Source of the DNA: a virus
Taxonomy: Duplodnaviria > Heunggongvirae > Uroviricota > Caudoviricetes
Length of the DNA: 17,658 nucleotides
Virus record (IMG/VR): IMGVR_UViG_2671180727_000013
Location: 1-17,658 of that record
Strand: one strand, 5' to 3'
The notes under the pieces were generated by a model. The model saw only the letters and a list, made by a program, of their open reading frames with translations. It did no database searches and had not been told where the DNA came from. This document shows, in pieces, positions 1 to 17,658 of this stretch. The position numbers were made by a program, and so were the translations under genes. How positions within the stretch are numbered: the stretch's first letter is position 1; the number at the start of each line of letters is the position of its first letter.

Positions 1-46
1 CTGCCCGTTGACGGACTTCAGGGGAAAAACGAGTATTTTTAGTCAT
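1..46 (-). CDS. IS3-family transposase OrfA, N-terminal 15 codons only (runs off window)
   Basis: ATG at 46..44 preceded by AAGAGG Shine-Dalgarno; translation MTKNTRFSPEVRQRA; frame open to window edge. Confidence 0.55.
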   Translation of the reverse strand, partial: MTKNTRFSPEVRQRA

Positions 47-100
47 CCTGTTTACCTCTTTCTCAGGAAGTTTAGTCTCCAGGATTCCCGGGGCGGTTCA
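1..100 (-). mobile_element. IS3-family insertion sequence, terminal ~100 bp (element continues beyond window start)
   Basis: Minus strand from position 100 reads TGAACCGCCCCGGGAATCCTGGAGACTAAACTTCCTGAGAAAGAGGTAAACAGG then ATG at 46..44. It starts with TG as IS3-family ends do. The ORF it opens (MTKNTRFSPEVRQRA...) matches my recollection of IS629/IS1203-like OrfA N-termini. Not verified by search. Confidence 0.6.
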
Positions 101-563
101 GTATGACCGTTTCTGCTTTGAACTCCGGTACACCAACGAACTCTTTAACCTTCATCTGGTAGCCGGTTCTGTCAGTTTTGATGACTTCCTGTTTGCCCTC
201 TATAAACTGCTCGCGCCACTCATCTCGACGGGAAGCTGGCATGATCAGCAAAACGTTAGTCATGTCCGTGACCTTCCTCCAGTACTCGGCCCAAATATTC
301 TGTTTCACCCATTCCAGATCGACTTTATCCAACCAACCTCGATTTAAACGCGAGCGATCTTCATCTGGTCGATGGTTTAGTCTCAGCAGGCGATTAATCA
401 TGTTGTGGCGTTCGTCGCCATAAACGAAGTCGTGAACCTGATACATGAAGGCGATCTCTTTCTCGCACTCGGCCACAATTTCGTGGATGACGTTCATTTC
501 CTGCCGATAGTCGATAGCAGTGTTTGAGTTGGCATCGTCGATGATGGAAAGGGCTGTATTCAT
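72..563 (-). CDS. hypothetical protein; last ~9 codons (LNRPGNPGD) are read from the IS terminus, so the native 3' end is probably disrupted or replaced
   Basis: 163-aa ORF; ATG at 563 with GGTG 6 nt upstream; IS boundary at 100/101 lies inside the reading frame. Confidence 0.5.
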   Translation of the reverse strand: MNTALSIIDDANSNTAIDYRQEMNVIHEIVAECEKEIAFMYQVHDFVYGDERHNMINRLLRLNHRPDEDRSRLNRGWLDKVDLEWVKQNIWAEYWRKVTDMTNVLLIMPASRRDEWREQFIEGKQEVIKTDRTGYQMKVKEFVGVPEFKAETVILNRPGNPGD

Positions 564-603
564 AATTGCACCATTAAGAAGTGATTTGTTTAATGGTGCA
601 ATT
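564..603. repeat. perfect 14-bp inverted repeat (AATTGCACCATTAA / TTAATGGTGCAATT) with 12-bp spacer, abutting the start codon at 563
   Basis: Read directly: 564..577 is the reverse complement of 590..603. On the minus-strand mRNA the 3' arm covers the GGTG ribosome-binding site. Confidence 0.7.
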
Positions 604-666
604 ATTTCAAAAATGAAAAGGTACTAAATAGAAATAAACAGGCAATCCTTCAAATAAAGGCATTGG

Positions 667-1281
667 CTAATCATACTTGGAGGTATTTATCACCAGAATT
701 TTGTTTGTATAAATCTTCTTAATATCCCATGTGACATTACCGGAATACCATTGACCGTTATATACTTGGTTTCCAGTTGCACCTGTCATTGTTACATAGA
801 CAGGTCTGTCGTAATCGGTTCGTCTATAGTTATATACTCCAACCATAGCAGGCATTACCGCACATGGATACCCCATATCTATTGTAAATTGAGGGTCAGA
901 AATAGTGATAAGTTTCGCATCAAGGGGCATCATCTCACCGTGATACACCATTGCGCCTGCGCTGTTATACATGGCAATGCCATAGCCAGAATGTGGTAAC
1001 ACCATATCAGAAAAAGCATAAACTGTTATTGTTCCGGGGCTACCATTTACCTGATGCAATCTGAGAGCATTGTATCCGTTACTATGCTCATGAATAAACA
1101 TCATGTTCGCCTTATTACTGCTTTTTATGAAAAAAAAACATGATTTGTTTGATGGGATTGATGTTTGAAAAACAGAACCTTTAGATGTAGACATTGTCCC
1201 TTTATTAATCAGATTTTGCGGAGTAAATTCTGGACTCATCCACAAACTTCCATCTGATTGAGTAATTGACATCCCGAACAT
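667..1281 (-). CDS. hypothetical protein, Tyr/Asn/Gly/Thr-rich, encoded in visibly AT-rich DNA
   Basis: ORF 667..1338 trimmed to the ATG at 1281 (MFGMSIT...), which sits 2 nt after the TAA of the upstream gene with TGGGGA as SD. Contains a T9 run (plus 1130..1138) encoding FFF. Confidence 0.5.
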   Translation of the reverse strand: MFGMSITQSDGSLWMSPEFTPQNLINKGTMSTSKGSVFQTSIPSNKSCFFFIKSSNKANMMFIHEHSNGYNALRLHQVNGSPGTITVYAFSDMVLPHSGYGIAMYNSAGAMVYHGEMMPLDAKLITISDPQFTIDMGYPCAVMPAMVGVYNYRRTDYDRPVYVTMTGATGNQVYNGQWYSGNVTWDIKKIYTNKILVINTSKYD

Positions 1282-1283
1282 AA

Positions 1284-1565
1284 TTATCCCCAGTATGTGT
1301 ATATGTAAGAACCAAGCCCCGTATATAAATTTGACCAACTAACCGTATTTCCATTAATAGTAACTGTTGGAACAGGTAAATTAATGTAGTTGTCGTTGTT
1401 AAGAGGCATCAATGACCACACGGCATGTAGCGATTTACCCGGTGGCGGATTGGAGTACGTCTTAGAGCCTGATGACGCAGTAAATCGATCAAGAAAAAAA
1501 ATAGGAGTAAGGAAGCCAGTAACGTTAATTCCTTTATTGTTGTAAATCCCTGTACCGTATGCCAT
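1284..1565 (-). CDS. hypothetical small protein (93 aa), Tyr/Asn/Gly/Thr-rich
   Basis: ATG at 1565 with AAGGA SD 6 nt upstream; TAA at 1284; contains a T8 run (plus 1494..1501). Confidence 0.5.
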   Translation of the reverse strand: MAYGTGIYNNKGINVTGFLTPIFFLDRFTASSGSKTYSNPPPGKSLHAVWSLMPLNNDNYINLPVPTVTINGNTVSWSNLYTGLGSYIYTYWG

Positions 1566-1592
1566 TTTTCATCCTTGTTTTTTATCAACACA

Positions 1593-1616
1593 ATATGGCC
1601 GATCATGCGGCCATAT
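1593..1616 (-). other. intergenic stem-loop (9-bp stem ATATGGCCG/CGGCCATAT, 6-nt loop) between the 189-aa and 93-aa genes
   Basis: Inverted repeat read directly; no clear U-tract after it on the minus strand, so a processing or attenuation role is as likely as termination. Confidence 0.3.
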
Positions 1617-1620
1617 CAGA

Positions 1621-2190
1621 TCAATTAGAGCTTTGAAAGGCTTTGTGTGGCTGTGTTGCGAGGTTATGTCGATGGCTTAACTCACGCATCATGTCTTCAA
1701 GCCGACTCTTTGTGTCGTCGAGTTGGTCGGCCATTGCTCCCAAAAGCTGACGAACGGCCATCGGATCATCGCTGTTTAGTGATGGCATTTTATAACCCGC
1801 CTGAGAAGACATAAGATTGAACGCAGACATCAACATCGTTAGAGAGGATTTAAGCCCAGCAATTTCACGATCTTTGCTGGCAATAATCGCCTCACTCTTG
1901 TTAGTGTCATCAGTTCGTTGAGTCTCGCTCACCATATCCAAAGTCGCCTGCAACTTATCAGCGCGCTCTTTTTCAGCAAGATAATGAACACCGAAATGAT
2001 GTGCTAAAGCTACAACCTGAGTTGGCTCTTCAAAGGTGGACTCAAAATTAAGTGCTGTAACCACTCTCTCAAATATGGAAACGTCTTCTATTCCTCGAAG
2101 AATGGCTAACATTTTGACCAGTTCATTAGCATCCATTTCTTCGAATAAGGCGTTTTGTTCATCAGCTATCGCTTTGCATTTCTTGCACAT
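1621..2190 (-). CDS. hypothetical protein (189 aa), begins MCKKCK
   Basis: ATG at 2190 preceded by the conserved leader AGGAAAAACAC and the upstream cassette; no family recognised. Confidence 0.55.
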   Translation of the reverse strand: MCKKCKAIADEQNALFEEMDANELVKMLAILRGIEDVSIFERVVTALNFESTFEEPTQVVALAHHFGVHYLAEKERADKLQATLDMVSETQRTDDTNKSEAIIASKDREIAGLKSSLTMLMSAFNLMSSQAGYKMPSLNSDDPMAVRQLLGAMADQLDDTKSRLEDMMRELSHRHNLATQPHKAFQSSN

Positions 2191-2204
2191 GTGTTTTTCC
2201 TAAT

Positions 2205-2227
2205 GCTTAAACAAGTTGTTTTCTTAT
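2205..2227 (-). promoter_or_regulatory. conserved upstream cassette, copy 1 (minus strand ATAAGAAAACAACTTGTTTAAGC), 14 nt upstream of the 2190 start
   Basis: One of three near-identical 23-nt elements with palindromic core AAACAAcTTGTTT, each followed by the leader AGGAAA(A/G)(A)CAC ATG. Confidence 0.5.
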
Positions 2228-2294
2228 TGGCTTTATTGTGATGTGGCATAAAAGGGGAGCAAGCTAAACGTAAAGGTGCAAACTCTCTATTTCG

Positions 2295-2327
2295 GTCAAC
2301 GAAACACAAGGGCCATTTGGCCCTTGT
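2295..2327 (-). terminator. putative intrinsic terminator after the 52-aa gene
   Basis: 9-bp stem ACAAGGGCC/GGCCCTTGT with 4-nt loop (2306..2327), followed on the minus strand by GTTTCGTTG. Confidence 0.45.
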
Positions 2328-2329
2328 CA

Positions 2330-2488
2330 TTAACACGTTGCTTTACGGACTAGCGGATAAGCGAAGTAGATCGCCAGACCAATGAGGACGCCATCAGAAA
2401 TGACAGACATCATCTTTCCCGTAAAATCCACCAACACCGCCATCACCAGAAGAGCAATGACGATCACAAGCCGGAATCTCTCAAGCAT
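2330..2488 (-). CDS. small hydrophobic protein (52 aa; MLERFRLVIVIALLVMAVLVDFTGKMMSVISDGVLIGLAIYFAYPLVRKATC), predicted membrane protein
   Basis: Not in the ORF track (below 60 aa). ATG overlaps the TerB-like stop as TAATG; two hydrophobic segments; terminator hairpin directly downstream. Confidence 0.45.
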   Translation of the reverse strand: MLERFRLVIVIALLVMAVLVDFTGKMMSVISDGVLIGLAIYFAYPLVRKATC

Positions 2489-2913
2489 TAGAGATAAGCA
2501 TCCAGTGACAACTGAAGCGCCTGGGCGATCTTTTTAAGTGCCTGCTCTTCTTGTTCACCAATGCCGTCCTGATCGGCAATATCAAGGCACAGACACAGTA
2601 CATCTACTGCATCATTAGTCCCGGCCACATCAGCCAGCTCACGTAAAGCCTGGGCATTAGCGCGGCGCGGTGAGGCTTCGTATTGAGCACGAATATTGGC
2701 GCTCATTTGGGCAATCTCACCAGCAAACGGAGAAAACGCAGGCAGAGCTGCAATTGTTTTCTCAAGAATGGAAATTTCCTTTGCGTCGCATGTGCCATCG
2801 GCATAGGAGATCATGTACGCGCCCCACACGGTGGCTTCAACCGCATCTCGGTTCTCCATTTTTTTGACCTCGATAACAGCTTTACGAGTTTTCTTTTTGA
2901 ATAAACCTAACAT
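2488..2913 (-). CDS. TerB-like protein (tellurite-resistance TerB fold)
   Basis: 141 aa; ADG...E and LCLCLDIADQDGIGEQEEQALKKIAQAL segments resemble the two TerB repeats; ATG preceded by the conserved leader AAAGGAAAGCAC. Confidence 0.5.
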   Translation of the reverse strand: MLGLFKKKTRKAVIEVKKMENRDAVEATVWGAYMISYADGTCDAKEISILEKTIAALPAFSPFAGEIAQMSANIRAQYEASPRRANAQALRELADVAGTNDAVDVLCLCLDIADQDGIGEQEEQALKKIAQALQLSLDAYL

Positions 2914-2933
2914 GTGCTTTCCTTTTGTTATTT

Positions 2934-2956
2934 GTTAAAACAAGTTGTTTTCTAGT
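2934..2956 (-). promoter_or_regulatory. conserved upstream cassette, copy 2 (minus strand ACTAGAAAACAACTTGTTTTAAC), 20 nt upstream of the 2913 start
   Basis: Same 23-nt element as at 2205..2227 and 13155..13177; perfect 7-nt palindrome arms AAAACAA/TTGTTTT. Confidence 0.5.
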
Positions 2957-2965
2957 TACATGAAT

Positions 2966-3008
2966 TGCTTACGAAAAGACGGTCAATGCATATGCACTAA
3001 CAACCGTC
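2966..3008 (-). terminator. putative terminator-like hairpin after the 62-aa membrane protein gene
   Basis: GACGGT / ACCGTC stem enclosing the palindrome TGCATATGCA, followed on the minus strand by TTTTCG; short stem and long loop, so weak. Confidence 0.35.
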
Positions 3009-3195
3009 AGAAATAACCAAGTACCGAACCAACTGGAAAAACAAAAATCCCAACAACACGAGCCAAGGTCATACCAGCCTGAAACTGGAGATCGCCAGAG
3101 CAAACAAGTTTTATAATGTTCGATACCCAACCGGCGGCCATGAGGGCAAGAATTGCCAGCCAAATTTTTCCAAAGTGATTTGAAAACCAGTTCAT
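3007..3195 (-). CDS. small membrane protein (62 aa, two hydrophobic segments)
   Basis: ATG overlaps the upstream TGA as ATGA (translational coupling); AAGGCGG SD; hydrophobic sequence WLAILALMAAGW ... VVGIFVFPVGSVLGYF. Confidence 0.5.
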   Translation of the reverse strand: MNWFSNHFGKIWLAILALMAAGWVSNIIKLVCSGDLQFQAGMTLARVVGIFVFPVGSVLGYF

Positions 3196-3410
3196 ACAAC
3201 CGCCTTAGTCACAGCATGATCCTGAGTAACTGGATGAACTTGAGGTATCGCATCCACCGTCATCCCATCCAGAGTGACAGGACGCTCTACTGGAGTGGTG
3301 GTAATTGTCGTCGACGGAGGTGTGGTGATGGATGAACCCGGCATCAAAAGGCTCTGGCCGGCTGGAACGGCTATCGTCGCCAGTGAAACTATAATGAGAA
3401 CGTAGGCCAT
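3192..3410 (-). CDS. small secreted Thr/Pro-rich protein with N-terminal signal peptide (72 aa from the ATG at 3410)
   Basis: MAYVLIIVSLATIAVPAGQS looks like a type I signal peptide with an AxA-like site; AGAGG SD upstream; no lipobox Cys. Confidence 0.45.
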   Translation of the reverse strand: MAYVLIIVSLATIAVPAGQSLLMPGSSITTPPSTTITTTPVERPVTLDGMTVDAIPQVHPVTQDHAVTKAVV

Positions 3411-3699
3411 TGGTTTCAGCCTCTTTCTTTGAAAATTTTCCATTCGAACTGTCCTTGTTGTTTTTCTCCTTCACTAAAGGCCGTGTACTTTTCGCTTCGC
3501 GTGAAGAACCAGAGGTAACAATCGCCCCCACGTTCGCAACAACTGACGCTTGCTTATCTAAACGTTCATTCAGCAACCGAACGGCAGTCTCTAGTTCATC
3601 AAGACGTGACAGAACACGACCGCTAAATAATTCGGCCAAAATTTGACGTAGTGAACGAGGACGTTTAGTTGCAGAAGTGAAATAGGTTTGACGTGCCAT
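3205..3699 (-). CDS. hypothetical protein; N-terminal ~90 aa credible, C-terminal low-complexity part overlaps 3192..3410 in another frame and may be spurious
   Basis: ATG at 3699 with GGAG SD 5 nt upstream; 3' end uncertain. Confidence 0.4.
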   Translation of the reverse strand: MARQTYFTSATKRPRSLRQILAELFSGRVLSRLDELETAVRLLNERLDKQASVVANVGAIVTSGSSREAKSTRPLVKEKNNKDSSNGKFSKKEAETNGLRSHYSFTGDDSRSSRPEPFDAGFIHHHTSVDDNYHHSSRASCHSGWDDGGCDTSSSSSYSGSCCD

Positions 3700-3714
3700 G
3701 TGGACTCCATCCAG

Positions 3715-3750
3715 TGTCAGAAAGAGTTGCGGCTGGCGATTGCCAGCCGC
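3715..3750 (-). terminator. putative terminator-like hairpin downstream of the RNase H gene
   Basis: 9-bp GC-rich stem GCGGCTGGC/GCCAGCCGC with 4-nt loop (3729..3750), followed on the minus strand by AACTCTTTCTG. Confidence 0.4.
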
Positions 3751-3844
3751 CTTTCTCGTTCCATCCTGGAACTGTGTCTTACCGACACATTGTCATCCTG
3801 ACGCCGATAAGATACATGATTTAAAATGATAGGTAAACACTTAC

Positions 3845-4438
3845 TTACTGTTTGTTGTAAACAAAACCAATATCTTTCTTGTGAGGCATATCTGCTGCGG
3901 AAAAAGCTGCGATCTTCGCGAGTCGATCACATATTTCATTTTCACGATGCCCGGCGTGACCTTTAACCCACTTCCAGCGAACATTATGTCGACTTGCAGC
4001 CTCATCCAGACGCTTCCACAGATCAACATTCTTTACCGGTTTTTTGTCAGAAGTCACCCATCCATTGCGTTTCCACCATTTCATCCACTGTGTCATGCCG
4101 TTTTTCAGATACTGGCTATCAGAGTGCAAAATAACGTTGCATGGATATTTCAAACGCTCCAGCCCGATAAGTGCCCCCATCATCTCCATGCGGTTATTGG
4201 TGGTGCTATGAAAACCATCTGAGAACTCGCGTTCCTCACCACGATACTGGAGAACTATACCGTAACCGCCCGGGCCACCCGGATTTTTAAGGCAAGAGCC
4301 ATCACTGAAGATTTTCACGGTTTTAAGCTGGGGATTGAACTCTACGACAGGCGTTGTGGAATTGGTGCGGGGAGAATTTTTGTTTTTGGCTTTTTTGCGA
4401 GTTTTTTCTTGCGATCGGGCTGGTGTCTTCGTCGTCAT
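3845..4438 (-). CDS. rnhA: ribonuclease HI-like protein with a ~40-aa basic N-terminal extension
   Basis: [57 protein letters not shown] match E. coli RNase HI motifs. Start set at the ATG at 4438 (MTTKTP) because AGGAG lies 5 nt upstream; the track's longer ORF start has no SD. Confidence 0.85.
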
Positions 4439-4439
4439 A

Positions 4440-5021
4440 TAAACTCCTGAATCAAGCGCCGCGCCGATTTTTTCCTCGCGCGTGCGCACACGCGTGCGTG
4501 TTAATAATTATTAAAATAAACAAATTACTTCCCAGAACAGGTTTTTATAAACCTGAACTGAACGAACGAAGTGAGTGAAGTTCACCTCGAACGAAGTGAG
4601 AGGTTGTCTTTTCAGGTAATACTCTCCCAGGGAGGTGAGTATAAAAATCCCTCACCAACCTGGTCGTTTCATAACCTGAAAAGTTATGGCCTAAGTCTAC
4701 TGCCAGCTTAGACTTGGGAAGTTATGGATGACAGCACCCCAGAACCGAGATCTTCCCACACTTTATGAAGGGGAGTACTGGATTCAACCTCTCTAAACAC
4801 CCCAGACTCGACAATCATAAAGTGACCCTTGTCTCCGCTCACTTTGGTTCCCCCTTCCCCGACACCTAAACGGCACCGGTTCTACGCTGGTAGTGAGCTT
4901 TTTTAAACCTGACGCCAGTGACGCTTACCCCCACCCATCAGGTCGAGTCTCCAGTCTACGACTGGAAACTATCAGATCTTAGCACTTACAATTCACTTTA
5001 TGAATAGTTTGTACTTATCTA
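4440..5021 (-). other. ORF-poor, repeat-rich structured intergenic region (candidate ncRNA, regulatory hub or origin)
   Basis: No ORF of 60 aa or more on either strand; 12-nt direct repeat GAACGAAGTGAG at 4564..4575 and 4589..4600; several hairpins and long-range inverted repeats (details in findings). Confidence 0.4.
4477..4500. repeat. 24-nt perfectly alternating pyrimidine-purine GC-rich tract (Z-DNA-prone), with embedded palindromes
   Basis: CGCGCGTGCGCACACGCGTGCGTG read directly; includes CGCGTG-CGCA-CACGCG hairpin; followed by 14-bp AT palindrome TTAATAATTATTAA at 4501..4514. Confidence 0.6.
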
Positions 5022-5252
5022 TCATTGTGATTGATTATTTTCTCTACCATGTAGTTGAACATTCAAGGCAAACACCTCATTGATCAACTCACCTAAAAGC
5101 TGTTCAACAAGTTCGCGATGCTCGCCAAGATGCAAGCACTTAATTGCCCATTCGTACAAGTTGAAAGCCTGCTCACGATCTTTCATCATTTCACGAGCCT
5201 GGGCCAGAAAATCGCTCTCTACGAGCGCAACGACATTAGTCGGGTATGACAT
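5022..5252 (-). CDS. hypothetical small protein (76 aa from the ATG at 5252)
   Basis: Track ORF 5022..5276 trimmed to the internal ATG that has AAGGA 7 nt upstream; the first ATG lacks an SD. Confidence 0.45.
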   Translation of the reverse strand: MSYPTNVVALVESDFLAQAREMMKDREQAFNLYEWAIKCLHLGEHRELVEQLLGELINEVFALNVQLHGRENNQSQ

Positions 5253-5340
5253 GTTGGTTTCCTTAAAGTGGTTCATAAAATCGATTTTAAAGCGTCTGGG
5301 AAGGGGTTCTAGTGGATTCTGTAGTGATGTTCAGGTCTGG

Positions 5341-5416
5341 AGTCTCTGATACAAAACAGCCTGCTTCCGTATATTAATAATTAATATGTAGTTATTTATA
5401 TATACAGAAGCAGGCT
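5341..5416 (-). terminator. terminator-like long hairpin after the methyltransferase gene
   Basis: Arms 5358..5374 and 5400..5416 pair over 17 positions with one mismatch; 25-nt AT-rich loop containing ATTAATAATTAAT; minus-strand tail GTTTTGTAT. Confidence 0.35.
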
Positions 5417-5437
5417 AATTACAGACGCCAGAACAAA

Positions 5438-6031
5438 CTAAGCAGCCTTCTTTGATGGTCTTTTTTTCCTGATCACATTCGCAGGATCATACCCTCCCAG
5501 ACTTTTCATGACGTCCAAAGGGATCTTGCTTATAGAGTGCCCAGCGTCCTGACAAAATCCTCGAAAAACAACGAGCATACTGCCACCTGGGTTGATGTTT
5601 ACTTCTACCTGACCCAGATTGACGTCAGGCTCGACAAACGCTACGCGGCCACCAGACAGAATAATCGTCTCATTCGCACACTCTGTTGCACGCTCATACC
5701 ACTTTGTATCTAGGGATTGAGGAATTAGCATCACTGTTGTAACTCCGCGAGCCTGCTCACGTATAGCCGCATCAATCCAGGGGGAGATTTTGGAGTAGGG
5801 TGGATTGAGGAAGGCAATTGTACCTGGCTGTCCCCATTCAGATTTCAAAGCATCACGCTCAACGCCTATGAAATTAGGCAGCTTTGCATTGTCCTTGTTG
5901 CAGGCAACGTCAACATCAAATGTCACTCCAAGATAACGTTGAATGGCAGAAAACAGCCAGTCAGGTGTTCTCCAGAGGTCACGAAGAGAGTTGTCGCGCT
6001 TTCGCTGTTTGATTTTTTCGGCTGCAATCAT
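5438..6031 (-). CDS. phage Dam-family DNA N6-adenine methyltransferase
   Basis: N-terminal WRTPDWLF...FDVDVAC and catalytic NPPYS (motif IV) in the order typical of the phage Dam family (PF05869-like); 197 aa; no adjacent restriction-endonuclease gene seen. Confidence 0.75.
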   Translation of the reverse strand: MIAAEKIKQRKRDNSLRDLWRTPDWLFSAIQRYLGVTFDVDVACNKDNAKLPNFIGVERDALKSEWGQPGTIAFLNPPYSKISPWIDAAIREQARGVTTVMLIPQSLDTKWYERATECANETIILSGGRVAFVEPDVNLGQVEVNINPGGSMLVVFRGFCQDAGHSISKIPLDVMKSLGGYDPANVIRKKRPSKKAA

Positions 6032-6090
6032 CTTCTTTCTCGATAGGTAAGTAAATACCTATTTTTGCATTTGATTTTATGTCTGGCAAT

Positions 6091-6139
6091 CAAATAAAAC
6101 GCGCCAGAAATGCAAACGAGAAGCTCTCTGGCGCGTTTT
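6091..6139 (-). terminator. intrinsic terminator after the acidic-protein gene
   Basis: Stem AAAACGCGCCAGA / TCTGGCGCGTTTT (6097..6139), flanked by A/T runs so it has a U-tail in both orientations; minus-strand tail GTTTTATTTG. Confidence 0.6.
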
Positions 6140-6143
6140 TGTG

Positions 6144-6174
6144 GTGCTGGGTATGTGATTGGCTTACCCAGCAC
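6144..6174. other. second tandem hairpin (10-bp perfect stem GTGCTGGGTA/TACCCAGCAC, 11-nt loop)
   Basis: Read directly; no U-tract, function unknown. Confidence 0.4.
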
Positions 6175-6214
6175 TATAAAGCTCTCTATGGGCTTTATTT
6201 TCAGTAGGGGAACG

Positions 6215-7024
6215 TCATCCAATAGTGTACTCCGCGACAAACTTCTTAACGATCGGTGATTCTTCGTTCAATGTTAGATTTCCACCGCCTCTAACGGCAA
6301 TTCCTGTCGCTGGAAATACAGCCATCATTTGCCCAGCCTGAGTTGACGCAGTGTTAAGCGGATACGGTTTTTCTGGATTGCTCATTAAAGCAATCTTAAT
6401 ACTATTACTTGTAGCCTTCTTTTCTGTGAGAAGGTGTCTCATGGAAATTACCGTGTAAACACTAATATCTGGACCTCCGCTAAACCAATTAAGAAGGTTT
6501 AATATCTTATCCTTTGCTTTGACAGGCGCGTTATCGTAAGCGTCTAAGAAAATATCTTTTTCTAAGCCCGCTTTATTGAAAAACGAATCATCTTTATCAC
6601 TTAAAGTAAAACGAGGACCTCTTGCAGTACGAGCTTTTTTATTTGTATTGCTATCATTTGACTGTTGAACTTTTAATTCATCATTAACCTCAACACACTC
6701 TTCAACCTCAATAAATCCCAATTGTTCTGGCTCGTTTTCGGCAGCTTCAACACTTTCAGCGTTAATTACGTTTATAGGCTCATGCGCTAACTCCAACTCA
6801 TTTAAAGCAGAGCTGAAATCACCTGCTTTTTCTTCATTGAACAGTTCTTCGGCAACATCATCAGAACTCATGGCTACGCCAGCATCTAGGCCGAGCAGCA
6901 GATCGTCAATATCATCAGTATTTTCAACCTGTGCAGCTTTTTTTACTGGTTCATCAAGTGATTGCAACATGGCTGTCAGCTCGTCCAGATCATCATTTGT
7001 CATTACATTTTCAACCGAACTCAT
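6215..7024 (-). CDS. hypothetical protein with strongly acidic N-terminal half (Asp/Glu-rich)
   Basis: 269 aa; AGGAG SD 8 nt upstream of the ATG; N-terminal ~120 aa dominated by D/E; no catalytic motif recognised. Confidence 0.55.
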   Translation of the reverse strand: MSSVENVMTNDDLDELTAMLQSLDEPVKKAAQVENTDDIDDLLLGLDAGVAMSSDDVAEELFNEEKAGDFSSALNELELAHEPINVINAESVEAAENEPEQLGFIEVEECVEVNDELKVQQSNDSNTNKKARTARGPRFTLSDKDDSFFNKAGLEKDIFLDAYDNAPVKAKDKILNLLNWFSGGPDISVYTVISMRHLLTEKKATSNSIKIALMSNPEKPYPLNTASTQAGQMMAVFPATGIAVRGGGNLTLNEESPIVKKFVAEYTIG

Positions 7025-7133
7025 GTAAGTCTCCTTCTGTTTGGTTACATTTGCGTTTCGATGGCTACATTTTGACTAAACCTATCAGGCGGAAAAGTAT
7101 TAAATACAGGCAGGAAATGATTGAAAGGCGACT

Positions 7134-7178
7134 GTTCTTTAAAAGAAAGCCTACTTTAAACTTTTTAAAGTAGGCTTT
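7134..7178 (-). terminator. intrinsic terminator immediately after the exonuclease gene
   Basis: ~15-bp stem (7146..7160 with 7164..7178) and 3-nt loop; T-runs on both sides (minus tail TCTTTTAAAG, plus tail TTTTGTTTT). Confidence 0.6.
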
Positions 7179-7182
7179 TGTT

Positions 7183-7740
7183 TTACACAATTTCAGAGGG
7201 TAATTTAAAAAATCCGTACTTATTACGTGCCTTAAAGAAGCATTGCATCATTAAGTTTGTGTCATATAAGGCACTATGTGCTTTGGCATGATCGTATATA
7301 AAGCCAAGAGAGAAGGCCAACTCTTCAAGGCGGGGACGTTTACCGTCTTCTGTGGCCCACAATCCCGATAACATAGTATCTATAACAGGAACTTCTGGCA
7401 GTCTTACTCCATACCCTGAAAACTCGTGTCGAATAAATGGTATATCAAATGCTTCGCCGTTATGAGCAACCCACACACTACATGCCCCCATATAAGCGCC
7501 AATTTCGCTGGCATGATTTGACAACAAAGGTTCAGCTGCGAGCTGTTCCAATGAAATGCCATGAACGGCTTGAGCTTTCGGATCTATGTTTCTGCGAGGG
7601 TTAAAACGCATCTCCAGACTATCAATATGTCTCTGTGTCTCCAGTTCATAGCGGGTAATTGCGATTTCAATAATTTTATGACCAGCAAGGAAATCCAGTC
7701 CCGTAGACTCGATATCGATGCCTGCAACAATCGTTGTCAT
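7183..7740 (-). CDS. DnaQ-like DEDDh 3'-5' exonuclease
   Basis: Exo I GIDIESTGL, Exo II HNGEAFDIPF, Exo III HSALYDT; AAGGAG SD; 185 aa. Confidence 0.8.
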   Translation of the reverse strand: MTTIVAGIDIESTGLDFLAGHKIIEIAITRYELETQRHIDSLEMRFNPRRNIDPKAQAVHGISLEQLAAEPLLSNHASEIGAYMGACSVWVAHNGEAFDIPFIRHEFSGYGVRLPEVPVIDTMLSGLWATEDGKRPRLEELAFSLGFIYDHAKAHSALYDTNLMMQCFFKARNKYGFFKLPSEIV

Positions 7741-7749
7741 CAGAACTCC

Positions 7750-8169
7750 TTACAACTTCTTAGCGCCCTTAAGTAGTGCGCTACGTACAAATTGAGCCGC
7801 TTTTTTCAAAGTTTCTTCACTGGTTTCACAGACAATCGGATCTTTCCACTTACCTGACACAGTGTTGAGAATATTGATTTGGTTGCTATCCAGACAAACA
7901 GAGATATAAAGCACCGTGCCACCAGCCAGCATCAAATGCATAGGAAACAGAGGCTTTTTACTGCCTTCACTGAACTGAGACATGGCGATGTTAATGGCTT
8001 CACCCACTTGTGTACCAACAAGCCCCTGCGCAGTTTCGAATATGGCACGAATAGCCAGACGAGCCTCTCGATCGCTCATAAGCGACCGGGAATGTTCGTC
8101 CGCTACACGAATCAAAGCCTCTGTTGTTTTCCGATCCAGTTCATCTTCAAGCAACATTTCACTAAACAT
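7750..8169 (-). CDS. hypothetical protein (139 aa)
   Basis: ATG with AAGGA SD 7 nt upstream; its stop overlaps the RBS of the exonuclease gene; no family recognised. Confidence 0.5.
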   Translation of the reverse strand: MFSEMLLEDELDRKTTEALIRVADEHSRSLMSDREARLAIRAIFETAQGLVGTQVGEAINIAMSQFSEGSKKPLFPMHLMLAGGTVLYISVCLDSNQINILNTVSGKWKDPIVCETSEETLKKAAQFVRSALLKGAKKL

Positions 8170-8230
8170 TTTTTATCCTTAACCCATTTTGAGAGTTTTA
8201 TTGTCGCAATGTCGAAGAGGCGAACAATTT

Positions 8231-8875
8231 CTAATGAACGGTCACTCGGCCACAGAACCGGTTTTCTATCTTTTCTACAGCGTTATCTAGCATTCTCATC
8301 ACTGATCTGGCTCTTGCTTCAACCGTGCGATATCGGTTGGAAACGACGAAGGTTTGCAGATCTCCCCTTTGCGGATGCAGGTGAATTTTTGTCAGTTCCC
8401 CGCACATCAACGCATCAATACGAGCGACATACAGACGGTCTAATGATGCTCGTTGTGACCGCAAGTAATCTCGCTCTGAGAGAGCGACCCCCGGGCGTAG
8501 GCCAGCAATGGCGTTAAAGTTTGAAATAGCAGTTTTGTGGCAAAACTTTTCGATATCGAGGGCTAACTCAATACACCGATCTTCATTTGTATGGCCGACC
8601 AAATCCAACGTGTAGGCCATAACATCAGCAGGTGTGCGATCGATAACAAAGCCTTCAACACCACGCGTAAGTAGCTCTATATGCTTTGCTATTTCCATTT
8701 GAATCTGAAGCCGCTCATATAGAGGCATAGAATCACCTACTCGAACACCGAGGCGGCTCATCAAACTTCCGACACCAGCATCCACGTAAGGGATTCCGTA
8801 ATGTTTGTCGATATATTTAGCCAGGGTTGTTTTCCCACTGCCCTGAGCACCAGTGATCCCAATCCGGTAATCCAT
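8231..8875 (-). CDS. P-loop nucleotide/nucleoside kinase-like protein
   Basis: Walker A GITGAQGSGKTT near the N-terminus (dephospho-CoA kinase / uridine kinase style); start overlaps the DHFR stop as TAATG; substrate not assignable. Confidence 0.5.
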   Translation of the reverse strand: MDYRIGITGAQGSGKTTLAKYIDKHYGIPYVDAGVGSLMSRLGVRVGDSMPLYERLQIQMEIAKHIELLTRGVEGFVIDRTPADVMAYTLDLVGHTNEDRCIELALDIEKFCHKTAISNFNAIAGLRPGVALSERDYLRSQRASLDRLYVARIDALMCGELTKIHLHPQRGDLQTFVVSNRYRTVEARARSVMRMLDNAVEKIENRFCGRVTVH

Positions 8876-9351
8876 TACGACCTTCTGTATACGATCTGCG
8901 AAAAGCCAGGCTCTTCCTCGCTGGCTCGTTGGGTATAAGCTGTTTCAACAGGCACAAAGCCTAAATTACGCATCATGCTTGCCGGGAAGAATGCATCGGC
9001 GTTTGGCACATCAACGCCGATGTGGGAGAGCCAAATCTCTTCAACATGCGGCATGAATAGCGAGTAAATTTGTTCCCCGCCAATCACCCACACAGGCTCT
9101 GGTAATCGCAACACATCATCCACACCAGCAGGGTAGAATCCATTTGGTACAAAGCCATGAGAGCGCGTCAAAACGAGGTTATGACGCTCTGGAAGAGGGC
9201 GTTTGAGACTTTCCATCGTTTTACGCCCCATAACGACAGTGGCGTTTTTGGTGAGTCTCTTAAATAGCTTCAGATCGGTAGAACAACGCCAGGGGAGTTC
9301 ATTCGCTATGCCGATCTCATAGTTACGGCCAACAGCAGCGATCATCTTCAT
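8875..9351 (-). CDS. folA: dihydrofolate reductase
   Basis: MKMIAAVGRNYEIGIANELPW...VVMGRKTMESL...RPLPERHNLVLTR...VWVIGGEQIY aligns with E. coli FolA motifs; 158 aa; ATGA overlap with upstream gene. Confidence 0.85.
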   Translation of the reverse strand: MKMIAAVGRNYEIGIANELPWRCSTDLKLFKRLTKNATVVMGRKTMESLKRPLPERHNLVLTRSHGFVPNGFYPAGVDDVLRLPEPVWVIGGEQIYSLFMPHVEEIWLSHIGVDVPNADAFFPASMMRNLGFVPVETAYTQRASEEEPGFSQIVYRRS

Positions 9352-9761
9352 TTGCTCACCTCATAGATGACCGGTCGATGGTGAGAGTCGGCTAAAGCGG
9401 CACGGAGTCGAGGATCGTGCACCAGCGCAGCGATAAGCAGATCGCCTTTATGCTCCGCTAATGTGCGCTTAATATGCTTCTCATAACTGGTGCCATTCGG
9501 TACGAGATGAAGCCAGTCATAATCAACGCCAAAATCTTTCAGCCATCGTTTAGTTGGCGCTTCAAGAGTTTCAGAGCGGCTACTGATAAGCACCACTTCA
9601 GCCCCTGAGCGAGCAAAACCACGCAACATACGGCTGGTGGGGAAAATGAGTTCATCACCGGCAATGAGCTGGCCTGCATCCGCGTCAGATACTGATTTAC
9701 GATGGCTGGCATTTGCCAGCACACCTTCAATTTCGCATAAGACATACATACCTCTTGCCAT
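9348..9761 (-). CDS. hypothetical protein, possibly HAD-like fold with Glu in place of the motif I Asp residues
   Basis: Start set at the ATG at 9761 (MARGMYVLCEIEGVL), 1 nt after the thymidylate synthase stop; hhhExEGvL then VVLISSRSE then K...GD pattern is reminiscent of HAD motifs I-IV. Weak. Confidence 0.3.
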   Translation of the reverse strand: MARGMYVLCEIEGVLANASHRKSVSDADAGQLIAGDELIFPTSRMLRGFARSGAEVVLISSRSETLEAPTKRWLKDFGVDYDWLHLVPNGTSYEKHIKRTLAEHKGDLLIAALVHDPRLRAALADSHHRPVIYEVSK

Positions 9762-9762
9762 A

Positions 9763-10866
9763 TCACACCGCCACTGGAACCTTGATCCACGATAGAGGGT
9801 CATAGCCAAGAATTAAAACCTCGTCCCATTTGAAATCATCCAACTCTGACCATTCATGAGGGAAAATAACGACCGGATCTGAATGCTCTGGAGCCTGTCG
9901 TTTCATTAGCTCACACACACCTTCCATGTGGTTGTTGTACAAATGCACGTCAAAGCCAAAATGCACAAATGCACCGGCCATGTGACCCGTAATCTTCGCG
10001 AGAAAATGAGTGAGAATGCCATAGCCAGCAATATTGAATGGCATACCAACAAAAGTGTCTACGCTACGCTGTACGAGGCAGGAGTTGAGGATGCGTTTGG
10101 GGATTCCAAGTTCATCCAGTTCAGCTTCAGTAACACTGCCGTCCATCTCCAGATCGTATAGCATCTTGGTGTAGATAGACTCGTAACCGAGGCGACTGTG
10201 TTGAAGACCAATGTCAGTTGCCATCGTTAAACGGGTTTCAAAATCCAGCTCACGACTCCACAAAGAGAAGACAAAGTGGCAAGGTGGCAGTTTCATATCC
10301 TCAAGCTCGCCTACGTTCCATGCGTTAAGCATGATGCGACGATCGGTAGGGTTCGTGCGCAGTGTATCGACAATACGCTGTAGCTGATCGATTTCACGGG
10401 ACAGCACTACGCGATCTTCACTGATACCCAGGTATCCCTCGACTTTGTACCCGCGTTCACGGAAAGTAGCGATCTTGCTCAGATATTCACTATGGCTCAC
10501 GATGCGGGTATCTTCCCATCGACGCCACTGCTTACCGTAAACCGGCCCCAAATCGCCATTCTCATCGGCCCATGCATCCCAAATCTTAACGCCGTTATCC
10601 TTGAGAAATTGGATGTTGCCCGTGCCTTTCAGATACCACTCAAGTTCGACAAGCAGTGGCTTAAGATTTACCGCCTTTCCAGAAATAAGCGGCACAGTCC
10701 CACCAGTAAGCATGTAGTAAGAGGGAACGTAGCAGGTGCTTAAAGTACCAGTGCCTGTGCGATCATCAGCCTGCACGCCGCTTTTAAGCACCGTCTCAAT
10801 AACTTTTGCATACGATGCGTTTGTTACCTGACCGTTCGTATGCTCACGATTCAAAAGGAGTGACAC
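9763..10866 (-). CDS. thyA: thymidylate synthase (ThyA-type) carrying two large insertions
   Basis: DRTGTGTLS, IWDAWADENGDLGPVYGKQWRRW, DRRIMLNAWN, LPPCH, QRSVDTFVGMPFNIAGY (Asn retained, so dUMP-specific), HLYNNHM. Start ambiguous: GTG at 10866 has GAGG 5 nt upstream; the track's GTG at 10893 has no SD. Confidence 0.85.
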   Translation of the reverse strand: MSLLLNREHTNGQVTNASYAKVIETVLKSGVQADDRTGTGTLSTCYVPSYYMLTGGTVPLISGKAVNLKPLLVELEWYLKGTGNIQFLKDNGVKIWDAWADENGDLGPVYGKQWRRWEDTRIVSHSEYLSKIATFRERGYKVEGYLGISEDRVVLSREIDQLQRIVDTLRTNPTDRRIMLNAWNVGELEDMKLPPCHFVFSLWSRELDFETRLTMATDIGLQHSRLGYESIYTKMLYDLEMDGSVTEAELDELGIPKRILNSCLVQRSVDTFVGMPFNIAGYGILTHFLAKITGHMAGAFVHFGFDVHLYNNHMEGVCELMKRQAPEHSDPVVIFPHEWSELDDFKWDEVLILGYDPLSWIKVPVAV

Positions 10867-10940
10867 AAAAACCTCACAAAGATAAGTAACCACTTATTCA
10901 TTGCGTGAGTTTACATTTATTGAGAGAACAAGACCAGACA

Positions 10941-10969
10941 GATAAAAAAATGGTGGCCATAGGCCACCA
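10941..10969 (-). terminator. intrinsic terminator after the 289-aa gene
   Basis: 8-bp stem TGGTGGCC/GGCCACCA with 3-nt loop, followed on the minus strand by TTTTTTTATC. Confidence 0.7.
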
Positions 10970-11037
10970 AAAACGAATAGTTGTTTCAGAAATTTAACGC
11001 GCCAACGCAATATACACAGATAGATAACTACCTACAA

Positions 11038-11907
11038 TTATTTTTTGATCATTCCGTACATTGCTGAGGCTTTAGCTTGCTCAACAAAGGAGGATAAATC
11101 GACATCACTATAGGTTGGAGACTTCAGAATCTTTCCATCGGAAATTCGAAAACCGATCATCTTATCGGTGCCATCAGCATGGCGGAATCCCAGGTCTGAA
11201 GAGTCGTATTTGCAGTTGGCCACAGCCTGGCGACGTTCCTCAACATCAGCAGGCCATAATTTTGTCATGTTAGACCGATGAATTTCGCCAACCAGCTCGA
11301 CTACATTGATACCGAGGAAATCAGCCAGTCGATAGGTCATCATGCACGCCACATAGATTTTGTTCATGACACGGCGCAGTTCCTGAATCAGCTCAGAATC
11401 CTTAACAGTCTTGTTCTCAAGTTTATCTGCCAGCTCTTCGAGCATACATGACGCCTCACGAGCTTCCTGAAATGGCATTGCCATATCATCGAAAACAGTG
11501 TTACCGGGCACAAAAATTGTCTGCATAAAGCGATCAATGCTCTGTTCCTGCGTGTAATAGGTCATGCCGGTAGAAATACCACCTTTGATGGCGACCATCG
11601 TACCAACACCAACGTATAAAAAGTCGGCCATTGCATCCAGCAGTTGCTCAATATCCCCATTCATTGCGGCTGGAATACCTTCCACTACAGCTTCTTCATG
11701 AATCAGGCTTGCACGGAGACGAAGCAGCTCTGGTGTCGGCATAACGCGTCTCGGATGCTGGAAGAGTTCATGAAACTGATCGACCATCTTGTAAATACTT
11801 TCAGTAGCTACACCATGACCTTCATGCAACTCATATGGTTCTGGCTTAAATCCAATGAGTCGATCGGTGGCAAGTTTCAGGTGGTCAGTCAGTTTGGTAA
11901 AGTTCAT
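11038..11907 (-). CDS. putative all-alpha NTP pyrophosphohydrolase (MazG / dimeric dUTPase-like), tentative
   Basis: 289 aa; two EE-x-x-E ... D-x-x-x-D/E acidic helix patterns (LIHEEAVVEG...DIEQLLDAMADFLYV; EAREASCMLEELADKLE). Assignment by motif impression only. Confidence 0.35.
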   Translation of the reverse strand: MNFTKLTDHLKLATDRLIGFKPEPYELHEGHGVATESIYKMVDQFHELFQHPRRVMPTPELLRLRASLIHEEAVVEGIPAAMNGDIEQLLDAMADFLYVGVGTMVAIKGGISTGMTYYTQEQSIDRFMQTIFVPGNTVFDDMAMPFQEAREASCMLEELADKLENKTVKDSELIQELRRVMNKIYVACMMTYRLADFLGINVVELVGEIHRSNMTKLWPADVEERRQAVANCKYDSSDLGFRHADGTDKMIGFRISDGKILKSPTYSDVDLSSFVEQAKASAMYGMIKK

Positions 11908-11942
11908 GCTAGTTTTGTTCCTTCTTAATTCTTGTGATCCAT

Positions 11943-11967
11943 TGTGGCCCAGCGTTGCCAGGCCACA
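11943..11967 (-). other. stem-loop in the nrdB to downstream-gene spacer (7-bp stem TGTGGCC/GGCCACA, 11-nt loop)
   Basis: Read directly; no U-tract, so probably not a terminator. Confidence 0.3.
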
Positions 11968-11984
11968 TAATGCTTTGTATCGGT

Positions 11985-13127
11985 TTACAGGTCAGCAAAC
12001 TGGCTTAGAGAAGCCTTATCCACGGTAGAATCGATCTGACCTACCAGATATGTGCTTTGCTCTGCCTCTTGTGGTGCAATTTGCAGTGTGTCGGTTAACA
12101 ACCACTTGTTCATCCAGACCAGCGGATCGGTGGTAACCTCTGGAAATAAAGCCTTCAGGCCAAGACGATTCATAGCCAGATTGGTGCGGTATTTTACATA
12201 GGTTTTGAGAATATCCGCGTTTAAACCAATCATCGAACCGTCTTTGAAGAGATAGTCTGCCCAGTTCATTTCTTGTTCGGCGACTGATTTCATGGTGTCG
12301 TAAATGACGTTTTCTTCATCAGCAGCAATCTCTTTCCACAATAAACCTTCGCGACCGGTACGCATGAAGCGGATCATGCGTTCAGTTCCTTCGCAATGCA
12401 GAGCTTCATCACGGGCAATAAAGCGCATAATTTTGGTGTTACCCTCAAGCAACTTCCGTTCGCCAAAGGCAAACGTACATGCAAAACTTACATAGAAACG
12501 GATCGCCTCAAGCGCATTAATGGACACCAACGTGCGGAAAAGCTGACGGTGCAAAGGGTATGGCTCCCAGCCATATTCATTTACGTACAGACGTTCAAAC
12601 TCCTTCTCACCTAACGACTGGCGCTCGCAGGTCATCCCATAAAGCCTGTCATATTCAGCAGAGATACTGATCGCTCGGTTGATGATTTCTTCATCCGTAA
12701 CAATACCGTCAAAAACAATGCTCGGATCGTCCACCATGCCACGAATAATGTGGGTGTAGCTGCGGCTATGGATAGTCTCAGAGAAAGACCACGTTTCAAC
12801 CCACGTTTCCAGTTCAGGAATAGAGATAAGCGGCAGCAGCGTTGCATTTGGACTACGTCCCTGAACTGAATCGAGTAACGTTTGATAACGGAGATTGCTC
12901 AGAAAAATGTGACGTTCGTGGTCCCGCAGCTTCGTGTTGAAGTCGATACGATCGCTCGAAATATCAACTTCTTCCGGCCGCCAGAAGAAAGACAATTGAC
13001 GTTCAATCAACTTTTCAAAATCACGGTATTTTTGCTGATCGTAACGTGCCACGTTGACAGATTGTCCGAGGAACATAGGCTCTTTGGTTGCATCATTAGC
13101 ACCCAAACGGAACGTTGAATATGACAT
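11985..13127 (-). CDS. nrdB: ribonucleotide reductase class Ia small (beta) subunit
   Basis: 380 aa; long stretches near-identical to E. coli NrdB as I recall it ([90 protein letters not shown]). Uninterrupted, no intron. Confidence 0.95.
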
Positions 13128-13154
13128 GTGTTTTTCCTTTTTCTTTTTTGGTGC

Positions 13155-13177
13155 GTTTAAACAAGTTGTTATCTTAT
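13155..13177 (-). promoter_or_regulatory. conserved upstream cassette, copy 3 (minus strand ATAAGATAACAACTTGTTTAAAC), 27 nt upstream of the nrdB start, plus a partial extra TTGTTTAAAC copy at 13180..13189
   Basis: Third copy of the 23-nt element; lies between the nrdA terminator and the nrdB RBS, followed by the leader AAGGAAAAACAC ATG. Confidence 0.5.
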
Positions 13178-13195
13178 GTGTTTAAACAAGGCTTA

Positions 13196-13228
13196 CAAAT
13201 CAAAGAGAAGGTGGGGATATCCCCCACC
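13196..13228 (-). terminator. intrinsic terminator immediately after nrdA
   Basis: GC-rich hairpin GGTGGGG-ATATC-CCCACC (13210..13228) followed on the minus strand by TTCTCTTTGATTTG. Confidence 0.6.
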
Positions 13229-13233
13229 ATATG

Positions 13234-15549
13234 TCAGATTTTGCAGGCTCCGTCGCACTCATCTTCTGGCTCGACGGCTACAGCTTGCGTCAGTGGATTC
13301 TGCGGTTCGTCGTCATCACGCTTTCCTGCCCCATCTCTGGTGTTGTGGTAGTAAAGCGTTTTAACTCCCATCTTGTAGGCGAGAAGCAAATCTGACAGTA
13401 GCGTCATCATTGGGACTTTATCGCCTTCAAAGCGAGAAGGGTCATAGTTGGTATTGGCTGAAATAGCCTGGTCAAAGAACTTCTGGATGATCGCCACCTT
13501 TGTCAGATAGCCGCGGTTGTCCGGCATATCCCACAGGTATTCATACTGTTCCTTCAGTTTTTCAAACTCAGGCACGACCATCTTAACGATGCCGTCCTTA
13601 GAAGATTTCACTGACACCGGGCCACGAGGCGGTTCGATGCCGTTGGTGGAATTAGTGATCTGGCTGGAAGTCTCGCATGGCATTTGTGCCGTCAGTGTGG
13701 AGTTGCGAAGGCCGTATTTTGCAATACGTTCACGCAGTTCTTCCCACGGCATCTTTAACTCAAAGTTGGTTTCGCCACTTTCGTCTAATGAAGAACGGTA
13801 ATGGTCGATCGGCAACTGACCAATTGCGTACTTGGTCTGCTCAAACCAGTCACACTCACCTTTTGCTTCAGCAAGTCGGCAGCTGGCATCAAGAAGGTAA
13901 TACTGGATAGCTTCGAACGTTTCATGCACCAGTTTATTGCCAGCGGTATCAGAATAACGAACGCCATTCTTTGCCAGGTAATAAGCAAAGTTGGTTACAC
14001 CAATTCCCAAGCTACGACGAGCTTTGGCAGGCACTTCGGCTGCCTCCATCGGATAGTCTTGATAATCCAGTAACGAATCCAGTGCAGCAACGGCATAGAA
14101 CGCCACCTCTTTAAGAGACTCCAGTGAACGGATGGCTCCGAGGTTAAAAGCGGATAAAGTGCATAGCGCGATCTCACCGTTCGGGTCGTCGGTAAATGCC
14201 AGTGGACGAGTGGGTAGAGTGATCTCCATGCACAGGTTTGACTGGCGAACAGGTGCAAGAGCAGGAATGAAAGCGCCATGCTCGTTAATATGATCGACGT
14301 TCGCAATATAAATTCGGCCCGTGGACGCTCGTTCCTGCATCAGAGATGAGAACAGCTCAATGGCAGGTACTGACTTCTTGCGAATTGAATCATCGGCTTC
14401 GTATTTATGGTACAGCTTTTCAAACAGCTCCTGGTCTGTGAAGAAGGCTTCGTACATATCAGGCACATCATGCGGGCTGAACAGAGTGATGTTCTCGCTT
14501 CTGACGAGTCGACGGTACATTAGACGGTTACTCATGACGCCGTAATCAAGATGGCGAACGCGGTTTTCATCAATACCACGGTTATTTTTCACCACCAGCA
14601 GACTTTCAACTTCAAGATGCCAGATCGGGTAAAACGCTGTTGCTGCGCCACCACGAACACCACCTTGCGAACAAGATTTAACAGCCGTCTGGAAATGCTT
14701 CAGGAATGGAATAACTCCGGTATGGGTGGCTTCACCATTGCGGATCTCGCTGCCCAGCGCACGGATACGGCCAAAACCAATACCAATTCCAGCACGACGT
14801 GAAACGTAGTCGATAATTGCGGCTGAAGCTGCACTAATCCCTTTCAGACTATCGCCAGACTCAATCAGCACACAACTGGAGAACTGACGGGTTGGAGTAC
14901 GGACGCCGGCCATGATTGGTGTGGGCAGAGACAGTTTGAACGTACTTGTAACGTCATAGAAACCTTTGACCATCTCCATACGTGTTTTGCCAGCGCAGTC
15001 GTCTTCCCAATTCTGGAACAGACACATGCCTACCAGCATATAGATATGTTGCGGCCCCTCATGAATCTCACCAGTAACACGGTTTTGAACGAGGTATTTG
15101 CTTTGCAATTGCACCGTAGCCGCATAGCCAAAAAGATCGTCACGTTTAGGCTTAATGTAATTGCCGAGTTCTTCGATCTCTTCAAATGAATAATGTGTCA
15201 GCAAATCCTTGTCATAAACGCCCTTGTTAACGTTCTTGACAATGTGTTGGTAGAAGTTCGGATAGTCGTAACGACCGAAGGCATCTTTGCGGATTTTAAA
15301 AATGTTCAGGCGGGCAGCCACCTGCGAGTAATTTGGTGCATCTGGTGAGATCAAATCAGCGGCAGATTTAACCAAAGCCTCATGCAACTGGCTGGTGGTA
15401 ATCCCATCAAAAATGCTGGCCGCAGCTCCCATTGCTACAGCGGATGCGCTTACGCCACGAATGCCTTCTACGCCATACATTACGACGCGGTTGTATTTTT
15501 CTTCGGATAACGGCTCTGTTTGGCCGTTACGTTTTACGATGCTTATCAT
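13234..15549 (-). CDS. nrdA: ribonucleotide reductase class Ia large (alpha) subunit
   Basis: 771 aa, collinear with E. coli NrdA from the ATP-cone region (VKRNGQTEP) to the C-terminal CxxxxGACKI tail; many near-identical blocks (QNRVTGEI, PTPIMAGVRTPTRQFSSCVLIE, SCSQGGVRGGAAT, NLCMEI, ALCTLSAFNLG). Confidence 0.95.
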   Translation of the reverse strand: MISIVKRNGQTEPLSEEKYNRVVMYGVEGIRGVSASAVAMGAAASIFDGITTSQLHEALVKSAADLISPDAPNYSQVAARLNIFKIRKDAFGRYDYPNFYQHIVKNVNKGVYDKDLLTHYSFEEIEELGNYIKPKRDDLFGYAATVQLQSKYLVQNRVTGEIHEGPQHIYMLVGMCLFQNWEDDCAGKTRMEMVKGFYDVTSTFKLSLPTPIMAGVRTPTRQFSSCVLIESGDSLKGISAASAAIIDYVSRRAGIGIGFGRIRALGSEIRNGEATHTGVIPFLKHFQTAVKSCSQGGVRGGAATAFYPIWHLEVESLLVVKNNRGIDENRVRHLDYGVMSNRLMYRRLVRSENITLFSPHDVPDMYEAFFTDQELFEKLYHKYEADDSIRKKSVPAIELFSSLMQERASTGRIYIANVDHINEHGAFIPALAPVRQSNLCMEITLPTRPLAFTDDPNGEIALCTLSAFNLGAIRSLESLKEVAFYAVAALDSLLDYQDYPMEAAEVPAKARRSLGIGVTNFAYYLAKNGVRYSDTAGNKLVHETFEAIQYYLLDASCRLAEAKGECDWFEQTKYAIGQLPIDHYRSSLDESGETNFELKMPWEELRERIAKYGLRNSTLTAQMPCETSSQITNSTNGIEPPRGPVSVKSSKDGIVKMVVPEFEKLKEQYEYLWDMPDNRGYLTKVAIIQKFFDQAISANTNYDPSRFEGDKVPMMTLLSDLLLAYKMGVKTLYYHNTRDGAGKRDDDEPQNPLTQAVAVEPEDECDGACKI

Positions 15550-15552
15550 GTA

Positions 15553-15588
15553 TCACCAAATAAAGAGGGCCACTATATTTAGTGGCCC
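15553..15588 (-). terminator. intrinsic terminator between the RuvC-like gene and nrdA
   Basis: 9-bp stem GGGCCACTA/TAGTGGCCC with 4-nt loop (15567..15588), followed on the minus strand by TCTTTATTTGG. Confidence 0.6.
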
Positions 15589-15613
15589 ATGTTAATAGAT
15601 AAGCACTTACCTA

Positions 15614-16192
15614 TCAATGAGATCTAATGAGAGACTTGAGAACATCGCGCACCTGGCGAAACTGATCTGTTTGCATACCGGTATGGATGGCAGCCACCGC
15701 ATCAGCCAAATGTTCGTTTTTGTTCACGAGAACATCCTGTCCAGATTGCTTACGACGCAGCCACGGTGCTTTAGGGTGTTTTTTCGTAGCCCACTGGATA
15801 ATCTCTTCTTTCGATGTAGTAAGTTTATTGCCAACAAAATGCTTGATTTCGTTTGGAGTAACCTGGATCAATGGCTTATCTACGCACGCAAGTACACCGA
15901 TGCAAATACCGTAAGACGTCTGCGAACGAGAGTTTTGGCTCCCAACCGGTAGCTCACAAAAAACCATATTTGCCTTATCAATGATTGGCTTCGCAACACG
16001 CCATATTTCACTGGCACGGCGCAGATCGTCACTGTTCACACGAACGGTCTTTTTGTTACTCCCCGCTTTAGTCTCAACAAGAGTAAGGCCGTGAATCTCA
16101 AGTTCGTCCGTTTCAAGGTCTAAAGTGCCCACAGCAAGCCCAAAGTTGCTCATAGAGGGATCAACACCAACTACGCTGATTTTTTTACTCAT
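15614..16192 (-). CDS. RuvC-like Holliday-junction resolvase (RNase H-fold nuclease)
   Basis: N-terminal ISVVGVDPSMSNFGLAV (RuvC/YqgF-type first strand with catalytic Asp), CELPVG (Glu), C-terminal HLADAVAAIH; GGAGA SD directly after the upstream stop. Confidence 0.55.
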   Translation of the reverse strand: MSKKISVVGVDPSMSNFGLAVGTLDLETDELEIHGLTLVETKAGSNKKTVRVNSDDLRRASEIWRVAKPIIDKANMVFCELPVGSQNSRSQTSYGICIGVLACVDKPLIQVTPNEIKHFVGNKLTTSKEEIIQWATKKHPKAPWLRRKQSGQDVLVNKNEHLADAVAAIHTGMQTDQFRQVRDVLKSLIRSH

Positions 16193-16201
16193 ATAGTCTC
16201 C

Positions 16202-16934
16202 TTACCATGTTCCCCATATAGGGTTTTCCAATAATCTCGCCTCCAACGAATTGGCTACTATTGCCGTTTGCAACGTTGGTTGGGGATAGTTTGCAAAGTC
16301 TGAATACTCATTTTCCTGCGTGACACGTTTATCTACGGCATGTTTAACGCCACTTGCTATGAAATGACGCATGATGCCCAACAGCCTCCGACTGTCTGCA
16401 CTATCGTTTGCTAAAACATGAGGGAGCTGAAGTTCGATTTCTACCATTTCTCCATACTTACCAACAAACTGTAGTTTGTCCGCACTGTACTTTTTATCCC
16501 TCCTTTGGATAAGGAAACCAGTAAAAGCATCACCTGGCGATGCCAAACTATCCACCCGCTTATTGGCAAGTCGAATAAGGTTCGTGAAAGCCATACAGAG
16601 ATGCGCATCCATTGCCCCAAAGAACCCTTCGCTATCAATGTTAAGATCTTCAGTTTCATGGGTTGCGATAAACCCAGGCCCGACGTTGGGGAGATATCCC
16701 CCCTCAACAAAAGGATTAATCAGGATCGGCGCAATACATCCAGGTGGTAGTGATTTCAAACTTTGCATCAATGGCGTCTCGGATATTAGACCAAGCAACG
16801 CGGCGAATTGTACTCCGTCAATATTGTTGCTGCCCCACAGAATACGTGGAGCCGCACCATTGGAAGTATGCCCATTGATCAGTTTTATCGACTGCATCAC
16901 TGCAAATACCTGCAAAAACTGCGAGCGGCTTAAT

Positions 16935-16945
<11 letters not shown>
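16202..16945 (-). CDS. hypothetical protein (247 aa), translationally coupled between the ATPase lobe and the RuvC-like gene
   Basis: ATG at 16945 lies 11 nt inside the upstream ORF; no motif of a known nuclease or phosphoesterase family recognised. Confidence 0.5.

Positions 16946-17658
<713 letters not shown>

Follow-up and report, generated by a model that had tools for sequence, protein, structure and literature searches.

The window, by which we mean the whole stretch of 17,658 nucleotides analysed here, opens with one end of IS629, a multicopy mobile element of enterobacteria that belongs to the IS3 family. We consider it highly probable that this element entered by simple insertion into a phage-plasmid DUF4942 gene. 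IS629 would have transposed into codon 155 of the 561 codons of a DUF4942/SAM-methyltransferase gene, on an SSU5/pHCM2-like phage-plasmid carried by an Escherichia coli isolate.

The element at positions 1 to 100 is IS629

An earlier note, written from the letters of the DNA alone, had proposed that the window begins inside an IS3-family element whose terminus lies at position 100 and whose OrfA starts at 46. A BLAST-type check of positions 1..100 bore out the family assignment, with 100 of 100 bases matching annotated IS629. The first 100 nt of the left end lie on the minus strand (100..1, TGAACCGCCCCGGGAATCCTGGAGACTAAACTTCCTGAGAAAGAGGTAAACAGGATGACTAAAAATACTCGTTTTTCCCCTGAAGTCCGTCAACGGGCAG, opening TGAACCGCCCCGGGAATCCTGGAGACTAAACTTCCTGAGAAAGAGGTAAACAGGATGACTAAAAATACTCG) and match E. 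coli IS copies at 100%, and the remainder of the 1310-bp element lies past the contig end. Among 5426 complete E. coli genomes, 3553 carried 100% matches to this stretch, at 22,811 places on chromosomes and plasmids (E = 2e-44), and at thousands of places the matches bore the annotation "IS3 family transposase". A figure of 97.7% for the same 100 nt was discarded as the product of alignments extending beyond the IS end.

The 100 nt were then compared with three full-length copies of 1310 bp. The copy in LC567828.1, which is annotated as [quoted passage not shown], agreed at 100/100 positions, and so did the copy in p4_2_1.1, which in turn matched the LC567828.1 copy at 1308 of 1310 positions. 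The copy on pRM9975-1, labelled "IS1203 family" by PGAP, agreed at 94 of 100 positions and at 1258 of 1310 overall. The names IS629, IS1203 and IS3411 stand for isoforms of a single element, and insertion of IS629 duplicates 3 to 4 bp of target (PMC3271280). The target-site duplications at the other compared copies were TAA, CGT and (C)AAG. A version of the IS629 end with a differing base (AACTCCCTG) was dropped, the annotated IS629 of LC567828.1 being exactly the version in the window.

Direct reading of the sequence placed the left terminal inverted repeat (IRL, TGAACCGCCCCGGGAATCCTGGAGA) at 76..100 on the minus strand. It begins TGAACCGCCCCGGG, of the 5'-TG type, and matches the right repeat of full-length IS629 copies (TGAACCGCCCCGGGTTTCCTGGAGA) at 23 of 25 positions. 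A ribosome-binding site for orfA, AAGAGG, stands at about 59..54, and orfA itself starts with an ATG at 46..44, 55 nt from the IS629 end. Fifteen of its 108 codons are visible (1..46, minus strand), and their translation, MTKNTRFSPEVRQRA, is identical to the IS629 OrfA N-terminus in LC567828.1, which confirms the OrfA start given in the earlier note. Full-length copies that are identical over the shared 100 nt have an orfAB fusion made by -1 programmed frameshifting and a DDE catalytic domain, and one of them is annotated with "programmed frameshift".

The proposed terminus at position 100 was likewise found to be exact. IS629 ends at 100|101, and homology to uninterrupted phage-plasmids starts at precisely 101. 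Across this junction, the sequence of an intact plasmid is ...catcgtag|gtatgaccgtttc, and that of the window is ...gcggttca|gtatgaccgtttc (opening gtatgacc). The target bases adjoining the terminus (101..104, minus strand) predict a duplication of TAC (3 bp) or ATAC (4 bp) on the gene strand. The 30-nt junction had no match in three large contig collections (genome, viral and metagenome), and no E. coli genome, plasmid or phage record in the annotated collections searched spans it.

IS629 cuts a putative DNA methyltransferase gene

The gene next to the IS end was then examined. The 463 nt at 101..563 on the minus strand are the native 5' part of a 1686-nt gene for a DUF4942 protein and putative N6-adenine DNA methyltransferase, and are identical to nt 1..463 of the WP_001090447.1 gene in NZ_CP062854.1. 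The intact gene encodes 561 aa and is annotated as "DUF4942 domain-containing protein" (WP_001090447.1) and, in SSU5, as "DNA modification methylase". A protein search returned homologues of 555-573 aa, plus partial forms, in Escherichia, Salmonella, Klebsiella, Citrobacter, Cronobacter, Enterobacter, Xenorhabdus, Providencia and Moellerella. The spread of these lengths across many genera argues that the long form is ancestral.

In the intact protein, Pfam DUF4942 covers residues 140-295, and residues ~394-523 match phage "DNA methyltransferase" PHROGs as well as PADLOC models for Type II, orphan and MADS methyltransferases. Its translation contains EPQAGRGD (SAM binding, motif I) and NPPY (catalytic, motif IV). 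An NCBIfam search gave sub-threshold methyltransferase matches only, and a PDB sequence search with the intact protein returned no related solved structure. The product is described here as a predicted class I SAM-dependent DNA methyltransferase.

In the window, the gene continues into the IS as a chimeric ORF of 163 aa (72..563, minus strand; CTT32472.1), composed of native residues 1-154 followed by LNRPGNPGD and a stop that come from the IS. Codon 155 (101..99) is a hybrid in which CTG (Leu) replaces CCT (Pro), codons 156-163 and the TAA (74..72) lie inside the IS629 left repeat, and the reading frame closes 25 nt ahead of orfA. The derivation of the last nine codons and the stop from the IS, already noticed in the earlier note, is therefore exact. 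The element has the same orientation as the gene that it interrupts, and read-through from the DUF4942 gene promoter may feed transcription of orfA; a scan of 1..1400 found no sigma-70-like promoter.

The earlier note had left two possibilities side by side, that the IS truncated this gene or that it landed just downstream of it. With intact homologues of 555-573 aa, truncation holds and the downstream position falls away. The description of the IS end as joined to the 3' end of this gene also understated the damage, since the insertion lies in codon 155 of 561 and severs 407 residues (73%) of the protein. The comparison with intact homologues that the note had suggested confirmed that C-terminal residues are missing, and no homologue among those seen has the C-terminus ...ETVILNRPGNPGD that precedes the stop of the 163-aa ORF. 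This ORF contains no DUF4942, no EPQAGRGD, no NPPY and no Pfam domain. Judged by these comparisons, it is an IS-generated gene fragment, not a whole gene to which the IS supplied the end, and we infer that the full-length methyltransferase is inactivated. CTT32472.1, although deposited as "DNA modification methylase", should therefore not count as a member of the protein family.

At the other end of the ORF, a perfect 16-bp hairpin or palindrome (AATAATTGCACCATTAA...TTAATGGTGCAATTAT; 562..605, minus strand) overlaps the start codon of the DUF4942 gene. Folded as RNA, it has a dG of -20.6 kcal/mol (z = -5.8), and homology to SSU5 stops inside it. Possible roles for it are that of an operator or that of a hairpin controlling translation by sequestering the start codon.

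The surrounding DNA is of the SSU5 phage-plasmid type and ends in a second IS

From 101 to 17537, the window aligned collinearly and in a single piece with E. coli plasmids of 106-113 kb, at 99.4-99.5% identity. Compared with phages, positions 101..700 matched Cyrano (98%), PhiR41_1 (94%) and Salmonella phage SSU5 (about 90%), with CMS-2020a and Klebsiella relatives also among the matches. SSU5/pHCM2 is a recognised group of phage-plasmids (PMC7969092, PMC8085198). The genes encode NrdA, NrdB, thymidylate synthase, dihydrofolate reductase (DHFR), an AAA_28 kinase-like ATPase, an RNase T-like exonuclease, Dam, RNase H, a TerB-like protein and a DUF3927 protein. By homology and gene content, 101..17537 is SSU5-like phage-plasmid DNA, of which the window covers the DNA-metabolism region only. 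The 163-aa protein is encoded on CYAB01000042.1 (GCA_001283145.1), and the window is the entirety of that contig from the draft assembly of an E. coli isolate. The suggestion that the locus resides in a bacterial genome or plasmid, as a prophage or phage-plasmid, was thus well founded: it is an SSU5-like phage-plasmid in the assembly of an E. coli isolate.

Two genes of this region deserve mention in their own right. The nucleotide-metabolism block contains a DHFR of 158 aa (PF00186) at 8875..9351 on the minus strand. An SSU5-borne DHFR gene, dfrA51, raises the trimethoprim MIC when expressed in E. coli (PMC12217456), and the DHFR of the window may be related to it. An intact phage Dam-type N6-adenine methyltransferase (PF05869) is encoded at 5438..6031, also on the minus strand. 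With Dam intact and the DUF4942 methylase interrupted, an element that would normally have two putative DNA methyltransferases still has one.

The opposite end of the contig was also found to be an IS terminus. Phage-plasmid homology stops at 17537, and the remaining 121 nt (17538..17658) are the istB-proximal terminus of IS100 (IS21 family), identical at 121/121 positions to IS100 in Yersinia pestis and Shigella plasmids; the match ends at IS100 position 1954. A 151-nt match that seemed to carry IS100 homology 30 nt into the plasmid was dropped as a weak, gapped chance extension. IS100 cuts a gene for an SbcC/Rad50-like ATPase, of which a 3' remnant encoding the C-terminal 200 of 638 aa is left at 16935..17537 (minus strand), with NCBIfam matches to the SbcC/Rad50 C-terminus. 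The intact 638-aa gene is present in the extracted region of pRM9975-1 (21158..23074 of the extract). The contig is bounded by IS termini on both sides, and the phage-plasmid has at least two IS insertions. That the locus is subject to decay, as had been argued from the first IS, is supported by this second one. The window opens inside IS629 because the short-read assembly broke at a multicopy repeat.

The predicted remainder of the gene is on record

IS3-family elements produce an OrfAB transposase through a -1 frameshift and move by a copy-out/paste-in mechanism through a circular intermediate. IS629 would have arrived here by this usual route of OrfAB frameshifting and a circular intermediate, and a 3-4 bp duplication (TAC or ATAC) is expected at its right end. 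On the gene strand, the predicted right junction is ...TCTCCAGGAAACCCGGGGCGGTTCA + TAC (or ATAC) + CTACGATGCTTAATTTGCTG..., and the rest of the DUF4942 gene would follow the right end of IS629, on another contig.

We rebuilt this right flank by joining IS629 to the intact gene, once for a duplication of 3 bp and once for one of 4 bp. In both versions, the native frame is closed by a stop in the IS tail and the next in-frame start is Met157, which gives a predicted ORF of 405 aa. An exact-sequence look-up found this 405-aa sequence recorded once, as CTT20798.1 ("DNA modification methylase [Escherichia coli]"), on a contig of 38,652 bp; it was not among the matches listed in the large protein search. 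The 163-aa half was likewise recorded once, as CTT32472.1. The ENA protein ids climb by ~28 per gene along the contig of the window, from 32472 for the first gene to 33042 for nrdA and 33070 and 33098 for the next two, which suggests that roughly 28 assemblies were numbered in an interleaved fashion. Dividing the id gap between CTT20798.1 and CTT32472.1 by ~28 would put the two halves about 410 genes apart, a distance compatible with a single assembly. Had two isolates shared the insertion, two accessions would be expected for each half, and each half has one. The id numbering and the single occurrence of each half are good indirect evidence that the remainder encoded by CTT20798.1 sits beyond IS629 in the same genome.

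Other readings of the junction

We considered whether the junction might reflect something other than a simple insertion. An IS-mediated rearrangement (an adjacent deletion, an inversion or a cointegrate of two IS629 copies) would make the 17.4-kb block between IS629 and IS100 a decayed fragment of a phage-plasmid, possibly in another replicon. Both contig ends are indeed IS termini, of different families, and the many copies of IS629 and IS100 that E. coli and Shigella carry offer ample substrate for recombination. However, the DNA between the IS ends is collinear with intact plasmids as one aligned piece at about 99.5%, and the same accession batch has a single record of the complementary 405-aa ORF from Met157, which is the expectation for a simple insertion and not for an adjacent deletion. 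We therefore hold a rearrangement to be quite improbable. A chimera of the assembly, in which a repeat was wrongly joined to unrelated plasmid DNA, is very unlikely, to the point of being almost negligible. Multicopy repeats such as those at the contig ends are typical sites of short-read assembler errors, but the break coincides with the outermost nucleotide of the IS, which a random join would reach with a chance of about 1 in 1310. Moreover, IS and plasmid have no sequence in common there on which a k-mer graph could have gone astray, and the complementary half-gene was called separately.

Another reading concerns the allele that was present before the insertion. A stand-alone N-terminal module of 158 aa, ending in ...IPTMA or ...IPTMV, is common in E. 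coli SSU5-like plasmids (phrog_16000, e.g. WP_063091494.1). In NZ_CP062914.1, which carries this short form, the match to the long form extends up to gene nt 471 (Met157) and no further, and the block beyond this breakpoint encodes hsdR and hsdM of a type I R-M system together with pol III theta, an S24 peptidase, apbC and metG. Past the IS629 site, the long form reads ...CTACGATGCTTAATTTG and the short form ...CTACGATGGCTTGATCT. If the window had descended from such an allele, IS629 would have removed its last four codons only. The frequency of stand-alone forms speaks for this, as do the 8 nt between the IS629 site (gene nt 463) and the short-form breakpoint (nt 471) and one 158-aa form that differs from window residues 1-154 at a single position. 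Against it, the DNA of 101..700 is 100% identical to that of more than 20 plasmids with the 561-aa form, the best whole-contig matches that are also among the matches to 101..700 carry the long form, the sole short-form plasmid compared reaches 94% identity over the stretch in common, and the matching 405-aa remainder is on record. An insertion into a short-form allele is thus decidedly improbable. The proximity of the two sites could also have a meaning of its own: Met157 is both the point at which short-form homology breaks and the first start codon after IS629, and a random site in the 1686-nt gene would fall that close to the breakpoint about 1% of the time, in what is a post hoc comparison. 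The stretch from nt 463 to 471 could then be a module boundary or a hot spot of recombination or insertion, and the IS would have made a two-gene arrangement (N-terminal module plus 405-aa DUF4942-methyltransferase) instead of merely destroying the gene. We regard this as unlikely, and the 8-nt proximity may be coincidence. The preferred reading remains a simple insertion of IS629 into the long form of the gene.

Comparison with known elements

The element is known and so is the kind of event, and we found no other record of the insertion site itself. Over the visible 100 bases, IS629 is without any difference from the annotated element, whereas its insertion at codon 155 of the DUF4942 gene was found in no other searched record. 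Most IS629 copies in E. coli O157:H7 genomes sit in prophages (PMC3271280). With the natural 158-aa form, the truncated product of the window has residues 1-154 in common, but in that form the 3' part is replaced by a type I R-M block and not by an IS, while the product of the window ends in ...ILNRPGNPGD. With the SSU5/pHCM2-like elements SSU5, Cyrano, PhiR41_1 and CMS-2020a, the window shares the gene order of nrdAB, thymidylate synthase, DHFR, Dam, RNase H, TerB-like and DUF4942 methylase genes. These references are uninterrupted at both sites, whereas in the window the DUF4942 gene is interrupted by IS629 and the SbcC-like gene by IS100. The element's performance as a phage might change if it has lost a putative self-protecting methyltransferase and an SbcC-like nuclease subunit.

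SSU5-group phage-plasmids that differ only by the gain or loss of an IS have been described (bioRxiv 10.1101/2025.09.12.675607), and the IS629 insertion is a further case of such gain or loss. A close parallel is pRM9975-1 (NZ_CP028433.1), in which a complete IS1203-type element of 1310 bp (10615..11924 of the extract) lies in a 3'-5' exonuclease gene and is flanked by a CGT duplication. This IS629 isoform (96% identical) sits in the same DNA-metabolism region, 7 kb away, with a duplication of 3 bp; as its target gene and isoform are other than those of the window, it represents an independent event.

Follow-up and report, generated by a model that had tools for sequence, protein, structure and literature searches.

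What is the function of two small AT-rich genes that lie next to each other in the accessory region of an E. coli phage-plasmid, and do the long homopolymers inside them act as a switch? The window, which is the whole stretch of 17,658 nucleotides analyzed here, belongs to an SSU5-like E. coli phage-plasmid and shares 98% identity with phages Cyrano and CMS-2020a. Gene A (1284..1565, minus strand, ATG start) encodes a small beta-sandwich subunit of 93 amino acids, and gene B (667..1281, minus strand, ATG start) encodes an all-beta, hand-like subunit of 204 amino acids. A spacer of 2 nt separates the stop of A (1284) from the start of B (1281), and the small-then-large, co-oriented order was found in 28 of the 28 loci examined. 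In the list of open reading frames, the frame of gene B extends to a TTG at 1338. The data presented below indicate that the island is probably a horizontally acquired two-gene receptor-binding protein (RBP) cassette of a siphophage tail tip.

Composition and insertion of the island

The base composition of the island was compared with the rest of the window. An earlier note, made from the sequence alone, had described two AT-rich genes that encode proteins rich in Y, N, G, T, and S, and this description was verified. The GC content of 667..1565 is 38.6%, compared with 45.9% in the remaining window; an equally low GC was found in only 2.9% of the 899-nt windows, the remaining ones being located at ~6.4 kb. 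The GC3 of A and B is 0.36-0.37, while that of most neighbor genes is 0.42-0.60. Similarly, the sum of Y+N+G+T+S is 40% in B and 51% in A, against about 18-37% in the 19 other ORFs, and the sum of K+R+D+E is 13% in B and 6% in A, against about 18-32%. The same note had placed the island among metabolism genes; this minor point did not hold, as the cassette is flanked by a DUF4942 methylase and a phrog_5508 gene and the neighbors are methylase and hypothetical genes. The wider surroundings are a variable accessory region with TciA/TerB-like genes and the methylase. The low GC is an intrinsic property of the cassette family: in JenP1, Bas04, an Stx phage, SSU5, and a lambdoid prophage, the cassette has a GC of 38-43% and the flanks have 42-53%. 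A consensus scan between 1566 and 1620 revealed no sigma-70-like promoter, and the idea that the cassette carries its own sigma-70 promoter or terminator was dropped on this negative scan.

The mobile module proper spans 667..1571 (minus strand, 905 bp) and contains genes A and B and the Shine-Dalgarno region of A, with the Shine-Dalgarno sequence AAGGA itself (1572-1576) just beyond the edge. These limits were determined by blastn against four sequences (L002, L024, L025, and L027), and the megablast matches agree. The module also occurs in three lytic Nonagvirus phages, JenP1, JenP2, and BRET, with a nucleotide identity of about 76%, and the homology to Nonagvirus covers exactly this interval. 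The cassette is absent at the corresponding site in SSU5 and in Klebsiella pJN2-26, the latter lacking the J tip motif as well. The upstream edge of the insertion is marked in the alignment by a hairpin (1593..1616, minus strand, ATATGGCCG/CGGCCATAT) between the phrog_5508 gene and gene A, which stands where SSU5 and pJN2-26 have a G+C-rich terminator. At the downstream junction (604..666, minus strand), homology to the SSU5/pJN2-26 methylase leader resumes at about 640 (GCCTGT...), and the insertion therefore spans roughly 640..1620. The cassette alleles of different phage-plasmids share 83-86% identity, with a dS of 0.65-0.84, whereas the flanks are 94-99% identical; judged from these sequence distances, old cassette alleles appear to be carried on a young backbone. 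The separate acquisition suggested by the earlier note is supported by the absence in SSU5 and pJN2-26, the exact homology limits, and the allele divergence. The cassette was most likely inserted into the backbone by horizontal exchange.

The tail module of the window's replicon was deduced from its 98%-identical relatives. In Cyrano, the cassette is located at 81.9-82.8 kb and J at 17.7-22.4 kb, a separation of about 60 kb; the cassette is not downstream of a gpJ-like gene in either the window or Cyrano. The SSU5 tail module has the order J, fiber, adhesin, A', B', Cor, and holin, with a distantly related A'/B' pair, and the Cyrano tail module has the order J, fiber (a 1341-aa P1 S-like protein), a 200-nt gap, and holin. 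Within the whole Cyrano genome, the cassette contains the only A/B ORFs, no second copy being found, and no Cor homolog is present anywhere. Beside the cassette in the window there is no lipoprotein ORF, and JenP1 likewise lacks one. In the E. coli lineage, the cassette appears to have replaced the SSU5-type A'/B'/Cor genes, at a new site and without a superinfection-exclusion partner. The cassette type is already known; its position far from the tail genes is new.

The A/B pair as a candidate receptor-binding tip

Profile searches assigned gene A to phrog_557 (E 4.7e-29) and gene B to phrog_425 (E 2.2e-72), both over the full length. The database names of these families, "outer membrane protein" for PHROG 557 and "membrane associated protein" for PHROG 425, are misleading. 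In the fused family, single chains of 307-325 aa, A aligns to residues 3-80 and B to residues 100-310. The hhalign probability of the A profile against this family is 93.9% (E 1.6e-7, A residues 2-80 to 3-80), and against SSU5_023 it is 95.7%. At the sequence level, A and B together thus correspond to the single-chain proteins of ~315 aa at the same locus in other phages, in a split/fused relation. The structure of A predicted by AF2 has six strands (pLDDT 79.7), and no informative structural match was found for its fold. The structure of B was predicted as all-beta with high confidence (pLDDT 92), and its sole strong structural match is a receptor-bound phage receptor-binding protein. B is likely the receptor-contacting subunit. 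These results, with the position of the pair in the tail-tip RBP locus, are in agreement with the earlier suggestion of beta-rich adhesin or fiber-tip proteins rather than enzymes. The dN/dS of A is 0.05-0.08, and the range across A and B is 0.05-0.12, values that point to purifying selection on the cassette. Searching the PDB by sequence, whether with A, with B, or with the profile of the fused family, gave no match; NCBIfam had no hit for A or B, and the match to Pfam DUF6453 (PF20051) was partial (77-138), with 15.4 bits against a gathering threshold of 25.

The position of the same pair in other phages was then compared. The A/B pair adjoins a J-like gene in Nonagvirus JenP1, in the BASEL phage FritzSarasin/Bas04, and in the lambdoid prophage L026, and it directly follows a gpJ-like tail-tip gene in T1-like phages as well. 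In the short-tailed Stx phages of the 933W type, a Phage_Tail_Tip gene is followed by A, B, and Lom. In JenP1 and Bas04, the strand of A/B is opposite to that of the tail genes. In Cyrano and 17 SSU5-like contigs of IMG/VR, relatives of the window, whose own J lies outside it, the C-terminus of J reads …IDVYDDNNVLRVRIG[RLQ]L. The same terminal motif (…VLRV.IG..) ends J in JenP1, Bas04, and L026, and also the Stx tip protein. J of these relatives stops at the conserved tip without a C-terminal receptor-binding extension, and its last 75 residues are nearly invariant across the SSU5-like phages. Contigs with 98-100% A/B identity can differ in the C-terminal 399 aa of J, down to 62% identity; since this variation is all upstream of the last 75 aa, co-variation between J and A/B speaks neither for nor against docking.

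[quoted passage not shown] The same tracking was reported in a preprint (10.64898/2026.04.02.716166). Protein B is 83% identical to that of JenP1, 61% to that of the Stx phages, and 39% to that of Bas04. Among the related alleles, a receptor is known or has been reported for those of Bas04 at 39% identity (BtuB, S5 table of PMC8594841) and of phi24B/Stx at 61% (BamA). No published receptor data were found on JenP1, JenP2, or BRET. LamB was also considered as the receptor and set aside: in KurtStettler, the LamB phage of the BASEL collection, J is extended and an A/B pair is absent, and the comparison therefore gives no lead. In an AF2-multimer model, the hand-like protein caps the tip of the spike (PMC12309495). 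In phi24B, gp54 (204 aa) was found in the virion proteome, and extra density was seen at the needle tip; gp54 was of low abundance in the virions and gp55 was undetected (10.64898/2026.04.10.717836).

Taken together, the following mechanism is proposed. A (the small beta-sandwich) and B (the all-beta hand) would be made as separate chains and would attach non-covalently to the C-terminal tip of J, the trimeric fiber at the center of the tail. J of the phage-plasmid family, which ends ...IDVYDDNNVLRVRIGRL, would carry no receptor-binding domain itself. B would then contact an outer-membrane protein receptor, leading to irreversible adsorption. We infer the docking of A/B on J, the incorporation into the virion, and the receptor binding. 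In favor of this proposal are the family membership, the split/fused relation, the fold and best structural match of B, and the position beside gpJ elsewhere, together with the insertion into the backbone, the fact that the closest complete genome has no further A/B copy, and the purifying selection.

Homopolymer tracts and length variants

The T8 tract of gene A (1494..1501, minus strand, A8 on the plus strand) reads ATT TTT TTT CTT and encodes I-F-F-L at codons 22-25. The T9 tract of gene B (1130..1138, minus strand, A9 on the plus strand) reads TGT TTT TTT TTC and encodes C-F-F-F at codons 48-51. The earlier note had pointed out both runs, which are indeed the two longest homopolymers of the 17.6-kb window, all others being of 7 or less, and had regarded them as slippage-prone and as a potential on/off switch. 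When the 899 nt were shuffled as mononucleotides, at least two runs of at least 8 occurred with P = 0.004. When synonymous codons were resampled with the protein fixed and the usage of the cassette, tracts this long appeared in 47% of cases for A, 59% for B, and 27% for both, figures that are somewhat circular because the pool includes the tract codons themselves. With these codons removed from the pool, the value for both tracts would be roughly 0.1 by hand estimate. The tracts are real, but they are explained by the conserved I-F-F-L and C-F-F-F motifs and the AT-rich codon use.

The conservation of the tracts was compared among homologs. T8 is present in all SSU5-like copies, broken in Nonagvirus, and reduced to T6 in the lambdoid allele L026. 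T9 was found only in the window, in L001 (Cyrano), and in L010, L048, and L053; most of the 99%-identical relatives have TGC TTT TTC TTC in its place. T9 is lineage-specific, the product of two C>T changes that are both synonymous. The Nonagvirus homologs have both tracts broken and the lambdoid allele has them shortened, so that no conservation of the tracts against synonymous change exists at the nucleotide level, though the encoded amino acids are kept.

Length variants were also detected. A -1 frameshift from T8 to T7 in gene A is present in 18 contigs of public assemblies on three different backbones, and a change from T9 to T7 in gene B is present in two contigs (L044 and L045). One sequence (P0030) carries a compensating second frameshift. 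The IMG/VR copies, on the other hand, have T8 in 22 of 22 cases, and an exact match to the T7 query was found in none of the 120 PLSDB plasmids, all 40 of the matches listed having T8. The occurrence of T7 variants on several backbones indicates that the tracts are real mutational hot spots, and frameshifts there would sometimes knock out the RBP in plasmid-borne copies. Thus, the length variation expected from the slippage claim was observed, whereas a programmed switch was not supported, given the lack of conservation and the codon explanation; no evidence for programmed length variation at the tracts was found. The homopolymers are most likely incidental runs of Phe codons, by-products of the Phe-rich motifs and not a conserved switch. 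Truncated B proteins of 121-146 aa (P0018 and P0020-23) were considered as T9 frameshifts and proved to be mostly gene-calling artifacts with B intact; among the contigs examined with a shortened B call, real indels of the B tract were found only in L041, L044, and L045. A formal slippery heptamer, A_AAT_TTA (about 1322-1328), is present in the frame of A, with the B frame open to 1338. A programmed -1 frameshift fusing A to B was rejected because neither the heptamer, which reads TCGAACTTA or TCAAACCTG in homologs, nor its spacing, which differs in the 86% allele, is conserved.

Competing explanations and related systems

Several findings speak against the RBP reading. The Oekolampad RBP (bas18_0025) is the single experimentally proven RBP at the locus; when the A2, A3, and A4 profiles were compared with it by hhalign, the probabilities were <1%, and the global Foldseek TM-score of B to it is about 0.3. 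The cassette lies among early/accessory genes and not by J, has no recognizable promoter or exclusion partner, and the fold of A has no informative match. One alternative, which we consider rather unlikely, is that A and B are accessory tail-tip or assembly proteins at the J tip (decoration, chaperone, or host-range modulator), with the essential recognition by another protein such as the P1 S-like fiber or J. The homologs of A and B in the Stx2 phage Sp5 are ORF72 (ECs1234, 92 aa) and ORF73 (ECs1235, 205 aa), for which the supplement gives deletion primers; in the sections of that study drawn on here, they are outside the set of nine genes that plaque formation or lysogeny on K-12 requires, while the J-like ORF71 is essential (PMC5155283). 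As far as these sections of the source go, the pair appears dispensable in the laboratory in Sp5, which argues against essentiality. A structural or chaperone-like role was raised as an option by Matusiak et al. (PMC12309495), "accessory proteins" are noted to co-localize with RBPs in a preprint (10.64898/2026.04.02.716166), J of Cyrano is immediately followed by the 1341-aa fiber, and among the phi24B virion proteins gp55 went undetected and gp54 was scarce (10.64898/2026.04.10.717836). However, a monomeric tip protein is expected at low copy number, and an accessory role would not readily account for locus alleles that always follow the terminal receptor among small siphoviruses (PMC8594841), for the equivalence of A+B to a single-chain protein in the RBP slot, for a receptor-bound RBP as the best match of B, or for a J that ends at the tip motif without its own domain for a protein receptor.

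It is very unlikely that the island is a lysogenic-conversion or "moron" pair of membrane proteins that acts from the plasmid state and alters the cell surface or excludes phages. The PHROG category "moron" and the membrane names, the variable surroundings with TciA/TerB-like genes and the methylase, the lom-like position in Stx phages, and the strand opposite to the tail genes in JenP1 and Bas04 would fit such a pair. Yet reading of the A and B sequences revealed no signal peptide, lipobox, or transmembrane segment; the N-termini (MAYGTGIYNNKG… and MFGMSITQSDGS…) lack a hydrophobic h-region, and the proteins lack long hydrophobic stretches. The published membrane-affinity estimates of the homologs are far lower than that of Lom (PMC12309495), exclusion at these loci is the task of distinct lipoproteins (Cor in SSU5, one of 89 aa in Bas04, and Rtp45), a PADLOC search with A and B gave zero hits, and phi24B gp54 is present in virions (10.64898/2026.04.10.717836). 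It is highly improbable that the island is a locus for a phase-variable adhesin, with programmed on/off switching or frameshift products arising from slippage at T8/T9. The T7 alleles in both genes, the double frameshift of P0030, and the rank of the tracts as the longest in the window agree with it, but homologs lose the tracts while keeping the amino acids, codon usage predicts them, the 22 IMG/VR copies and the 40 PLSDB matches listed are T8, the candidate slippery site by the A/B junction is not conserved, the out-of-frame products are short and unconserved, and sequencing error is possible in some T7 contigs. A long shot is that an RBP cassette uncoupled from the tail operon of a plasmid-borne prophage, and expressed apart from the late genes, could give a reversible infectivity switch at T8, or at T9 in some lineages, and supply its RBP in trans to co-resident phages. 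The T7 alleles on three backbones and the one compensated double frameshift are compatible with an infectivity switch, and the J-tip docking motif is common to lambdoid, T1-like, Nonagvirus, and Stx phages, so the cassette could pseudotype them in trans. If this were true, plasmid lineages would drift heritably between "infectious" and "plasmid-only" states.

The reading of the island as a displaced RBP cassette has several implications. About 120 complete plasmids of E. coli, Shigella, and E. albertii in PLSDB and hundreds of assemblies carry both genes, under labels ("outer membrane protein," "membrane associated protein," or "hypothetical") that mislead. As a likely host-recognition module, A/B is the place to seek the host range of the SSU5-like phage-plasmids, a widespread group; pLF82 of adherent-invasive E. 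coli, which we take to group with Cyrano, is presumably among these plasmid-prophages. The exchangeable RBP cassette is not confined to small siphoviruses but circulates among large temperate phage-plasmids as well, where it can work, or at least persist under purifying selection, remote from the tail genes. Receptor prediction limited to the locus downstream of gpJ would overlook such a displaced cassette. With 61% identity to the Stx pair, the phage-plasmid offers a second, more tractable test system for the BamA-type RBP role of the pair.

The closest known systems are the split "Ig-like + hand-like" pairs of PHROG 557 and 425, namely phi24B gp55/gp54, Sp5 ORF72/ORF73, bas04_0024/0023, JenP1 gp22/gp21, and SSU5_023/024. 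They share with the window pair the families, the order, the 2-nt spacing, the sizes of about 93/204 aa, and the low GC; unlike them, the window cassette is ~60 kb from J in the early/accessory region of a phage-plasmid. The exclusion lipoprotein, an 89-aa protein in Bas04 and Cor in SSU5, is absent beside the window cassette. The fused homologs of 307-325 aa in Pantoea phage Vid5, Pectobacterium phages, and metagenomic sequences form one chain instead of two. The T1-like phage TR1 has a 320-aa DUF6453 protein between J and a lipoprotein, and the fused proteins of the A4 alignment gave no hits to DUF6453. Rtp44 and the Oekolampad RBP are single-chain proteins that bind LptD (PDB 9RPT) and have a Rtp45-type exclusion lipoprotein as partner, whereas the window pair consists of two chains. 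[quoted passage not shown] A precedent for a displaced receptor-binding gene is the Krishvirus gp38 adhesin, located 55 kb from gp37 (10.64898/2026.04.02.716166), which differs in belonging to a myovirus and to an unrelated protein family.

Composition and family identity of the two-gene island

All sizeable ORFs in the window lie on the minus strand, including gene A (1284..1565, 93 aa) and gene B (667..1281, 204 aa). GC content is 38.6% in 667..1565 versus 45.9% in the remaining window, a value as low being reached by only 2.9% of equal-sized windows; GC3 of A and B is 0.36-0.37. Tyr, Asn, Gly, Thr and Ser make up 51% of A and 40% of B versus about 18-37% of the 19 other ORFs, and charged residues are at half or less of the level in those ORFs. 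These counts bear out the AT-rich island with Y/N/G/T/S-rich products described in the earlier note. The low GC travels with the A/B cassette in every host phage examined. The A9 (1130..1138) and A8 (1494..1501) runs lie exactly where that note placed them and exceed every other homopolymer of the window in length.

Pfam, NCBIfam and PADLOC gave no usable match for A or B. In PHROGs, A belongs to phrog_557, named 'outer membrane protein' (E 5e-29), and B to phrog_425, named 'membrane associated protein' (E 2e-72). Inspection of both sequences found no signal peptide or hydrophobic segment; therefore, these membrane names are not credible. Among 1.8 billion representatives, a profile search returned 114 relatives of B, mostly of 200-230 aa; in a subset of 307-325 aa, the match to B begins only at about residue 100. 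In profile-profile comparison, A aligned to residues 3-80 of this fused family (93.9%, E 1.6e-7) and B to residues 100-310 (99.7%, E 1e-26). Since they map to separate parts, A and B are two halves of a protein made elsewhere as a single chain, and by this Rosetta-stone argument they would act as one unit. A and B also share the N-terminal motif M-x-[YF]-G-x-x-I-x-x-x-x-G … [FL]-T-P, which occurs in two copies in the fused homologues, one N-terminal and one near residue 100. The doubling suggests that a docking hairpin was duplicated internally long ago.

AlphaFold2, with a 24-sequence alignment, gave a confident all-beta model of B (pLDDT 92.2, pTM 0.87). Foldseek with B placed a chain of the Oekolampad receptor-binding protein (RBP; PDB 9RPT), experimentally proven to bind LptD, third with probability 0.96 and a TM-score of only about 0.3. 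No sequence relationship between the B or A profiles and this RBP was found by hhalign, and we regard the match as a resemblance in fold whose depth is uncertain rather than as evidence of a common family. A was modelled as a small beta-sandwich (pLDDT 79.7) with no informative structural match.

Location of the cassette in phages and phage-plasmids

The A/B pair directly adjoins a gpJ-like central-fibre gene (J) in several unrelated phage groups. In Nonagvirus JenP1 (also JenP2 and BRET), it lies on the opposite strand between 'central tail fiber J' and the lateral fibre genes (B identity 83%). In the T1-like BASEL phage FritzSarasin (Bas04), an 89-aa lipoprotein gene and the A and B homologues are convergent with J (39%). 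In a lambdoid prophage (L026), the pair comes right after a J ending …VLRVRMGKL (75%). In 933W/phi24B-type short-tailed Stx phages, the order is Phage_Tail_Tip gene, A, B and Lom (61%), and this Stx-type allele occurs in about 185 phage records. Together with the all-beta model of B, this position upholds the earlier proposal of a fibre tip rather than an enzyme. The FritzSarasin lipoprotein ORF, bas04_0025 (L031 4508..4777), is without annotation, lies upstream of A/B and carries the lipoprotein signal MKKLIAVIATVAALTGC…; its probable role is BtuB-specific superinfection exclusion at the Bas04 RBP locus.

The position of A/B in JenP1, Bas04, L026 and the Stx phages is what Maffei et al. call the 'bona fide RBP locus', whose horizontally exchanged alleles track the terminal receptor without exception, BtuB in the case of Bas04 (PMC8594841). 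A 2026 preprint based on 1,050 genetic screens upheld the match between locus allele and receptor and pointed to the C-terminal tip of GpJ as determining compatibility (10.64898/2026.04.02.716166). Matusiak et al. modelled the same split pair in Dhillonvirus, phi24B and Littlefixvirus, with a 'hand-like' protein capping the trimeric spike tip (PMC12309495). For phi24B, a 2026 cryo-EM preprint reported gp54 (204 aa) in the virion proteome and additional density at the tip of the needle, and put forward gp54/gp55 as the proteins that bind BamA (10.64898/2026.04.10.717836).

The window from 101 onwards has 98% identity to Escherichia phages CMS-2020a and Cyrano, which are SSU5-like phage-plasmids of about 108 kb. 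A 69-nt gene A probe matched 120 complete PLSDB plasmids of 102-126 kb from E. coli, Shigella and E. albertii. Up to about position 101, the window consists of the end of an IS3-family element, which we take to be IS629-like; on the minus strand it reads TGAACCGCCCCGGGAATCCTGGAGACTAAAC…, followed by an ORF beginning MTKNTRFSPEVRQRA, with 100% identity to many Stx-phage records. It interrupts a DUF4942 methylase gene (ORF 72..563). Since the alignment of all SSU5-like relatives starts only at 101, the 561-aa DNA methylase gene is cut after about 154 codons. A perfect 14-bp inverted repeat (AATTGCACCATTAA / TTAATGGTGCAATT, 564..603) adjoins the methylase start codon, is partly kept in SSU5 and pJN2-26, and might serve the methylase as an operator or a translational control hairpin.

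In SSU5 and Klebsiella pJN2-26, the methylase gene has the phrog_5508 gene as the next gene after it, and a G+C-rich terminator separates the two. This indicates that the window cassette is an insertion, roughly 640..1620, in the terminator's place. The Nonagvirus homology limits are exactly 667..1571. Between the phrog_5508 gene and gene A, a hairpin with a 9-bp stem (ATATGGCCG…CGGCCATAT, 1593..1616) occupies the site of this intrinsic terminator (SSU5 version GGGGGCGAAAGCCCCC plus a T-run), so that upstream genes may transcribe the cassette by read-through. Near the cassette region, P1 TciA-like (TerB family, 141 aa) and TciB-like (DUF3927, 52 aa) genes at 2330..2913 stand where SSU5 has the anti-repressor Ant, marking the RNase H-to-methylase stretch as a variable accessory hot spot of this phage-plasmid family.

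SSU5 itself carries distant relatives of the pair in its tail module (L035 16357..17464), where the tail fibre genes are followed by A' (SSU5_023, hhalign 95.7%), B' (SSU5_024, hhalign 98.5%), the superinfection-exclusion lipoprotein Cor, and then the holin. Cyrano has a 200-nt gap there (L032 26537..26738). Every six-frame ORF of the complete Cyrano genome was searched with the A, B and fused-family profiles and the SSU5 proteins; a single A and a single B, both of this cassette, and no Cor were found. The exclusion factor and the old RBP cassette were thus lost together in the E. coli phage-plasmid lineage.

Allele history and homopolymer tracts

Identity to a second phage-plasmid allele (L021/L028) is 94-99% in the flanks and 83-86% across the cassette, and rises back sharply at about 1450. 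Against this allele, dS is 0.65-0.84 and dN/dS 0.08-0.10; against near relatives, dN/dS is 0.05. Here, alleles that are old and kept by purifying selection have moved onto a backbone that is young, as one expects of a host-recognition module. Separate acquisition, which had been suggested from composition, is supported by this dip across the cassette and by the insertion absent from the SSU5/pJN2-26 site.

On the coding strand, T8 in A codes I-F-F-L and T9 in B codes C-F-F-F, and both motifs are conserved in protein. In DNA, T9 is present in only a minority of near-identical copies, most having TGC TTT TTC TTC; both tracts are interrupted in Nonagvirus, and the lambdoid allele has T6. Tracts this long arose in 27-59% of synonymous-codon resampling trials. 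In two database proteins, P0039 and P0040, A has lost its frame at the tract, and their source contigs have T7 in 18/18, on three backbones with 98.7%, 96.9% and 85% identity to the window; L044 and L045 also show T9->T7. T8 was found in 22/22 IMG/VR copies. A T7 query had no exact match in the 120 PLSDB plasmids, and T8 is present in all 40 among the matches listed. The tracts had been proposed as slippage-prone on/off switches: the length variation is real (the 18 T7 contigs, L044/L045), and a switch is not supported, as the tracts are not conserved and are expected from codon use. In our reading, they are incidental mutational hot spots at which the RBP is repeatedly put out of action in copies carried on plasmids. 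In the A copy P0030 (Logan contig, 1,076 nt), the T8->T7 frameshift is followed some 16 codons later by a second shift that offsets it, and the frame is regained after 16 scrambled residues; this copy reflects genuine compensatory evolution or else an artefact of assembly. A programmed -1 frameshift near the A/B junction was rejected because the candidate slippery site is not conserved.

A probable two-part receptor-binding module

On balance, the island is best explained as a two-part tail-tip receptor-binding module, a reading we hold with moderate confidence; its docking on J, virion location and receptor are inferred for this phage-plasmid. The most serious counter-evidence comes from Stx2 phage Sp5, of which Mondal et al. 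made 43 deletion mutants; their supplement includes primers for deleting ORF72 (92 aa) and ORF73 (205 aa) (PMC5155283). Only nine genes are given there as essential for plaques and lysogeny on K-12, J-like ORF71 among them and ORF72/ORF73 outside; the A/B-type pair of this podovirus therefore appears dispensable under laboratory conditions. This keeps alive the reading of A/B as accessory tip protein(s), set against the receptor-tracking alleles of the locus. As candidate receptors, BtuB (39% allele) and BamA (61% allele) are leads only.

This kind of cassette is already known, though recognised only recently and still misannotated. The new points are that it occurs in large E. coli phage-plasmids, that it stands about 60 kb away from J, that it has taken the place of an A'/B'/Cor cassette of the SSU5 type, and that T8 frameshifts recur in it. 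The last 75 J residues (…IDVYDDNNVLRVRIG[RLQ]L) hardly vary among SSU5 and 17 SSU5-like contigs, and the same terminal motif closes J of JenP1, Bas04 and L026 and the Stx tip protein. pJN2-26 (L129 1..9936) has a J-like tail fibre protein of 4045 aa without the VLRVRIG tip motif and no A/B cassette at either locus examined, indicating a different host-recognition architecture on the same backbone. In these sequences, a J that stops at the tip motif is accompanied by an A/B cassette encoded separately, and a J with an extension has no such cassette, a pattern parallel to that reported for the TolC- and LamB-targeting phages of the BASEL collection (PMC8594841).

Follow-up and report, generated by a model that had tools for sequence, protein, structure and literature searches.

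The three repeats in this stretch of viral DNA are copies of a 13-base palindrome, AAACAA-N-TTGTTT, which recurs some 20 times ahead of genes in SSU5/pHCM2/pMT1-type phage-plasmids of enteric bacteria and most likely serves as the docking site of one putative regulator that switches many phage genes together. The window, by which we mean the whole 17,658-nt stretch analysed, comes from an SSU5-like phage-plasmid of E. coli and shares 98.6% identity with phage Cyrano/pLF82. The original prediction placed the repeats as 23-mers on the minus strand at 2205-2227, 2934-2956 and 13155-13177, all of which proved exact, and interpreted them as an element-specific promoter or operator. Part of that interpretation holds: the element is specific to the mobile element, recurs in the replicon and its relatives, marks independent units and is built like a binding site for a (dimeric) regulator. 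Its denial of a host promoter and its proposal of a phage polymerase or sigma factor do not. We estimate at about 55% the probability that the palindrome is a DNA operator, occupying roughly +8 to +20 in weak host-type promoters and bound by a putative dimeric regulator encoded by the element.

All three window copies contain the exact 12-mer AACAACTTGTTT (2209-2220, 2938-2949 and 13159-13170), far exceeding the ~0.002 expected by our own arithmetic for three exact 12-mers in 17.7 kb. Copy 1 has the core AAACAACTTGTTT (minus strand, 2209-2221) within the extended site AGAAAACAACTTGTTTA (minus strand, 2208-2224), scores 34.5 bits against the weight matrix and is kept in Cyrano, SSU5 and Klebsiella pJN2-26. 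Copy 2 has the same core (minus strand, 2938-2950; 26.6 bits; extended site AGAAAACAACTTGTTTT, minus strand, 2937-2953) and is kept in Cyrano and pJN2-26, while copy 3, with the core TAACAACTTGTTT (minus strand, 13159-13171; 30.0 bits; extended site AGATAACAACTTGTTTA, minus strand, 13158-13174), differs by one mismatch at the outermost base and is kept in four relatives. A minus-strand ATG lies downstream of each copy, as originally described, and the genes named there agree with Pfam results: a 189-aa minus-strand ORF (1621-2190) without a match in Pfam after copy 1, a TerB/TciA-like ORF (2488-2913; TerB domain, E=1.2e-7) after copy 2 and nrdB (11985-13127; RNR small chain, E=4.5e-46) after copy 3, which sits between nrdA and nrdB. 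Immediately 5' of copy 3, an alignment of relatives revealed a conserved block, CTTGTTTAAACACATAAGA (minus strand, 13172-13190), that may be a promoter core or a second half-site; TTAAACAC precedes this copy and also those of terS and cobT.

A weight matrix applied to the Cyrano and SSU5 genomes showed that these belong to a larger set, with 18-21 copies of AAACAA-N-TTGTTT per genome in Cyrano and SSU5 compared to a chance level of ~1. At a threshold of at least 20 bits, there were 18 and 21 distinct sites in the two genomes, and shuffled controls gave 0-2 sites even at a laxer 12-bit cut. Cyrano carries 14 exact copies and 7 with one mismatch, and 50 kb of SSU5 contain 10 occurrences of AACAANTTGTT, versus 0.08 in shuffles. 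Copies are almost all intergenic and 5' of genes, at 12-60 nt from the start codon; forward copies are sense-oriented within leaders, with 12-41 nt between them and the start codon, and roughly one-fifth of copies are inverted and located 5' of the -10. The motif was found in 82 of the 87 loci examined; relatives carrying it come from Klebsiella, Enterobacter, Salmonella and Yersinia pestis (pMT1), including a Y. pestis contig that carries an FljA-like gene and is presumably pMT1 itself. It is absent from an Acinetobacter relative, and the very divergent relative L104 has lost the palindrome and kept an upstream stretch, ..CATCAAnAAGAAA. Motif cassettes in Cyrano 85-99 kb are clearly paralogous. 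In unrelated contexts (terS, parA, helicase, cobT and nrdB), the palindrome is kept while the flanks differ, and orthologous copies are conserved far above their surroundings, which together argue for selection on the palindrome itself. We found no description of the motif string in the searchable literature, nor any link there between SSU5/pHCM2 and an operator or FljA function.

Host-type promoter hexamers precede many of these copies. The original prediction held that no sigma70 pair fits, which is contradicted by copy 1, where TTGCTC (minus strand, 2257-2262) stands 16 nt 5' of CACAAT (minus strand, 2235-2240), followed by 14 nt to AACAA. Judged from sequence, TTGCTC is a putative -35, and TTGCCC occupies the same place in SSU5 and pJN2-26; the -10-like hexamer reads CACAAT, CACAAT and CAGAAT in three diverged relatives, the full pairs being TTGCCC/CACAAT in SSU5 and TTGCCC/CAGAAT in Klebsiella phage pJN2-26. 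Overall, a -10-like hexamer ends 13-15 nt 5' of 15/28 forward gene-proximal copies (~1.2 expected), and 11 forward copies have an extended TGn. Window copies 2 and 3 lack a convincing -10 at the standard distance, as do the terS, helicase and parA copies, and in copy 2 the -10 varies in position between relatives, which leaves the promoter assignment uncertain. Footprints across relatives revealed that the palindrome and ~20 nt 5' of it are kept even where the leader after them has diverged or grown by 25 nt; at nrdB, the distance from palindrome to ATG varies (31, 33 and 58 nt) and the upstream block is fixed. Together with the spacing to the -10, this links the motif to the promoter and not to the start codon. 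At three promoters, forward copy and inverted upstream copy are separated by exactly 51 bp (93115/93166, 88320/88371 and 93663/93714), an arrangement kept between Cyrano and SSU5, and the late operon (terS) has two copies 25 bp apart.

Promoter-proximal copies occur in a single orientation with an AGA flank conserved as strongly as the core, neither of which a purely symmetric operator requires. That L104 retains its upstream stretch after losing the palindrome suggests the flank to be part of the promoter. The element had also been proposed as a promoter for a phage polymerase or sigma factor, a candidate that we discarded: neither gene is listed in the annotated records of Cyrano and SSU5, and both lack a homologue of the sigma factor encoded by Acinetobacter plasmid pABTJ2. 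Given the host-type hexamers, and since no such gene was found, an operator sited just downstream of the transcription start is a better reading of the palindrome than a promoter in its own right.

Terminator-like hairpins precede all three window copies rather than the two originally counted, although one is weak. The first ends the upstream TciA/TciB unit (minus strand, 2306-2327; 9 pairs, 6 of them GC, with a T-rich tail), the weak one lies 5' of copy 2 (minus strand, 2982-3001) and contains a TTGACC that could be the -35 for that copy, and the third follows nrdA (minus strand, 13210-13228) and is invariant across four relatives. The element marks independent expression units after terminators, as proposed. 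A conserved leader, AGGAAA(A/G)(A)CACATG, had been described as well and is present at all three genes, but it is not specific to the palindrome. Its forms in the window are AGGAAAAACACATG at the 189-aa ORF (minus strand, 2188-2201; Shine-Dalgarno (SD) and start context) and at nrdB (minus strand, 13125-13138), and AGGAAAGCACATG at the TerB-like ORF (minus strand, 2911-2923). The leader occurs in 7/123 Cyrano genes (12/123 end in CACATG), and contexts of this type without the palindrome are found at the Cyrano genes for SSB, SbcD, mem56, hyp59 and PolIII-alpha. It is a separate, genome-wide ribosome-binding context, and we rejected it as part of the element.

The palindrome is symmetric as DNA and unstructured as RNA. 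Information content in the weight matrix is mirror-symmetric over 13 bases with a free centre, and the motif RNA forms no stable hairpin (-0.7 kcal/mol). Folding z-scores ranged from -0.4 to +1.2 in 11 of 12 leaders, with terS, which has a leader hairpin, at -1.3; a search against Rfam gave no match better than E=0.47, and one-mismatch variants showed neither compensatory changes nor covariation. We rejected an RNA hairpin or known RNA family on the folding energy, the z-scores near zero and the lack of an Rfam match.

On the operator reading, AAACAA-N-TTGTTT would act as double-stranded DNA in ~15-20 promoter-operator units of SSU5-like phage-plasmids. Each unit would usually follow a terminator and comprise a weak host sigma70-type promoter, with a poor -35 of the TTTKNC type and often an extended -10 such as TGnGATAAT, then a conserved, putatively initially transcribed stretch (..ACACCAAcAAGAA) and the palindrome centred at ~+14. 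From that position a bound regulator with two-fold symmetry would block initiation or promoter escape. In some units, a second, inverted copy with its centre at ~-37 would cover the -35 region, 51 bp away from the first copy. A single element-encoded regulator, most simply a repressor in the plasmid state, would in this way control replication, nucleotide metabolism (nrdB), partition (parA), small early genes and the late operon.

The strongest competitor, which we nonetheless consider unlikely, is that the motif is an mRNA-leader operator for the FljA-family protein of the element (CYRAN_114 in Cyrano, SSU5_121 in SSU5). An FljA-type protein bound to AGAAAACAA-N-UUGUUUA just 5' of the SD would block translation of, and/or destabilise, ~15 mRNAs. 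CYRAN_114, which has an orthologue in SSU5, matches Pfam Flag1_repress (PF03614; E=1e-80), and its fold was assessed as tandem Sm/Hfq-like, compatible with RNA binding. The gene is expressed in the lysogen and more highly in macrophages, where Cyrano production is blocked. Salmonella FljA works in this manner, through an operator in fliC mRNA (PMC4122451). The fliC leader reads ..AACATCAAGTTGTAATTGATAAGGAAAAGATC-ATG and the FljA-insensitive fljB leader, ..TTTACATCAGATAAGGAAG.., lacks exactly AGTTGTAATT, according to published primers (PMC3410353, PMC5056187); the segment distinguishing the two contains CAAGTTGT, the core of our motif, at a similar distance from the SD. This likeness is only 8 nt long with different flanks, however, and we estimate the probability of its arising by chance at ~0.004-0.02. 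Of the 831 plasmids found to carry the FljA-family gene, 341 come from Klebsiella and 62 from Y. pestis. These hosts are non-flagellated or non-motile, so a target other than flagellin is needed. Like the motif, the gene is absent from Acinetobacter relatives, but its co-occurrence with the motif is equally true of several other clade-specific genes.

An RNA target would also explain why every forward copy is sense-oriented in a leader, yet the perfect mirror symmetry, without stable hairpin or covariation, is unneeded by a single-strand binder, and the conserved inverted copies 5' of the -10 would fall outside the sense transcript. Distances to the start codon are variable, up to 58-66 nt, and the motif is unchanged where the FljA-family protein is only 34% identical. 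The leader of the FljA-like gene is itself without a copy, which led us to reject autoregulation. Covariation between motif and regulator was uninformative within the main clade, the motif being identical across FljA-like proteins of 34-100% identity. The fuller scenario, in which the FljA-family protein silences ~15 lytic-cycle mRNAs post-transcriptionally in the plasmid state and Salmonella FljA with its fliC operator is a domesticated copy, strikes us as doubtful.

A positively controlled or element-specific promoter, as originally predicted, is more improbable still. The palindrome, especially the copy at -37, would here be the site of an activator or host-polymerase modifier for middle or late transcription, where a good -35 is missing. 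The -35 hexamers are indeed poor, the region from -35 to +20 is conserved as a single block, and activators commonly bind palindromes that overlap the -35 region; the terS copy is followed by a leader hairpin with a T run, resembling late promoters governed by antitermination. Most copies, though, lie 3' of the -10, where activators rarely act, and we found neither a phage polymerase or sigma factor nor a recognisable activator. Nor do extended -10 promoters need a -35. We give very little credence to binding by a host factor common to Enterobacterales, or to a palindrome with no partner that persists in mobile promoter cassettes spread by recombination. Confinement of the motif to elements of enteric hosts, with an Acinetobacter relative lacking it, would fit a host factor, and the paralogous cassettes at Cyrano 85-99 kb suit duplication. 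Against these stand the conservation of the palindrome in unrelated flanks and of orthologous copies above their surroundings, and no E. coli regulator site, those of NrdR, IHF, KdgR, PurR and LexA included, is known to match it. NrdR boxes are tandem 16-bp sites of the acaCwAtATaTwGtgt type 5' of nrd genes, whereas the motif differs in sequence from that consensus, is single at nrdB and precedes many non-nrd genes. The 434-type site ACAA-N6-TTGT does not fit either.

Several known systems resemble the proposed operator. The P1 C1 repressor acts at operators dispersed over a plasmid prophage, each an asymmetric 17-mer (ATTGCTCTAATAAATTT). As here, one short operator recurs at many scattered promoters, in both orientations and sometimes paired, placing many units under one regulator; the sequences are unrelated, and the SSU5-type core, placed mostly at +8 to +20, has true palindromic symmetry over 13 bp. 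The system may work like the dispersed-operator regulon of P1 C1, but we do not claim membership of that family, as the annotations of Cyrano and SSU5 list no C1-like protein. The lac O1 operator at +11, with its auxiliary operators, is likewise a palindrome centred just after +1, and the second site 51 bp upstream would lie on roughly the same helical face, a spacing compatible with cooperative binding or looping. The SSU5-type half-sites are, however, very compact (C and G 6 bp apart) and serve ~20 targets rather than one, and no LacI-family protein was found.

T4 RegA, a phage translational repressor that acts at short A/U-rich sites in many early mRNA leaders, is an analogue only if the motif works at the RNA level; its sites overlap the start codon and are non-palindromic, its fold differs, and no homologue is annotated in Cyrano or SSU5. 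T4-type PeSLs are mobile cassettes of a promoter and a stem-loop, and the repeated terminators and early promoters flanking many small ORFs in the plastic region at Cyrano 85-99 kb are similar, but PeSLs have no operator palindrome and the palindrome here is also found outside the cassette region. Salmonella FljA/fliC (PMC4122451) has a homologous protein (PF03614), and the two systems have in common the 8 nt CAAGUUGU of the core and a ribosome-binding context resembling AAGGAAAA; the fliC operator lies between promoter and SD, where the forward copies may lie as well. It differs in that FljA has one known target where the phage-plasmid would have ~15, a 5-bp hairpin (AUCAA/UUGAU) can form in the fliC operator but not in the phage-plasmid motif, fliC has no counterpart of the inverted upstream copies, and the proteins are only ~40% identical.

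SSU5-like phage-plasmids are very common in clinical Enterobacterales, and relatives of two SSU5-type proteins are found on 800-1000 PLSDB plasmids, including the pHCM2 type of S. Typhi and pMT1 of Y. pestis. We found no account in the searchable literature of how their plasmid/phage switch is controlled. A 13-bp motif marking ~20 transcription units offers a handle on that switch: it defines a regulon, predicts transcript starts and provides both a bait for the regulator and a target for derepressing the element or locking it. Should the FljA-family link be true, it would explain the conservation of a 'flagellin repressor' gene in non-flagellated hosts and the origin of the Salmonella phase-variation repressor.

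Among conserved DNA-binding proteins with expression in the lysogen, none is a good fit for the regulator. CYRAN_45, the putative repressor of the literature, and the S24 peptidase CYRAN_98 were rejected as binders since SSU5 has the motif but neither of these proteins. CYRAN_37, 113 and 123 are silent in the lysogen. CYRAN_117 is expressed there and appears ribbon-helix-helix-like by eye from its sequence, but its putative DNA-contacting strand differs in a plasmid with an unchanged motif; a motif-like sequence at its start is probably due to chance, since none is found in SSU5 at up to one mismatch. Those candidates that Cyrano and SSU5 have in common are small proteins without a known function. 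Published expression data show the motif genes checked (CYRAN_1, 70, 85, 87, 105 and 106) at 7-13 in the Cyrano lysogen, near background (median, 9.8), and a 39-fold induction of Cyrano by ciprofloxacin (PMC9928086). Two motif-bearing genes, parA (50) and the helicase gene (21), are nevertheless above background in the lysogen.

The window aligned to the annotated record of the Escherichia coli LF82 phage-plasmid pLF82 (Cyrano; OV696614) with 98.6% identity over positions 101-17537, and to the Salmonella phage SSU5 and Klebsiella relatives with 77% identity; at least 80% of it was present on 169 PLSDB plasmids. Its genes are encoded on the minus strand and, by alignment to the Cyrano record, comprise DUF4942, small ORFs, TciB/TciA-like, RNase H, Dam, exonuclease, DHFR, Pnk, ThyX, MazG, NrdB, NrdA, RuvC-like and SbcC genes. 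Both ends (1-100 and 17537-17658) lie outside the phage-plasmid sequence, and the high end matches IS100/IS21-family sequence (istB) at 100% identity, so the segment is bounded there by an insertion sequence in the source replicon.

Three 23-nt elements containing the palindrome AAACAA-N-TTGTTT had been described upstream of minus-strand genes, and both their positions (2205-2227, 2934-2956 and 13155-13177) and their sequences agreed exactly, as did the downstream start codons and AGGAAA..CACATG leaders. The genes that follow encode a 189-aa ORF with no Pfam match, a TerB-domain protein and the ribonucleotide reductase small subunit. Terminators had been noted before two copies; terminator-like hairpins precede all three.

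The original prediction had proposed a search for further copies in the replicon and in related genomes, which we carried out on the complete Cyrano genome of 108,379 bp and on SSU5 over its first 100 kb. Allowing up to one mismatch to AACAANTTGTT, Cyrano contains 21 sites, nearly all intergenic and 18-80 nt upstream of an annotated start, preceding terS (two copies), parA, the replicative helicase gene, cobT, CYRAN_58, nrdB, tciA, CYRAN_87 and a series of small genes at 85-99 kb. The distribution in SSU5 is similar, with 10 exact matches in 50 kb versus 0.08 expected. A weight matrix built on 38 oriented sites gave the consensus A-G-A-A-[AAACAA-N-TTGTTT]-A, in which information is mirror-symmetric over the central 13 bases, with a free centre and a conserved 5' AGA flank. 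At a cut-off of 20 bits it identified 18 distinct sites in Cyrano and 21 in SSU5, compared to 0-2 in shuffled genomes even at 12 bits; across the whole window, no site scored beyond the three reported copies. The exact 13-mer occurs, usually in several copies, at 82 of 87 loci examined (including 80 IMG/VR contigs of this phage-plasmid group), as well as in a 108-kb Yersinia pestis contig, presumably pMT1, and in a related element within an E. coli chromosome. No enrichment was found in pABTJ2, an Acinetobacter plasmid with 60% identity in the large terminase. SSU5 relatives from Acinetobacter have neither the palindrome nor a FljA-like gene and appear to use a different control logic; they carry a sigma70-family sigma factor between cobS-like and dnaE genes (pABTJ2, L090:18154-18819).

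Aligned contexts revealed a recurrent unit, best kept before the small genes at Cyrano 85-99 kb, which consists, in order, of a terminator, a weak T-rich -35 (TTTTAC, TTTGAC, TTGGAC and the like), GCCTT(T/A), 10 nt, (TGn)GATAAT, aACACCAAcAAGAA, AACAANTTGTTT, and a Shine-Dalgarno sequence with ATG. A -10-like hexamer (A2, T6 and at least four of the six bases as in TATAAT, with its end 13-15 nt before AACAA) was present at 15 of 28 forward copies, versus about 1.2 from the background rate, and 11 had an extended TGn. The claim that no -35/-10 pair fits does not hold for copy 1, where a promoter-like pair can be read from the sequence (minus strand: TTGCTC at 2257-2262, 16 nt, CACAAT at 2235-2240, 14 nt, motif) and is kept as TTGCCC/CACAAT in SSU5 and TTGCCC/CAGAAT in the Klebsiella phage pJN2-26, placing this copy in the -10-associated class. 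At copies 2 and 3 no convincing -10 was found; TTAAACAC is instead common to copy 3 and the copies at terS and cobT. Were transcription to start about 7 nt past the -10, the palindrome would lie at about +8 to +20, and the second, inverted copies found exactly 51 bp upstream at three promoters, conserved between Cyrano and SSU5, would be centred near -37. Such a layout is reminiscent of lac-type operators, which lie at +11 and are accompanied by an auxiliary site. In the 80 IMG/VR loci taken together, the asymmetric 15-mer AGAAAACAANTTGTT occurs 191 times on the early-gene strand versus 55 on the other.

The mirror symmetry, the upstream copies in inverted orientation and the fixed spacing to the promoter would all be expected of a DNA-binding regulator with two-fold symmetry, and we consider a DNA operator the leading reading, with a probability of roughly 55%. 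The palindrome keeps a constant distance from the -10 or the upstream block, and its distance to the ATG in nrdB orthologues is 31, 33 or 58 nt because the downstream leader diverges and gains 25 nt. RNA structure is disfavoured by a folding energy of only -0.7 kcal/mol for the palindrome alone, z-scores of -1.3 to +1.2 for twelve leaders, no Rfam match and one-mismatch variants in Cyrano and SSU5 that are never compensated in the opposite arm. In a very divergent syntenic relative (Logan contig ERR4229134_16765, 7600-9960), both the -10 and the initially transcribed stretch ..CATCAAnAAGAAA.. are retained before small genes; ..GAATAAcatcaatAAGAAAACAA.. is kept but the palindrome is not, its right arm being lost, suggesting that the AGA flank is part of the promoter or of the initially transcribed region and not of the operator. 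This relative has a FljA-like gene, whose protein is only remotely similar. In LF82 expression data, the motif genes checked read 7-13 compared to a median of 9.8, and Cyrano is induced 39-fold by ciprofloxacin (PMC9928086). These values fit repression in the plasmid state, yet nearly all lytic genes are silent there, and in the same data parA (50) and the helicase gene (21) are above background.

Ranked second, and only tentatively, is an RNA operator for the element's own FljA-family protein, CYRAN_114 (Cyrano record 100780-101301, L004:783-1301, minus strand; SSU5_121 in SSU5). This 'transcriptional regulator' is a full-length Pfam Flag1_repress member (E=1e-80) with a predicted fold of two tandem Sm/Hfq-like domains and no helix-turn-helix; no paper in the searchable literature describes such domains for FljA. 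The family has 33 representatives among 1.84 billion proteins, all from this phage-plasmid group or true FljA. FljA-like genes occur on 831 plasmids; 341 of these come from Klebsiella and 62 from Y. pestis, hosts that are non-flagellated or non-motile, so the protein must act on something other than flagellin. Published primers (PMC3410353, PMC5056187) give the Salmonella leaders as AGCCCAATAACATCAAGTTGTAATTGATAAGGAAAAGATC-ATG for fliC, which is FljA-sensitive, and ..CCTTTACATCAGATAAGGAAGAATTTTAGTC-(G/ATG) for the insensitive fljB; an extra 10-nt AGTTGTAATT in fliC creates CAAGTTGT, the motif core with N=G and the same 8 bases as the phage-plasmid palindrome core. However, this match is short, the palindrome is symmetric, inverted copies fall outside the sense transcript and the distance to the ribosome-binding site varies; moreover, the motif is unchanged where the FljA-like protein is only 34% identical, and the gene's own leader has no copy. 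For CYRAN_114, LF82 RNA-seq (PMC9928086 S1 Table) gives about log2 4 in overnight LB and an increase to about log2 8 within macrophages, where Cyrano virion production is reportedly blocked. An activator-dependent or element-specific promoter is more doubtful still, being conceivable for the -37 copies, since most copies lie downstream of the -10 and there is no candidate factor. That a host factor binds the palindrome, or that it spread passively along with duplicated cassettes, is unlikely, given that it persists where the flanks are unrelated and is prominent in orthologous alignments. About ten small ORFs each carry a near-identical terminator/promoter/palindrome cassette (Cyrano 85.8-98.5 kb, L003:35800-48500; SSU5 82-95 kb), some with palindromes paired 51 bp apart, resembling the mobile early-promoter cassettes of T4-type phages.

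We favour a phage operator regulon with a putative regulator, leaving a minority chance of something more unusual. Functionally, P1 comes closest: it too is a prophage maintained as a plasmid, and the operators of its C1 repressor, all of one type, are dispersed over many promoters, although the operator sequence is unrelated and neither Cyrano nor SSU5 has an annotated C1 homologue. The searchable literature mentions neither this motif nor any SSU5-type element regulator. Regulator-like genes common to Cyrano and SSU5 are CYRAN_37, 113, 114, 117 and Cra, and probably CYRAN_123, which has SSU5_130 at its syntenic position and is 78% identical in a divergent Klebsiella plasmid. The published candidate repressor CYRAN_45 and the S24 peptidase CYRAN_98 were rejected, as neither is in SSU5; CYRAN_43, which is highly expressed, is missing from SSU5 too. 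By eye, CYRAN_37, 113 and 123 resemble small winged-helix proteins; none has a family annotation, and all three are silent in the lysogen. CYRAN_117, expressed at 12 times background, looks ribbon-helix-helix-like from its sequence; its counterpart in the divergent Klebsiella plasmid shares 33% identity with it and has a different putative DNA-reading strand, while 10 exact motif copies lie in 40 kb of that plasmid. The lysogen expresses both CYRAN_117 and CYRAN_98 strongly (PMC9928086 S1 Table).

A reading of the leader as part of the element did not hold up. Near-identical AAAGGAAAAACACATG contexts lie at window positions 2188-2201, 2911-2923 and 13125-13138 (minus strand), and 7-12 of the 123 genes in Cyrano have contexts of this type. 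Several of these genes, including those for SSB, SbcD and PolIII-alpha, have no palindrome. The start context, shared with at least four other Cyrano genes, is thus independent of the palindrome; it could simply reflect a preference for a strong ribosome-binding site, or be a second control element that these genes share. In the terS leader (Cyrano record 40-135, L002), two motif copies 25 bp apart are followed, before the ribosome-binding site, by a conserved GC-rich hairpin and T run, an arrangement also seen in SSU5 and two other loci (L088, L095). This leader terminator suggests that the 28-kb late operon is controlled by attenuation or antitermination. Finally, three annotated Cyrano starts look wrong: that of CYRAN_58 (record 58633) is ATT, and those of CYRAN_105 (95805) and CYRAN_110 (97903) fall inside or upstream of the palindrome, with a downstream ATG and Shine-Dalgarno sequence matching the cassette pattern.

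Follow-up and report, generated by a model that had tools for sequence, protein, structure and literature searches.

A TerB-family gene and a DUF3927 gene form the SSU5-type phage-plasmid version of the P1 tciA-tciB cassette

Introduction

Among the DNA-metabolism genes of a tailed phage, a gene for a TerB-like protein is joined to a gene for a hydrophobic protein of only 52 aa, raising the question of what such a pair does. As shown below, the two genes are homologues of tciA and tciB of phage P1, and the question becomes what this very widespread cassette, carried by phages from P1 to N4-like and jumbo types, does. TerB domains have recently been found in several anti-phage systems, so the two-gene phage version makes a conveniently minimal setting in which to study the action of TerB at the membrane. 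We analyzed the pair in its sequence context; "the window" denotes the whole stretch of DNA that was studied (17,658 nucleotides; IMG/VR record IMGVR_UViG_2671180727_000013), to which all coordinates refer.

The pair is already known: both genes have names, both families are in Pfam and PHROGs, and near-identical records carry annotations, as "P1 TciA-like" and "P1 TciB-like" in the record of Escherichia phage Cyrano and as TerB family and DUF3927 in RefSeq. A preliminary description of this DNA had supposed that default annotation would miss the 52-aa gene, a concern that proved unfounded, with RefSeq/PGAP calling its product "DUF3927 family protein". In a phage-plasmid study, a figure of resistance-gene insertion loci also shows "DUF3927 family" and "tellurite/colicin resistance" for the pSLy3-type element (bioRxiv 10.1101/2022.06.24.497495). 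We found no experiments on TciA or TciB in the searchable literature.

Results

Host element and gene content

Bases 101-17537 of the window matched Escherichia phages CMS-2020a and Cyrano at 98.6-98.8% identity and Salmonella phage SSU5, with its relatives from Klebsiella, at ~77%, while identity to IncFIB E. coli plasmids of ~110 kb reached 99.4-99.5%. Judged by these identities, the window is part of an SSU5-like E. coli phage-plasmid. All of its genes lie on the minus strand and comprise nrdA, nrdB, a mazG-like gene, thyX, pnk, dhfr, exonuclease, dam and RNase H genes, then several small genes. The neighbors of tciA-tciB are small ORFs, including a 62-aa ORF that is hydrophobic by eye, and RNase H. 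An Rfam scan of the window and an NCBIfam search gave no matches. The features of the unit are listed in Table 1.

Table 1 Features of the tciA-tciB unit and copies of its upstream palindrome in the window
Feature	Position	Strand	Remarks
tciA	2488..2913	minus	ATG start; 141 aa; TerB family; predicted to be all-helical and cytoplasmic
Shine-Dalgarno-like AAGGAAA of tciA	2918..2924	minus	read from sequence
tciB	2330..2488	minus	ATG start; 52 aa; DUF3927; hydrophobic helices at about residues 5-20 and 27-47
Intrinsic-terminator-like hairpin	2296..2327	minus	directly past the tciB stop; stem 2306-2327, then GTTTCGTT
Palindrome AAAACAACTTGTTTT, 15 bp, perfect, operator-like	2937..2951		24 nt upstream of the tciA ATG
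Palindromic motif, copy 2	2208..2222		upstream of the next gene (189 aa, 1621..2190)
Palindromic motif, copy 3, one mismatch	13159..13172		upstream of nrdB

TciA is a TerB-family protein

The assignment of the 141-aa product as TerB-like was borne out by profile searches. TciA scored 32.4 bits against Pfam TerB (PF05099), above the gathering cut-off of 24.4, with residues 33-136 matching profile positions 9-109 of 118, and it matched phrog_632, "tellurite resistance", from end to end with 212 bits. P1 TciA is 83% identical to the window protein over its full length. A profile built from 14 phage TciA sequences found the Klebsiella TerB structure (PDB 2JXU_A) with an E-value of 4.6e-19, aligning profile positions 10-138 with residues 16-145; a single-sequence phmmer search with the window TciA, which is too diverged, did not find 2JXU. 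Two acidic DG-x5-E motifs are present in TciA (D39 G40..E46 and D116 G117..E122), and both align to their counterparts in 2JXU, SDG..EE and SDG..DE. In the alignment of phage TciA proteins, D39, G40, E46 and E122 are either invariant or conserved. An AlphaFold2 model (pLDDT 89.1, pTM 0.86) predicted six helices arranged in a TerB-like fold. The tciA product is a full-length, helical TerB-family protein.

An alternative reading of the acidic motifs as EF-hands was rejected: matches to centrin/caltractin had E-values of 0.08-1, which are not significant, and are explained by the DxDG-like character of these motifs. TciA has no segment long enough to span a membrane (maximal 19-residue hydropathy 1.08), and its basic-hydrophobic N-terminus, MLGLFKKKTRK, is a feature of the family.

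The homology of TciA to the TerB of tellurite-resistance clusters suggests one possible function, in which the unit acts by lysogenic conversion and raises the tolerance of the host that carries the plasmid to tellurite, oxidative or metal stress, a role proposed in reviews for P1-like tciABC (PMC11652158). However, TerB is the only Ter family among the window genes, with terZ, terA, terC, terD and terE all absent, whereas the smallest tellurite construct in PMC11003894 is terBCDEF (pLK18). The authors of the PMBT3 study also argued, for a lone phage terB, that other tellurite-resistance genes are required for activity. Further evidence on this reading comes from the distribution of the pair, described below.

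TciB is a small DUF3927 protein

Both ORFs and the TAATG overlap that joins them are present as originally described, the stop codon of tciA (TAA, 2490-2488) sharing one A with the start codon of tciB (ATG, 2488-2486). No ribosome-binding site comparable to that of tciA was seen at tciB, which is probably translated by coupling through the overlap.

TciB scored 48.3 bits against Pfam DUF3927 (PF13064; cut-off 25) and 76 bits against phrog_1470, "TciB-like". The protein is strongly hydrophobic (GRAVY 1.42), and its hydropathy profile has two maxima, predicting two hydrophobic helices in agreement with the small membrane protein proposed earlier. Each hydrophobic stretch carries an Arg or Lys at its outer end, and by the positive-inside rule both termini would be cytoplasmic. 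Across 49 family members, R6, D21, F22, T23, S28, D32, G33 and P45 are invariant, and conservation extends to the loop/interface motif VDFTGKMMSVISDG and to (W/Y)P. The family motif, VDFT..S..DG..(W)P, is present in the window TciB and persists at the protein level in homologues with only 25-40% identity, and the sites that vary among close tciB alleles number 22, 11 and 31 at codon positions 1, 2 and 3. This persistence and codon-position bias mark tciB as a real gene, conserved in related elements; tciA and tciB are both genuine genes rather than chance ORFs.

The DUF3927 family is small, forming 159 clusters at 50% identity in a profile search of 1.84 billion representatives, and its members are essentially always stand-alone proteins of ~50-60 aa. 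The DUF3927 profile had no match among solved structures. In a model of P0089, a P1-type read-through, the TciB part was predicted to form two helices connected by a six-residue loop. P0089 itself was dismissed as a fusion, being a frameshifted tciA-tciB read-through with a single Logan member, and its model held no usable information on a TciA-TciB interface. The other long hits (P0262, P0318, P0322 and P0299) are chimeric or frameshifted assemblies. The apparent TerB-DUF3927 fusions are thus assembly artefacts and lend no Rosetta-stone support to a contact between TciA and TciB.

The unit has its own terminator and a backbone-type upstream palindrome

The preliminary description had regarded the two genes as a self-contained operon with its own terminator and its own copy of an upstream cassette. 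The terminator was confirmed: a terminator scan found the hairpin ACAAGGGCC-AAAT-GGCCCTTGT, with a 9-bp stem containing 6 G-C pairs and the loop AAAT, and the 46-nt stretch around it folded at -21.6 kcal/mol (z = -5.2), a stability equalled by 0 of 200 shuffles. A G+C-rich hairpin also follows tciB (or tciC) in most other phage contexts, its sequence differing by lineage. An ORF at 2166..2336 was considered as an equivalent of tciC and rejected, its product being basic rather than hydrophobic and its reading frame running through the hairpin.

The upstream cassette stood only in part. A palindrome is indeed present 24 nt before tciA, but it is a motif of the SSU5-type backbone. Its 14-nt core is present three times in the window, where shuffles predict 0.34 copies and none of 200 reached the observed number, and the three upstream regions (of tciA, the next gene and nrdB) align well past this core; the ending AAAGGAAA(A/G)CACATG of the tciA upstream region recurs upstream of nrdB. 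The copy at 2208..2222 marks the start of the next transcription unit. With at most one mismatch allowed, the palindrome AAACAAnTTGTTT was located at 18 positions in the complete 108-kb genome of Cyrano, whereas shuffles gave ~0.5. Every one of these copies is intergenic; for most, a start codon follows within a few tens of nucleotides, and many have a -10-like hexamer (GATAAT or TAATTA, for example) 9-12 nt upstream. The genes that bear them include terS, parA, a helicase gene, nrdB, tciA, the gene that follows tciB and a series of small genes at 93-98 kb. The motif keeps its position at -24 to -27 from tciA in both the E. coli and the Klebsiella SSU5-like lineages despite diverged flanks, and it does not precede tciA in any context outside the SSU5 type (P1-like, lambdoid, N4-like and others). 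Given the ~18 Cyrano copies and this absence elsewhere, the palindrome belongs to the SSU5-type backbone rather than to the gene pair.

We infer that the palindrome AAAACAAnTTGTTTT is a putative site for a dimeric regulator of the SSU5-type element, located at or just after the transcription start. No sigma-70 consensus promoter was called upstream of tciA, where a TTGACC hexamer lies at 2981-2986; therefore, the palindrome could be an activator site or a shared mRNA 5' end instead of a repressor operator. A backbone regulator that binds it would probably set the expression of tciAB, and the pair would be co-regulated through it with genes of replication, nucleotide metabolism and partition.

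The pair is tightly linked across diverse phages

A set of 101 loci was assembled by looking for TciA homologues in phage records, viral contigs and genomes. A TciB homologue lies directly downstream in 98 of the 101, a count that overstates independence as many of the loci are closely related; in these 98 it is on the same strand and ends 149-183 nt past the TciA stop. In the converse search, started from DUF3927, every inspected context had a TerB gene directly upstream. Carriers include the phage-plasmids P1, P7 and D6, SSU5-like elements of E. coli and Klebsiella, lambdoid phages and prophages, N4-like Salmonella phages, an Erwinia jumbo phage, and Pantoea and Pseudomonas phages. The three exceptions to the linkage still have a candidate membrane partner: Vibrio phage MS02 carries TerC (141 bits) directly upstream of TerB, and in Pseudomonas phages AF and Ebordelon a different small ORF with an N-terminal hydrophobic stretch lies downstream, annotated "membrane protein" in Ebordelon. 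It thus seems that a phage TerB is invariably accompanied by a membrane protein, which fits the interaction of TerB with TerC (Turkovicova 2016, as cited in PMC11003894) and the membrane association of TerB (Alekhina 2011, as cited in bioRxiv 10.1101/2022.05.11.491447) that have been reported.

The preliminary description had called the pairing unexpected inside a DNA-metabolism array. On the contrary, it is a widespread cassette homologous to P1 tciA-tciB, and several phages have it near genes of nucleotide metabolism or replication: dUTPase in N4-like phages, dCTP deaminase in Ebordelon, thyX in PMBT3 and the ban helicase gene in P1. Flanking tRNA genes were also observed in P1, P7, D6, lambdoid phages, ChrisDB and phiK7B1. 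We asked whether this reflects a functional connection of tciAB with tRNA genes and rejected the idea, there being no tRNA gene in the window and the Asn-Thr-Ser tRNA genes of Cyrano lying 41 kb from tciA-tciB; we read the association as shared moron/tRNA slots and co-transfer.

The complete unit, from operator to terminator, was found in 215 of 5,426 complete E. coli genomes (~4%), almost always on plasmids of ~105-117 kb, and both genes carry PGAP annotations in these genomes. This carriage on a plasmid-prophage is in keeping with a benefit to the host such as the stress tolerance considered above. Yet the pair is present in strictly virulent phages as well as temperate ones, and therefore a benefit to the lysogen cannot be the whole story. 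The P1 pair lies in the C1-repressed ban operon and is expected to be off in lysogens, and the window pair shares its motif with replication genes. Together with the missing Ter partners, these points make plain tellurite or stress resistance unlikely.

The pair is an accessory module

Both families are placed by PHROGs in the category "moron, auxiliary metabolic gene and host takeover". As expected of a moron, the pair has its own terminator and is variably present among relatives; the region that holds it is variable among P1-like elements (PMC9603915), and in Klebsiella lambdoid prophages it occupies a classic moron slot between the Q antiterminator and holin genes. CRISPRi knock-down of tciA, tciB and tciC in P1 leaves plating unimpaired (PMC10695390), and the P1 genes are dispensable for lytic growth.

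The moron slot and the dispensability bear on two further proposals. TciB could be a two-helix protein resembling a class-II holin or an antiholin, with TciA as its cytoplasmic regulator, the pair acting as a lysis-timing device; its location just upstream of the holin gene in the Klebsiella prophages would suit this. However, those prophages encode a holin-endolysin-spanin set of their own at another location, as does the SSU5-type backbone, the pair is remote from the lysis genes in most phages, and P1 does not need it, so that we consider a role in lysis timing highly improbable.

Alternatively, the pair may block cell division or envelope growth in host takeover (the "i" in tci), much as the small division inhibitors of prophages do. 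Its P1 counterpart is annotated with "inhibition of cell division (by homology)", one preprint places tciA/B/C in a group with icd and kilA, and a small membrane protein in an early-gene context would suit takeover. Nevertheless, the assignment comes from homology only, the genes are dispensable in P1, and their stable maintenance on plasmids in ~4% of complete E. coli genomes means that the unit cannot be strongly toxic at its natural level of expression. On balance, a division inhibitor is improbable.

TciA alleles are exchanged against a nearly unchanged TciB

Relative to Cyrano, no gene of the window has diverged more than tciA, which shows 90.4% nucleotide identity (41 mismatches in 426 nt) compared with 98.6% overall. 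The spacer upstream of tciA is 91.4% identical and tciB 98.7%. Larger contrasts were seen elsewhere: between P1 and P7 the TciA proteins are 31% identical and the TciB proteins 83%, and between SP-076 and SP-058 the values are 31% and 96%. TciA alleles are thus exchanged against a nearly unchanged TciB.

Quick turnover of TciA alleles with TciB kept is a pattern known from conflict loci, and it would suit the main rival explanation, a counter-defense decoy. Here a phage TerB tethered to the membrane by TciB would mimic or titrate host TerB-domain "membrane surveillance" components (Shango, Bunzi, Dionysus and the phage-inhibiting function of ter clusters), letting infection pass unnoticed. TerB domains occur in validated anti-phage systems and have been proposed to act there in membrane surveillance, as monitors of the membrane (bioRxiv 10.1101/2022.05.11.491447; bioRxiv 10.1101/2025.09.30.679545). 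The pair is found in virulent and temperate phages within early or replication modules, and D6-like elements carry a Tad2-like gene (Pfam PF11195) ~700 nt downstream of it. Against a decoy, TciA and TciB had no match to the PADLOC 2.0 models at E <= 0.01; at E <= 1, six of 14 family members matched the candidate model PDC-S48 weakly (best E 6e-4), the window protein not among them, and so the latter has no PADLOC-detectable similarity to the TerB of defense systems. The allele differences in tciA, moreover, mostly look like synonymous-type recombination (41 nt against 11 aa relative to Cyrano), and positive selection is not evident. We regard a decoy as rather unlikely.

A broader and more speculative reading, to which we also give low credence though somewhat more than to the decoy, is that TciA-TciB may be a minimal phage TerB "membrane surveillance" module in conflict, serving either as a decoy against TerB defenses or in superinfection exclusion, with TciA as a fast-swapping specificity component and TciB as a constant anchor.

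Discussion

The gene identities, the strict linkage, the compact architecture of the unit, the dispensability in P1 and the allele turnover are observations, and the function that we propose for the pair is reached by analogy with TerB and TerC. In our best explanation, to which we assign a probability of about one half, TciA would be held at the inner membrane by TciB in the way that TerB is held by TerC, and the pair would form an accessory membrane-protection or exclusion module under the control of the phage-plasmid backbone. TciB would form a helical hairpin in the inner membrane, its two ends facing the cytoplasm, and would act as the membrane partner that recruits or regulates a cytoplasmic, amphitropic TciA. 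The resulting complex would act at the inner membrane while the phage develops or the plasmid is carried, providing a dispensable accessory function. Likely roles are the protection or conditioning of the membrane, or the exclusion of incoming phage (DNA) or of pore-forming colicins; protection and phage or colicin exclusion are phenotypes historically tied to ter clusters containing TerB (PMC9603915; PMC8123226). The absence from the window of terC, terD and terE, which are required for ter-operon phenotypes, counts against this explanation. A membrane-directed accessory role, which the preliminary description had put forward, appears the most reasonable reading of the sequence, in line with the PHROGs category of both families.

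Comparison with ter clusters supports the relationship of TciA and sets the partner apart. The TerB of terZABCDE(F) clusters, such as that of Klebsiella pneumoniae (2JXU), belongs to the same Pfam family as TciA, spans the same length and shares its helical fold. In both cases a cytoplasmic TerB may be held at the membrane by an integral-membrane partner; in ter clusters this is the multi-pass TerC, whereas in the window it would be a hairpin of 52 aa. Vibrio phage MS02, which pairs TerB with TerC in place of DUF3927, carries the ter-type partner in a phage setting.

The TerB-containing defense systems Shango (SngA), Bunzi (BnzA) and Dionysus (DinB, with the membrane protein DinA and the pore-former DinC) resemble the window in placing a TerB-domain protein beside membrane proteins. 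However, their partners include a helicase, a nuclease or a pore-forming effector, none of which accompanies TerB in the window, and they reside in host defense islands, whereas the tciAB pair is encoded by phages, virulent ones included. The pair is neither a ter operon nor a known defense system.

The closest known system is P1 tciA-tciB. Both share the gene order, a stop/start overlap of one or four bases and a TciB of DUF3927/phrog_1470, and in both the unit consists of non-structural accessory genes adjoining replication genes. The two TciB proteins are only 38% identical. P1 additionally encodes TciC, a hydrophobic peptide of 35 aa with a single helix, whereas in the window the terminator follows tciB directly, and P1 has flanking tRNA genes (Asn and Thr before, Ile after) that the window lacks. 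The P1 pair is embedded in the C1-controlled ban operon, while the window pair lies between an SSU5-type palindrome and a terminator of its own. In sum, the locus is the P1 tciA-tciB cassette in its SSU5-type phage-plasmid form, without tciC.

Borders of the backbone segment and allele exchange in tciA

The SSU5-like backbone is left at both ends of the window (1-100 and 17538-17658), where the sequence instead matches DNA of thousands of plasmids and of Stx and other phages. These matches adjoin transposase genes, one of them naming the IS3-like element IS1203, and the 17.4-kb backbone segment therefore appears to have been cut by insertion sequences. The apparent cuts lie within a DUF4942 gene at one end and within an SbcC-like ATPase gene at the other.

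Comparison with the near-identical SSU5-like phage Cyrano (L001) showed that divergence within the window is locally concentrated in tciA (2488-2913) and its upstream spacer. Identity was 90.4% for tciA and 91.4% for the spacer, against 98.7% for tciB and 98.6% overall. Across phages (P1/P7; SP-076/SP-058), TciA alleles are exchanged and TciB is nearly constant.

The neighbours of tciAB in the window are a series of small function-unknown genes; Pfam returned nothing for the three ORFs listed in the table. In D6-like phage-plasmids, a Tad2-like gene lies about 700 nt 3' of tciAB-tciC, past a tRNA-Met gene.

Features in and around tciAB (L-numbers, other phage, prophage or plasmid loci compared with the window)
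Feature	Location	Strand	Remark
Palindrome AAAACAAnTTGTTTT	window 2937-2951, 2208-2222, 13159-13172		motif copies in window
ORF, 62 aa	window 3007-3195	-	just upstream of tciAB; phrog_6006; hydrophobic by eye
ORF	window 1284-1565	-	"outer membrane protein" in related-phage annotation
ORF	window 667-1338	-	"membrane associated protein" in related-phage annotation
tciA leader	L121:1375-1503, L122:1400-1503, L130:3470-3581, L050-L082		conserved, upstream of tciA
STnc100 (RF02076)	L121:2159-2331, L130:4211-4399, L057:3867-4070, L052:3633-3798		Rfam match
tRNA genes beside tciAB	L002, L118, L119, L121, L122, L123, L135, L050-L080		Asn, Thr-UGU, Arg-UCU, Ile/Met-CAU, others
Tad2-like gene (PF11195)	L135:4881-5456		D6-like element

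RNA elements associated with tciAB

Outside the window, a conserved leader of about 95 nt precedes tciA in lambdoid prophages and phages and in the Erwinia jumbo phage ChrisDB; Rfam gave no match for it. In the consensus fold, CCUUU..GGGGUGAGCC pairs with GGCUCACCC..AAAGG, a pairing that sequesters the Shine-Dalgarno sequence. Among nine sequences, a small and closely related sample, 94% of cells were paired, compared with 38-49% when the partners were slid, and 14 pairs were changed on both sides, compared with 3.4 in shuffles. The leader may be a hitherto undescribed translational riboregulator of tciAB.

In lambdoid contexts, the sRNA STnc100 lies directly 3' of tciB, with scores of 74-107 bits where the gathering score is 47; the window has no copy of it. 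tRNA genes flank tciAB in P1, P7, D6-like, lambdoid, jumbo and Pseudomonas phages, probably reflecting co-residence in moron/tRNA slots. The window carries no tRNA genes, and Cyrano keeps Asn-Thr-Ser tRNA genes 41 kb from tciAB.

A palindromic motif across SSU5-like genomes

The palindrome AAAACAAnTTGTTTT is an intergenic motif found genome-wide in SSU5-like phage-plasmids (the whole Cyrano genome, L138-L140), with 18 copies in the 108 kb of Cyrano against about 0.5 expected. Most Cyrano copies are followed within a few tens of nucleotides by a start codon, including those of terS, parA, the helicase gene, nrdB, tciA and numerous small genes. A hexamer resembling a -10 element precedes many of the copies by 9-12 nt. 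Together the copies look like the operator set of a putative master regulator, and their arrangement resembles that of the operators of the C1 repressor, which are scattered over the P1 genome.

Follow-up and report, generated by a model that had tools for sequence, protein, structure and literature searches.

A conserved structured RNA locus, probably a new non-coding RNA gene, in SSU5/pHCM2-like phage-plasmids

Introduction

What occupies the wide gap between the genes for a 76-amino-acid protein and an RNase HI in an SSU5/pHCM2-like phage-plasmid? Elements of the SSU5/pHCM2 type are common in clinical and livestock Enterobacteriaceae, and the control of their biology is little understood so far. 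The window analyzed here, a 17,658-nucleotide stretch of DNA, belongs to such an element and has its genes on the minus strand. Positions 4440-5021, which lie within a replication and nucleotide-metabolism module, had been described in a sequence-only reading as free of complete ORFs of 60 amino acids or more, and the ORF listing bears this out, two ORFs merely overlapping the left edge (Table 1). The same reading found the region dense in repeats and inverted repeats and offered a structured non-coding RNA, a cluster of processing sites or an iteron-type replication origin as explanations. In our judgment the region is probably a free-standing minus-strand gene for a multi-domain structured non-coding RNA of about 455 nt, which represents a new family and acts in trans in the plasmid state. 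The RNA family is confined to SSU5/pHCM2-like phage-plasmids of Enterobacteriaceae (E. coli, Klebsiella, Salmonella).

Table 1. Features of the locus, in window coordinates
Feature	Position	Strand	Remarks
RNase H frame, upstream-extended GTG reading	3845..4489		Overlaps left edge of 4440-5021
TTG ORF, 74 aa	4354..4578	+	Overlaps left edge of 4440-5021
Alternating purine/pyrimidine tract	4477..4501		25 nt, perfectly alternating; conserved, unique in genome
AT-rich stretch	4503..4526		Follows the RNA
Predicted structured ncRNA gene	4513..4969	-	~455 nt; 5' end from promoter geometry, 3' end from last helix and U-rich tract
U-rich tract UUUGUUUAUUUU	4513..4524	-	Candidate termination region after last helix
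3' hairpins	4527..4597	-	P9 (4564-4592) and P10 (4532-4561); holds two 13-nt direct repeats
P8	4593-4597 with 4527-4531	-	Possibly encloses P9 and P10
Central domain	4598..4835	-	Closed by long-range helix P3 (4825-4835 with 4598-4604)
Central-domain helices		-	P4 4759-4824; P5/P5a 4715-4758; P6 4689-4713; P7/P7a 4608-4683
5' domain	4837..4969	-	P0 4947-4969; P1 4906-4944; A-run; branched P2/P2a/P2b 4837-4898
Putative extended -10, TGcTAAGAT	4976..4984	-	Hexamer 4976-4981; TAnnAT invariant
Putative sigma-70 -35 hexamer, TTCATA	4999..5004	-	17 nt upstream of -10 box

Results

Repeats and folding

Repeat searches recovered the direct repeat CGAACGAAGTGAG at 4563-4575 and 4588-4600, a second one (..AAGTTATGG) at 4674-4689 and 4712-4727, and the inverted pairs 4608-4620/4671-4683, 4759-4768/4815-4824 and 4804-4812/4942-4950, and both local hairpins that had been pointed out, GGTGAG/CTCACC and CCAGTC/GACTGG, are visible in the sequence. 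All of the repeats and inverted repeats thus lie where the sequence-only reading had placed them. Nearly all of these elements are helices of one RNA. Nucleotides 4608-4621/4670-4683 form P7 of the consensus structure and 4759-4782/4801-4824 form P4, GGTGAG/CTCACC lies at the tip of P7a, CCAGTC/GACTGG makes up the 5' hairpin P0, and strands of P3, P8 and P9 come from the two 13-nt direct repeats. Among the repeats noted earlier, the pairing 4804-4812/4942-4950 is without support in relatives. An extra copy at 4993-5004 occurs in the E. coli clade only and is without comparative support, and two further long-range pairings, 4524-4534/4715-4725 and 4993-5003/4815-4825, were dropped as uncompensated in the divergent homologue L143 or clade-specific.

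The structure exceeds what is expected by chance: the minus-sense transcript of 4515-4970 folds at -167.8 kcal/mol, compared with -139.3±6.2 kcal/mol for its dinucleotide shuffles (z = -4.6), none of 100 of which folded as well. The fold of the core gave z = -3.3 in the minus sense and z = -3.6 in the plus sense.

Covariation and architecture

The sequence-only reading had staked the RNA on conservation of the repeats and on compensatory base changes in relatives; the RNA held up in the first comparison, and covariation was found in all three alignments used for the second (A1, A2 and A5). In A5, a 29-sequence MAFFT alignment, 97.2% of the cells pair and 37 of the 144 consensus pairs change on both sides, whereas shuffled controls gave 14.7±2.5 such pairs (0 of 500 reached 37) and slid partners gave 5-11; the shuffle control on covariation is not to be read as a probability. 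The corresponding values were 11 double-sided pairs against 4.4±1.1 in A1 and 149 cells against 32±7 in A2, which comprises 61 sequences. The family is shallow, with most members at least 87% identical and two lineages only diverging further, and therefore many of the double-sided changes were inherited together.

These comparisons show a conserved base-paired architecture of 5' hairpins, a central domain with a long-range closing helix, and 3' hairpins (Table 1). The 5' domain, in which P0 is the terminal hairpin and P1 a long hairpin, is the most variable part (81-94% identity) and the richest in compensatory changes (5 pairs in P0, 5 in P1 and 3 in P2). The central domain is almost without variation in the main family; comparison with the 67%-identical homologues L143/L145 and L146/L149 revealed double-sided changes in P4 (8), P5 (3), P5a (1), P6 (5) and P7a (2). 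Among the 3' hairpins, P10 covaries, its GGUUU/AAACC becoming GGGG/CCCC and GGGA/UCCU, and P9, which does not vary within the main family, gives way in L143 to a GAGG-GAAA-CCUC hairpin. Pairs of P3, P7, P8 and P9 are invariant in the present alignment, and P8 is unsupported because it is either invariant or broken.

The minus-sense reading of the consensus is 98.6% canonical with 9.9% G·U, as opposed to 89.0% for the plus-sense reading, and RNAalifold gave -258 kcal/mol in the minus sense versus -220 in the plus sense. The compensatory changes run via G·U intermediates, and these can pair in the minus-sense RNA alone. The G·U content, the consensus energy and the promoter orientation favor the minus strand.

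Distribution and gene neighborhood

The RNA core is 89-96% identical between clades, compared with 72-81% for the coding sequences of RNase H, the 76-amino-acid protein and Dam, so that the RNA is conserved above its flanking genes. The gene was found in 687 PLSDB plasmids (Klebsiella 310, Escherichia 195, Enterobacter 88, Salmonella 49, the last including S. Typhi pHCM2), in 232 of 5,426 complete E. coli genomes, and on human-gut metagenome contigs. Scans of metagenomes and of GTDB did not deepen the diversity of the family, and R1, a covariance model built on the central domain, matches family members only. It had no matches in the distant RNase H phages L073-L081, where the genes are tightly packed and leave no comparable gap. 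Elements L147 and L148 yielded no homologue of the RNA even with filters off; at the same locus L147 has an unrelated 436-nt stretch that folds still more strongly (z = -6.2) and for which no relatives were found. The conserved feature may be the position and not the sequence.

A functional tie between the RNA and RNase H, implied in the sequence-only reading, proved not to be obligatory, as two lineages keep the RNA without a downstream RNase H. In L143-145 the genes next to the RNA encode an unknown 200-amino-acid protein and a Tad2-like protein instead, and in L149 a Gabija system has been inserted downstream of it. A copy from Buttiauxella gaviniae (L082), in which the 44-amino-acid frame discussed below resembled the C-terminus of a 387-amino-acid protein, turned out to be a deletion joint: in a decayed remnant, codon 341 of an sbcD-like gene has been fused to mid-RNA sequence. 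This copy is uninformative on coding or modularity.

Promoter, transcript ends and expression

A sigma-70 -35/-10 pair, predicted from sequence, is the sole conserved motif of the variable upstream flank. T4981, A4980, A4977 and T4976 of the TAnnAT hexamer are invariant in 29/29 sequences of A5 and 61/61 of A2, with variation in the adjacent columns, and the -35 pattern TTnA is kept in other clades (TTTAAA, TTTACG, TTTACC) amid a variable flank. The -35 box of the window matches the consensus at 4 of 6 positions, under the threshold of the consensus scan; the whole promoter matches at 8 of 12 plus the TG, and a simple scan makes no call. At the other end, most clades have a U-rich tract after the structure (GUUUUUCUUUUCU, UAUAUAUUUUU), which is absent from the Klebsiella clade. 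A terminator scan of the window found no canonical intrinsic terminator at 4513..4524; the RNA-seq signal falls before the RNase H gene.

Published RNA-seq (GSE154648) is available from lysogens of Cyrano, a 98%-identical phage in which positions 4440-5021 of the window correspond to OV696614.1:78,400-79,100. The locus, annotated there as CYRAN_81, has log2(FPKM+5) values of 6.8-10.35 across all five conditions (PMC9928086, Table 1 and S1), compared with 3.1-5.8 for the flanking CYRAN_80 and 2.6-5.0 for the RNase H gene (PMC9928086). This amounts to 6-40 times more reads than either neighbor, in a gene-level count over 135 nt that may not be strand-specific, and places CYRAN_81 12-fold above the prophage median (data of PMC9928086). 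The data show that RNA from the locus is present in the dormant plasmid (prophage) state of Cyrano. At gene level, its abundance in lysogens is well above that of both neighbors.

Known RNA families and possible targets

Rfam 15 yielded no match at the gathering score anywhere in the window; a search of 4300-5200 relaxed to E<=10 reached at best 21 bits against a threshold of 56 bits, to an unrelated viral stem-loop. The comparison included ROOL, GOLLD, OLE, 6S, tmRNA, RNase P, introns, riboswitches, C4 and Sok. ARAGORN found no tRNA or tmRNA genes in the window, and the covariance-model and tRNA searches proposed for assigning the region to a known RNA class thus ended without a family. Neither did the literature searched yield a description of this RNA, the only relevant item being the Cyrano RNA-seq table; the gene is previously undescribed.

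As for antisense targets, no stretch complementary to the RNA exceeds 13 nt (E = 0.6) in the rest of the Cyrano genome. The 13-nt repeat has 6 matches in the window, with 4.3 expected, and all copies other than the two described carry 3 mismatches. The repeats are not complementary to sites in the operon, as they would be in an RNA of the P1 c4/P4 CI type. Two toxin-antitoxin possibilities were rejected: a type III antitoxin (ToxI-like), which would have repeats of about 35 nt in tandem ahead of an endoribonuclease toxin gene, with 0 rows from Tandem Repeats Finder at its lowest threshold, and a type I toxin (hok/sok-like), with no conserved ORF and a top 15-residue Kyte-Doolittle mean of 1.45, without a membrane helix.

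Discussion

A proposed trans-acting RNA of the plasmid state

Of the explanations first offered, the structured non-coding RNA is supported by covariation, the lack of a conserved ORF, a conserved putative promoter and published expression. A likely course of events can be outlined. Transcription would start near 4969 from the RNA's own -35/extended -10 promoter and run straight into a protective 5' stem-loop, and it would mostly stop within the U-rich tract (about 4513-4524), ahead of an early lytic operon whose control is separate. In the plasmid (prophage) state the RNA would then build up as a stable molecule. It may act in trans via its invariant loops and linkers, most probably by serving a conserved protein of host or phage as scaffold or decoy, in preference to antisense pairing to transcripts of the element itself. 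A protein-binding mechanism in trans is favored by exclusion of the other modes.

An abundant plasmid-state RNA inside a silent lytic module is a prime candidate for a regulator of copy number, induction or host interaction. The best-conserved stretch of this neighborhood had been left unannotated in the records examined, Cyrano excepted. As a new large structured RNA it is tractable by experiment in the E. coli K-12-compatible phages PhiR41_1 and Cyrano.

Alternative explanations

Throughout the main family the RNase H operon follows the RNA, which has the same orientation and lies about 75 nt upstream of the RNase H gene, so that a role in cis is possible there. The region could be a leader or attenuator of this downstream early operon, with the folded RNA as the platform of a decision by attenuation or antitermination: its 3' structure would mostly stop transcription in lysogens and, on induction, allow read-through into RNase H and the following genes. 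Such a leader would fit the steep RNA-seq drop from the RNA to RNase H and the GC-rich alternating tract (conserved), the A-run of variable length and the ribosome-binding site that come after the RNA, and it agrees with the finding that in Cyrano the RNA and its neighbors rise jointly inside macrophages (PMC9928086). We nevertheless regard it as unlikely. The downstream gene is not constant, as it would be for a leader or riboswitch, being RNase H, the 200-amino-acid protein together with the Tad2-like protein, or an inserted Gabija system; the RNA and the operon are set apart by an AT-rich spacer that contains promoter-like sequence; and no conserved pairing of the RNA with the RNase H ribosome-binding site was found, the pairing UUCAGG/CCUGAA being specific to the E. 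coli clade. Known attenuators and put-type antiterminator RNAs are also far smaller than an RNA of about 455 nt with more than 10 helices.

The RNA might instead be the primer of an R-loop-type origin, like ColE1 RNA II or the T4 origins that combine a promoter with an unwinding element; the structured transcript would invade the downstream AT-rich, alternating DNA and, once cleaved by RNase H, would prime lytic or plasmid DNA synthesis. Several observations speak for such an origin. The gene lies in the replication module and is followed by the AT-rich stretch, the alternating tract and then the RNase HI gene; G is enriched in the 5' half of the RNA, which has the runs GGGUGGGGG and GGGGAAGGGGG; according to the Cyrano data, synthesis of the RNA in the plasmid state is constitutive; and Cyrano encodes T4-like UvsW, UvsY, a gp32-like SSB and RecA. 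In T4, UvsW regulates R-loop origins. This explanation is improbable to us, as a RepA replicon is already present (at a distance of about 17 kb in Cyrano), RNA and RNase H can be separated in evolution, and neither iterons nor, in or near the region, DnaA boxes were found. The G skew is the same as that of the flanking genes. As to an antisense regulator of the RNA I kind, the promoter scan detected no plus-strand promoter pointing into the 5' part of the RNA, and the four G·U pairs of P1 would become A·C mismatches in any antisense hairpin. The 76-amino-acid neighbor, modeled as three helices (pLDDT 80), has no PDB fold match at E<=0.001 and was rejected as a Rop-like partner.

It is very improbable that the region is an element acting as DNA (an iteron origin, a protein-binding array or a packaging site) whose RNA structure is a by-product of inverted repeats, although its sequence includes numerous inverted repeats and an exact 13-nt direct repeat in two copies separated by 25 nt, and both strands beat their shuffles in folding. 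The iteron-type origin suggested by the sequence-only reading had to be abandoned. Such an origin would have at least three conserved direct repeats of about 17-22 bp beside its initiator gene, and RepA is distant (about 17 kb in Cyrano); the repeat searches recovered just two copies, of 13 nt, without further ones beyond chance, Tandem Repeats Finder returned no array, and the second copy is missing in L143, which loses the direct repeat yet keeps a hairpin, a different one, at that position. The G·U intermediates, which pair only in the minus-sense RNA, and the abundant RNA from the locus also argue against elements of this kind.

That the conservation is that of an mRNA for the 44-amino-acid protein CYRAN_81 (4708-4842, GTG start), annotated in Cyrano and counted as an expressed 'moron', is hardly credible, since its frame is broken by frameshifts or in-frame stops in 7 of 25 representatives with the nucleotides downstream almost invariant, no ORF of the 67%-identical homologue preserves more than 11% of its residues, substitutions track base pairing rather than codon position, and it has no family match. 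A 46-amino-acid antisense ORF is likewise broken in 7 of 25 representatives, and no conserved small ORF or hydrophobic peptide was found in the divergent homologues; the RNA contains no conserved ORF. The Cyrano annotation, which we judge spurious, is the sole one at the RNA locus among the records examined: the RNA is annotated in none of the 687 plasmids or 232 complete E. coli genomes, and in the latter there is no PGAP gene call at the locus.

Comparison with known systems

Among RNAs of the prophage state, c4 of P1 and P7, CI of P4 and CA of N15 resemble the RNA described here in that a constitutive promoter drives them and that they stand first in an operon of the lytic or antirepressor type; an Ant gene of SSU5 lies about 2 kb downstream of the RNA. 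These immunity RNAs are about 70-90 nt long and act via short repeats complementary to downstream sites of their own operon. The present RNA is five times larger, is without complementary sites, and does not match the Rfam C4 model. With the protein-sequestering RNAs 6S RNA and CsrB/CsrC it shares the character of an abundant, probably stable, structured RNA, in this case with invariant loops and no detectable antisense target; it is without the single long hairpin with a central bubble of 6S RNA, has no Rfam match, and contains, by a rough hand count, about nine GGA motifs where an equally rough estimate expects about eight by chance.

ColE1 RNA II is likewise a structured, constitutive plasmid transcript, of about 450-550 nt, and both it and the T4 R-loop origins lie next to easily unwound DNA, to which the main family adds RNase H; the replication genes of the element resemble those of T4. 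The present system differs from ColE1 in its separate RepA replicon, in having no RNA I-type antisense partner and no Rop-like protein, and in the persistence of the RNA without an RNase H gene.

The last comparison is with ROOL, GOLLD and OLE, whose Rfam models the present RNA does not match even at E<=10. It is smaller than GOLLD, which is about 800 nt, and differs from ROOL and GOLLD in residing in phage-plasmids of Enterobacteriaceae, in not lying beside tRNA genes, and in its expression in the lysogenic state (one data set). Like all three, it is a multi-domain RNA of several hundred nucleotides with a strongly conserved fold and without known function, and like ROOL and GOLLD it is encoded by a mobile element (phage or prophage) and probably transcribed independently. 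We tentatively suggest, as a possibility of rather low probability, that it is the founder of a new class of large functional RNAs specific to phage-plasmids, either as the RNA subunit of an unrecognized ribonucleoprotein or ribozyme that decides between plasmid and phage life, or as the R-loop primer of a lytic origin in a T4-like mode of replication.

Genetic context and distribution

The window shows 99% identity to the Escherichia phage-plasmid CMS-2020a and 98% to phages PhiR41_1 and Cyrano (OV696614.1), while Salmonella phage SSU5 and Klebsiella phage-plasmids are 81-85% identical over the matched stretch. All genes surrounding the region 4440-5021 are located on the minus strand and together form a lytic nucleotide-metabolism/replication module with the order ribonucleotide reductase, MazG-like, thymidylate synthase, DHFR, kinase, 3'-5' exonuclease, Dam, 76-aa protein, RNA locus, and RNase HI. 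The gap between the 76-aa gene and RNase HI is without annotation in related records, the sole exception being that of Cyrano, which includes a 44-aa "hypothetical protein" named CYRAN_81; the RefSeq pipeline called no gene there in 232 E. coli genomes. The sequence-only reading had described this gap as free of ORFs, and it contains no complete ORF reaching 60 aa, with just two ORFs overlapping its left edge. In RNase HI (window 3845-4438) the Pfam RNase_H domain covers residues 40-178 of 197; ahead of it is a Lys/Thr/Pro-rich N-terminal extension, some 39 residues long, where the gene is least conserved. In the SSU5 record a longer N-terminus is annotated, which runs into the RNA leader.

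Homologues were collected from IMG/VR contigs through the RNase H protein, from GTDB genomes and JGI/ENA metagenomes through exact motifs, from PLSDB, INPHARED and RefSeq E. coli by BLAST, and from the neighbours of the 76-aa protein. The element was found in 687 plasmids, 12 phage records and 54 metagenome contigs, as well as in 232 complete E. coli genomes out of 5,426, and replicons of ~110 kb carry almost all copies. Comparison of clades gives 89-96% identity for the RNA core (4529-4947) but only 72-81% for the RNase H, 76-aa and Dam coding sequences around it, so that nothing else in the neighbourhood is as constrained as this non-coding stretch. Because the main family is shallow, its central domain, invariant there, was at first uninformative. 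Distant copies were reached through the 76-aa neighbour: L149 (88%), L146 (82%) and L143-145 (67%).

Secondary structure and strand

A repeat search confirmed the direct and inverted repeats that had first drawn attention to the region, and in the consensus structure almost all of them are strands of RNA helices, of which P3 encloses P4 through P7. Compared with dinucleotide shuffles, 4515-4970 in minus sense folds with z = -4.6, and the core with z = -3.3 and -3.6 on the two strands. RNAalifold analysis of 25 non-redundant copies yielded 129 pairs, with compensatory double changes in 11, versus 4.4±1.1 in shuffled alignments and 0-3 with slid partners; in a set of 61 sequences 149 cells had double-sided changes versus 32±7. 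When the divergent L149, L146 and L143-145 were included in a plain MAFFT alignment, double-sided changes were present at 37 of 144 pairs, versus 14.7±2.5 in shuffles (0 of 500 reached 37), a count that is not a probability, many changes being co-inherited among related sequences; the slid-partner control (5-11) preserves relatedness, is the fairer comparison, and was also clearly exceeded. Pairing is kept in 97.2% of cells of this alignment, and the central helices covary (8 pairs in P4, 3 in P5 and 5 in P6).

Read in the minus sense, 98.6% of cells are canonical (9.9% G·U), versus 89.0% in the plus sense. Independent consensus folds gave -258 versus -220 kcal/mol and 14 versus 9 compensated pairs for minus and plus, respectively, and the intermediates G-C, G·U and A-U found at the same pair are sensible only in a minus-sense RNA. 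As judged from these alignments, the element is a minus-sense RNA.

Predicted features of the RNA locus (window coordinates)
Feature	Coordinates	Strand
Putative -35, TTCATA	5004-4999	minus
Putative extended -10, TGcTAAGAT	hexamer 4981-4976	minus
P0	4969-4947	minus
P1	4944-4906	minus
A-run	between P1 and P2	minus
P2 with P2a/P2b	4898-4837	minus
P3, long-range closing helix	4835-4825 with 4604-4598	minus
P4	4824-4759	minus
P5/P5a	4758-4715	minus
P6	4713-4689	minus
P7/P7a	4683-4608	minus
P9	4592-4564	minus
P10	4561-4532	minus

Coding capacity and expression

In 7 of the 25 representatives frameshifts or stops break the 44-aa ORF (4708-4842, minus), and a 46-aa antisense ORF is broken in the same way in 7 of 25, with nearly invariant nucleotides downstream of these changes. 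The divergent homologues keep no ORF of 12 codons or more, nor does any ORF encode a hydrophobic segment. These comparisons indicate that the locus is not coding; a hok-like toxin mRNA was ruled out by the lack of both a retained small ORF and a hydrophobic segment. In Buttiauxella gaviniae the 3' two-thirds of the RNA appeared fused in frame to a 387-aa protein, a candidate that was rejected as a deletion joint linking codon 341 of an sbcD-like gene to the middle of the RNA in a decayed remnant. This locus (L082:4782-6188, strain ATCC 51604) and two others, L063 and L065, are decayed phage-plasmid remnants; in L082 a deletion of ~14 kb, whose joint would lie at a CAAA microhomology, yields the chimeric ORF, and a LysR gene follows.

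A re-analysis of LF82 RNA-seq data lists CYRAN_81, a spurious ORF midway along the RNA, as a "moron" 12-fold above the prophage median (PMC9928086). Its log2(FPKM+5) is 6.8-10.35 in LB, in cell-culture medium and inside macrophages (PMC9928086 S1), and in the same table the 76-aa gene shows 3.1-5.8 and the RNase H gene 2.6-5.0; the CYRAN_81 signal thus exceeds that of each neighbour by a factor of 6-40 under all conditions. It peaks 6 h after macrophage infection (PMC9928086). At gene-level resolution these counts agree with the discrete transcript that the sequence-only reading had named as a test. Of the 13 Cyrano "morons" in the literature, two or more probably represent RNA genes and not proteins: CYRAN_81 (OV696614.1 78657-78791) is inside the ncRNA, and CYRAN_40 (39144-39356) is antisense across tRNA-Thr and tRNA-Ser genes.

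Ends of the RNA and flanking DNA

The 70 nt separating the 76-aa stop codon from the conserved core are freely variable from one clade to another except for one pattern, TTnA, a 17-nt spacer and TAnnAT. Other clades have the -35/-10 combinations TTTAAA/TAAAAT, TTTACG/TAGAAT and TTTACC/TAACAT, and the bases at the four key -10 positions are the same in all sequences. Promoter geometry would place the transcription start at about 4969-4970, the first base of the 5'-terminal hairpin (P0), whose stem is kept with a different sequence in every clade and has 5 compensated pairs. In most clades a U-rich tract (4513-4524) comes after the last helix, whose end is at 4527; farther on are an AT-rich spacer and the leader of RNase H. 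Both the 5' and 3' ends are predictions; a simple promoter/terminator scan of the window called neither of these two sites.

Between the RNA and the RNase H start, window 4463-4501 reads in minus sense ACACGCACGCGTGTGCGCACGCGCG, GAGG and an A-run whose length is 5 to 9 among near-identical copies. It includes a 25-nt perfectly alternating purine/pyrimidine, Z-DNA-prone tract (4477-4501), unique in the window and the Cyrano genome; other clades keep the alternation with a different sequence. The similar AT-only palindromes TTAATAATTATTAA and ATTAATAATTAAT, at 4501-4518 and 5373-5385, bracket the 76-aa and RNA genes, have no further sites in the window or Cyrano, and could act as operators or promoter elements for the repressed lytic operons; at this position other clades have different AT palindromes. 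A perfect palindrome, GGTAAGTACTTACC, directly follows the 76-aa stop codon in most clades and has the degenerate form GATAAGTACAAACT in the window (5006-5021). This palindrome may be a terminator or processing hairpin separating the 76-aa gene from the RNA promoter.

The downstream locus

In the main family the RNA is always upstream of RNase HI. In L143-145 it is followed by an unknown 200-aa protein and then a Tad2-like (anti-Thoeris) protein (L143:4105-4416, 31.6 bits versus a cut-off of 25), in a divergent Enterobacter/Cronobacter-type lineage. In L149 (Buttiauxella sp. WJP83 plasmid CP110081.1) the RNA is intact and a Gabija pair takes the place of RNase H, which is reduced to its first few codons; the pair (3395-5231), an OLD/TOPRIM ATPase and a UvrD-like helicase, lies immediately after the RNA and on the other strand. 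The locus looks like a variable defence/anti-defence slot.

Loci L147 and L148 keep a 74-aa gene and two RNase H genes, and no RNA homologue was detected in them, even by the covariance model built on the central domain (R1) with filters off. The syntenic 436 nt of L147 (2760-3195, Logan contig SRR28417476_158) fold more strongly still, with z = -6.2, a search for their relatives found none, and they include unconfirmed 65-aa ATG and 109-aa TTG ORFs; a non-homologous RNA occupying this locus, or a gene that was not called, could account for them. A comparable gap is absent from more distant RNase H-encoding phages. Since the RNA is present without RNase H, and RNase H without the RNA, the RNA is an autonomous unit and the locus downstream is variable.

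Possible function

The RNA has a conserved fold, lacks coding capacity, and is expressed in lysogens, and the earlier suggestion of a structured non-coding RNA is supported by covariation, strand tests, broken ORFs, a conserved promoter pattern and gene-level expression. We consider it rather likely that it is a stable trans-acting RNA: it would be driven by its own constitutive promoter and protected by the 5' hairpin, transcription would terminate, or the RNA be processed, before the repressed early operon, and its invariant loops and linkers would engage a conserved protein partner. This model is favoured because across hosts conservation is as high at unpaired as at paired nucleotides, because the element has no antisense target (complementarity to the RNA of more than 13 nt was found nowhere in the 108-kb Cyrano genome, and the window has no further copies or complements of the 13-nt repeat beyond chance), and because the downstream gene is exchangeable. 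A cis-acting leader or attenuator is less likely. That this is a genuine structured ncRNA gene, a narrower claim, we hold with greater confidence.

An R-loop primer seems improbable; in its favour are the AT-rich stretch after the RNA, the conserved alternating tract, unique in the genome, and the T4-like UvsW/UvsY/gp32/RecA set that the element carries. A Rop analogue was rejected for the 76-aa neighbour, a three-helix protein, because no PDB fold match to the model was found. The iteron interpretation of the two 13-nt direct repeats fails, as these are helix strands and the second copy is absent in L143, where P9 is replaced by a GAGG-GAAA-CCUC hairpin; no tandem array or DnaA box was found at the RNA locus.

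No Rfam family, tRNA or tmRNA matched the locus, and the RNA, unannotated in nearly all records that carry it, is without a relative among described families. Prophage-encoded structured RNAs are already known as a kind, within which the present RNA is a new family.

Follow-up and report, generated by a model that had tools for sequence, protein, structure and literature searches.

Characterised members of the phage Dam family of adenine methyltransferases include the Dam proteins of T1, HP1 and the Stx phage VT2/933W. The DNA mimics Ocr and ArdA fold compactly, imitate B-DNA over their entire surface and have no DNA-binding domain, and anti-defence genes as a class are usually patchy and accessory. 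Acidic tails that mimic DNA in cis are found in HMGB1 and at the C-termini of SSB, T4 gp32 and T7 gp2.5. In SPO1 Gp44 a DNA-binding module is joined to a flexible acidic domain that binds the beta and beta' subunits of RNA polymerase, making the protein an inhibitor of this enzyme; residues 56-122 of Gp44 are 57% Asp or Glu and include no basic residue (PMC8208478).

The DNA analysed here (the window, 17,658 nt) comes from an SSU5/pHCM2-like phage-plasmid, as a piece with IS boundaries. On its minus strand it carries a gene for an orphan phage Dam-family N6-adenine DNA methyltransferase (5438-6031, 197 aa) and a gene for an acidic protein of 269 aa (6215-7024, including the stop codon at 6215-6217), both ORFs being as an earlier, sequence-only reading had placed them. 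That reading took the two for a protective pair, an orphan methyltransferase beside a DNA mimic acting against restriction. We put at about one half the probability that they are two independent, separately terminated genes of SSU5/pHCM2-type elements and not a functional pair, with the acidic protein a DNA-associated adaptor or regulator in the lytic programme. Phage-plasmids of this type are common among clinical Enterobacteriaceae, including Salmonella Typhi and carriers of antibiotic resistance, and to our knowledge the regulation of their lytic cycle is essentially unstudied.

The element and its methyltransferase cassette

The closest relatives of the window are the E. coli phages CMS-2020a, Cyrano and PhiR41_1 (97.5-99.4% identity), and Salmonella phage SSU5 has the same gene order, with a homologue of the acidic protein that is 57% identical. 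RepA and partition genes, as annotated in the complete relative Cyrano, mark the element as a plasmid prophage. Scans of the window for tRNAs and Rfam families gave no match at gathering thresholds, and a relaxed Rfam-type scan of positions 4450-5450 returned only spurious miRNA-type matches on hairpins.

As had been proposed, the methyltransferase is an orphan enzyme of the Dam family without an endonuclease partner, typical of those of phages. It matches the Pfam Dam family (PF05869) with an E-value of 2.5e-38 (131.8 bits, cut-off 28.1) and the NCBIfam model TIGR01712, 'phage N-6-adenine-methyltransferase', with 113.9 bits (cut-off 97.05); it belongs to PHROG 111, its best PADLOC model is 'orphan methyltransferase' (oMTase), and the catalytic (D/N)PPY motif is present as NPPY at residues 76-79, within FLNPPYS. 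A Pfam domain search of the 20 other ORFs of the window revealed no restriction endonuclease domain, Cyrano has no annotated restriction endonuclease, and a search for a solved structure of a close methyltransferase relative found none. The target is presumably GATC, by analogy with characterised PF05869/TIGR01712 members. Most plausibly the enzyme would methylate the element's own DNA, and self-protection is a standard and reasonable reading of its role.

The gene sits in a small cassette of its own, consisting of a promoter-like site, a palindrome, the ORF and a terminator. The promoter candidate (6061-6089, minus strand) is sigma-70-like, with TTGCCA, 17 nt and then TG-n-AAAAAT; it comes from a consensus scan, a weak kind of evidence, and the TTGC and ATG.AAAAAAT blocks are kept in an alignment of relatives. 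A palindrome of 20 bp, ATAGGTAttt acTTACCTAT (6043-6062; inverted-repeat and motif scans), lies 11 nt upstream of the ATG, occupies the same position in SSU5 and has a core that does not vary among 13 relatives. The 18 bp intergenic element of which it is a copy, TA(R)GTAA-N4-TTAC(Y)TA, is recurrent, with three sites in the window (0.02 expected) and 11-15 intergenic sites in SSU5-type elements, before and between early and late genes. Two recurrent intergenic palindromes probably define regulons of SSU5/pHCM2-type elements. Directly after the methyltransferase stop codon there is a terminator-like hairpin (5351-5416, minus strand), recognized as an inverted repeat and by folding, with a 17 bp stem followed by GUUUUGU; the segment 5277-5440 folds at -44.1 kcal/mol (z = -5.1).

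The methyltransferase might instead serve a mainly regulatory or replicative purpose, in plasmid-origin function, packaging or gene timing, as does the Dam of phage P1, though we consider this rather doubtful. Such a role is favoured by the status of the element as a plasmid prophage, with genes for RepA and partition, and by the high conservation of the gene: at SSU5-like loci in which the identity of the acidic protein is no more than 53-59%, that of the methyltransferase is 83-87%. Moreover, E. coli has its own Dam, so that protection of GATC sites would be redundant in this host. Cyrano shows neither avoidance nor enrichment of GATC, with 456 sites and an observed/expected ratio of 0.83, which also speaks for regulation; avoidance or enrichment of the site was rejected as a clue to what the enzyme does, its frequency being unremarkable. 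On the other hand, two SSU5-like elements manage without the gene, and in an E. coli LF82 lysogen the methyltransferase and acidic-protein genes are both at background (PMC9928086 S1 Table), which fits a function in the lytic cycle.

Domain plan and possible role of the acidic protein

The acidic protein has a pI of 4.29, with 49 Asp or Glu residues against 23 Lys or Arg (net charge -26), and is the most acidic of the 23 proteins of the window, which bears out its description as strongly acidic. The charge is unevenly distributed: residues 1-125 contain 35 Asp or Glu and only 4 Lys or Arg (net -31), and residues 126-269 have a pI of 9.5. The N-terminal half had been called dominated by Asp and Glu; the asymmetry is real, but at 28% acidic residues the wording is a slight overstatement.

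Four segments can be distinguished, all on the minus strand. Residues 10-30 (6935-6997) form a conserved, amphipathic acidic helix with the motif (S/D)LDxLxAMLxxLD, evident from conserved columns and predicted by AF2 with a pLDDT of about 73-85; a regular expression for the motif finds 87 of 184 family members, compared with 17 of 184 shuffled N-termini. Residues 31-124 (6653-6934) make up an acidic segment of variable sequence and length, with indel-rich, poorly conserved columns, that is predicted to be largely disordered apart from one weaker helix at 37-50; across 56 family members, reference positions 51-124 have a median net charge of -14. There follows a basic arm rich in Lys, Arg and Pro, NKKARTARGPRF (residues 125-140, 6605-6652), whose net charge by count is +5 in this protein, the median for the 56 members being +3.5. 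Residues 141-269 (6218-6604) constitute the conserved C-terminal domain, with three helices and a winged helix whose recognition helix has the signature TAxxQxxQxM, kept in all six groups; the topology, H1-strand-H2-H3-hairpin wing, is that of wHTH proteins. This globular domain carries almost no net charge (+1 for residues 136-269, family median about 0) and few of its basic residues are invariant, so only the fold and the basic arm point to nucleic-acid binding, and winged helices can mediate protein contacts too.

The protein is a member of a large family. It matches phrog_5235 over residues 1-269 (E-value 3.4e-149) and phrog_3932 over its C-terminal domain, and all 56 of 56 diverse relatives match both PHROG 5235 and PHROG 3932 (function unknown). 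At 50% identity, 639 representatives match the C-terminal domain, which is almost always at the C-terminus of proteins of 210-330 aa, and the N-terminal parts of the family average 23.7% Asp and Glu and 9.9% Lys and Arg. Pfam (E <= 0.01) has no family for the protein or for 55 diverse relatives, there is no NCBIfam or PADLOC match, and neither Pfam nor NCBIfam places it in a named wHTH sequence family (MarR, ArsR, PadR and others). Searches of PDB sequences, whether with the protein by itself or with a profile of 56 sequences, gave only chance low-complexity matches, and Foldseek searches of the PDB and of the viral predicted structures in BFVD yielded nothing significant or informative; among the fold matches listed there are only winged-helix proteins. 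Homology to T5 D5, a DNA-binding replication and late-transcription factor, was rejected (hhalign probability 0.6%). No homology to a structural or scaffold family, which had been named as a possible refutation of DNA mimicry, was seen. The outcome is a clear and testable domain model for a large, conserved phage protein family that is absent from Pfam.

We infer binding to nucleic acid, and probably to phage DNA, through the basic arm together with the winged helix; a protein partner, such as RNA polymerase or a component of the replisome, would be recruited or titrated by the acidic arm and the conserved helix in it. In addition or instead, the acidic arm may fold back on the DNA-binding surface and so tune binding. 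In either case the protein would act as an adaptor or regulator of the lytic replication or transcription programme.

More ambitiously, and with little confidence, it could be regarded as the founder of an undescribed class of phage factors that combine sequence-specific anchoring on DNA with a long, flexible acidic arm ending in the LDxLxAMLxxLD helix; in SSU5-type elements it might then read the palindrome TA(R)GTAA-N4-TTAC(Y)TA, the arm recruiting or blocking an enzyme, either RNA polymerase or one of defence or replication. SSU5-like elements and Rhizobium phage B1VFA are enriched in the palindrome, but 12-kb pieces of phages nickie, RHEph10 and BUCTxx99, which also bear the protein, are not. 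Co-occurrence of winged helix and palindrome fails in these three pieces, and the link between them is therefore one of plausibility.

A related idea, which we think unlikely, is that the protein is a flexible DNA mimic for host takeover of the SPO1 Gp44 type, in which the winged helix anchors on DNA and the acidic arm fills the nucleic-acid cleft of a host enzyme (e.g. RNA polymerase), inhibiting or redirecting it. The logic of the architecture is shared with Gp44 (PMC8208478), the linker is predicted to be disordered, and the family conserves its acidity as composition and not as sequence. However, the acidity is much lower than in Gp44 (28% Asp and Glu with 4 Lys or Arg, as against 57% with no basic residue), the order of the domains is reversed, there is no PDB sequence match and Gp44 is absent among the fold matches listed. 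The conserved motif of the N-terminal helix, moreover, suggests a specific partner over non-specific mimicry.

Gene neighbourhood and the proposed pair

The 183 nt spacer between the two genes folds at -64.2 kcal/mol (z = -7.0 relative to shuffled sequences), and the double hairpin that had been noticed there is real. Its first hairpin (6144-6174, minus strand), GUGCUGGGUA ... UACCCAGCAC, found by folding and as an inverted repeat, has 10 bp and no T-run, and is kept in relatives with two double changes. The second (6092-6140, minus strand), AAAAACGCGCCAGA...UCUGGCGCGUUUUAUUU, is followed by a T-run and resembles an intrinsic terminator downstream of the acidic-protein gene; in 13 diverse relatives its pairing is kept by compensatory double changes at three stem positions. 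On the other flank of the acidic-protein gene, directly after the exonuclease gene upstream, there is another terminator-like hairpin of 15 bp followed by CUUUU (7141-7178, minus strand; inverted repeat and fold). The acidic-protein gene thus has terminator-like hairpins on both flanks and the methyltransferase has a terminator of its own. Since a conserved terminator separates them, the methyltransferase and acidic-protein genes are unlikely to form a single transcription unit. We note that the stretch downstream of the acidic-protein gene is variable and that at one locus (L013) it contains a Tad2-like gene of anti-defence type.

Upstream of the acidic-protein gene there is a conserved neighbour, which encodes a 185 aa DnaQ-like 3'-5' exonuclease (DEDDh, RNase T family; 7183-7740, minus strand) that matches Pfam RNase_T with an E-value of 6e-22, its matches to NCBIfam epsilon-like models being below the cut-offs. 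An exonuclease gene lies within 1.5 kb upstream of the acidic-protein gene at 81 of 82 loci, and in phages of Pseudomonas (nickie), Stenotrophomonas (BUCTxx99) and Rhizobium (RHEph10 and B1VFA) the acidic protein is likewise downstream of a DnaQ-like exonuclease, inside a block of nucleotide-metabolism and replication genes and with no methyltransferase adjoining. A scan of species-representative genomes gave only three loci. The synteny of exonuclease and acidic protein may simply reflect vertical inheritance. As regards expression in the LF82 lysogen, CYRAN_78 runs parallel to the exonuclease gene (log2 3.7 to 6.0 and 3.9 to 6.5), and expression of the methyltransferase is lower (log2 2.8 to 4.1; PMC9928086 S1 Table).

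These data bear on the proposal that the acidic protein is an anti-restriction or other anti-defence DNA mimic that forms a protective module with the methyltransferase. Its net charge of -26 and its composition are comparable to those of known mimics, and the variable downstream stretch can hold an anti-defence-type gene, as in L013. In enterobacterial SSU5-like elements, moreover, the methyltransferase follows the acidic-protein gene at 70 of 79 loci; this adjacency does not show functional coupling, because the whole block is syntenic in these elements, although the two may be coupled within this clade. Against a pair there are the distant phages, which keep the protein with the exonuclease and no methyltransferase, the two SSU5-like elements that carry the protein and lack the methyltransferase, and the conserved terminator between the genes. 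An acidic protein that mimics DNA against restriction is not supported either. Pfam models and PDB sequence and profile searches do not place it among the Ocr, ArdA or ArdB-KlcA families or reveal homology to any known mimic. In the structure prediction, which had been suggested as a way to find a DNA-mimic surface, the acidic half (pLDDT 46-69) appears mostly disordered, one or two isolated helices in low-confidence coil, and has no rigid folded acidic surface; together with the fold search, the model gives no sign of a compact carboxylate array of the Ocr/ArdA kind. The conserved half of the protein is a winged helix preceded by a basic arm, and such a highly conserved domain would be needless in a mimic. 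The distribution of the protein, finally, suggests a gene that is core-like in its lineage rather than a patchy, accessory anti-defence gene. Overall the anti-restriction reading is only partly supported, as regards the orphan methyltransferase, and we regard the pair as quite improbable; removal of what would be a false label avoids a misannotation.

It is similarly hard to credit that the protein is a replisome accessory that tethers or loads the element's Pol III alpha subunit and bare epsilon-like exonuclease on DNA, or bridges them to host factors through the N-terminal helix: Cyrano does encode a Pol III alpha subunit, a helicase, a primase, a ligase and a gp32-like SSB, the exonuclease has only 185 aa (E. 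coli epsilon is longer, and it is the C-terminal tail of epsilon that binds alpha) and the order of exonuclease and then protein recurs in five phage groups, but the case is one of synteny, a terminator-like hairpin parts the two genes in the window, and replisome subunits built in this way are not known to us. The N-terminal helix shows no canonical clamp-binding motif by eye, and Q21, in the stretch QSLDEP, is not conserved in distant members.

Comparison with known systems

The methyltransferase agrees with the orphan Dam-family enzymes of phages (PF05869/TIGR01712) in its small size, its NPPY motif, the lack of a cognate endonuclease and its scores above the cut-offs, and there is no notable difference from them. 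The acidic protein stands further from the systems that it recalls. Like Ocr (T7 gp0.3) and ArdA it has a high net negative charge and is encoded by a mobile element; unlike them it has an acidic half that is variable and predicted to be largely disordered and a conserved half that is a winged helix, and it matches them in neither sequence nor fold. To winged-helix regulators and centromere binders (ArsR/SmtB, MarR, PadR, MecI, Fur, TubR and AspA) it is 0-19% identical, with non-significant Foldseek E-values, and in none of these families is there a counterpart of the acidic arm or of the conserved helix at the N-terminus. With HMGB1, SSB, T4 gp32 and T7 gp2.5 it would share a disordered acidic segment on a nucleic-acid-binding domain, and by analogy this segment could autoinhibit binding or recruit partners; here, however, it is N-terminal, about 125 residues long and provided with a conserved helical motif, and there is no homology. 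SPO1 Gp44 differs in that the acidic protein has a winged helix and a basic arm as its module and a conserved N-terminal helix motif, and homology between the two was not evident from the PDB sequence searches or the fold matches listed, but in the predicted model both unite a DNA-binding module and a disordered acidic domain in one polypeptide. Should the acidic arm prove to mimic DNA flexibly or to recruit a specific partner, the protein would be the second DNA-anchored disordered mimic after SPO1 Gp44.

Genetic context of the methyltransferase and acidic-protein genes

All substantial ORFs of the window lie on its minus strand. The region around the acidic-protein and methyltransferase genes shares 97.5-99.4 % identity with three E. 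coli phage-plasmids of about 108 kb each, CMS-2020a, Cyrano (pLF82) and PhiR41_1, and its gene order is syntenic with that of Salmonella phage SSU5. The neighbourhood is a nucleotide-metabolism and replication block, with SbcC-like, RuvC-like, NrdA, NrdB, MazG, thymidylate synthase, DHFR, AAA/dNMP-kinase-like and DnaQ-like exonuclease genes and a gene for a 139-aa unknown protein, and, farther along, RNase H and TerB-like genes. The element (Cyrano; CYRAN_49, from 46757 onward in L009) also encodes its own Pol III α subunit, helicase, primase and ligase, together with a gp32-like SSB, UvsY, UvsW and RecA; the epsilon-like exonuclease (7183-7740) is only 185 aa long. The first 100 and last 121 bases of the window (1-100 and 17538-17658) are foreign to the phage-plasmid. 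Both match IS/transposase-associated sequence that occurs in many unrelated phages, the right end (17538-17658) matching sequence annotated as transposase and as ATP-binding protein and the left end resembling an IS3-family (IS629-like) terminus; the window is therefore a stretch between two IS insertions, or a contig that breaks at IS copies. This foreign sequence interrupts a DUF4942 methyltransferase gene about 155 codons in and also truncates the SbcC-like gene, the ORFs at the window ends being 72-563 and 16935-17588.

We note two features of other genes in the block. The thymidylate synthase gene (9763-10893) is annotated in Cyrano as 'ThyX'; its product matches Pfam Thymidylat_synt, the ThyA type, in two stretches (E-value 7.6e-78), which points to an enzyme of the ThyA type interrupted by an insert of roughly 50-100 residues, and the ThyX label looks wrong. 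The RNase H protein (3845-4489; pI 9.9 overall) has its Pfam RNase_H domain at residues 57-195, behind an N-terminal extension of about 55 residues that is basic, with many K, R, T and S, and the gene start annotated in Cyrano is shorter than that of the window ORF.

ORF 5438-6031 (minus strand) encodes a standard orphan phage enzyme, a 197-aa Dam-family N6-adenine methyltransferase (Pfam PF05869, E-value 2.5e-38) that exceeds the TIGR01712 cut-off and has NPPY at residues 76-79. Its orphan status, proposed in the sequence-only reading, is borne out: the window contains no endonuclease domain, the annotation of the complete relative Cyrano lists none, and the best PADLOC model is 'orphan methyltransferase'. 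Self-methylation for protection is the default reading of its role, and a regulatory, replicative or packaging function, as for P1 Dam, would be a fair rival because E. coli already possesses Dam. GATC is neither avoided nor enriched. The gene has a promoter-like site and a terminator of its own.

The same reading had joined this enzyme and the acidic protein (ORF 6215-7024, minus strand) in a protective module. Among 85 SSU5-like loci drawn from IMG/VR, species-representative genomes and Logan assemblies, the exonuclease gene lies no more than 1.5 kb upstream of the acidic-protein gene in 81 of the 82 informative loci, and the methyltransferase gene no more than 1 kb downstream in 70 of 79; in most other loci it is displaced by insertions to 1.3-2.0 kb downstream, and two elements (L012 and L013) do not have it. 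The stretch downstream of the acidic-protein gene differs between SSU5-like elements, and in L013 a Tad2-like gene (PF11195, anti-Thoeris-type; 7377-7691) takes the place of the Dam methyltransferase in this variable stretch, suggestive of a hotspot for accessory or anti-defence genes beyond the acidic-protein gene's terminator. Beyond the enterobacteria, family members occur in Pseudomonas phage nickie and its relatives, Stenotrophomonas phages and the Rhizobium phages RHEph10 and B1VFA. A DnaQ-like exonuclease gene stands upstream in each of these groups, immediately or a few small genes away (the unannotated 188-aa upstream gene of B1VFA being counted as such by assumption), and a hairpin follows the acidic-protein gene, those of nickie and BUCTxx99 having a clear U-run; none of these loci has a methyltransferase gene beside it.

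The double hairpin with terminator reported earlier in the 183-nt spacer between the two genes is confirmed by folding (z = -7.0), as a 10-bp hairpin at 6144-6174 and a terminator-like hairpin with a U-run at 6092-6140. Terminator-like hairpins flank the acidic-protein gene on both sides in the window, and pairing in the downstream stem is kept through double substitutions at 3 positions among 13 diverse sequences. In RNA-seq of an LF82 lysogen both genes are near background, the acidic-protein transcript following the exonuclease gene and that of the methyltransferase being lower (PMC9928086, S1 Table). Together, the locus survey, the distant phages, the terminators and the lysogen RNA-seq argue for two separately transcribed genes whose adjacency in one clade is ordinary synteny, and the protective module is unsupported. 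The real interest lies in the acidic-protein family, alongside two recurrent intergenic palindromes.

Intergenic palindromes and a transcribed small element

The palindrome TA(R)GTAA-N4-TTAC(Y)TA, with a 20-bp form ATAGGTAAG-N3-TTACCTAT, occurs three times in the window (3829-3848, 6043-6062 and 15595-15614) against 0.02 expected. The Cyrano genome (L009-L011) has 11-15 sites (about 0.2 expected), nearly all intergenic, before or between early and late genes that include portal, tail fibre, holin, SSB, SbcD, NrdA, thymidylate synthase and methyltransferase genes. The sites are kept at the same positions in SSU5 and 13 relatives, and B1VFA has four copies in 12 kb with the same half-sites and spacing, just 3′ of -10-like TATAAG boxes; no copy is present in the 12-kb pieces of nickie, RHEph10 and BUCTxx99. 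Coordinates outside the window and Cyrano are L003 5997-6016 and L007 2069, 3669, 6392 and 10908. This palindrome could act as an operator or promoter-proximal element, or form a 5′-UTR hairpin. The second, AACAA-N-TTGTT(TAA), precedes three start codons of the window by 17-30 nt (2207-2220, 2936-2949 and 13157-13170; 0.24 expected) and is found between genes at about 12 loci in Cyrano, 9-74 nt upstream of genes for the small terminase subunit, parA, helicase, nrdB, a LexA-like protein and others; it is likely to be the operator of a phage regulator. The two palindromes may define regulons of SSU5-type elements.

A 460 nt stretch at 4560-5021 (minus strand) folds better than its shuffles (z = -4.7) and has neither a convincing ORF nor an Rfam match. 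Within it lies CYRAN_81 (44 codons; 4708-4842), which is transcribed about 12-fold over prophage background in the LF82 lysogen, its neighbours not being so, and the stretch may be a lysogeny-expressed non-coding RNA or small protein.

The acidic-protein family and its comparison with known systems

The product of ORF 6215-7024 is, as had been observed, strikingly acidic (pI 4.29, net charge -26, the most acidic protein of the window), with 35 D/E against 4 K/R in residues 1-125; residues 126-269 are basic. Alignments of close and distant relatives divide it into four zones: an N-terminal motif, conserved approximately as (S/D)LDxLxAMLxxLD; an acidic stretch freely variable in sequence and length; a short arm rich in Lys, Arg and Pro (NKKARTARGPRF); and a C-terminal domain of about 130 residues, which is strongly conserved. 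An AlphaFold2 model built from 56 diverse sequences has pLDDT values of about 98 over residues 141-266, 73-85 over a helix at 10-30 and 46-69 over most of 31-135. What is supported is the architecture of the protein: a helix motif, then a disordered acidic linker, a basic arm and a winged helix.

A search with a C-terminal-domain profile yields 639 cluster representatives (50 % identity), of which 175 reach E <= 1e-10; nearly all of the 639 are proteins of 210-330 aa that end with this domain. Acidity extends to the N-terminal parts of 135 distant representatives (23.7 % D/E against 9.9 % K/R). A regular expression for the N-terminal motif matches 87 of 184 members, compared with 17 of the 184 shuffled controls, and the segment charge pattern (-9, -14, +3.5, -2, +2) is conserved in the family. 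Acidity is thus selected as composition, and the helix motif and winged helix as sequence. The recognition-helix signature TAxxQxxQxM is retained in all six phage groups. A block of AAA/kinase-like, 135-142-aa unknown (PHROG 5373 in the window), exonuclease and acidic-protein genes, of which 7183-8875 is the window part, recurs in SSU5-like elements; Stenotrophomonas phage BUCTxx99 has it too, to judge from the order and sizes of its genes. The acidic protein represents an uncharacterised, widespread and Pfam-less phage family with a clear modular plan.

From this architecture we infer that the acidic protein most likely serves the lytic replication/transcription programme as an adaptor or regulator anchored on nucleic acid. 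Its acidic arm would engage a partner through the conserved helix; alternatively, the arm would fold back onto the DNA-binding surface. The near neutrality of the winged-helix domain and its few invariant basic residues weaken the case for an adaptor or regulator.

The suggestion that this protein is a DNA-mimic anti-restriction partner is not upheld, since sequence and fold tests for membership of Ocr, ArdA or ArdB fail and only charge is held in common with them; a flexible-mimic role is one that it may have. T5 D5 was tested as a homologue and rejected. SPO1 Gp44 joins a DNA-binding motif to a flexible acidic domain that mimics DNA and binds RNAP (PMC8208478). At 57 % D/E, this domain is far more strongly acidic than the arm of the acidic protein, and the two proteins are not homologous and differ in domain order; Gp44 is the nearest functional analogue documented.

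Follow-up and report, generated by a model that had tools for sequence, protein, structure and literature searches.

A thymidylate synthase of an SSU5-like phage-plasmid carries two internal inserts shared with jumbo-phage enzymes

The window, that is, the whole stretch of 17,658 nucleotides analyzed here, comes from an SSU5-like phage-plasmid of Escherichia coli. Its thyA gene, found in 742 plasmid records, lies on the minus strand at 9763..10866 (367 codons and a TGA stop at 9763-9765) and matches PF00303 and TIGR03284; the same coding sequence of 1104 nt is annotated in Cyrano, SSU5, and PhiR41_1. The gene is part of a phage nucleotide-metabolism block coding for NrdA, NrdB, a MazG-like protein, ThyA, a HAD-like phosphatase, a dihydrofolate reductase (DHFR), and a kinase-like ATPase. 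The DHFR gene (8875..9351, minus strand; Pfam PF00186, E = 1.6e-34) is two genes downstream of thyA, and the adjacency of the two is kept down to relatives with 50% identity. Its product is 91% identical to the DHFR of SSU5, which bears the name DfrA51 and was demonstrated to give resistance to trimethoprim (PMC12217456).

A hairpin followed by a T-run, resembling an intrinsic terminator (10951..10969, minus strand), separates the MazG-like gene from thyA. This element (GGTGGCC...GGCCACC, then the T-run) is kept in Cyrano, PhiR41_1, SSU5, and a Klebsiella plasmid. Between the terminator and thyA, a scan of the coding strand for sigma-70 promoters gave no site. The palindrome ATAAGTggttACTTAT (10882..10897, minus strand), 15 nt upstream of the start codon, is a putative operator-like site. 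Related ATAGGTA-N-TACCTAT palindromes are found upstream of nrdA (15595-15614), upstream of a methyltransferase gene (6043-6062), and at 11020-11035, and palindromes occupy equivalent positions in Cyrano and SSU5.

The open reading frame that contains thyA (9763..10893, minus strand, 376 aa) is present as reported in a first-pass annotation, which had preferred the GTG at 10866, with its upstream GAGG, as the start codon while calling the start ambiguous. The N-terminal region offers only three in-frame ATG, GTG, or TTG candidates: GTG 10893, GTG 10866, and TTG 10854. The codon equivalent to GTG 10864..10866 (minus strand) is the start in the three public annotations (Cyrano, SSU5, and PhiR41_1), and it is ATG in PhiR41_1 and the Enterobacter plasmid pCP102, TTG in SSU5 and the Klebsiella plasmid, and GTG in Cyrano. 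A GAGG that reads as a Shine-Dalgarno core (10872..10875, minus strand) precedes the GTG by 5 nt and is found at the equivalent place in Cyrano, PhiR41_1, SSU5, and the Klebsiella plasmid. In PhiR41_1, whose thyA is 98% identical, the longer reading frame is closed by a stop codon lying two codons before the start. The alternation of ATG, GTG, and TTG, the kept GAGG, and the stop in PhiR41_1 bear out the preferred codon, and once relatives are compared the start is not really ambiguous: comparison confirms GTG 10866 as the predicted start of translation. The in-frame open stretch upstream (10867..10893, minus strand) is presumably untranslated, GTG 10893 being only the mechanical start of the open reading frame, and the peptide it would encode is unconserved in SSU5 and in the Klebsiella and Enterobacter plasmids. 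GTG 10893 sits within the palindrome at 10882-10897.

The reading frame matches PF00303 with E = 7.6e-78 (261.8 bits versus a cutoff of 24.3) and TIGR03284 with 217.2 bits (cutoff 108.35). Its best PHROG is PHROG 160, "thymidylate synthase" (E = 1.2e-94), and its closest sequence matches among PDB chains (phmmer) are thymidylate synthases (TS) without exception. As Pfam gives PF00303 alone, ThyX/Thy1 (PF02511) is rejected. The "ThyX" label in the Cyrano record OV696614 is a misnomer. An identical protein, P0001, stands for 1101 member sequences. The scores for the narrow cellular ThyA equivalogs of NCBIfam are below cutoff (259.3 versus 327 for NF002497, 236.5 versus 405 for NF002499, 208.4 versus 325 for NF002496, and 137.7 versus 576 for NF010393), and the window ThyA falls outside the curated cellular ThyA subfamilies.

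The residues that matter for catalysis and ligand binding are kept. The equivalents of E. coli R21, E58, W80/W83, Y94, R126/R127, C146/H147, R166/S167/D169, N177, and H207/Y209 are invariant in the alignments and correspond, respectively, to R36, E74, W96/W99, Y110, R176/R177, C196/H197, R267/S268/D270, N278, and H308/Y310. The Cys nucleophile of the PCH motif and the four phosphate-binding Arg of TS are all in place, and the C-terminal PVAV is retained; in TS, the RR pair among these Arg is donated to the partner subunit. The invariant N278 lies in PFNIAGY, at the position (E. coli N177) where Asn specifies uracil over cytosine. The AF2 monomer model (pLDDT 93.9, pTM 0.92) has the TS alpha/beta fold and matches E. 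coli TS in Foldseek with E = 2e-30 and TMt 0.94. Hence PF00303, TIGR03284, the PDB matches, the fold, and the catalytic residues all agree with the initial identification of the gene as a thymidylate synthase. It is an ordinary, intact thyA, correctly annotated, with an architecture that is uncharacterized yet common in viruses. The enzyme almost certainly carries out the canonical conversion of dUMP to dTMP, with the neighboring DfrA51-like DHFR coupled to it.

E. coli ThyA (264 aa; PDB 2TSC, 1TYS) has the same fold as the window protein, which keeps its catalytic and ligand-binding residues and its C-terminal PVA[IV]. The two are 34% identical across the whole alignment and about 44-45% identical in the aligned core columns. 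The E. coli enzyme lacks an N-terminal extension of 15-17 aa and inserts of 34 and 51 aa, and the window protein, at 367 aa, is 103 residues longer in total, close to the excess of about 100 first noted. The phmmer match with E. coli TS is split into three blocks (in the 376-aa numbering, 27-127 with E. coli 3-102, 165-212 with 106-153, and 270-376 with 160-264), and the extra length is therefore internal. Net inserts were placed by alignment to canonical TSs of 264-284 aa and are given in 367-aa numbering; besides the inserts and the N-terminal extension there are two trivial insertions, of 1 and 2 residues. The first-pass annotation had proposed two internal segments of about 30 and 50 aa and had named extra length at the N- or C-terminus only as the contrary outcome; the alignments give 34 and 51 aa and, like the three-block match, place them inside the protein. 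The N-terminal extension relative to the E. coli start (residues 1-17, 10816..10866, minus strand; 15-17 aa by the alignments) is poorly conserved, with 0-76% identity within the clade, and the first 10 residues of the AF2 model have a pLDDT of 62.

Insert 1 (VSHSEYLSKIATFRERGYKVEGYLGISEDRVVLS; residues 123-156, 10399..10500, minus strand) is 34 aa long, is gapped in all canonical TSs, and occupies the loop at E. coli 101-107 that links the YGKQWR-W helix to the IDQ helix. In the AF2 model it is predicted to fold as a strand, two short helices, and a beta-hairpin, at a mean pLDDT of 90-97 in blocks of 10 residues. Its conserved residues are V123, R138, G139, Y140, and G144, and its motif, W-[ED]-D-T-R-[IV]-V...RG[YF]...VV.R, is common to jumbo-phage and metagenomic ThyAs. 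Insert 2 (LDFETRL...DELGIPK; residues 207-257, 10096..10248, minus strand), of 51 aa and likewise gapped in all canonical TSs, sits at the tip of the beta-hairpin after the catalytic Cys strand (E. coli 155-159). The predicted fold is one of three helices (209-225, 231-242, and 247-253) with pLDDT of about 95, and the block means are at least 90 across both inserts. Two-insert relatives invariably have R212 and P256 and almost invariably R258, and the motif ..E-R....D...[IV]P[RK]R.L is widespread. Neither insert, scanned singly with E up to 10, has a Pfam domain (a meaningless 12-bit match to Sedlin_N was returned), and both are absent from the solved TS structures searched.

Both inserts are under purifying selection. 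Between the window and SSU5, pN/pS is 0.053/0.79 in the core, 0.038/0.55 in insert 1, and 0.139/0.82 in insert 2, the two rates being reported instead of a formal dN/dS as synonymous sites are saturated (pS 0.55-0.94). Within the relatives, the inserts have diverged more rapidly than the core (16-74% versus 56-88% identity), and their lengths are constant across relatives of 46-88% identity and across hundreds of plasmids.

Among other thymidylate synthases, the human and mammalian enzymes resemble the window protein at the N-terminus, which is extended, and in the loop following the QWR-x helix (site 1), which holds an insertion. The human insertion, of 8 residues at position 146 (PMC5929524), compares with 34 aa in the window; human TS also has a 12-aa insert at site A, where the window has none, and nothing at site 2. 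Site 1 is thus a loop of known variability. The TSs of Lactobacillus casei and Enterococcus faecalis, of about 315 aa, have an enlarged "small domain" with a helical insertion of about 50 residues whose extent and structure vary among organisms (PMC6479881). This insertion precedes GDLGPVYG (site A, E. coli about 78-93), where the net insertion of the window protein is 0; an L. casei-type ThyA is rejected because the window inserts are at other sites. The td TS of phage T4 (286 aa, PDB 1TIS) is, like the product of the window gene, a phage ThyA. Its insertions, which we take to lie elsewhere (in the small-domain region and near the C-terminus), were reportedly proposed by Finer-Moore et al. 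in 1994 to serve as surface contacts within the dNTP-synthesizing complex. The T4 td gene carries a group I intron, whereas the window thyA has none (no Rfam match).

Jumbo phages of the SPN3US and phiKZ types have ThyAs with the same two inserts, and so do many phages in metagenomes. Beyond the SSU5-like elements, the closest cultured relatives are enterobacterial jumbo phages, with 37-40% identity over 95-98% of the protein. SPN3US gp037, Machina gp242 (from an Erwinia phage), CR5_107 of a Cronobacter phage, and PhiPA3 gp274, which corresponds to phiKZ gp235 and 201phi2-1 gp350, have both inserts at the same sites as the window protein. They share with it the motifs W-[ED]-D-[TV]-[RK]-[ILV]-[IV]...G[YF] and ..ER...[IV]P.R.L at an overall identity of only 35-41%. 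The phiKZ-type proteins have a third insert, of about 100 aa at the L. casei site, that the window protein lacks, and total 457-476 aa. In structural comparison, TMq is 0.82-0.85 for the BFVD models of 201phi2-1 TS and of a relative, versus 0.68-0.70 for any solved TS. Unlike the window gene, jumbo-phage thyA has other neighbors and no adjacent DHFR. No partner gene common to the SSU5-like and SPN3US-like thyA loci was found, seven jumbo-phage thyA neighbors had no Pfam domains, and the gene lying upstream of thyA in SPN3US, though of the same 289 aa as the MazG-like gene of the window, is not related to it. The jumbo-phage enzymes are characterized only by GFP localization and a weak knock-down phenotype, that of phiKZ gp235, which has only a weak effect on plaques (PMC12571901). 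A literature search on two-insert ThyAs, including the window protein, returned no enzymology, oligomer, or interaction data and nothing on the inserts.

The two-insert clade is an uncurated working grouping, defined by net inserts of at least 10 aa at both E. coli 98-111 and 149-161, together with the motifs; the window ThyA has both, with WEDTRIV...RGY and ..ETR...LDELGIPKRIL. G139, R212, and P256 are invariant among 21 two-insert proteins. Among the best 150 cluster representatives from 1.84 billion proteins, 73 have both inserts, 45 only that at site 2, and 14 only that at site 1, counts that include ThyAs with very large insertions misaligned by hmmalign (negative zone counts). As either insert occurs without the other, they are not two obligate halves of one device. 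Insert lengths in these 150 representatives span 10-135 aa at site 1, 11-80 aa at site 2, and 11-95 aa at the L. casei site A, and the contigs of the two-insert metagenomic representatives look like phage. In a nearest-neighbor analysis of the core only, restricted to ThyAs without very large insertions, concordance of insert state is 0.78-0.79 versus 0.53-0.54 expected. The window core is equally near canonical TSs of 264 aa (47-48%) and other insert-bearing ThyAs, so a single origin is argued from the shared motifs and not from a tree. These motifs mark the inserts as homologous modules, conserved across a large viral lineage of ThyA and not peculiar to the window gene. The presence of homologous modules in viral relatives had been missed in the first pass.

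The reading that we favor, with a probability of roughly 0.8, is that of a functional SSU5-like phage-plasmid ThyA, starting at GTG 10866, with two predicted surface modules inherited from an old viral lineage. The enzyme would work as E. coli ThyA does (EC 2.1.1.45), as a homodimer: Cys196 would attack dUMP, methylene-tetrahydrofolate would provide the one-carbon unit and the hydride to give dTMP and dihydrofolate, and the DfrA51-like DHFR encoded two genes downstream would reduce the latter again. The inserts would be independently folded, with no recent acquisition: insert 1 a small strand/helix/beta-hairpin module in the loop after the QWR-W helix, and insert 2 an acidic three-helix module growing from the hairpin tip after the catalytic-Cys strand. 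We infer that they add surface without altering the chemistry. Their most likely roles would be to buttress or extend the dimer, or to dock other phage proteins as proposed for T4 TS; the initial suggestion of an added interaction or regulatory surface is a reasonable guess.

It is possible, though we would not call it probable, that the inserts are tolerated and essentially neutral surface elaborations, folded yet neither regulatory nor dedicated to a particular partner, at two loops that readily take up insertions. As hot spots for insertion, sites 1 and 2 and the L. casei site A accept segments of very different lengths, the core changes more slowly than the inserts, either insert can be missing, and no conserved neighboring partner gene was found between SSU5-like and SPN3US-like loci. 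However, RG[YF], E-R, and [IV]P[RK]R are kept from phage-plasmids to jumbo phages at less than 40% overall identity, pN is far below pS in both inserts, insert length is unchanged over hundreds of plasmids, and compact phage genomes seldom retain 85 useless codons.

A virus-specific docking surface, tethering ThyA to phage nucleotide-synthesis or replication proteins as in T4, is a tentative and somewhat unlikely alternative. It is consistent with the tight block formed with the ribonucleotide reductase, the MazG-like gene, the phosphatase, the DHFR, and the kinase-like ATPase, with the two-insert form being seen only in phage contexts in the sample examined, and with the proposed precedent of the T4 TS insertions. 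Insert 2 is strongly acidic (its flanked segment has a net charge of -6) and 75% of 108 site-2 segments are net negative, but, averaged per residue, the inserts are only about twice as negatively charged as the whole proteins. The thyA neighbors of SSU5-like elements and of jumbo phages, moreover, are entirely different.

Remodeling or reinforcement of the homodimer by insert 2, possibly with insert 1, for instance through additional contacts between subunits or through higher oligomers, altering stability or half-of-sites behavior, is unlikely as a specific account. The hairpin that insert 2 extends belongs, from established knowledge of TS, to the interface beta-sheet. By alignment, W203 corresponds to human Y202, and the insert begins four residues beyond it. 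Human Y202 is at the perimeter of the monomer-monomer interface, near residues of the partner subunit (PMC9831607). Against this, the AF2 model is a monomer and the hairpin tip may face away from the partner, and site-2 inserts of 11 to 80 aa are hard to square with a precise interface. A broader proposal, that the inserts are a virus-specific device extending from phage-plasmids to nucleus-forming jumbo phages, is doubtful to a similar degree; they would serve as a docking platform for dNTP or replication complexes or as a shield against host factors. Under the shield variant, a host factor or regulation directed at the surface or dimer interface of the host ThyA would leave the viral enzyme unaffected.

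That the protein is a pyrimidine hydroxymethylase or another base-modifying enzyme of the ThyA family, with inserts adapted to that role, is very improbable. Phage dCMP and dUMP hydroxymethylases and other variants of this family do exist (PMC7824862, PMC13326640), and MazG-like and phosphatase genes often go with DNA-modification pathways. Yet Asn278 stands where a dCMP hydroxymethylase has Asp, the enzyme retains its folate-binding tryptophans, Y110, H308/Y310, and the PVAV at the C-terminus, and the best PHROG is thymidylate synthase (E = 1.2e-94). The DHFR gene conserved nearby would be needed only if dihydrofolate is made. A dCMP hydroxymethylase of the T4 gp42 type is rejected on Asn278 and the adjacent DHFR; models of that type are distant structural matches (TMq 0.48). 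Finally, an artifact (frameshifted fusion, unspliced intron, or intein), for which the group I intron of T4 td is the sole reason to consider it, has a negligible chance given one unbroken frame in 694 plasmid records covering at least 80% of the gene, the lack of any Rfam match (intron, riboswitch, or other) at gathering thresholds in the whole window, the lack of Hint or endonuclease domains in Pfam, insert sizes of 34 and 51 aa that are far below that of an intein, and the protein-level selection and confident predicted fold of the inserts. The original view of the inserts as in-frame protein and not introns accordingly holds on the single frame, the Rfam and Pfam nulls, and purifying selection.

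The finding as it stands is unsurprising and has its use as a pointer. ThyA ranks among the most thoroughly studied enzymes and is a drug target, and neither insert is in the solved structures searched. If the inserts are functional, in dimer control or complex assembly, they would point to a phage-specific organization of thymidylate synthesis, which, if true, would be common to the clinically widespread SSU5-like phage-plasmids and to jumbo phages. Hundreds of plasmids of Enterobacterales code for a ThyA of the window type beside a trimethoprim-insensitive DHFR, and such lysogens would therefore hold a second, divergent thymidylate cycle, which could affect antifolate susceptibility or rescue thyA mutants.

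The 376-aa ORF at 9763–10893 (minus strand) is an unambiguous ThyA, matching PF00303 with E = 7.6e-78 and TIGR03284 with 217 bits (cutoff 108), as the first-pass annotation had recognised; it falls below the curated cutoffs of the narrow NCBI ThyA equivalogs. Hundreds of public records already annotate the gene as a thymidylate synthase (TS). The record of Escherichia phage Cyrano (OV696614, 6024–7127) labels it 'ThyX Thymidylate synthase', an annotation error, because PF00303 (the ThyA family) is the sole family matched. In phmmer against PDB sequences, the match with E. coli TS falls into three collinear blocks, and only the E. coli sequence is gapped. Alignment with canonical enzymes of 264–284 aa gives net insertions at residues 123–156 of the 367-aa protein (insert 1, 34 aa; 10399–10500, minus strand), in the loop of E. 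coli residues 101–107, and at residues 207–257 (insert 2, 51 aa; 10096–10248, minus strand), at the tip of the hairpin after the catalytic Cys strand; translation confirms both. The other extra length is an N-terminal extension of 15–17 aa and two trivial insertions of 1 and 2 residues, making 103 extra residues in all. The earlier estimate of about 100 residues beyond the E. coli enzyme, lying in two internal places of ~30 and ~50 residues, thus agrees with the alignment.

The start had been placed at GTG 10866, the codon used in three database annotations, and upstream sequence compared across seven relatives fixes it there. At this codon the window and Cyrano have GTG, SSU5 and a Klebsiella plasmid have TTG, and Enterobacter pCP102 and PhiR41_1 (98% identical) have ATG; PhiR41_1 also has a stop two codons upstream. 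The GAGG 5–6 nt upstream is kept in close relatives, the peptide added by the longer ORF from GTG 10893 is not conserved, and the alternative start TTG 10854 is CTG in SSU5. A conserved terminator-like hairpin at 10951–10969 (minus strand) ends the preceding MazG-like gene.

GTG 10893, the mechanical start of the ORF, falls within a conserved palindrome (10882–10897), 15 nt before GTG 10866. Such operator-like sites, with the consensus ATAGGTA-N2-6-TACCTAT, also occur ~155 nt upstream of thyA (11020–11035), 12 nt before ATG 6031 of a methyltransferase gene (6043–6062) and 45 nt before ATG 15549 of nrdA (15595–15614). A scan for palindromes of this type found three strict matches where shuffled sequence would be expected to give 0.5, and Cyrano and SSU5 have the same palindromes upstream of the same three genes. 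This suggests that one regulator may control the methyltransferase gene, thyA, and nrdA. A second palindrome, AACAAGTTGTT, lies at 2210–2220, 2939–2949, and 13160–13170 inside a longer conserved stretch (aaaacaacttgtttaa), 19–32 nt upstream of three starts (ORFs at 2190 and 2913, and nrdB at 13127), and may be another operator or promoter element.

Over the thyA region, identity is 100% with E. coli plasmid NZ_CP020118.1, 99.6% with Cyrano, and 78% with Salmonella phage SSU5, hence the window is part of an SSU5-like phage-plasmid. In another E. coli plasmid, NZ_CP103696.1, thyA is matched from query base 168 onward only, with 100% identity, in two places where no gene is annotated, which looks like a truncated or interrupted copy. 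All large ORFs of the window are on the minus strand and together form a nucleotide-metabolism block, with NrdA (13234–15549), NrdB (11985–13127), a MazG-like pyrophosphohydrolase (11038–11907), ThyA, a HAD/PNKP-phosphatase-like protein (9348–9761), DHFR (8875–9351), and a kinase-like P-loop protein (8231–8875). This order is conserved in Klebsiella, Enterobacter, and Moellerella plasmids, and also in a metagenomic relative whose ThyA is merely 50% identical. The MazG-like protein (289 aa) matches the PRA-PH/MazG domain at residues 42–106 only, leaving ~180 residues without domain assignment. The HAD/PNKP-phosphatase-like gene (137 aa; PHROG 5387, function unknown; a weak PF25109 match and no NCBIfam match) begins 2 nt past the thyA stop, overlaps the DHFR start, and sits between thyA and dhfr in every SSU5-like relative inspected, one of them with only 50% ThyA identity; it may encode a (deoxy)nucleotide phosphatase of the thymidylate pathway. 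The DHFR protein is 91% identical to that of SSU5, named DfrA51, which was cloned and raises trimethoprim MICs (PMC12217456). Hence, the phage-plasmid probably carries a trimethoprim-insensitive DHFR beside its own ThyA.

The inserts had been described as in-frame protein and not introns, and three observations uphold this: the window matches no Rfam family, pN is far below pS, and the predicted fold is confident. Between the window and SSU5, pN/pS is 0.038/0.55 for insert 1, 0.139/0.82 for insert 2, and 0.053/0.79 for the core, ratios that overstate dN/dS because synonymous sites are saturated; both inserts show far fewer non-synonymous than synonymous differences. Divergence is faster in the inserts than in the core (16–74% versus 56–88% identity across the clade), but their length is held and a few residues are fixed (V123, R138, G139, Y140, G144, R212, P256, and R258). 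Neither contains a Pfam domain, even at E up to 10. The AlphaFold2 model (42-sequence alignment; pLDDT 93.9, pTM 0.92) has block means of at least 90 throughout both inserts. Insert 1 is predicted as a strand running on from WEDTRIV, two short helices, and a β-hairpin (strands 141–146 and 152–159), and insert 2 as helices 209–225, 231–242, and 247–253 amid the two strands of the hairpin after the catalytic Cys. By substitution pattern and predicted structure, the inserts are thus real, folded, selected protein.

Position 146 of human TS lies in the loop of insert 1, which makes site 1 a known variable loop. The human enzyme carries 12 inserted residues at position 117 and 8 at position 146 (PMC5929524); the 8 residues contrast with 34 in the window, which have their own predicted secondary structure. 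The small domain of L. casei and E. faecalis TS is enlarged earlier in the chain (PMC6479881), whereas this region is not enlarged in the window ThyA. Characterised enzymes have nothing comparable at site 2. Insert 2 starts four residues past W203, which aligns with human Y202 (via the peptide quoted in PMC9831607), a residue at the perimeter of the monomer–monomer interface, close to partner-subunit residues K47′, T55′, and D254′ (PMC9831607). By this alignment, insert 2 emerges at the edge of the dimer interface.

Foldseek against the PDB returns thymidylate synthases only, and the insert modules are absent from every solved TS: E. coli TS is covered nearly wholly (TMt 0.94) and the query by about two-thirds (TMq 0.68–0.70). 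Among predicted viral structures, the best matches are a 471-aa protein (TMq 0.85) and the 457-aa TS of Pseudomonas phage 201phi2-1 (TMq 0.82), with coverage extending beyond the core. After the SSU5-like proteins, the closest ThyA relatives in 50,697 phage records (tblastn) come from enterobacterial jumbo phages (among them SPN3US, Erwinia phages Machina and Wellington, and Cronobacter CR5) and are matched in a single piece at 37–40% identity over 95–98% of the query. Like the window ThyA, these have inserts of similar size at both sites, with common motifs at site 1 (W-[ED]-D-[TV]-[RK]-[ILV]-V...G[YF]...G) and site 2 ([ST]-R-E-[LM]...E-R......D...[IV]-P-x-R-x-L). PhiPA3 gp274, annotated as a homologue of phiKZ gp235 and 201phi2-1 gp350, has both inserts and a third insertion of ~100 aa at the L. 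casei site.

A profile of 21 proteins with net insertions at both sites (our working grouping), searched against 1.84 billion cluster representatives, gave 17,927 TS matches. The best 150 are mostly long forms, a sample biased to insert carriers because the profile contains the inserts. Net insertions of at least 10 aa, relative to a canonical-TS profile, occur at both sites in 73 of these 150, at site 2 only in 45, and at site 1 only in 14; the L. casei site is enlarged in 46. The insert motifs recur across these proteins, and the five contigs inspected all look like phage (one with SSU5 synteny, two of 52–68 kb, and two jumbo-phage-like of 292–356 kb). Judging from this occurrence across jumbo phages and phage-like contigs, the inserts are traits ancestral to a broad lineage of viral ThyAs. 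Their common origin is argued from the shared motifs; a core-only distance analysis gave no decision on a single origin, the viral cores being very divergent. Lengths among the best 150 reach 821 aa, and the largest insertions measure ~95 aa (L. casei site), 135 aa (site 1), and 80 aa (site 2). By hmmalign, 37 of the 150 have N-terminal overhangs of at least 50 aa, some of these being proteins that were misaligned and have very large internal insertions; in two proteins (P0223 and P0265) the C-terminus overhangs by ~500 aa, which suggests fusions. None of these variant architectures appears to have been characterised.

An interaction or regulatory surface had been suggested for the inserts. 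Of the possible roles, a surface gained for contacts with other proteins or for supporting the dimer ranks first. Within the sample the two-insert form is found only in phages, its motifs are conserved, and the inserts are under purifying selection; insert 2, at the interface edge, is acidic (net −6 over the flanked segment), and 75% of 108 site-2 segments are net negative. Tolerated decoration at insertion-prone loops ranks second: insert lengths are highly variable, the inserts evolve faster, some lineages dispense with one or the other, and a search for a conserved partner gene nearby found none. Published data on homologues are limited to the exclusion of GFP-tagged TS from the PhiPA3 nucleus (bioRxiv 10.1101/2021.04.26.441357) and a weak effect of antisense knock-down of phiKZ gp235 (PMC12571901).

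The catalytic blocks had been said to be kept as in E. coli ThyA, and indeed all residues of ThyA chemistry align and are invariant: the nucleophile Cys196, the four phosphate-binding arginines (including the R176/R177 pair), the equivalents of E58, Y94, and D169, the uracil-selecting N278, the folate-contacting tryptophans, H308, Y310, and the C-terminal PVAV. DHFR is needed only where dihydrofolate is produced, and its gene is conserved two genes downstream of thyA. From these residues and this neighbour, canonical thymidylate synthesis is close to certain. A hydroxymethylase-type function is very unlikely, as all ThyA-defining residues are kept, including N278, which selects uracil, and DHFR is conserved downstream.

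In conclusion, the two internal protein inserts first read from the sequence hold up in alignment and translation. The gene is already annotated as a thymidylate synthase in public records, and a literature search found no paper describing the inserts; its product is best seen as one example of a viral form, widespread but uncharacterised, of a very well known enzyme.

Follow-up and report, generated by a model that had tools for sequence, protein, structure and literature searches.

In a phage-plasmid of the SSU5/pHCM2 type, the spacer that separates the ribonucleotide reductase genes nrdA and nrdB appears to be a compact terminator-promoter-operator module, in which a repressor-controlled nrdB promoter is supplemented by an auxiliary half-site, a reading to which we give a probability of roughly 0.6. 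As we envisage it, most transcripts covering nrdA would end at a conserved hairpin resembling an intrinsic terminator, and nrdB would be transcribed from a weak sigma-70 promoter of its own (TTGTAA-16-TAAGAT, with a start at about 13167..13164), as conservation among relatives suggests. The putative -10 and start region of this promoter is covered by a 13-bp palindrome, which is one of about 20 promoter-located sites per genome. These sites are most likely bound by a dimeric DNA-binding protein encoded by the element itself, which would repress the promoters during plasmid life, and a further copy of TTGTTTAAAC, located upstream of the palindrome, probably strengthens binding through the cooperation of neighboring bound proteins, to judge from the 25-bp geometry.

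Source element and relatives

The window (the whole stretch of DNA that was analyzed, 17,658 nt in length) carries all of its genes on the minus strand and matches Escherichia phage Cyrano (OV696614), as well as three further E. coli phage records, at about 99% identity. Known as plasmid pLF82 in the adherent-invasive strain LF82, Cyrano is a ciprofloxacin-induced phage-plasmid of the SSU5/pHCM2 type. Relatives of its nrd region occur in 738 PLSDB plasmids (from Klebsiella, Escherichia, and Enterobacter, in Salmonella Typhi pHCM2, in Yersinia pestis pMT, and in others), and the distant Klebsiella plasmid STEFF14 shows approximately 70% DNA identity across nrdAB. For comparison, the nrdA-nrdB spacer was aligned from SSU5, pHCM2, Y. 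pestis pMT, Citrobacter, two Klebsiella lineages, and Cronobacter, and 50 distinct variants of the spacer were taken from 80 IMG/VR contigs.

Layout of the nrdA-nrdB spacer

Both reductase genes lie on the minus strand, nrdA at 15549..13234 and nrdB at 13127..11985, and the 106 nt between them hold, in the direction of transcription, a series of closely packed elements, all on the same strand. The TGA stop codon of nrdA (13236..13234) is followed by the hairpin GGTGGGG-GATAT-CCCCACC (13228..13210), a candidate stem-loop of an intrinsic terminator that was recognized by a terminator scan and by folding and is kept in all phage-plasmid lineages examined, and by a T-rich tail, TTCTCTTTGATTT (13209..13197), whose final bases overlap the -35 candidate TTGTAA (13198..13193). 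Between this hexamer and the -10 candidate TAAGAT (13176..13171), which begins 16 bp past TTGTAA, lies the upstream copy of TTGTTTAAAC (13189..13180), containing a perfect right half-site, TTGTTT. The operator-like main palindrome, TAACAA-C-TTGTTT (13171..13159, with its center at 13165), extends from about -8 to +7 of the predicted promoter and has an extended form, AGATAACAACTTGTTTAAA (13174..13156); its right arm, together with the AAAC that follows, constitutes the second copy of TTGTTTAAAC (13164..13155). A Shine-Dalgarno sequence, AAGGA, within an A-rich stretch (13139..13135) precedes the ATG of nrdB (13127..13125), which lies inside the ribosome-binding site AAAGGAAAAACACATG.

A preliminary description of this DNA had listed the hairpin, the two copies of TTGTTTAAAC, a leader, and the nrdB start, all of which are found on the minus strand where it had placed them, and the direct repetition of TTGTTTAAAC at a distance of 25 nt is likewise borne out. 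Exact TTGTTTAAAC occurs in these two copies only in the whole window, and when one mismatch is allowed there are 8 matches against 1.9 expected, a number reached in 1 of 200 shuffles. The second copy was said to form part of a 23-nt cassette, and it does lie within a repeated site, being contained in AAGATAACAACTTGTTTAAAC, with similar sites in the window at 2953..2938 and 2224..2209; the repeated unit, however, is the 13-bp palindrome, or 19 bp with its AGA/TCT extension. The conserved leader does not belong to that unit, as AAAGGAAAAACACATG is the ribosome-binding site of 13 Cyrano genes, 9 of which are without the palindrome.

At gathering score, Rfam covariance models matched no family anywhere in the window, and tandem 16-bp NrdR boxes (acaCwAtATaTwgtgt) are absent from the nrdA-nrdB spacer at up to 3 mismatches. 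The sole NrdR-box match in the window, with 3 mismatches, falls at 15570-15585, in the hairpin of the nrdA leader, and lacks significance, since 37 of 200 shuffled sequences likewise contain one. Control of nrdB by NrdR was thus rejected for want of an NrdR box in the nrdB spacer.

A conserved hairpin follows nrdA

The hairpin begins 6 nt past the nrdA stop codon and consists of a 7-bp stem and a 5-nt loop, with a folding energy of -14.5 kcal/mol. Hairpin and T run are kept in eight diverged lineages (-14.5 to -17.4 kcal/mol, each lineage sequence having been folded separately); the equivalents in the seven other lineages have GC stems of 7 to 8 bp and energies of -14.7 to -17.4 kcal/mol, and closing pairs and loops vary among them (e.g., GGTGGGC-GAAA-GCCCACC and GGTGGGGC-TTAA-GCCCCACC). 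At the place of the tail, relatives have sequences of the TTTTCATT type, which mostly read UUUUCA. The hairpin with a U-tail that had been proposed here is GC-rich as described, but its tail is imperfect, since the U tract, UUCUCUUUGAUUU, is interrupted and has 6 U's among its first 8 bases. Read-through may be substantial given this interruption. The generic terminator scan of the window returned 24 terminator-like sites against 16 expected, such that a single match is of low specificity.

A candidate promoter and the expression of nrdB

The promoter candidate TTGTAA-16-TAAGAT matches the sigma-70 consensus at 8 of 12 positions, including the A at position 2 (-11) and the T at position 6 (-7) of the second hexamer; it falls below the threshold of 9 of 12 that was applied in the generic promoter scan and hence went uncalled there. 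The TTG column is kept in the E. coli, SSU5/pHCM2/pMT, Klebsiella, Cronobacter, and STEFF14-type lineages, and in the same columns other lineages have TTGAGC, TTGAAT, or TTGCAC-16-TAAGAT, TTGATT-16-TAAAAT, or TTGAGA-16-TATCAT. Nearly all cassette-bearing nrdB lineages have TAAGAT, with TAGGAT in one E. coli variant. The nrdB of STEFF14 is without the cassette and yet has a promoter candidate, TTGAGA-16-TATCAT, at the same columns, and in lineages lacking the palindrome at nrdB the second hexamer is either TATCAT or TAAAAT, which indicates that conservation of the promoter-like positions does not depend on the operator-like site.

Where the hexamer and the palindrome meet, the last T of TAAGAT is the sole departure of the left arm from AAACAA, or from the usual AAGAAAAC. 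This departure is specific to nrdB and recurs in every lineage, which would be expected of a T serving as position -7 of a -10 element. The arrangement of TAAGAT plus site is found again at another promoter of STEFF14, at position 86907. From the positions of the two hexamers, transcription of nrdB is predicted to start near 13167..13164.

Expression values bear on the same question. Table S1 of PMC9928086 lists, as log2(5+FPKM), the expression of every Cyrano gene across ten LF82 RNA-seq samples from the uninduced lysogenic state, in which values for both genes are low, 2.86 to 4.51 for nrdA versus 3.47 to 5.91 for nrdB. At this gene level, nrdB exceeds nrdA in all ten samples, by about 2- to 7-fold in FPKM (PMC9928086); mazG, the next gene after nrdB, is higher still, and nrdA is below the ruvC-like gene upstream of it. 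Because the excess of nrdB over nrdA is consistent, read-through or attenuation alone is insufficient to account for it, which supports a new start between the two genes, although differences in RNA stability may contribute.

The preliminary description had suggested that the two subunits are transcribed separately and had proposed a comparison with related elements. In that comparison, the hairpin, the T run, and the promoter positions are kept in every related lineage, and the conservation of the hairpin and promoter columns, together with the higher nrdB values in 10 of 10 samples, argues for, but does not prove, separate transcription of nrdB.

A palindrome dispersed over predicted promoters of the element

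In an unbiased count of all perfect 6+6 palindromes per genome, AAACAA-N1-TTGTTT ranks first in each of three genomes, with 9 copies in Cyrano, 11 in SSU5, and 16 in STEFF14. Allowing up to two mismatches, Cyrano has 27 core matches compared with 7.1 in shuffled sequences, and at no more than one mismatch there are 18 sites, nearly all of them intergenic and 5' of plus-strand genes in a genome of which 13% is non-coding. SSU5 contains 20 sites at the latter threshold, at orthologous places, and across Cyrano, SSU5, and STEFF14 the number is 18 to 20 per genome, almost all intergenic. Between orthologous sites of Cyrano and SSU5, the center base is free and both arms are retained.

The Cyrano genes behind these sites are terS (where two sites and then a hairpin lie upstream), parA (whose promoter has a site in all three genomes), the replicative helicase gene, cobT, nrdB, tciA, and about ten small genes of unknown function. 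Three copies fall within the window: besides that upstream of nrdB, one copy of AAACAACTTGTTT (2950..2938, minus strand) lies 5' of a TciA-like gene with its start at 2913, and another (2221..2209, minus strand) lies 5' of a gene for a protein of 189 amino acids that starts at 2190.

The sites occur in two layouts. In the commonest, an extended -10 element (TGnGATAAT, TGnTATTAT, or TGnGAAAAT) is followed by the palindrome, centered at about +14 of the predicted transcript; in the second, a mirrored site, AAACAA-N-TTGTTTTCT, lies 19 bp upstream of the -10 element and is centered near -38, and several such mirrored copies are situated directly 3' of terminator hairpins. The side bearing the AGA/TCT extension faces the promoter core in both layouts. 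As the mirrored copies are outside the transcript of the promoter concerned, they argue for action on DNA, and the twofold symmetry, the free center base, and the mirrored copies together point to a double-stranded DNA site for a symmetric protein rather than an RNA element.

We also considered the palindrome as part of a promoter for a special polymerase or sigma factor and rejected this, given that good extended -10 sigma-70 elements immediately precede most copies, with some copies mirrored on the 5' side of such elements. STEFF14 was considered as a lineage with a changed operator, in the manner of a covariation test, and was dismissed as such because it uses the same palindrome elsewhere. 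When viral contigs were scanned for the extended motif, those with multiple matches were SSU5-like, and single matches elsewhere look like chance. In lysogeny, palindrome-preceded genes have 5.7 to 25 normalized counts versus a background median of 9.8, with the exception of parA, which has a site and is nonetheless moderately expressed (50 normalized counts). Such low expression fits repression, albeit weakly, most phage genes being near background in lysogeny.

A second class of palindrome, GATAAGTAnnTACTTATC, precedes nrdA and also late genes, which hints at different upstream control sites for the two subunit genes. Searches of the available literature returned no description of regulatory sites of the SSU5 type and no paper containing the motif sequence; the palindrome set of these phage-plasmids appears to be undescribed.

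Additional sites keep a 25-bp register

Exactly 25 bp separate the upstream TTGTTTAAAC, which has a perfect right arm and no left arm, from the main site. The SSU5, pHCM2, and Y. pestis pMT lineages retain this half-site, whereas in Klebsiella and Cronobacter it has decayed to TCATTTTAAC and TTATTTTCAC; these two instead have a second full site at exactly +25 bp, the intervening sequence differing between them. In two further lineages, there is a left half-site at +25. When all spacer variants were scanned to a distance of 60 nt from the main site, perfect half-sites appeared at -25 or +25, apart from two cases: some E. coli variants have an AAACAA at -12 that arises through TTTAAACAAAT, and a single variant of the Cronobacter type has an AAACAA at +38. 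Distances between neighboring sites are 25 bp in four cases and 51 bp in four others, and the 25-bp step is found again between the two terS sites of Cyrano and SSU5 and in one pair of sites in STEFF14.

The two 25-nt units around the copies of TTGTTTAAAC are identical at 19 of 25 positions (76%), and a tandem duplication of a 25-bp unit may have produced the upstream half-site, in which case the register could partly reflect its origin. Because the extra sites stay in the 25-bp register across lineages, the upstream half-site is nevertheless probably a functional auxiliary element. The suggestion that the doubled half-site provides nrdB with extra regulatory input is accordingly supported by the comparison, 25 bp being the spacing of the extra sites in every lineage.

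Candidate binding proteins

Several Cyrano proteins could be considered as the binder of the palindrome. CYRAN_29, whose gene immediately follows that of the small ParA, carries the annotation of a RelE/ParE toxin, and its expression is seen during plasmid life. In this protein, the arginine-rich tail and the KSRTMS(L/I)EDE segment after it do not vary among Cyrano, SSU5, and STEFF14, although the overall identity with the STEFF14 protein is 52%. CYRAN_29 returned no match in Pfam or PDB and resembles, by eye, ribbon-helix-helix proteins of the ParG/omega type. CYRAN_123, a protein of 88 amino acids with 78% identity to its STEFF14 counterpart, is encoded just before the terS sites; its expression in lysogeny is poor, and the LexA DNA-binding domain matches it below threshold (E = 0.07). 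None of these candidate binders matched any family or structure significantly, a comparison of the lineages gave no conserved CI-like protein, and no homologue of P1 C1 is annotated.

Three other proteins were set aside. CYRAN_117, which is highly expressed and looks like a ribbon-helix-helix protein by eye, matches no Pfam family and lacks a homologue in the motif-bearing STEFF14; CYRAN_45 and CYRAN_43, both expressed in lysogeny, are encoded in a block without a tblastn match in SSU5, which likewise bears the motif. CYRAN_114 belongs to the FljA family over its full length (Pfam Flag1_repress, E = 1e-80); it is also present in SSU5 and is 36% identical in STEFF14. Proteins of the FljA family have been reported to block translation of fliC mRNA (PMC2652032).

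Alternative readings of the spacer

The spacer could be taken as the inside of a single transcription unit, with the hairpin acting as a partial terminator or as an RNA-stabilizing or processing structure that tunes the ratio of the two subunits and the upstream TTGTTTAAAC as a functionless remnant of duplication. The weak U tract, TTCTCTTT, the low specificity of a terminator scan that finds 24 sites where 16 are expected, the 76% identity of the 25-nt units (which is consistent with duplication), and the match of the promoter candidate at only 8 of 12 positions would all accord with this. But attenuation alone makes it impossible for nrdB to exceed nrdA, as it does in every one of the ten samples; the -35 and -10 positions are kept even in a cassette-free lineage; and the auxiliary sites stay at exactly 25 bp though the sequence between them diverges (Klebsiella versus Cronobacter), so that we regard a single unit as unlikely. 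More doubtful still is action of the cassette in the mRNA, either as a leader element close to the ribosome-binding site that is recognized by an RNA-binding translational repressor (for which the FljA-like CYRAN_114 would be the natural candidate) or through a hairpin between the copies of GUUUAAAC. Most copies of the palindrome do lie in predicted 5' leaders, 15 to 40 nt ahead of start codons, Cyrano and SSU5 do encode a full-length FljA-family protein, and RNA folding does pair the two copies of GUUUAAAC; against this, conservation of both arms around a free center is typical of double-stranded DNA bound by a dimer, the corresponding RNA hairpin would be very weak, and the mirrored copies, several of them after terminators, are upstream of the -10 element and outside the transcript of that promoter. 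The FljA-like protein, moreover, is only 36% identical in STEFF14, where the motif is unchanged, and the hairpin between the GUUUAAAC copies was rejected outright, its pairing being lost in Klebsiella and Cronobacter.

The palindrome might, alternatively, be the site of a partition-linked or late factor (a regulator like KorB or omega, a centromere-like element, or a place where an activator or antiterminator is loaded), which would tie nrdB to the plasmid state or to the late phase. Pointing this way are the site at the parA promoter in all three genomes, the two sites and subsequent hairpin that precede terS, the 6-1-6 layout and the -38 and +14 positions, which recall the KorB and KorA operators of RK2, and the properties of CYRAN_29, which is encoded after parA, is expressed during plasmid life, and shows no change across lineages in its arginine-rich tail and strand. 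That protein, however, is without a family or structure match, the partition-type ParB homologue is silent in lysogeny, and the strong extended -10 promoters 5' of most sites need repression, not activation, in order to be silent; on balance, we consider such a factor improbable. A more elaborate proposal, which we offer as speculation and hold to be similarly improbable, posits two palindrome codes: AAACAA-N-TTGTTT would be bound by CYRAN_29 as an omega- or KorB-like silencer, tying partition to the silencing of early and replication genes, and nrdA (with the second class of palindrome) and nrdB (with the first) would be deliberately wired to different regulators. If that were true, the phage small subunit could be made without the large one.

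The reading in terms of a partition-linked or late factor overlaps with that of a repressor-controlled nrdB promoter, the two differing mainly in the identity of the binder and in timing.

Relation to known control systems

Control of nrdB in this element is ordinary phage and plasmid gene control, not a new mechanism, and the gain for ribonucleotide reductase itself is modest, since other phages are already known to have an internal terminator and a promoter between their subunit genes. The SSU5/pHCM2-type phage-plasmids are widespread and very common in clinical Enterobacteriaceae, and recognition of the palindrome as a genome-wide operator-like site provides a map of their likely promoters and repressor targets, with a 25- and 51-bp geometry that can be tested. 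The palindrome set also offers a route toward the switch that keeps SSU5-type elements as plasmids.

Phage P1, a plasmid prophage, has some 15 to 20 short C1 operators at scattered early, replication, and accessory promoters, including that of the replicative helicase, and these operators overlap or follow the promoter. The SSU5-type set is alike in that one short site is repeated at many promoters of a temperate phage-plasmid, again including the replicative helicase; it differs in that the P1 C1 operator is an asymmetric 17-mer, whereas the site here is a symmetric 6-1-6 palindrome, and the geometry of pairs at 25 and 51 bp is specific to the SSU5-type system. The KorB and KorA operators of the IncP plasmid RK2 and the omega repressor of pSM19035 belong to partition-linked global regulators. 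These share with the present set the 13-bp, 6-1-6 palindrome distributed around the replicon, with copies 5' of the -35 element or over the -10 element and start, one of them at the promoter of the partition operon; the operator sequence of RK2, TTTAGCSGCTAAA, is unrelated to AAACAA-N-TTGTTT. Operators OR1 and OR2 of lambda lie about 24 bp apart from center to center and are bound cooperatively, and here, too, about 25 bp lie between neighboring sites over a promoter, a spacing that would allow dimer-dimer cooperation, although the sites measure 13 bp rather than 17 bp and the auxiliary element at nrdB is a half-site.

With respect to the reductase genes, phage T4 expresses nrdA and nrdB from separate promoters, has middle promoters that depend on MotA, and carries an intron in nrdB. 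Common to T4 and the SSU5 type is that the subunits of a phage class Ia reductase are not encoded in a simple two-gene operon; in the SSU5 type, unlike in T4, nrdA and nrdB stay adjacent, with the 106-nt terminator-promoter-operator module between them. Control of the host nrdAB operon is exerted by NrdR, DnaA, and Fis upstream of nrdA. The chromosomal nrdAB of E. coli has the same gene order and encodes class Ia homologues with about 60% protein identity (loci L089-L093), but spacers of the E. coli chromosomal type (L090, L091, and L093) contain, in place of the cassette, repeats of the REP type.

Palindromes upstream of the reductase genes and terS

A second dispersed palindrome, with a consensus of approximately GATAAGTAnnTACTTATC, lies upstream of nrdA in the window sequence (15595-15615, minus strand), between the hexamers TTGATA (15617..15612) and TAACAT (15594..15589). 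Since nrdA stands behind this second class, and nrdB stands behind a copy of the first-class palindrome (the operator-like 13-bp AAACAA-N-TTGTTT cassette), the two genes have different motif classes upstream. Further window copies of the second class occur on the plus strand at 3828-3852, 6042-6066, and 10881-10905, and thyX, dam, and one more window gene are also preceded by it. There are some 25 to 30 copies in each of Escherichia phage Cyrano (OV696614, about 99% identical to the window), the related phage-plasmid SSU5, and the distant Klebsiella plasmid STEFF14, with portal, tail, fibre, and holin genes among those that have it upstream; the form TAAGTA-N2-TACTTA ranks second by copy number among perfect palindromes in all three genomes.

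The nrdA leader (window 15567-15588, minus strand) consists of promoter-like hexamers followed by a hairpin, GGGCCACTAAATATAGTGGCCC plus TCTTTATTT, that adjoins the start codon. This leader palindrome is the sole NrdR-box-like match in the window, at three mismatches and without significance, and its sequence persists in a relative as distant as STEFF14. The loop has the inverse orientation to the one in Cyrano, reading CTAAATATAG in the window and CTATATTTAG in Cyrano.

Upstream of terS (positions 1-135 of the extracted Cyrano locus and 1-134 of that of SSU5), come two first-class palindromes at 25-bp spacing and then, directly 5' of the small terminase gene, a terminator-like hairpin (AGAGCGC..GCGCTCT plus GTGTGTTTT), a promoter-proximal layout of site and then terminator that may be likened to antitermination-controlled late operons.

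Translation start contexts

A ribosome-binding site of stereotyped sequence, AAAGGAAA(A)ACACATG, is present upstream of 13 genes in Cyrano, among them dnaE, sbcD, and the gene for SSB, with window copies on the minus strand at 13125-13141, 2911-2927, and 2188-2204. Nine of these 13 Cyrano genes have no first-class palindrome, and the site is a translation start context that these genes have in common, separate from the cassette.

The mechanically called thyX open reading frame (window 9763-10893, minus strand) extends nine codons further 5' than the gene annotated in Cyrano, with GTG as its first codon; because the nine extra codons overlap a second-class palindrome, the shorter version annotated in Cyrano is the likelier of the two. 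For CYRAN_105 (Cyrano OV696614 95805) and CYRAN_110 (97903), a promoter and palindrome fall within coding sequence under the annotated starts, and the true starts are more likely the ATG codons just 3' of the palindrome.

Cyrano genes outside the window and a repeat within it

CYRAN_29 (Cyrano OV696614 29975-30334) is annotated as a RelE/ParE toxin and yet is located after the small ParA gene. In the protein, a disordered tail rich in arginine is accompanied by a strand-helix-helix-like pattern that is invariant between lineages, and by appearance the protein is closer to a centromere-binding protein of the ParG/omega type than to a toxin; searches against Pfam and PDB returned no match.

CYRAN_114 (100780-101301) and SSU5_121 are full-length homologues (Pfam Flag1_repress, E 1e-80) of FljA, a post-transcriptional repressor of phase-1 flagellin (PMC2652032). 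This protein of SSU5-type phage-plasmids may silence host flagellin; expression of CYRAN_114 reaches log2 values of 7 to 8 in most LF82 conditions. The product of CYRAN_98 (about 89227-89700), for which the annotation reads "LexA-like peptidase S24," resembles UmuD and lacks a DNA-binding domain; the gene has a LexA-box-like sequence, CTGTATGTGTATACAG, upstream and is strongly expressed in LF82.

Within the window, closely spaced direct repeats of CTCACTTCGTTCG (about 4540-4600, minus strand) sit in a long non-coding stretch upstream of an RNase H-like gene.
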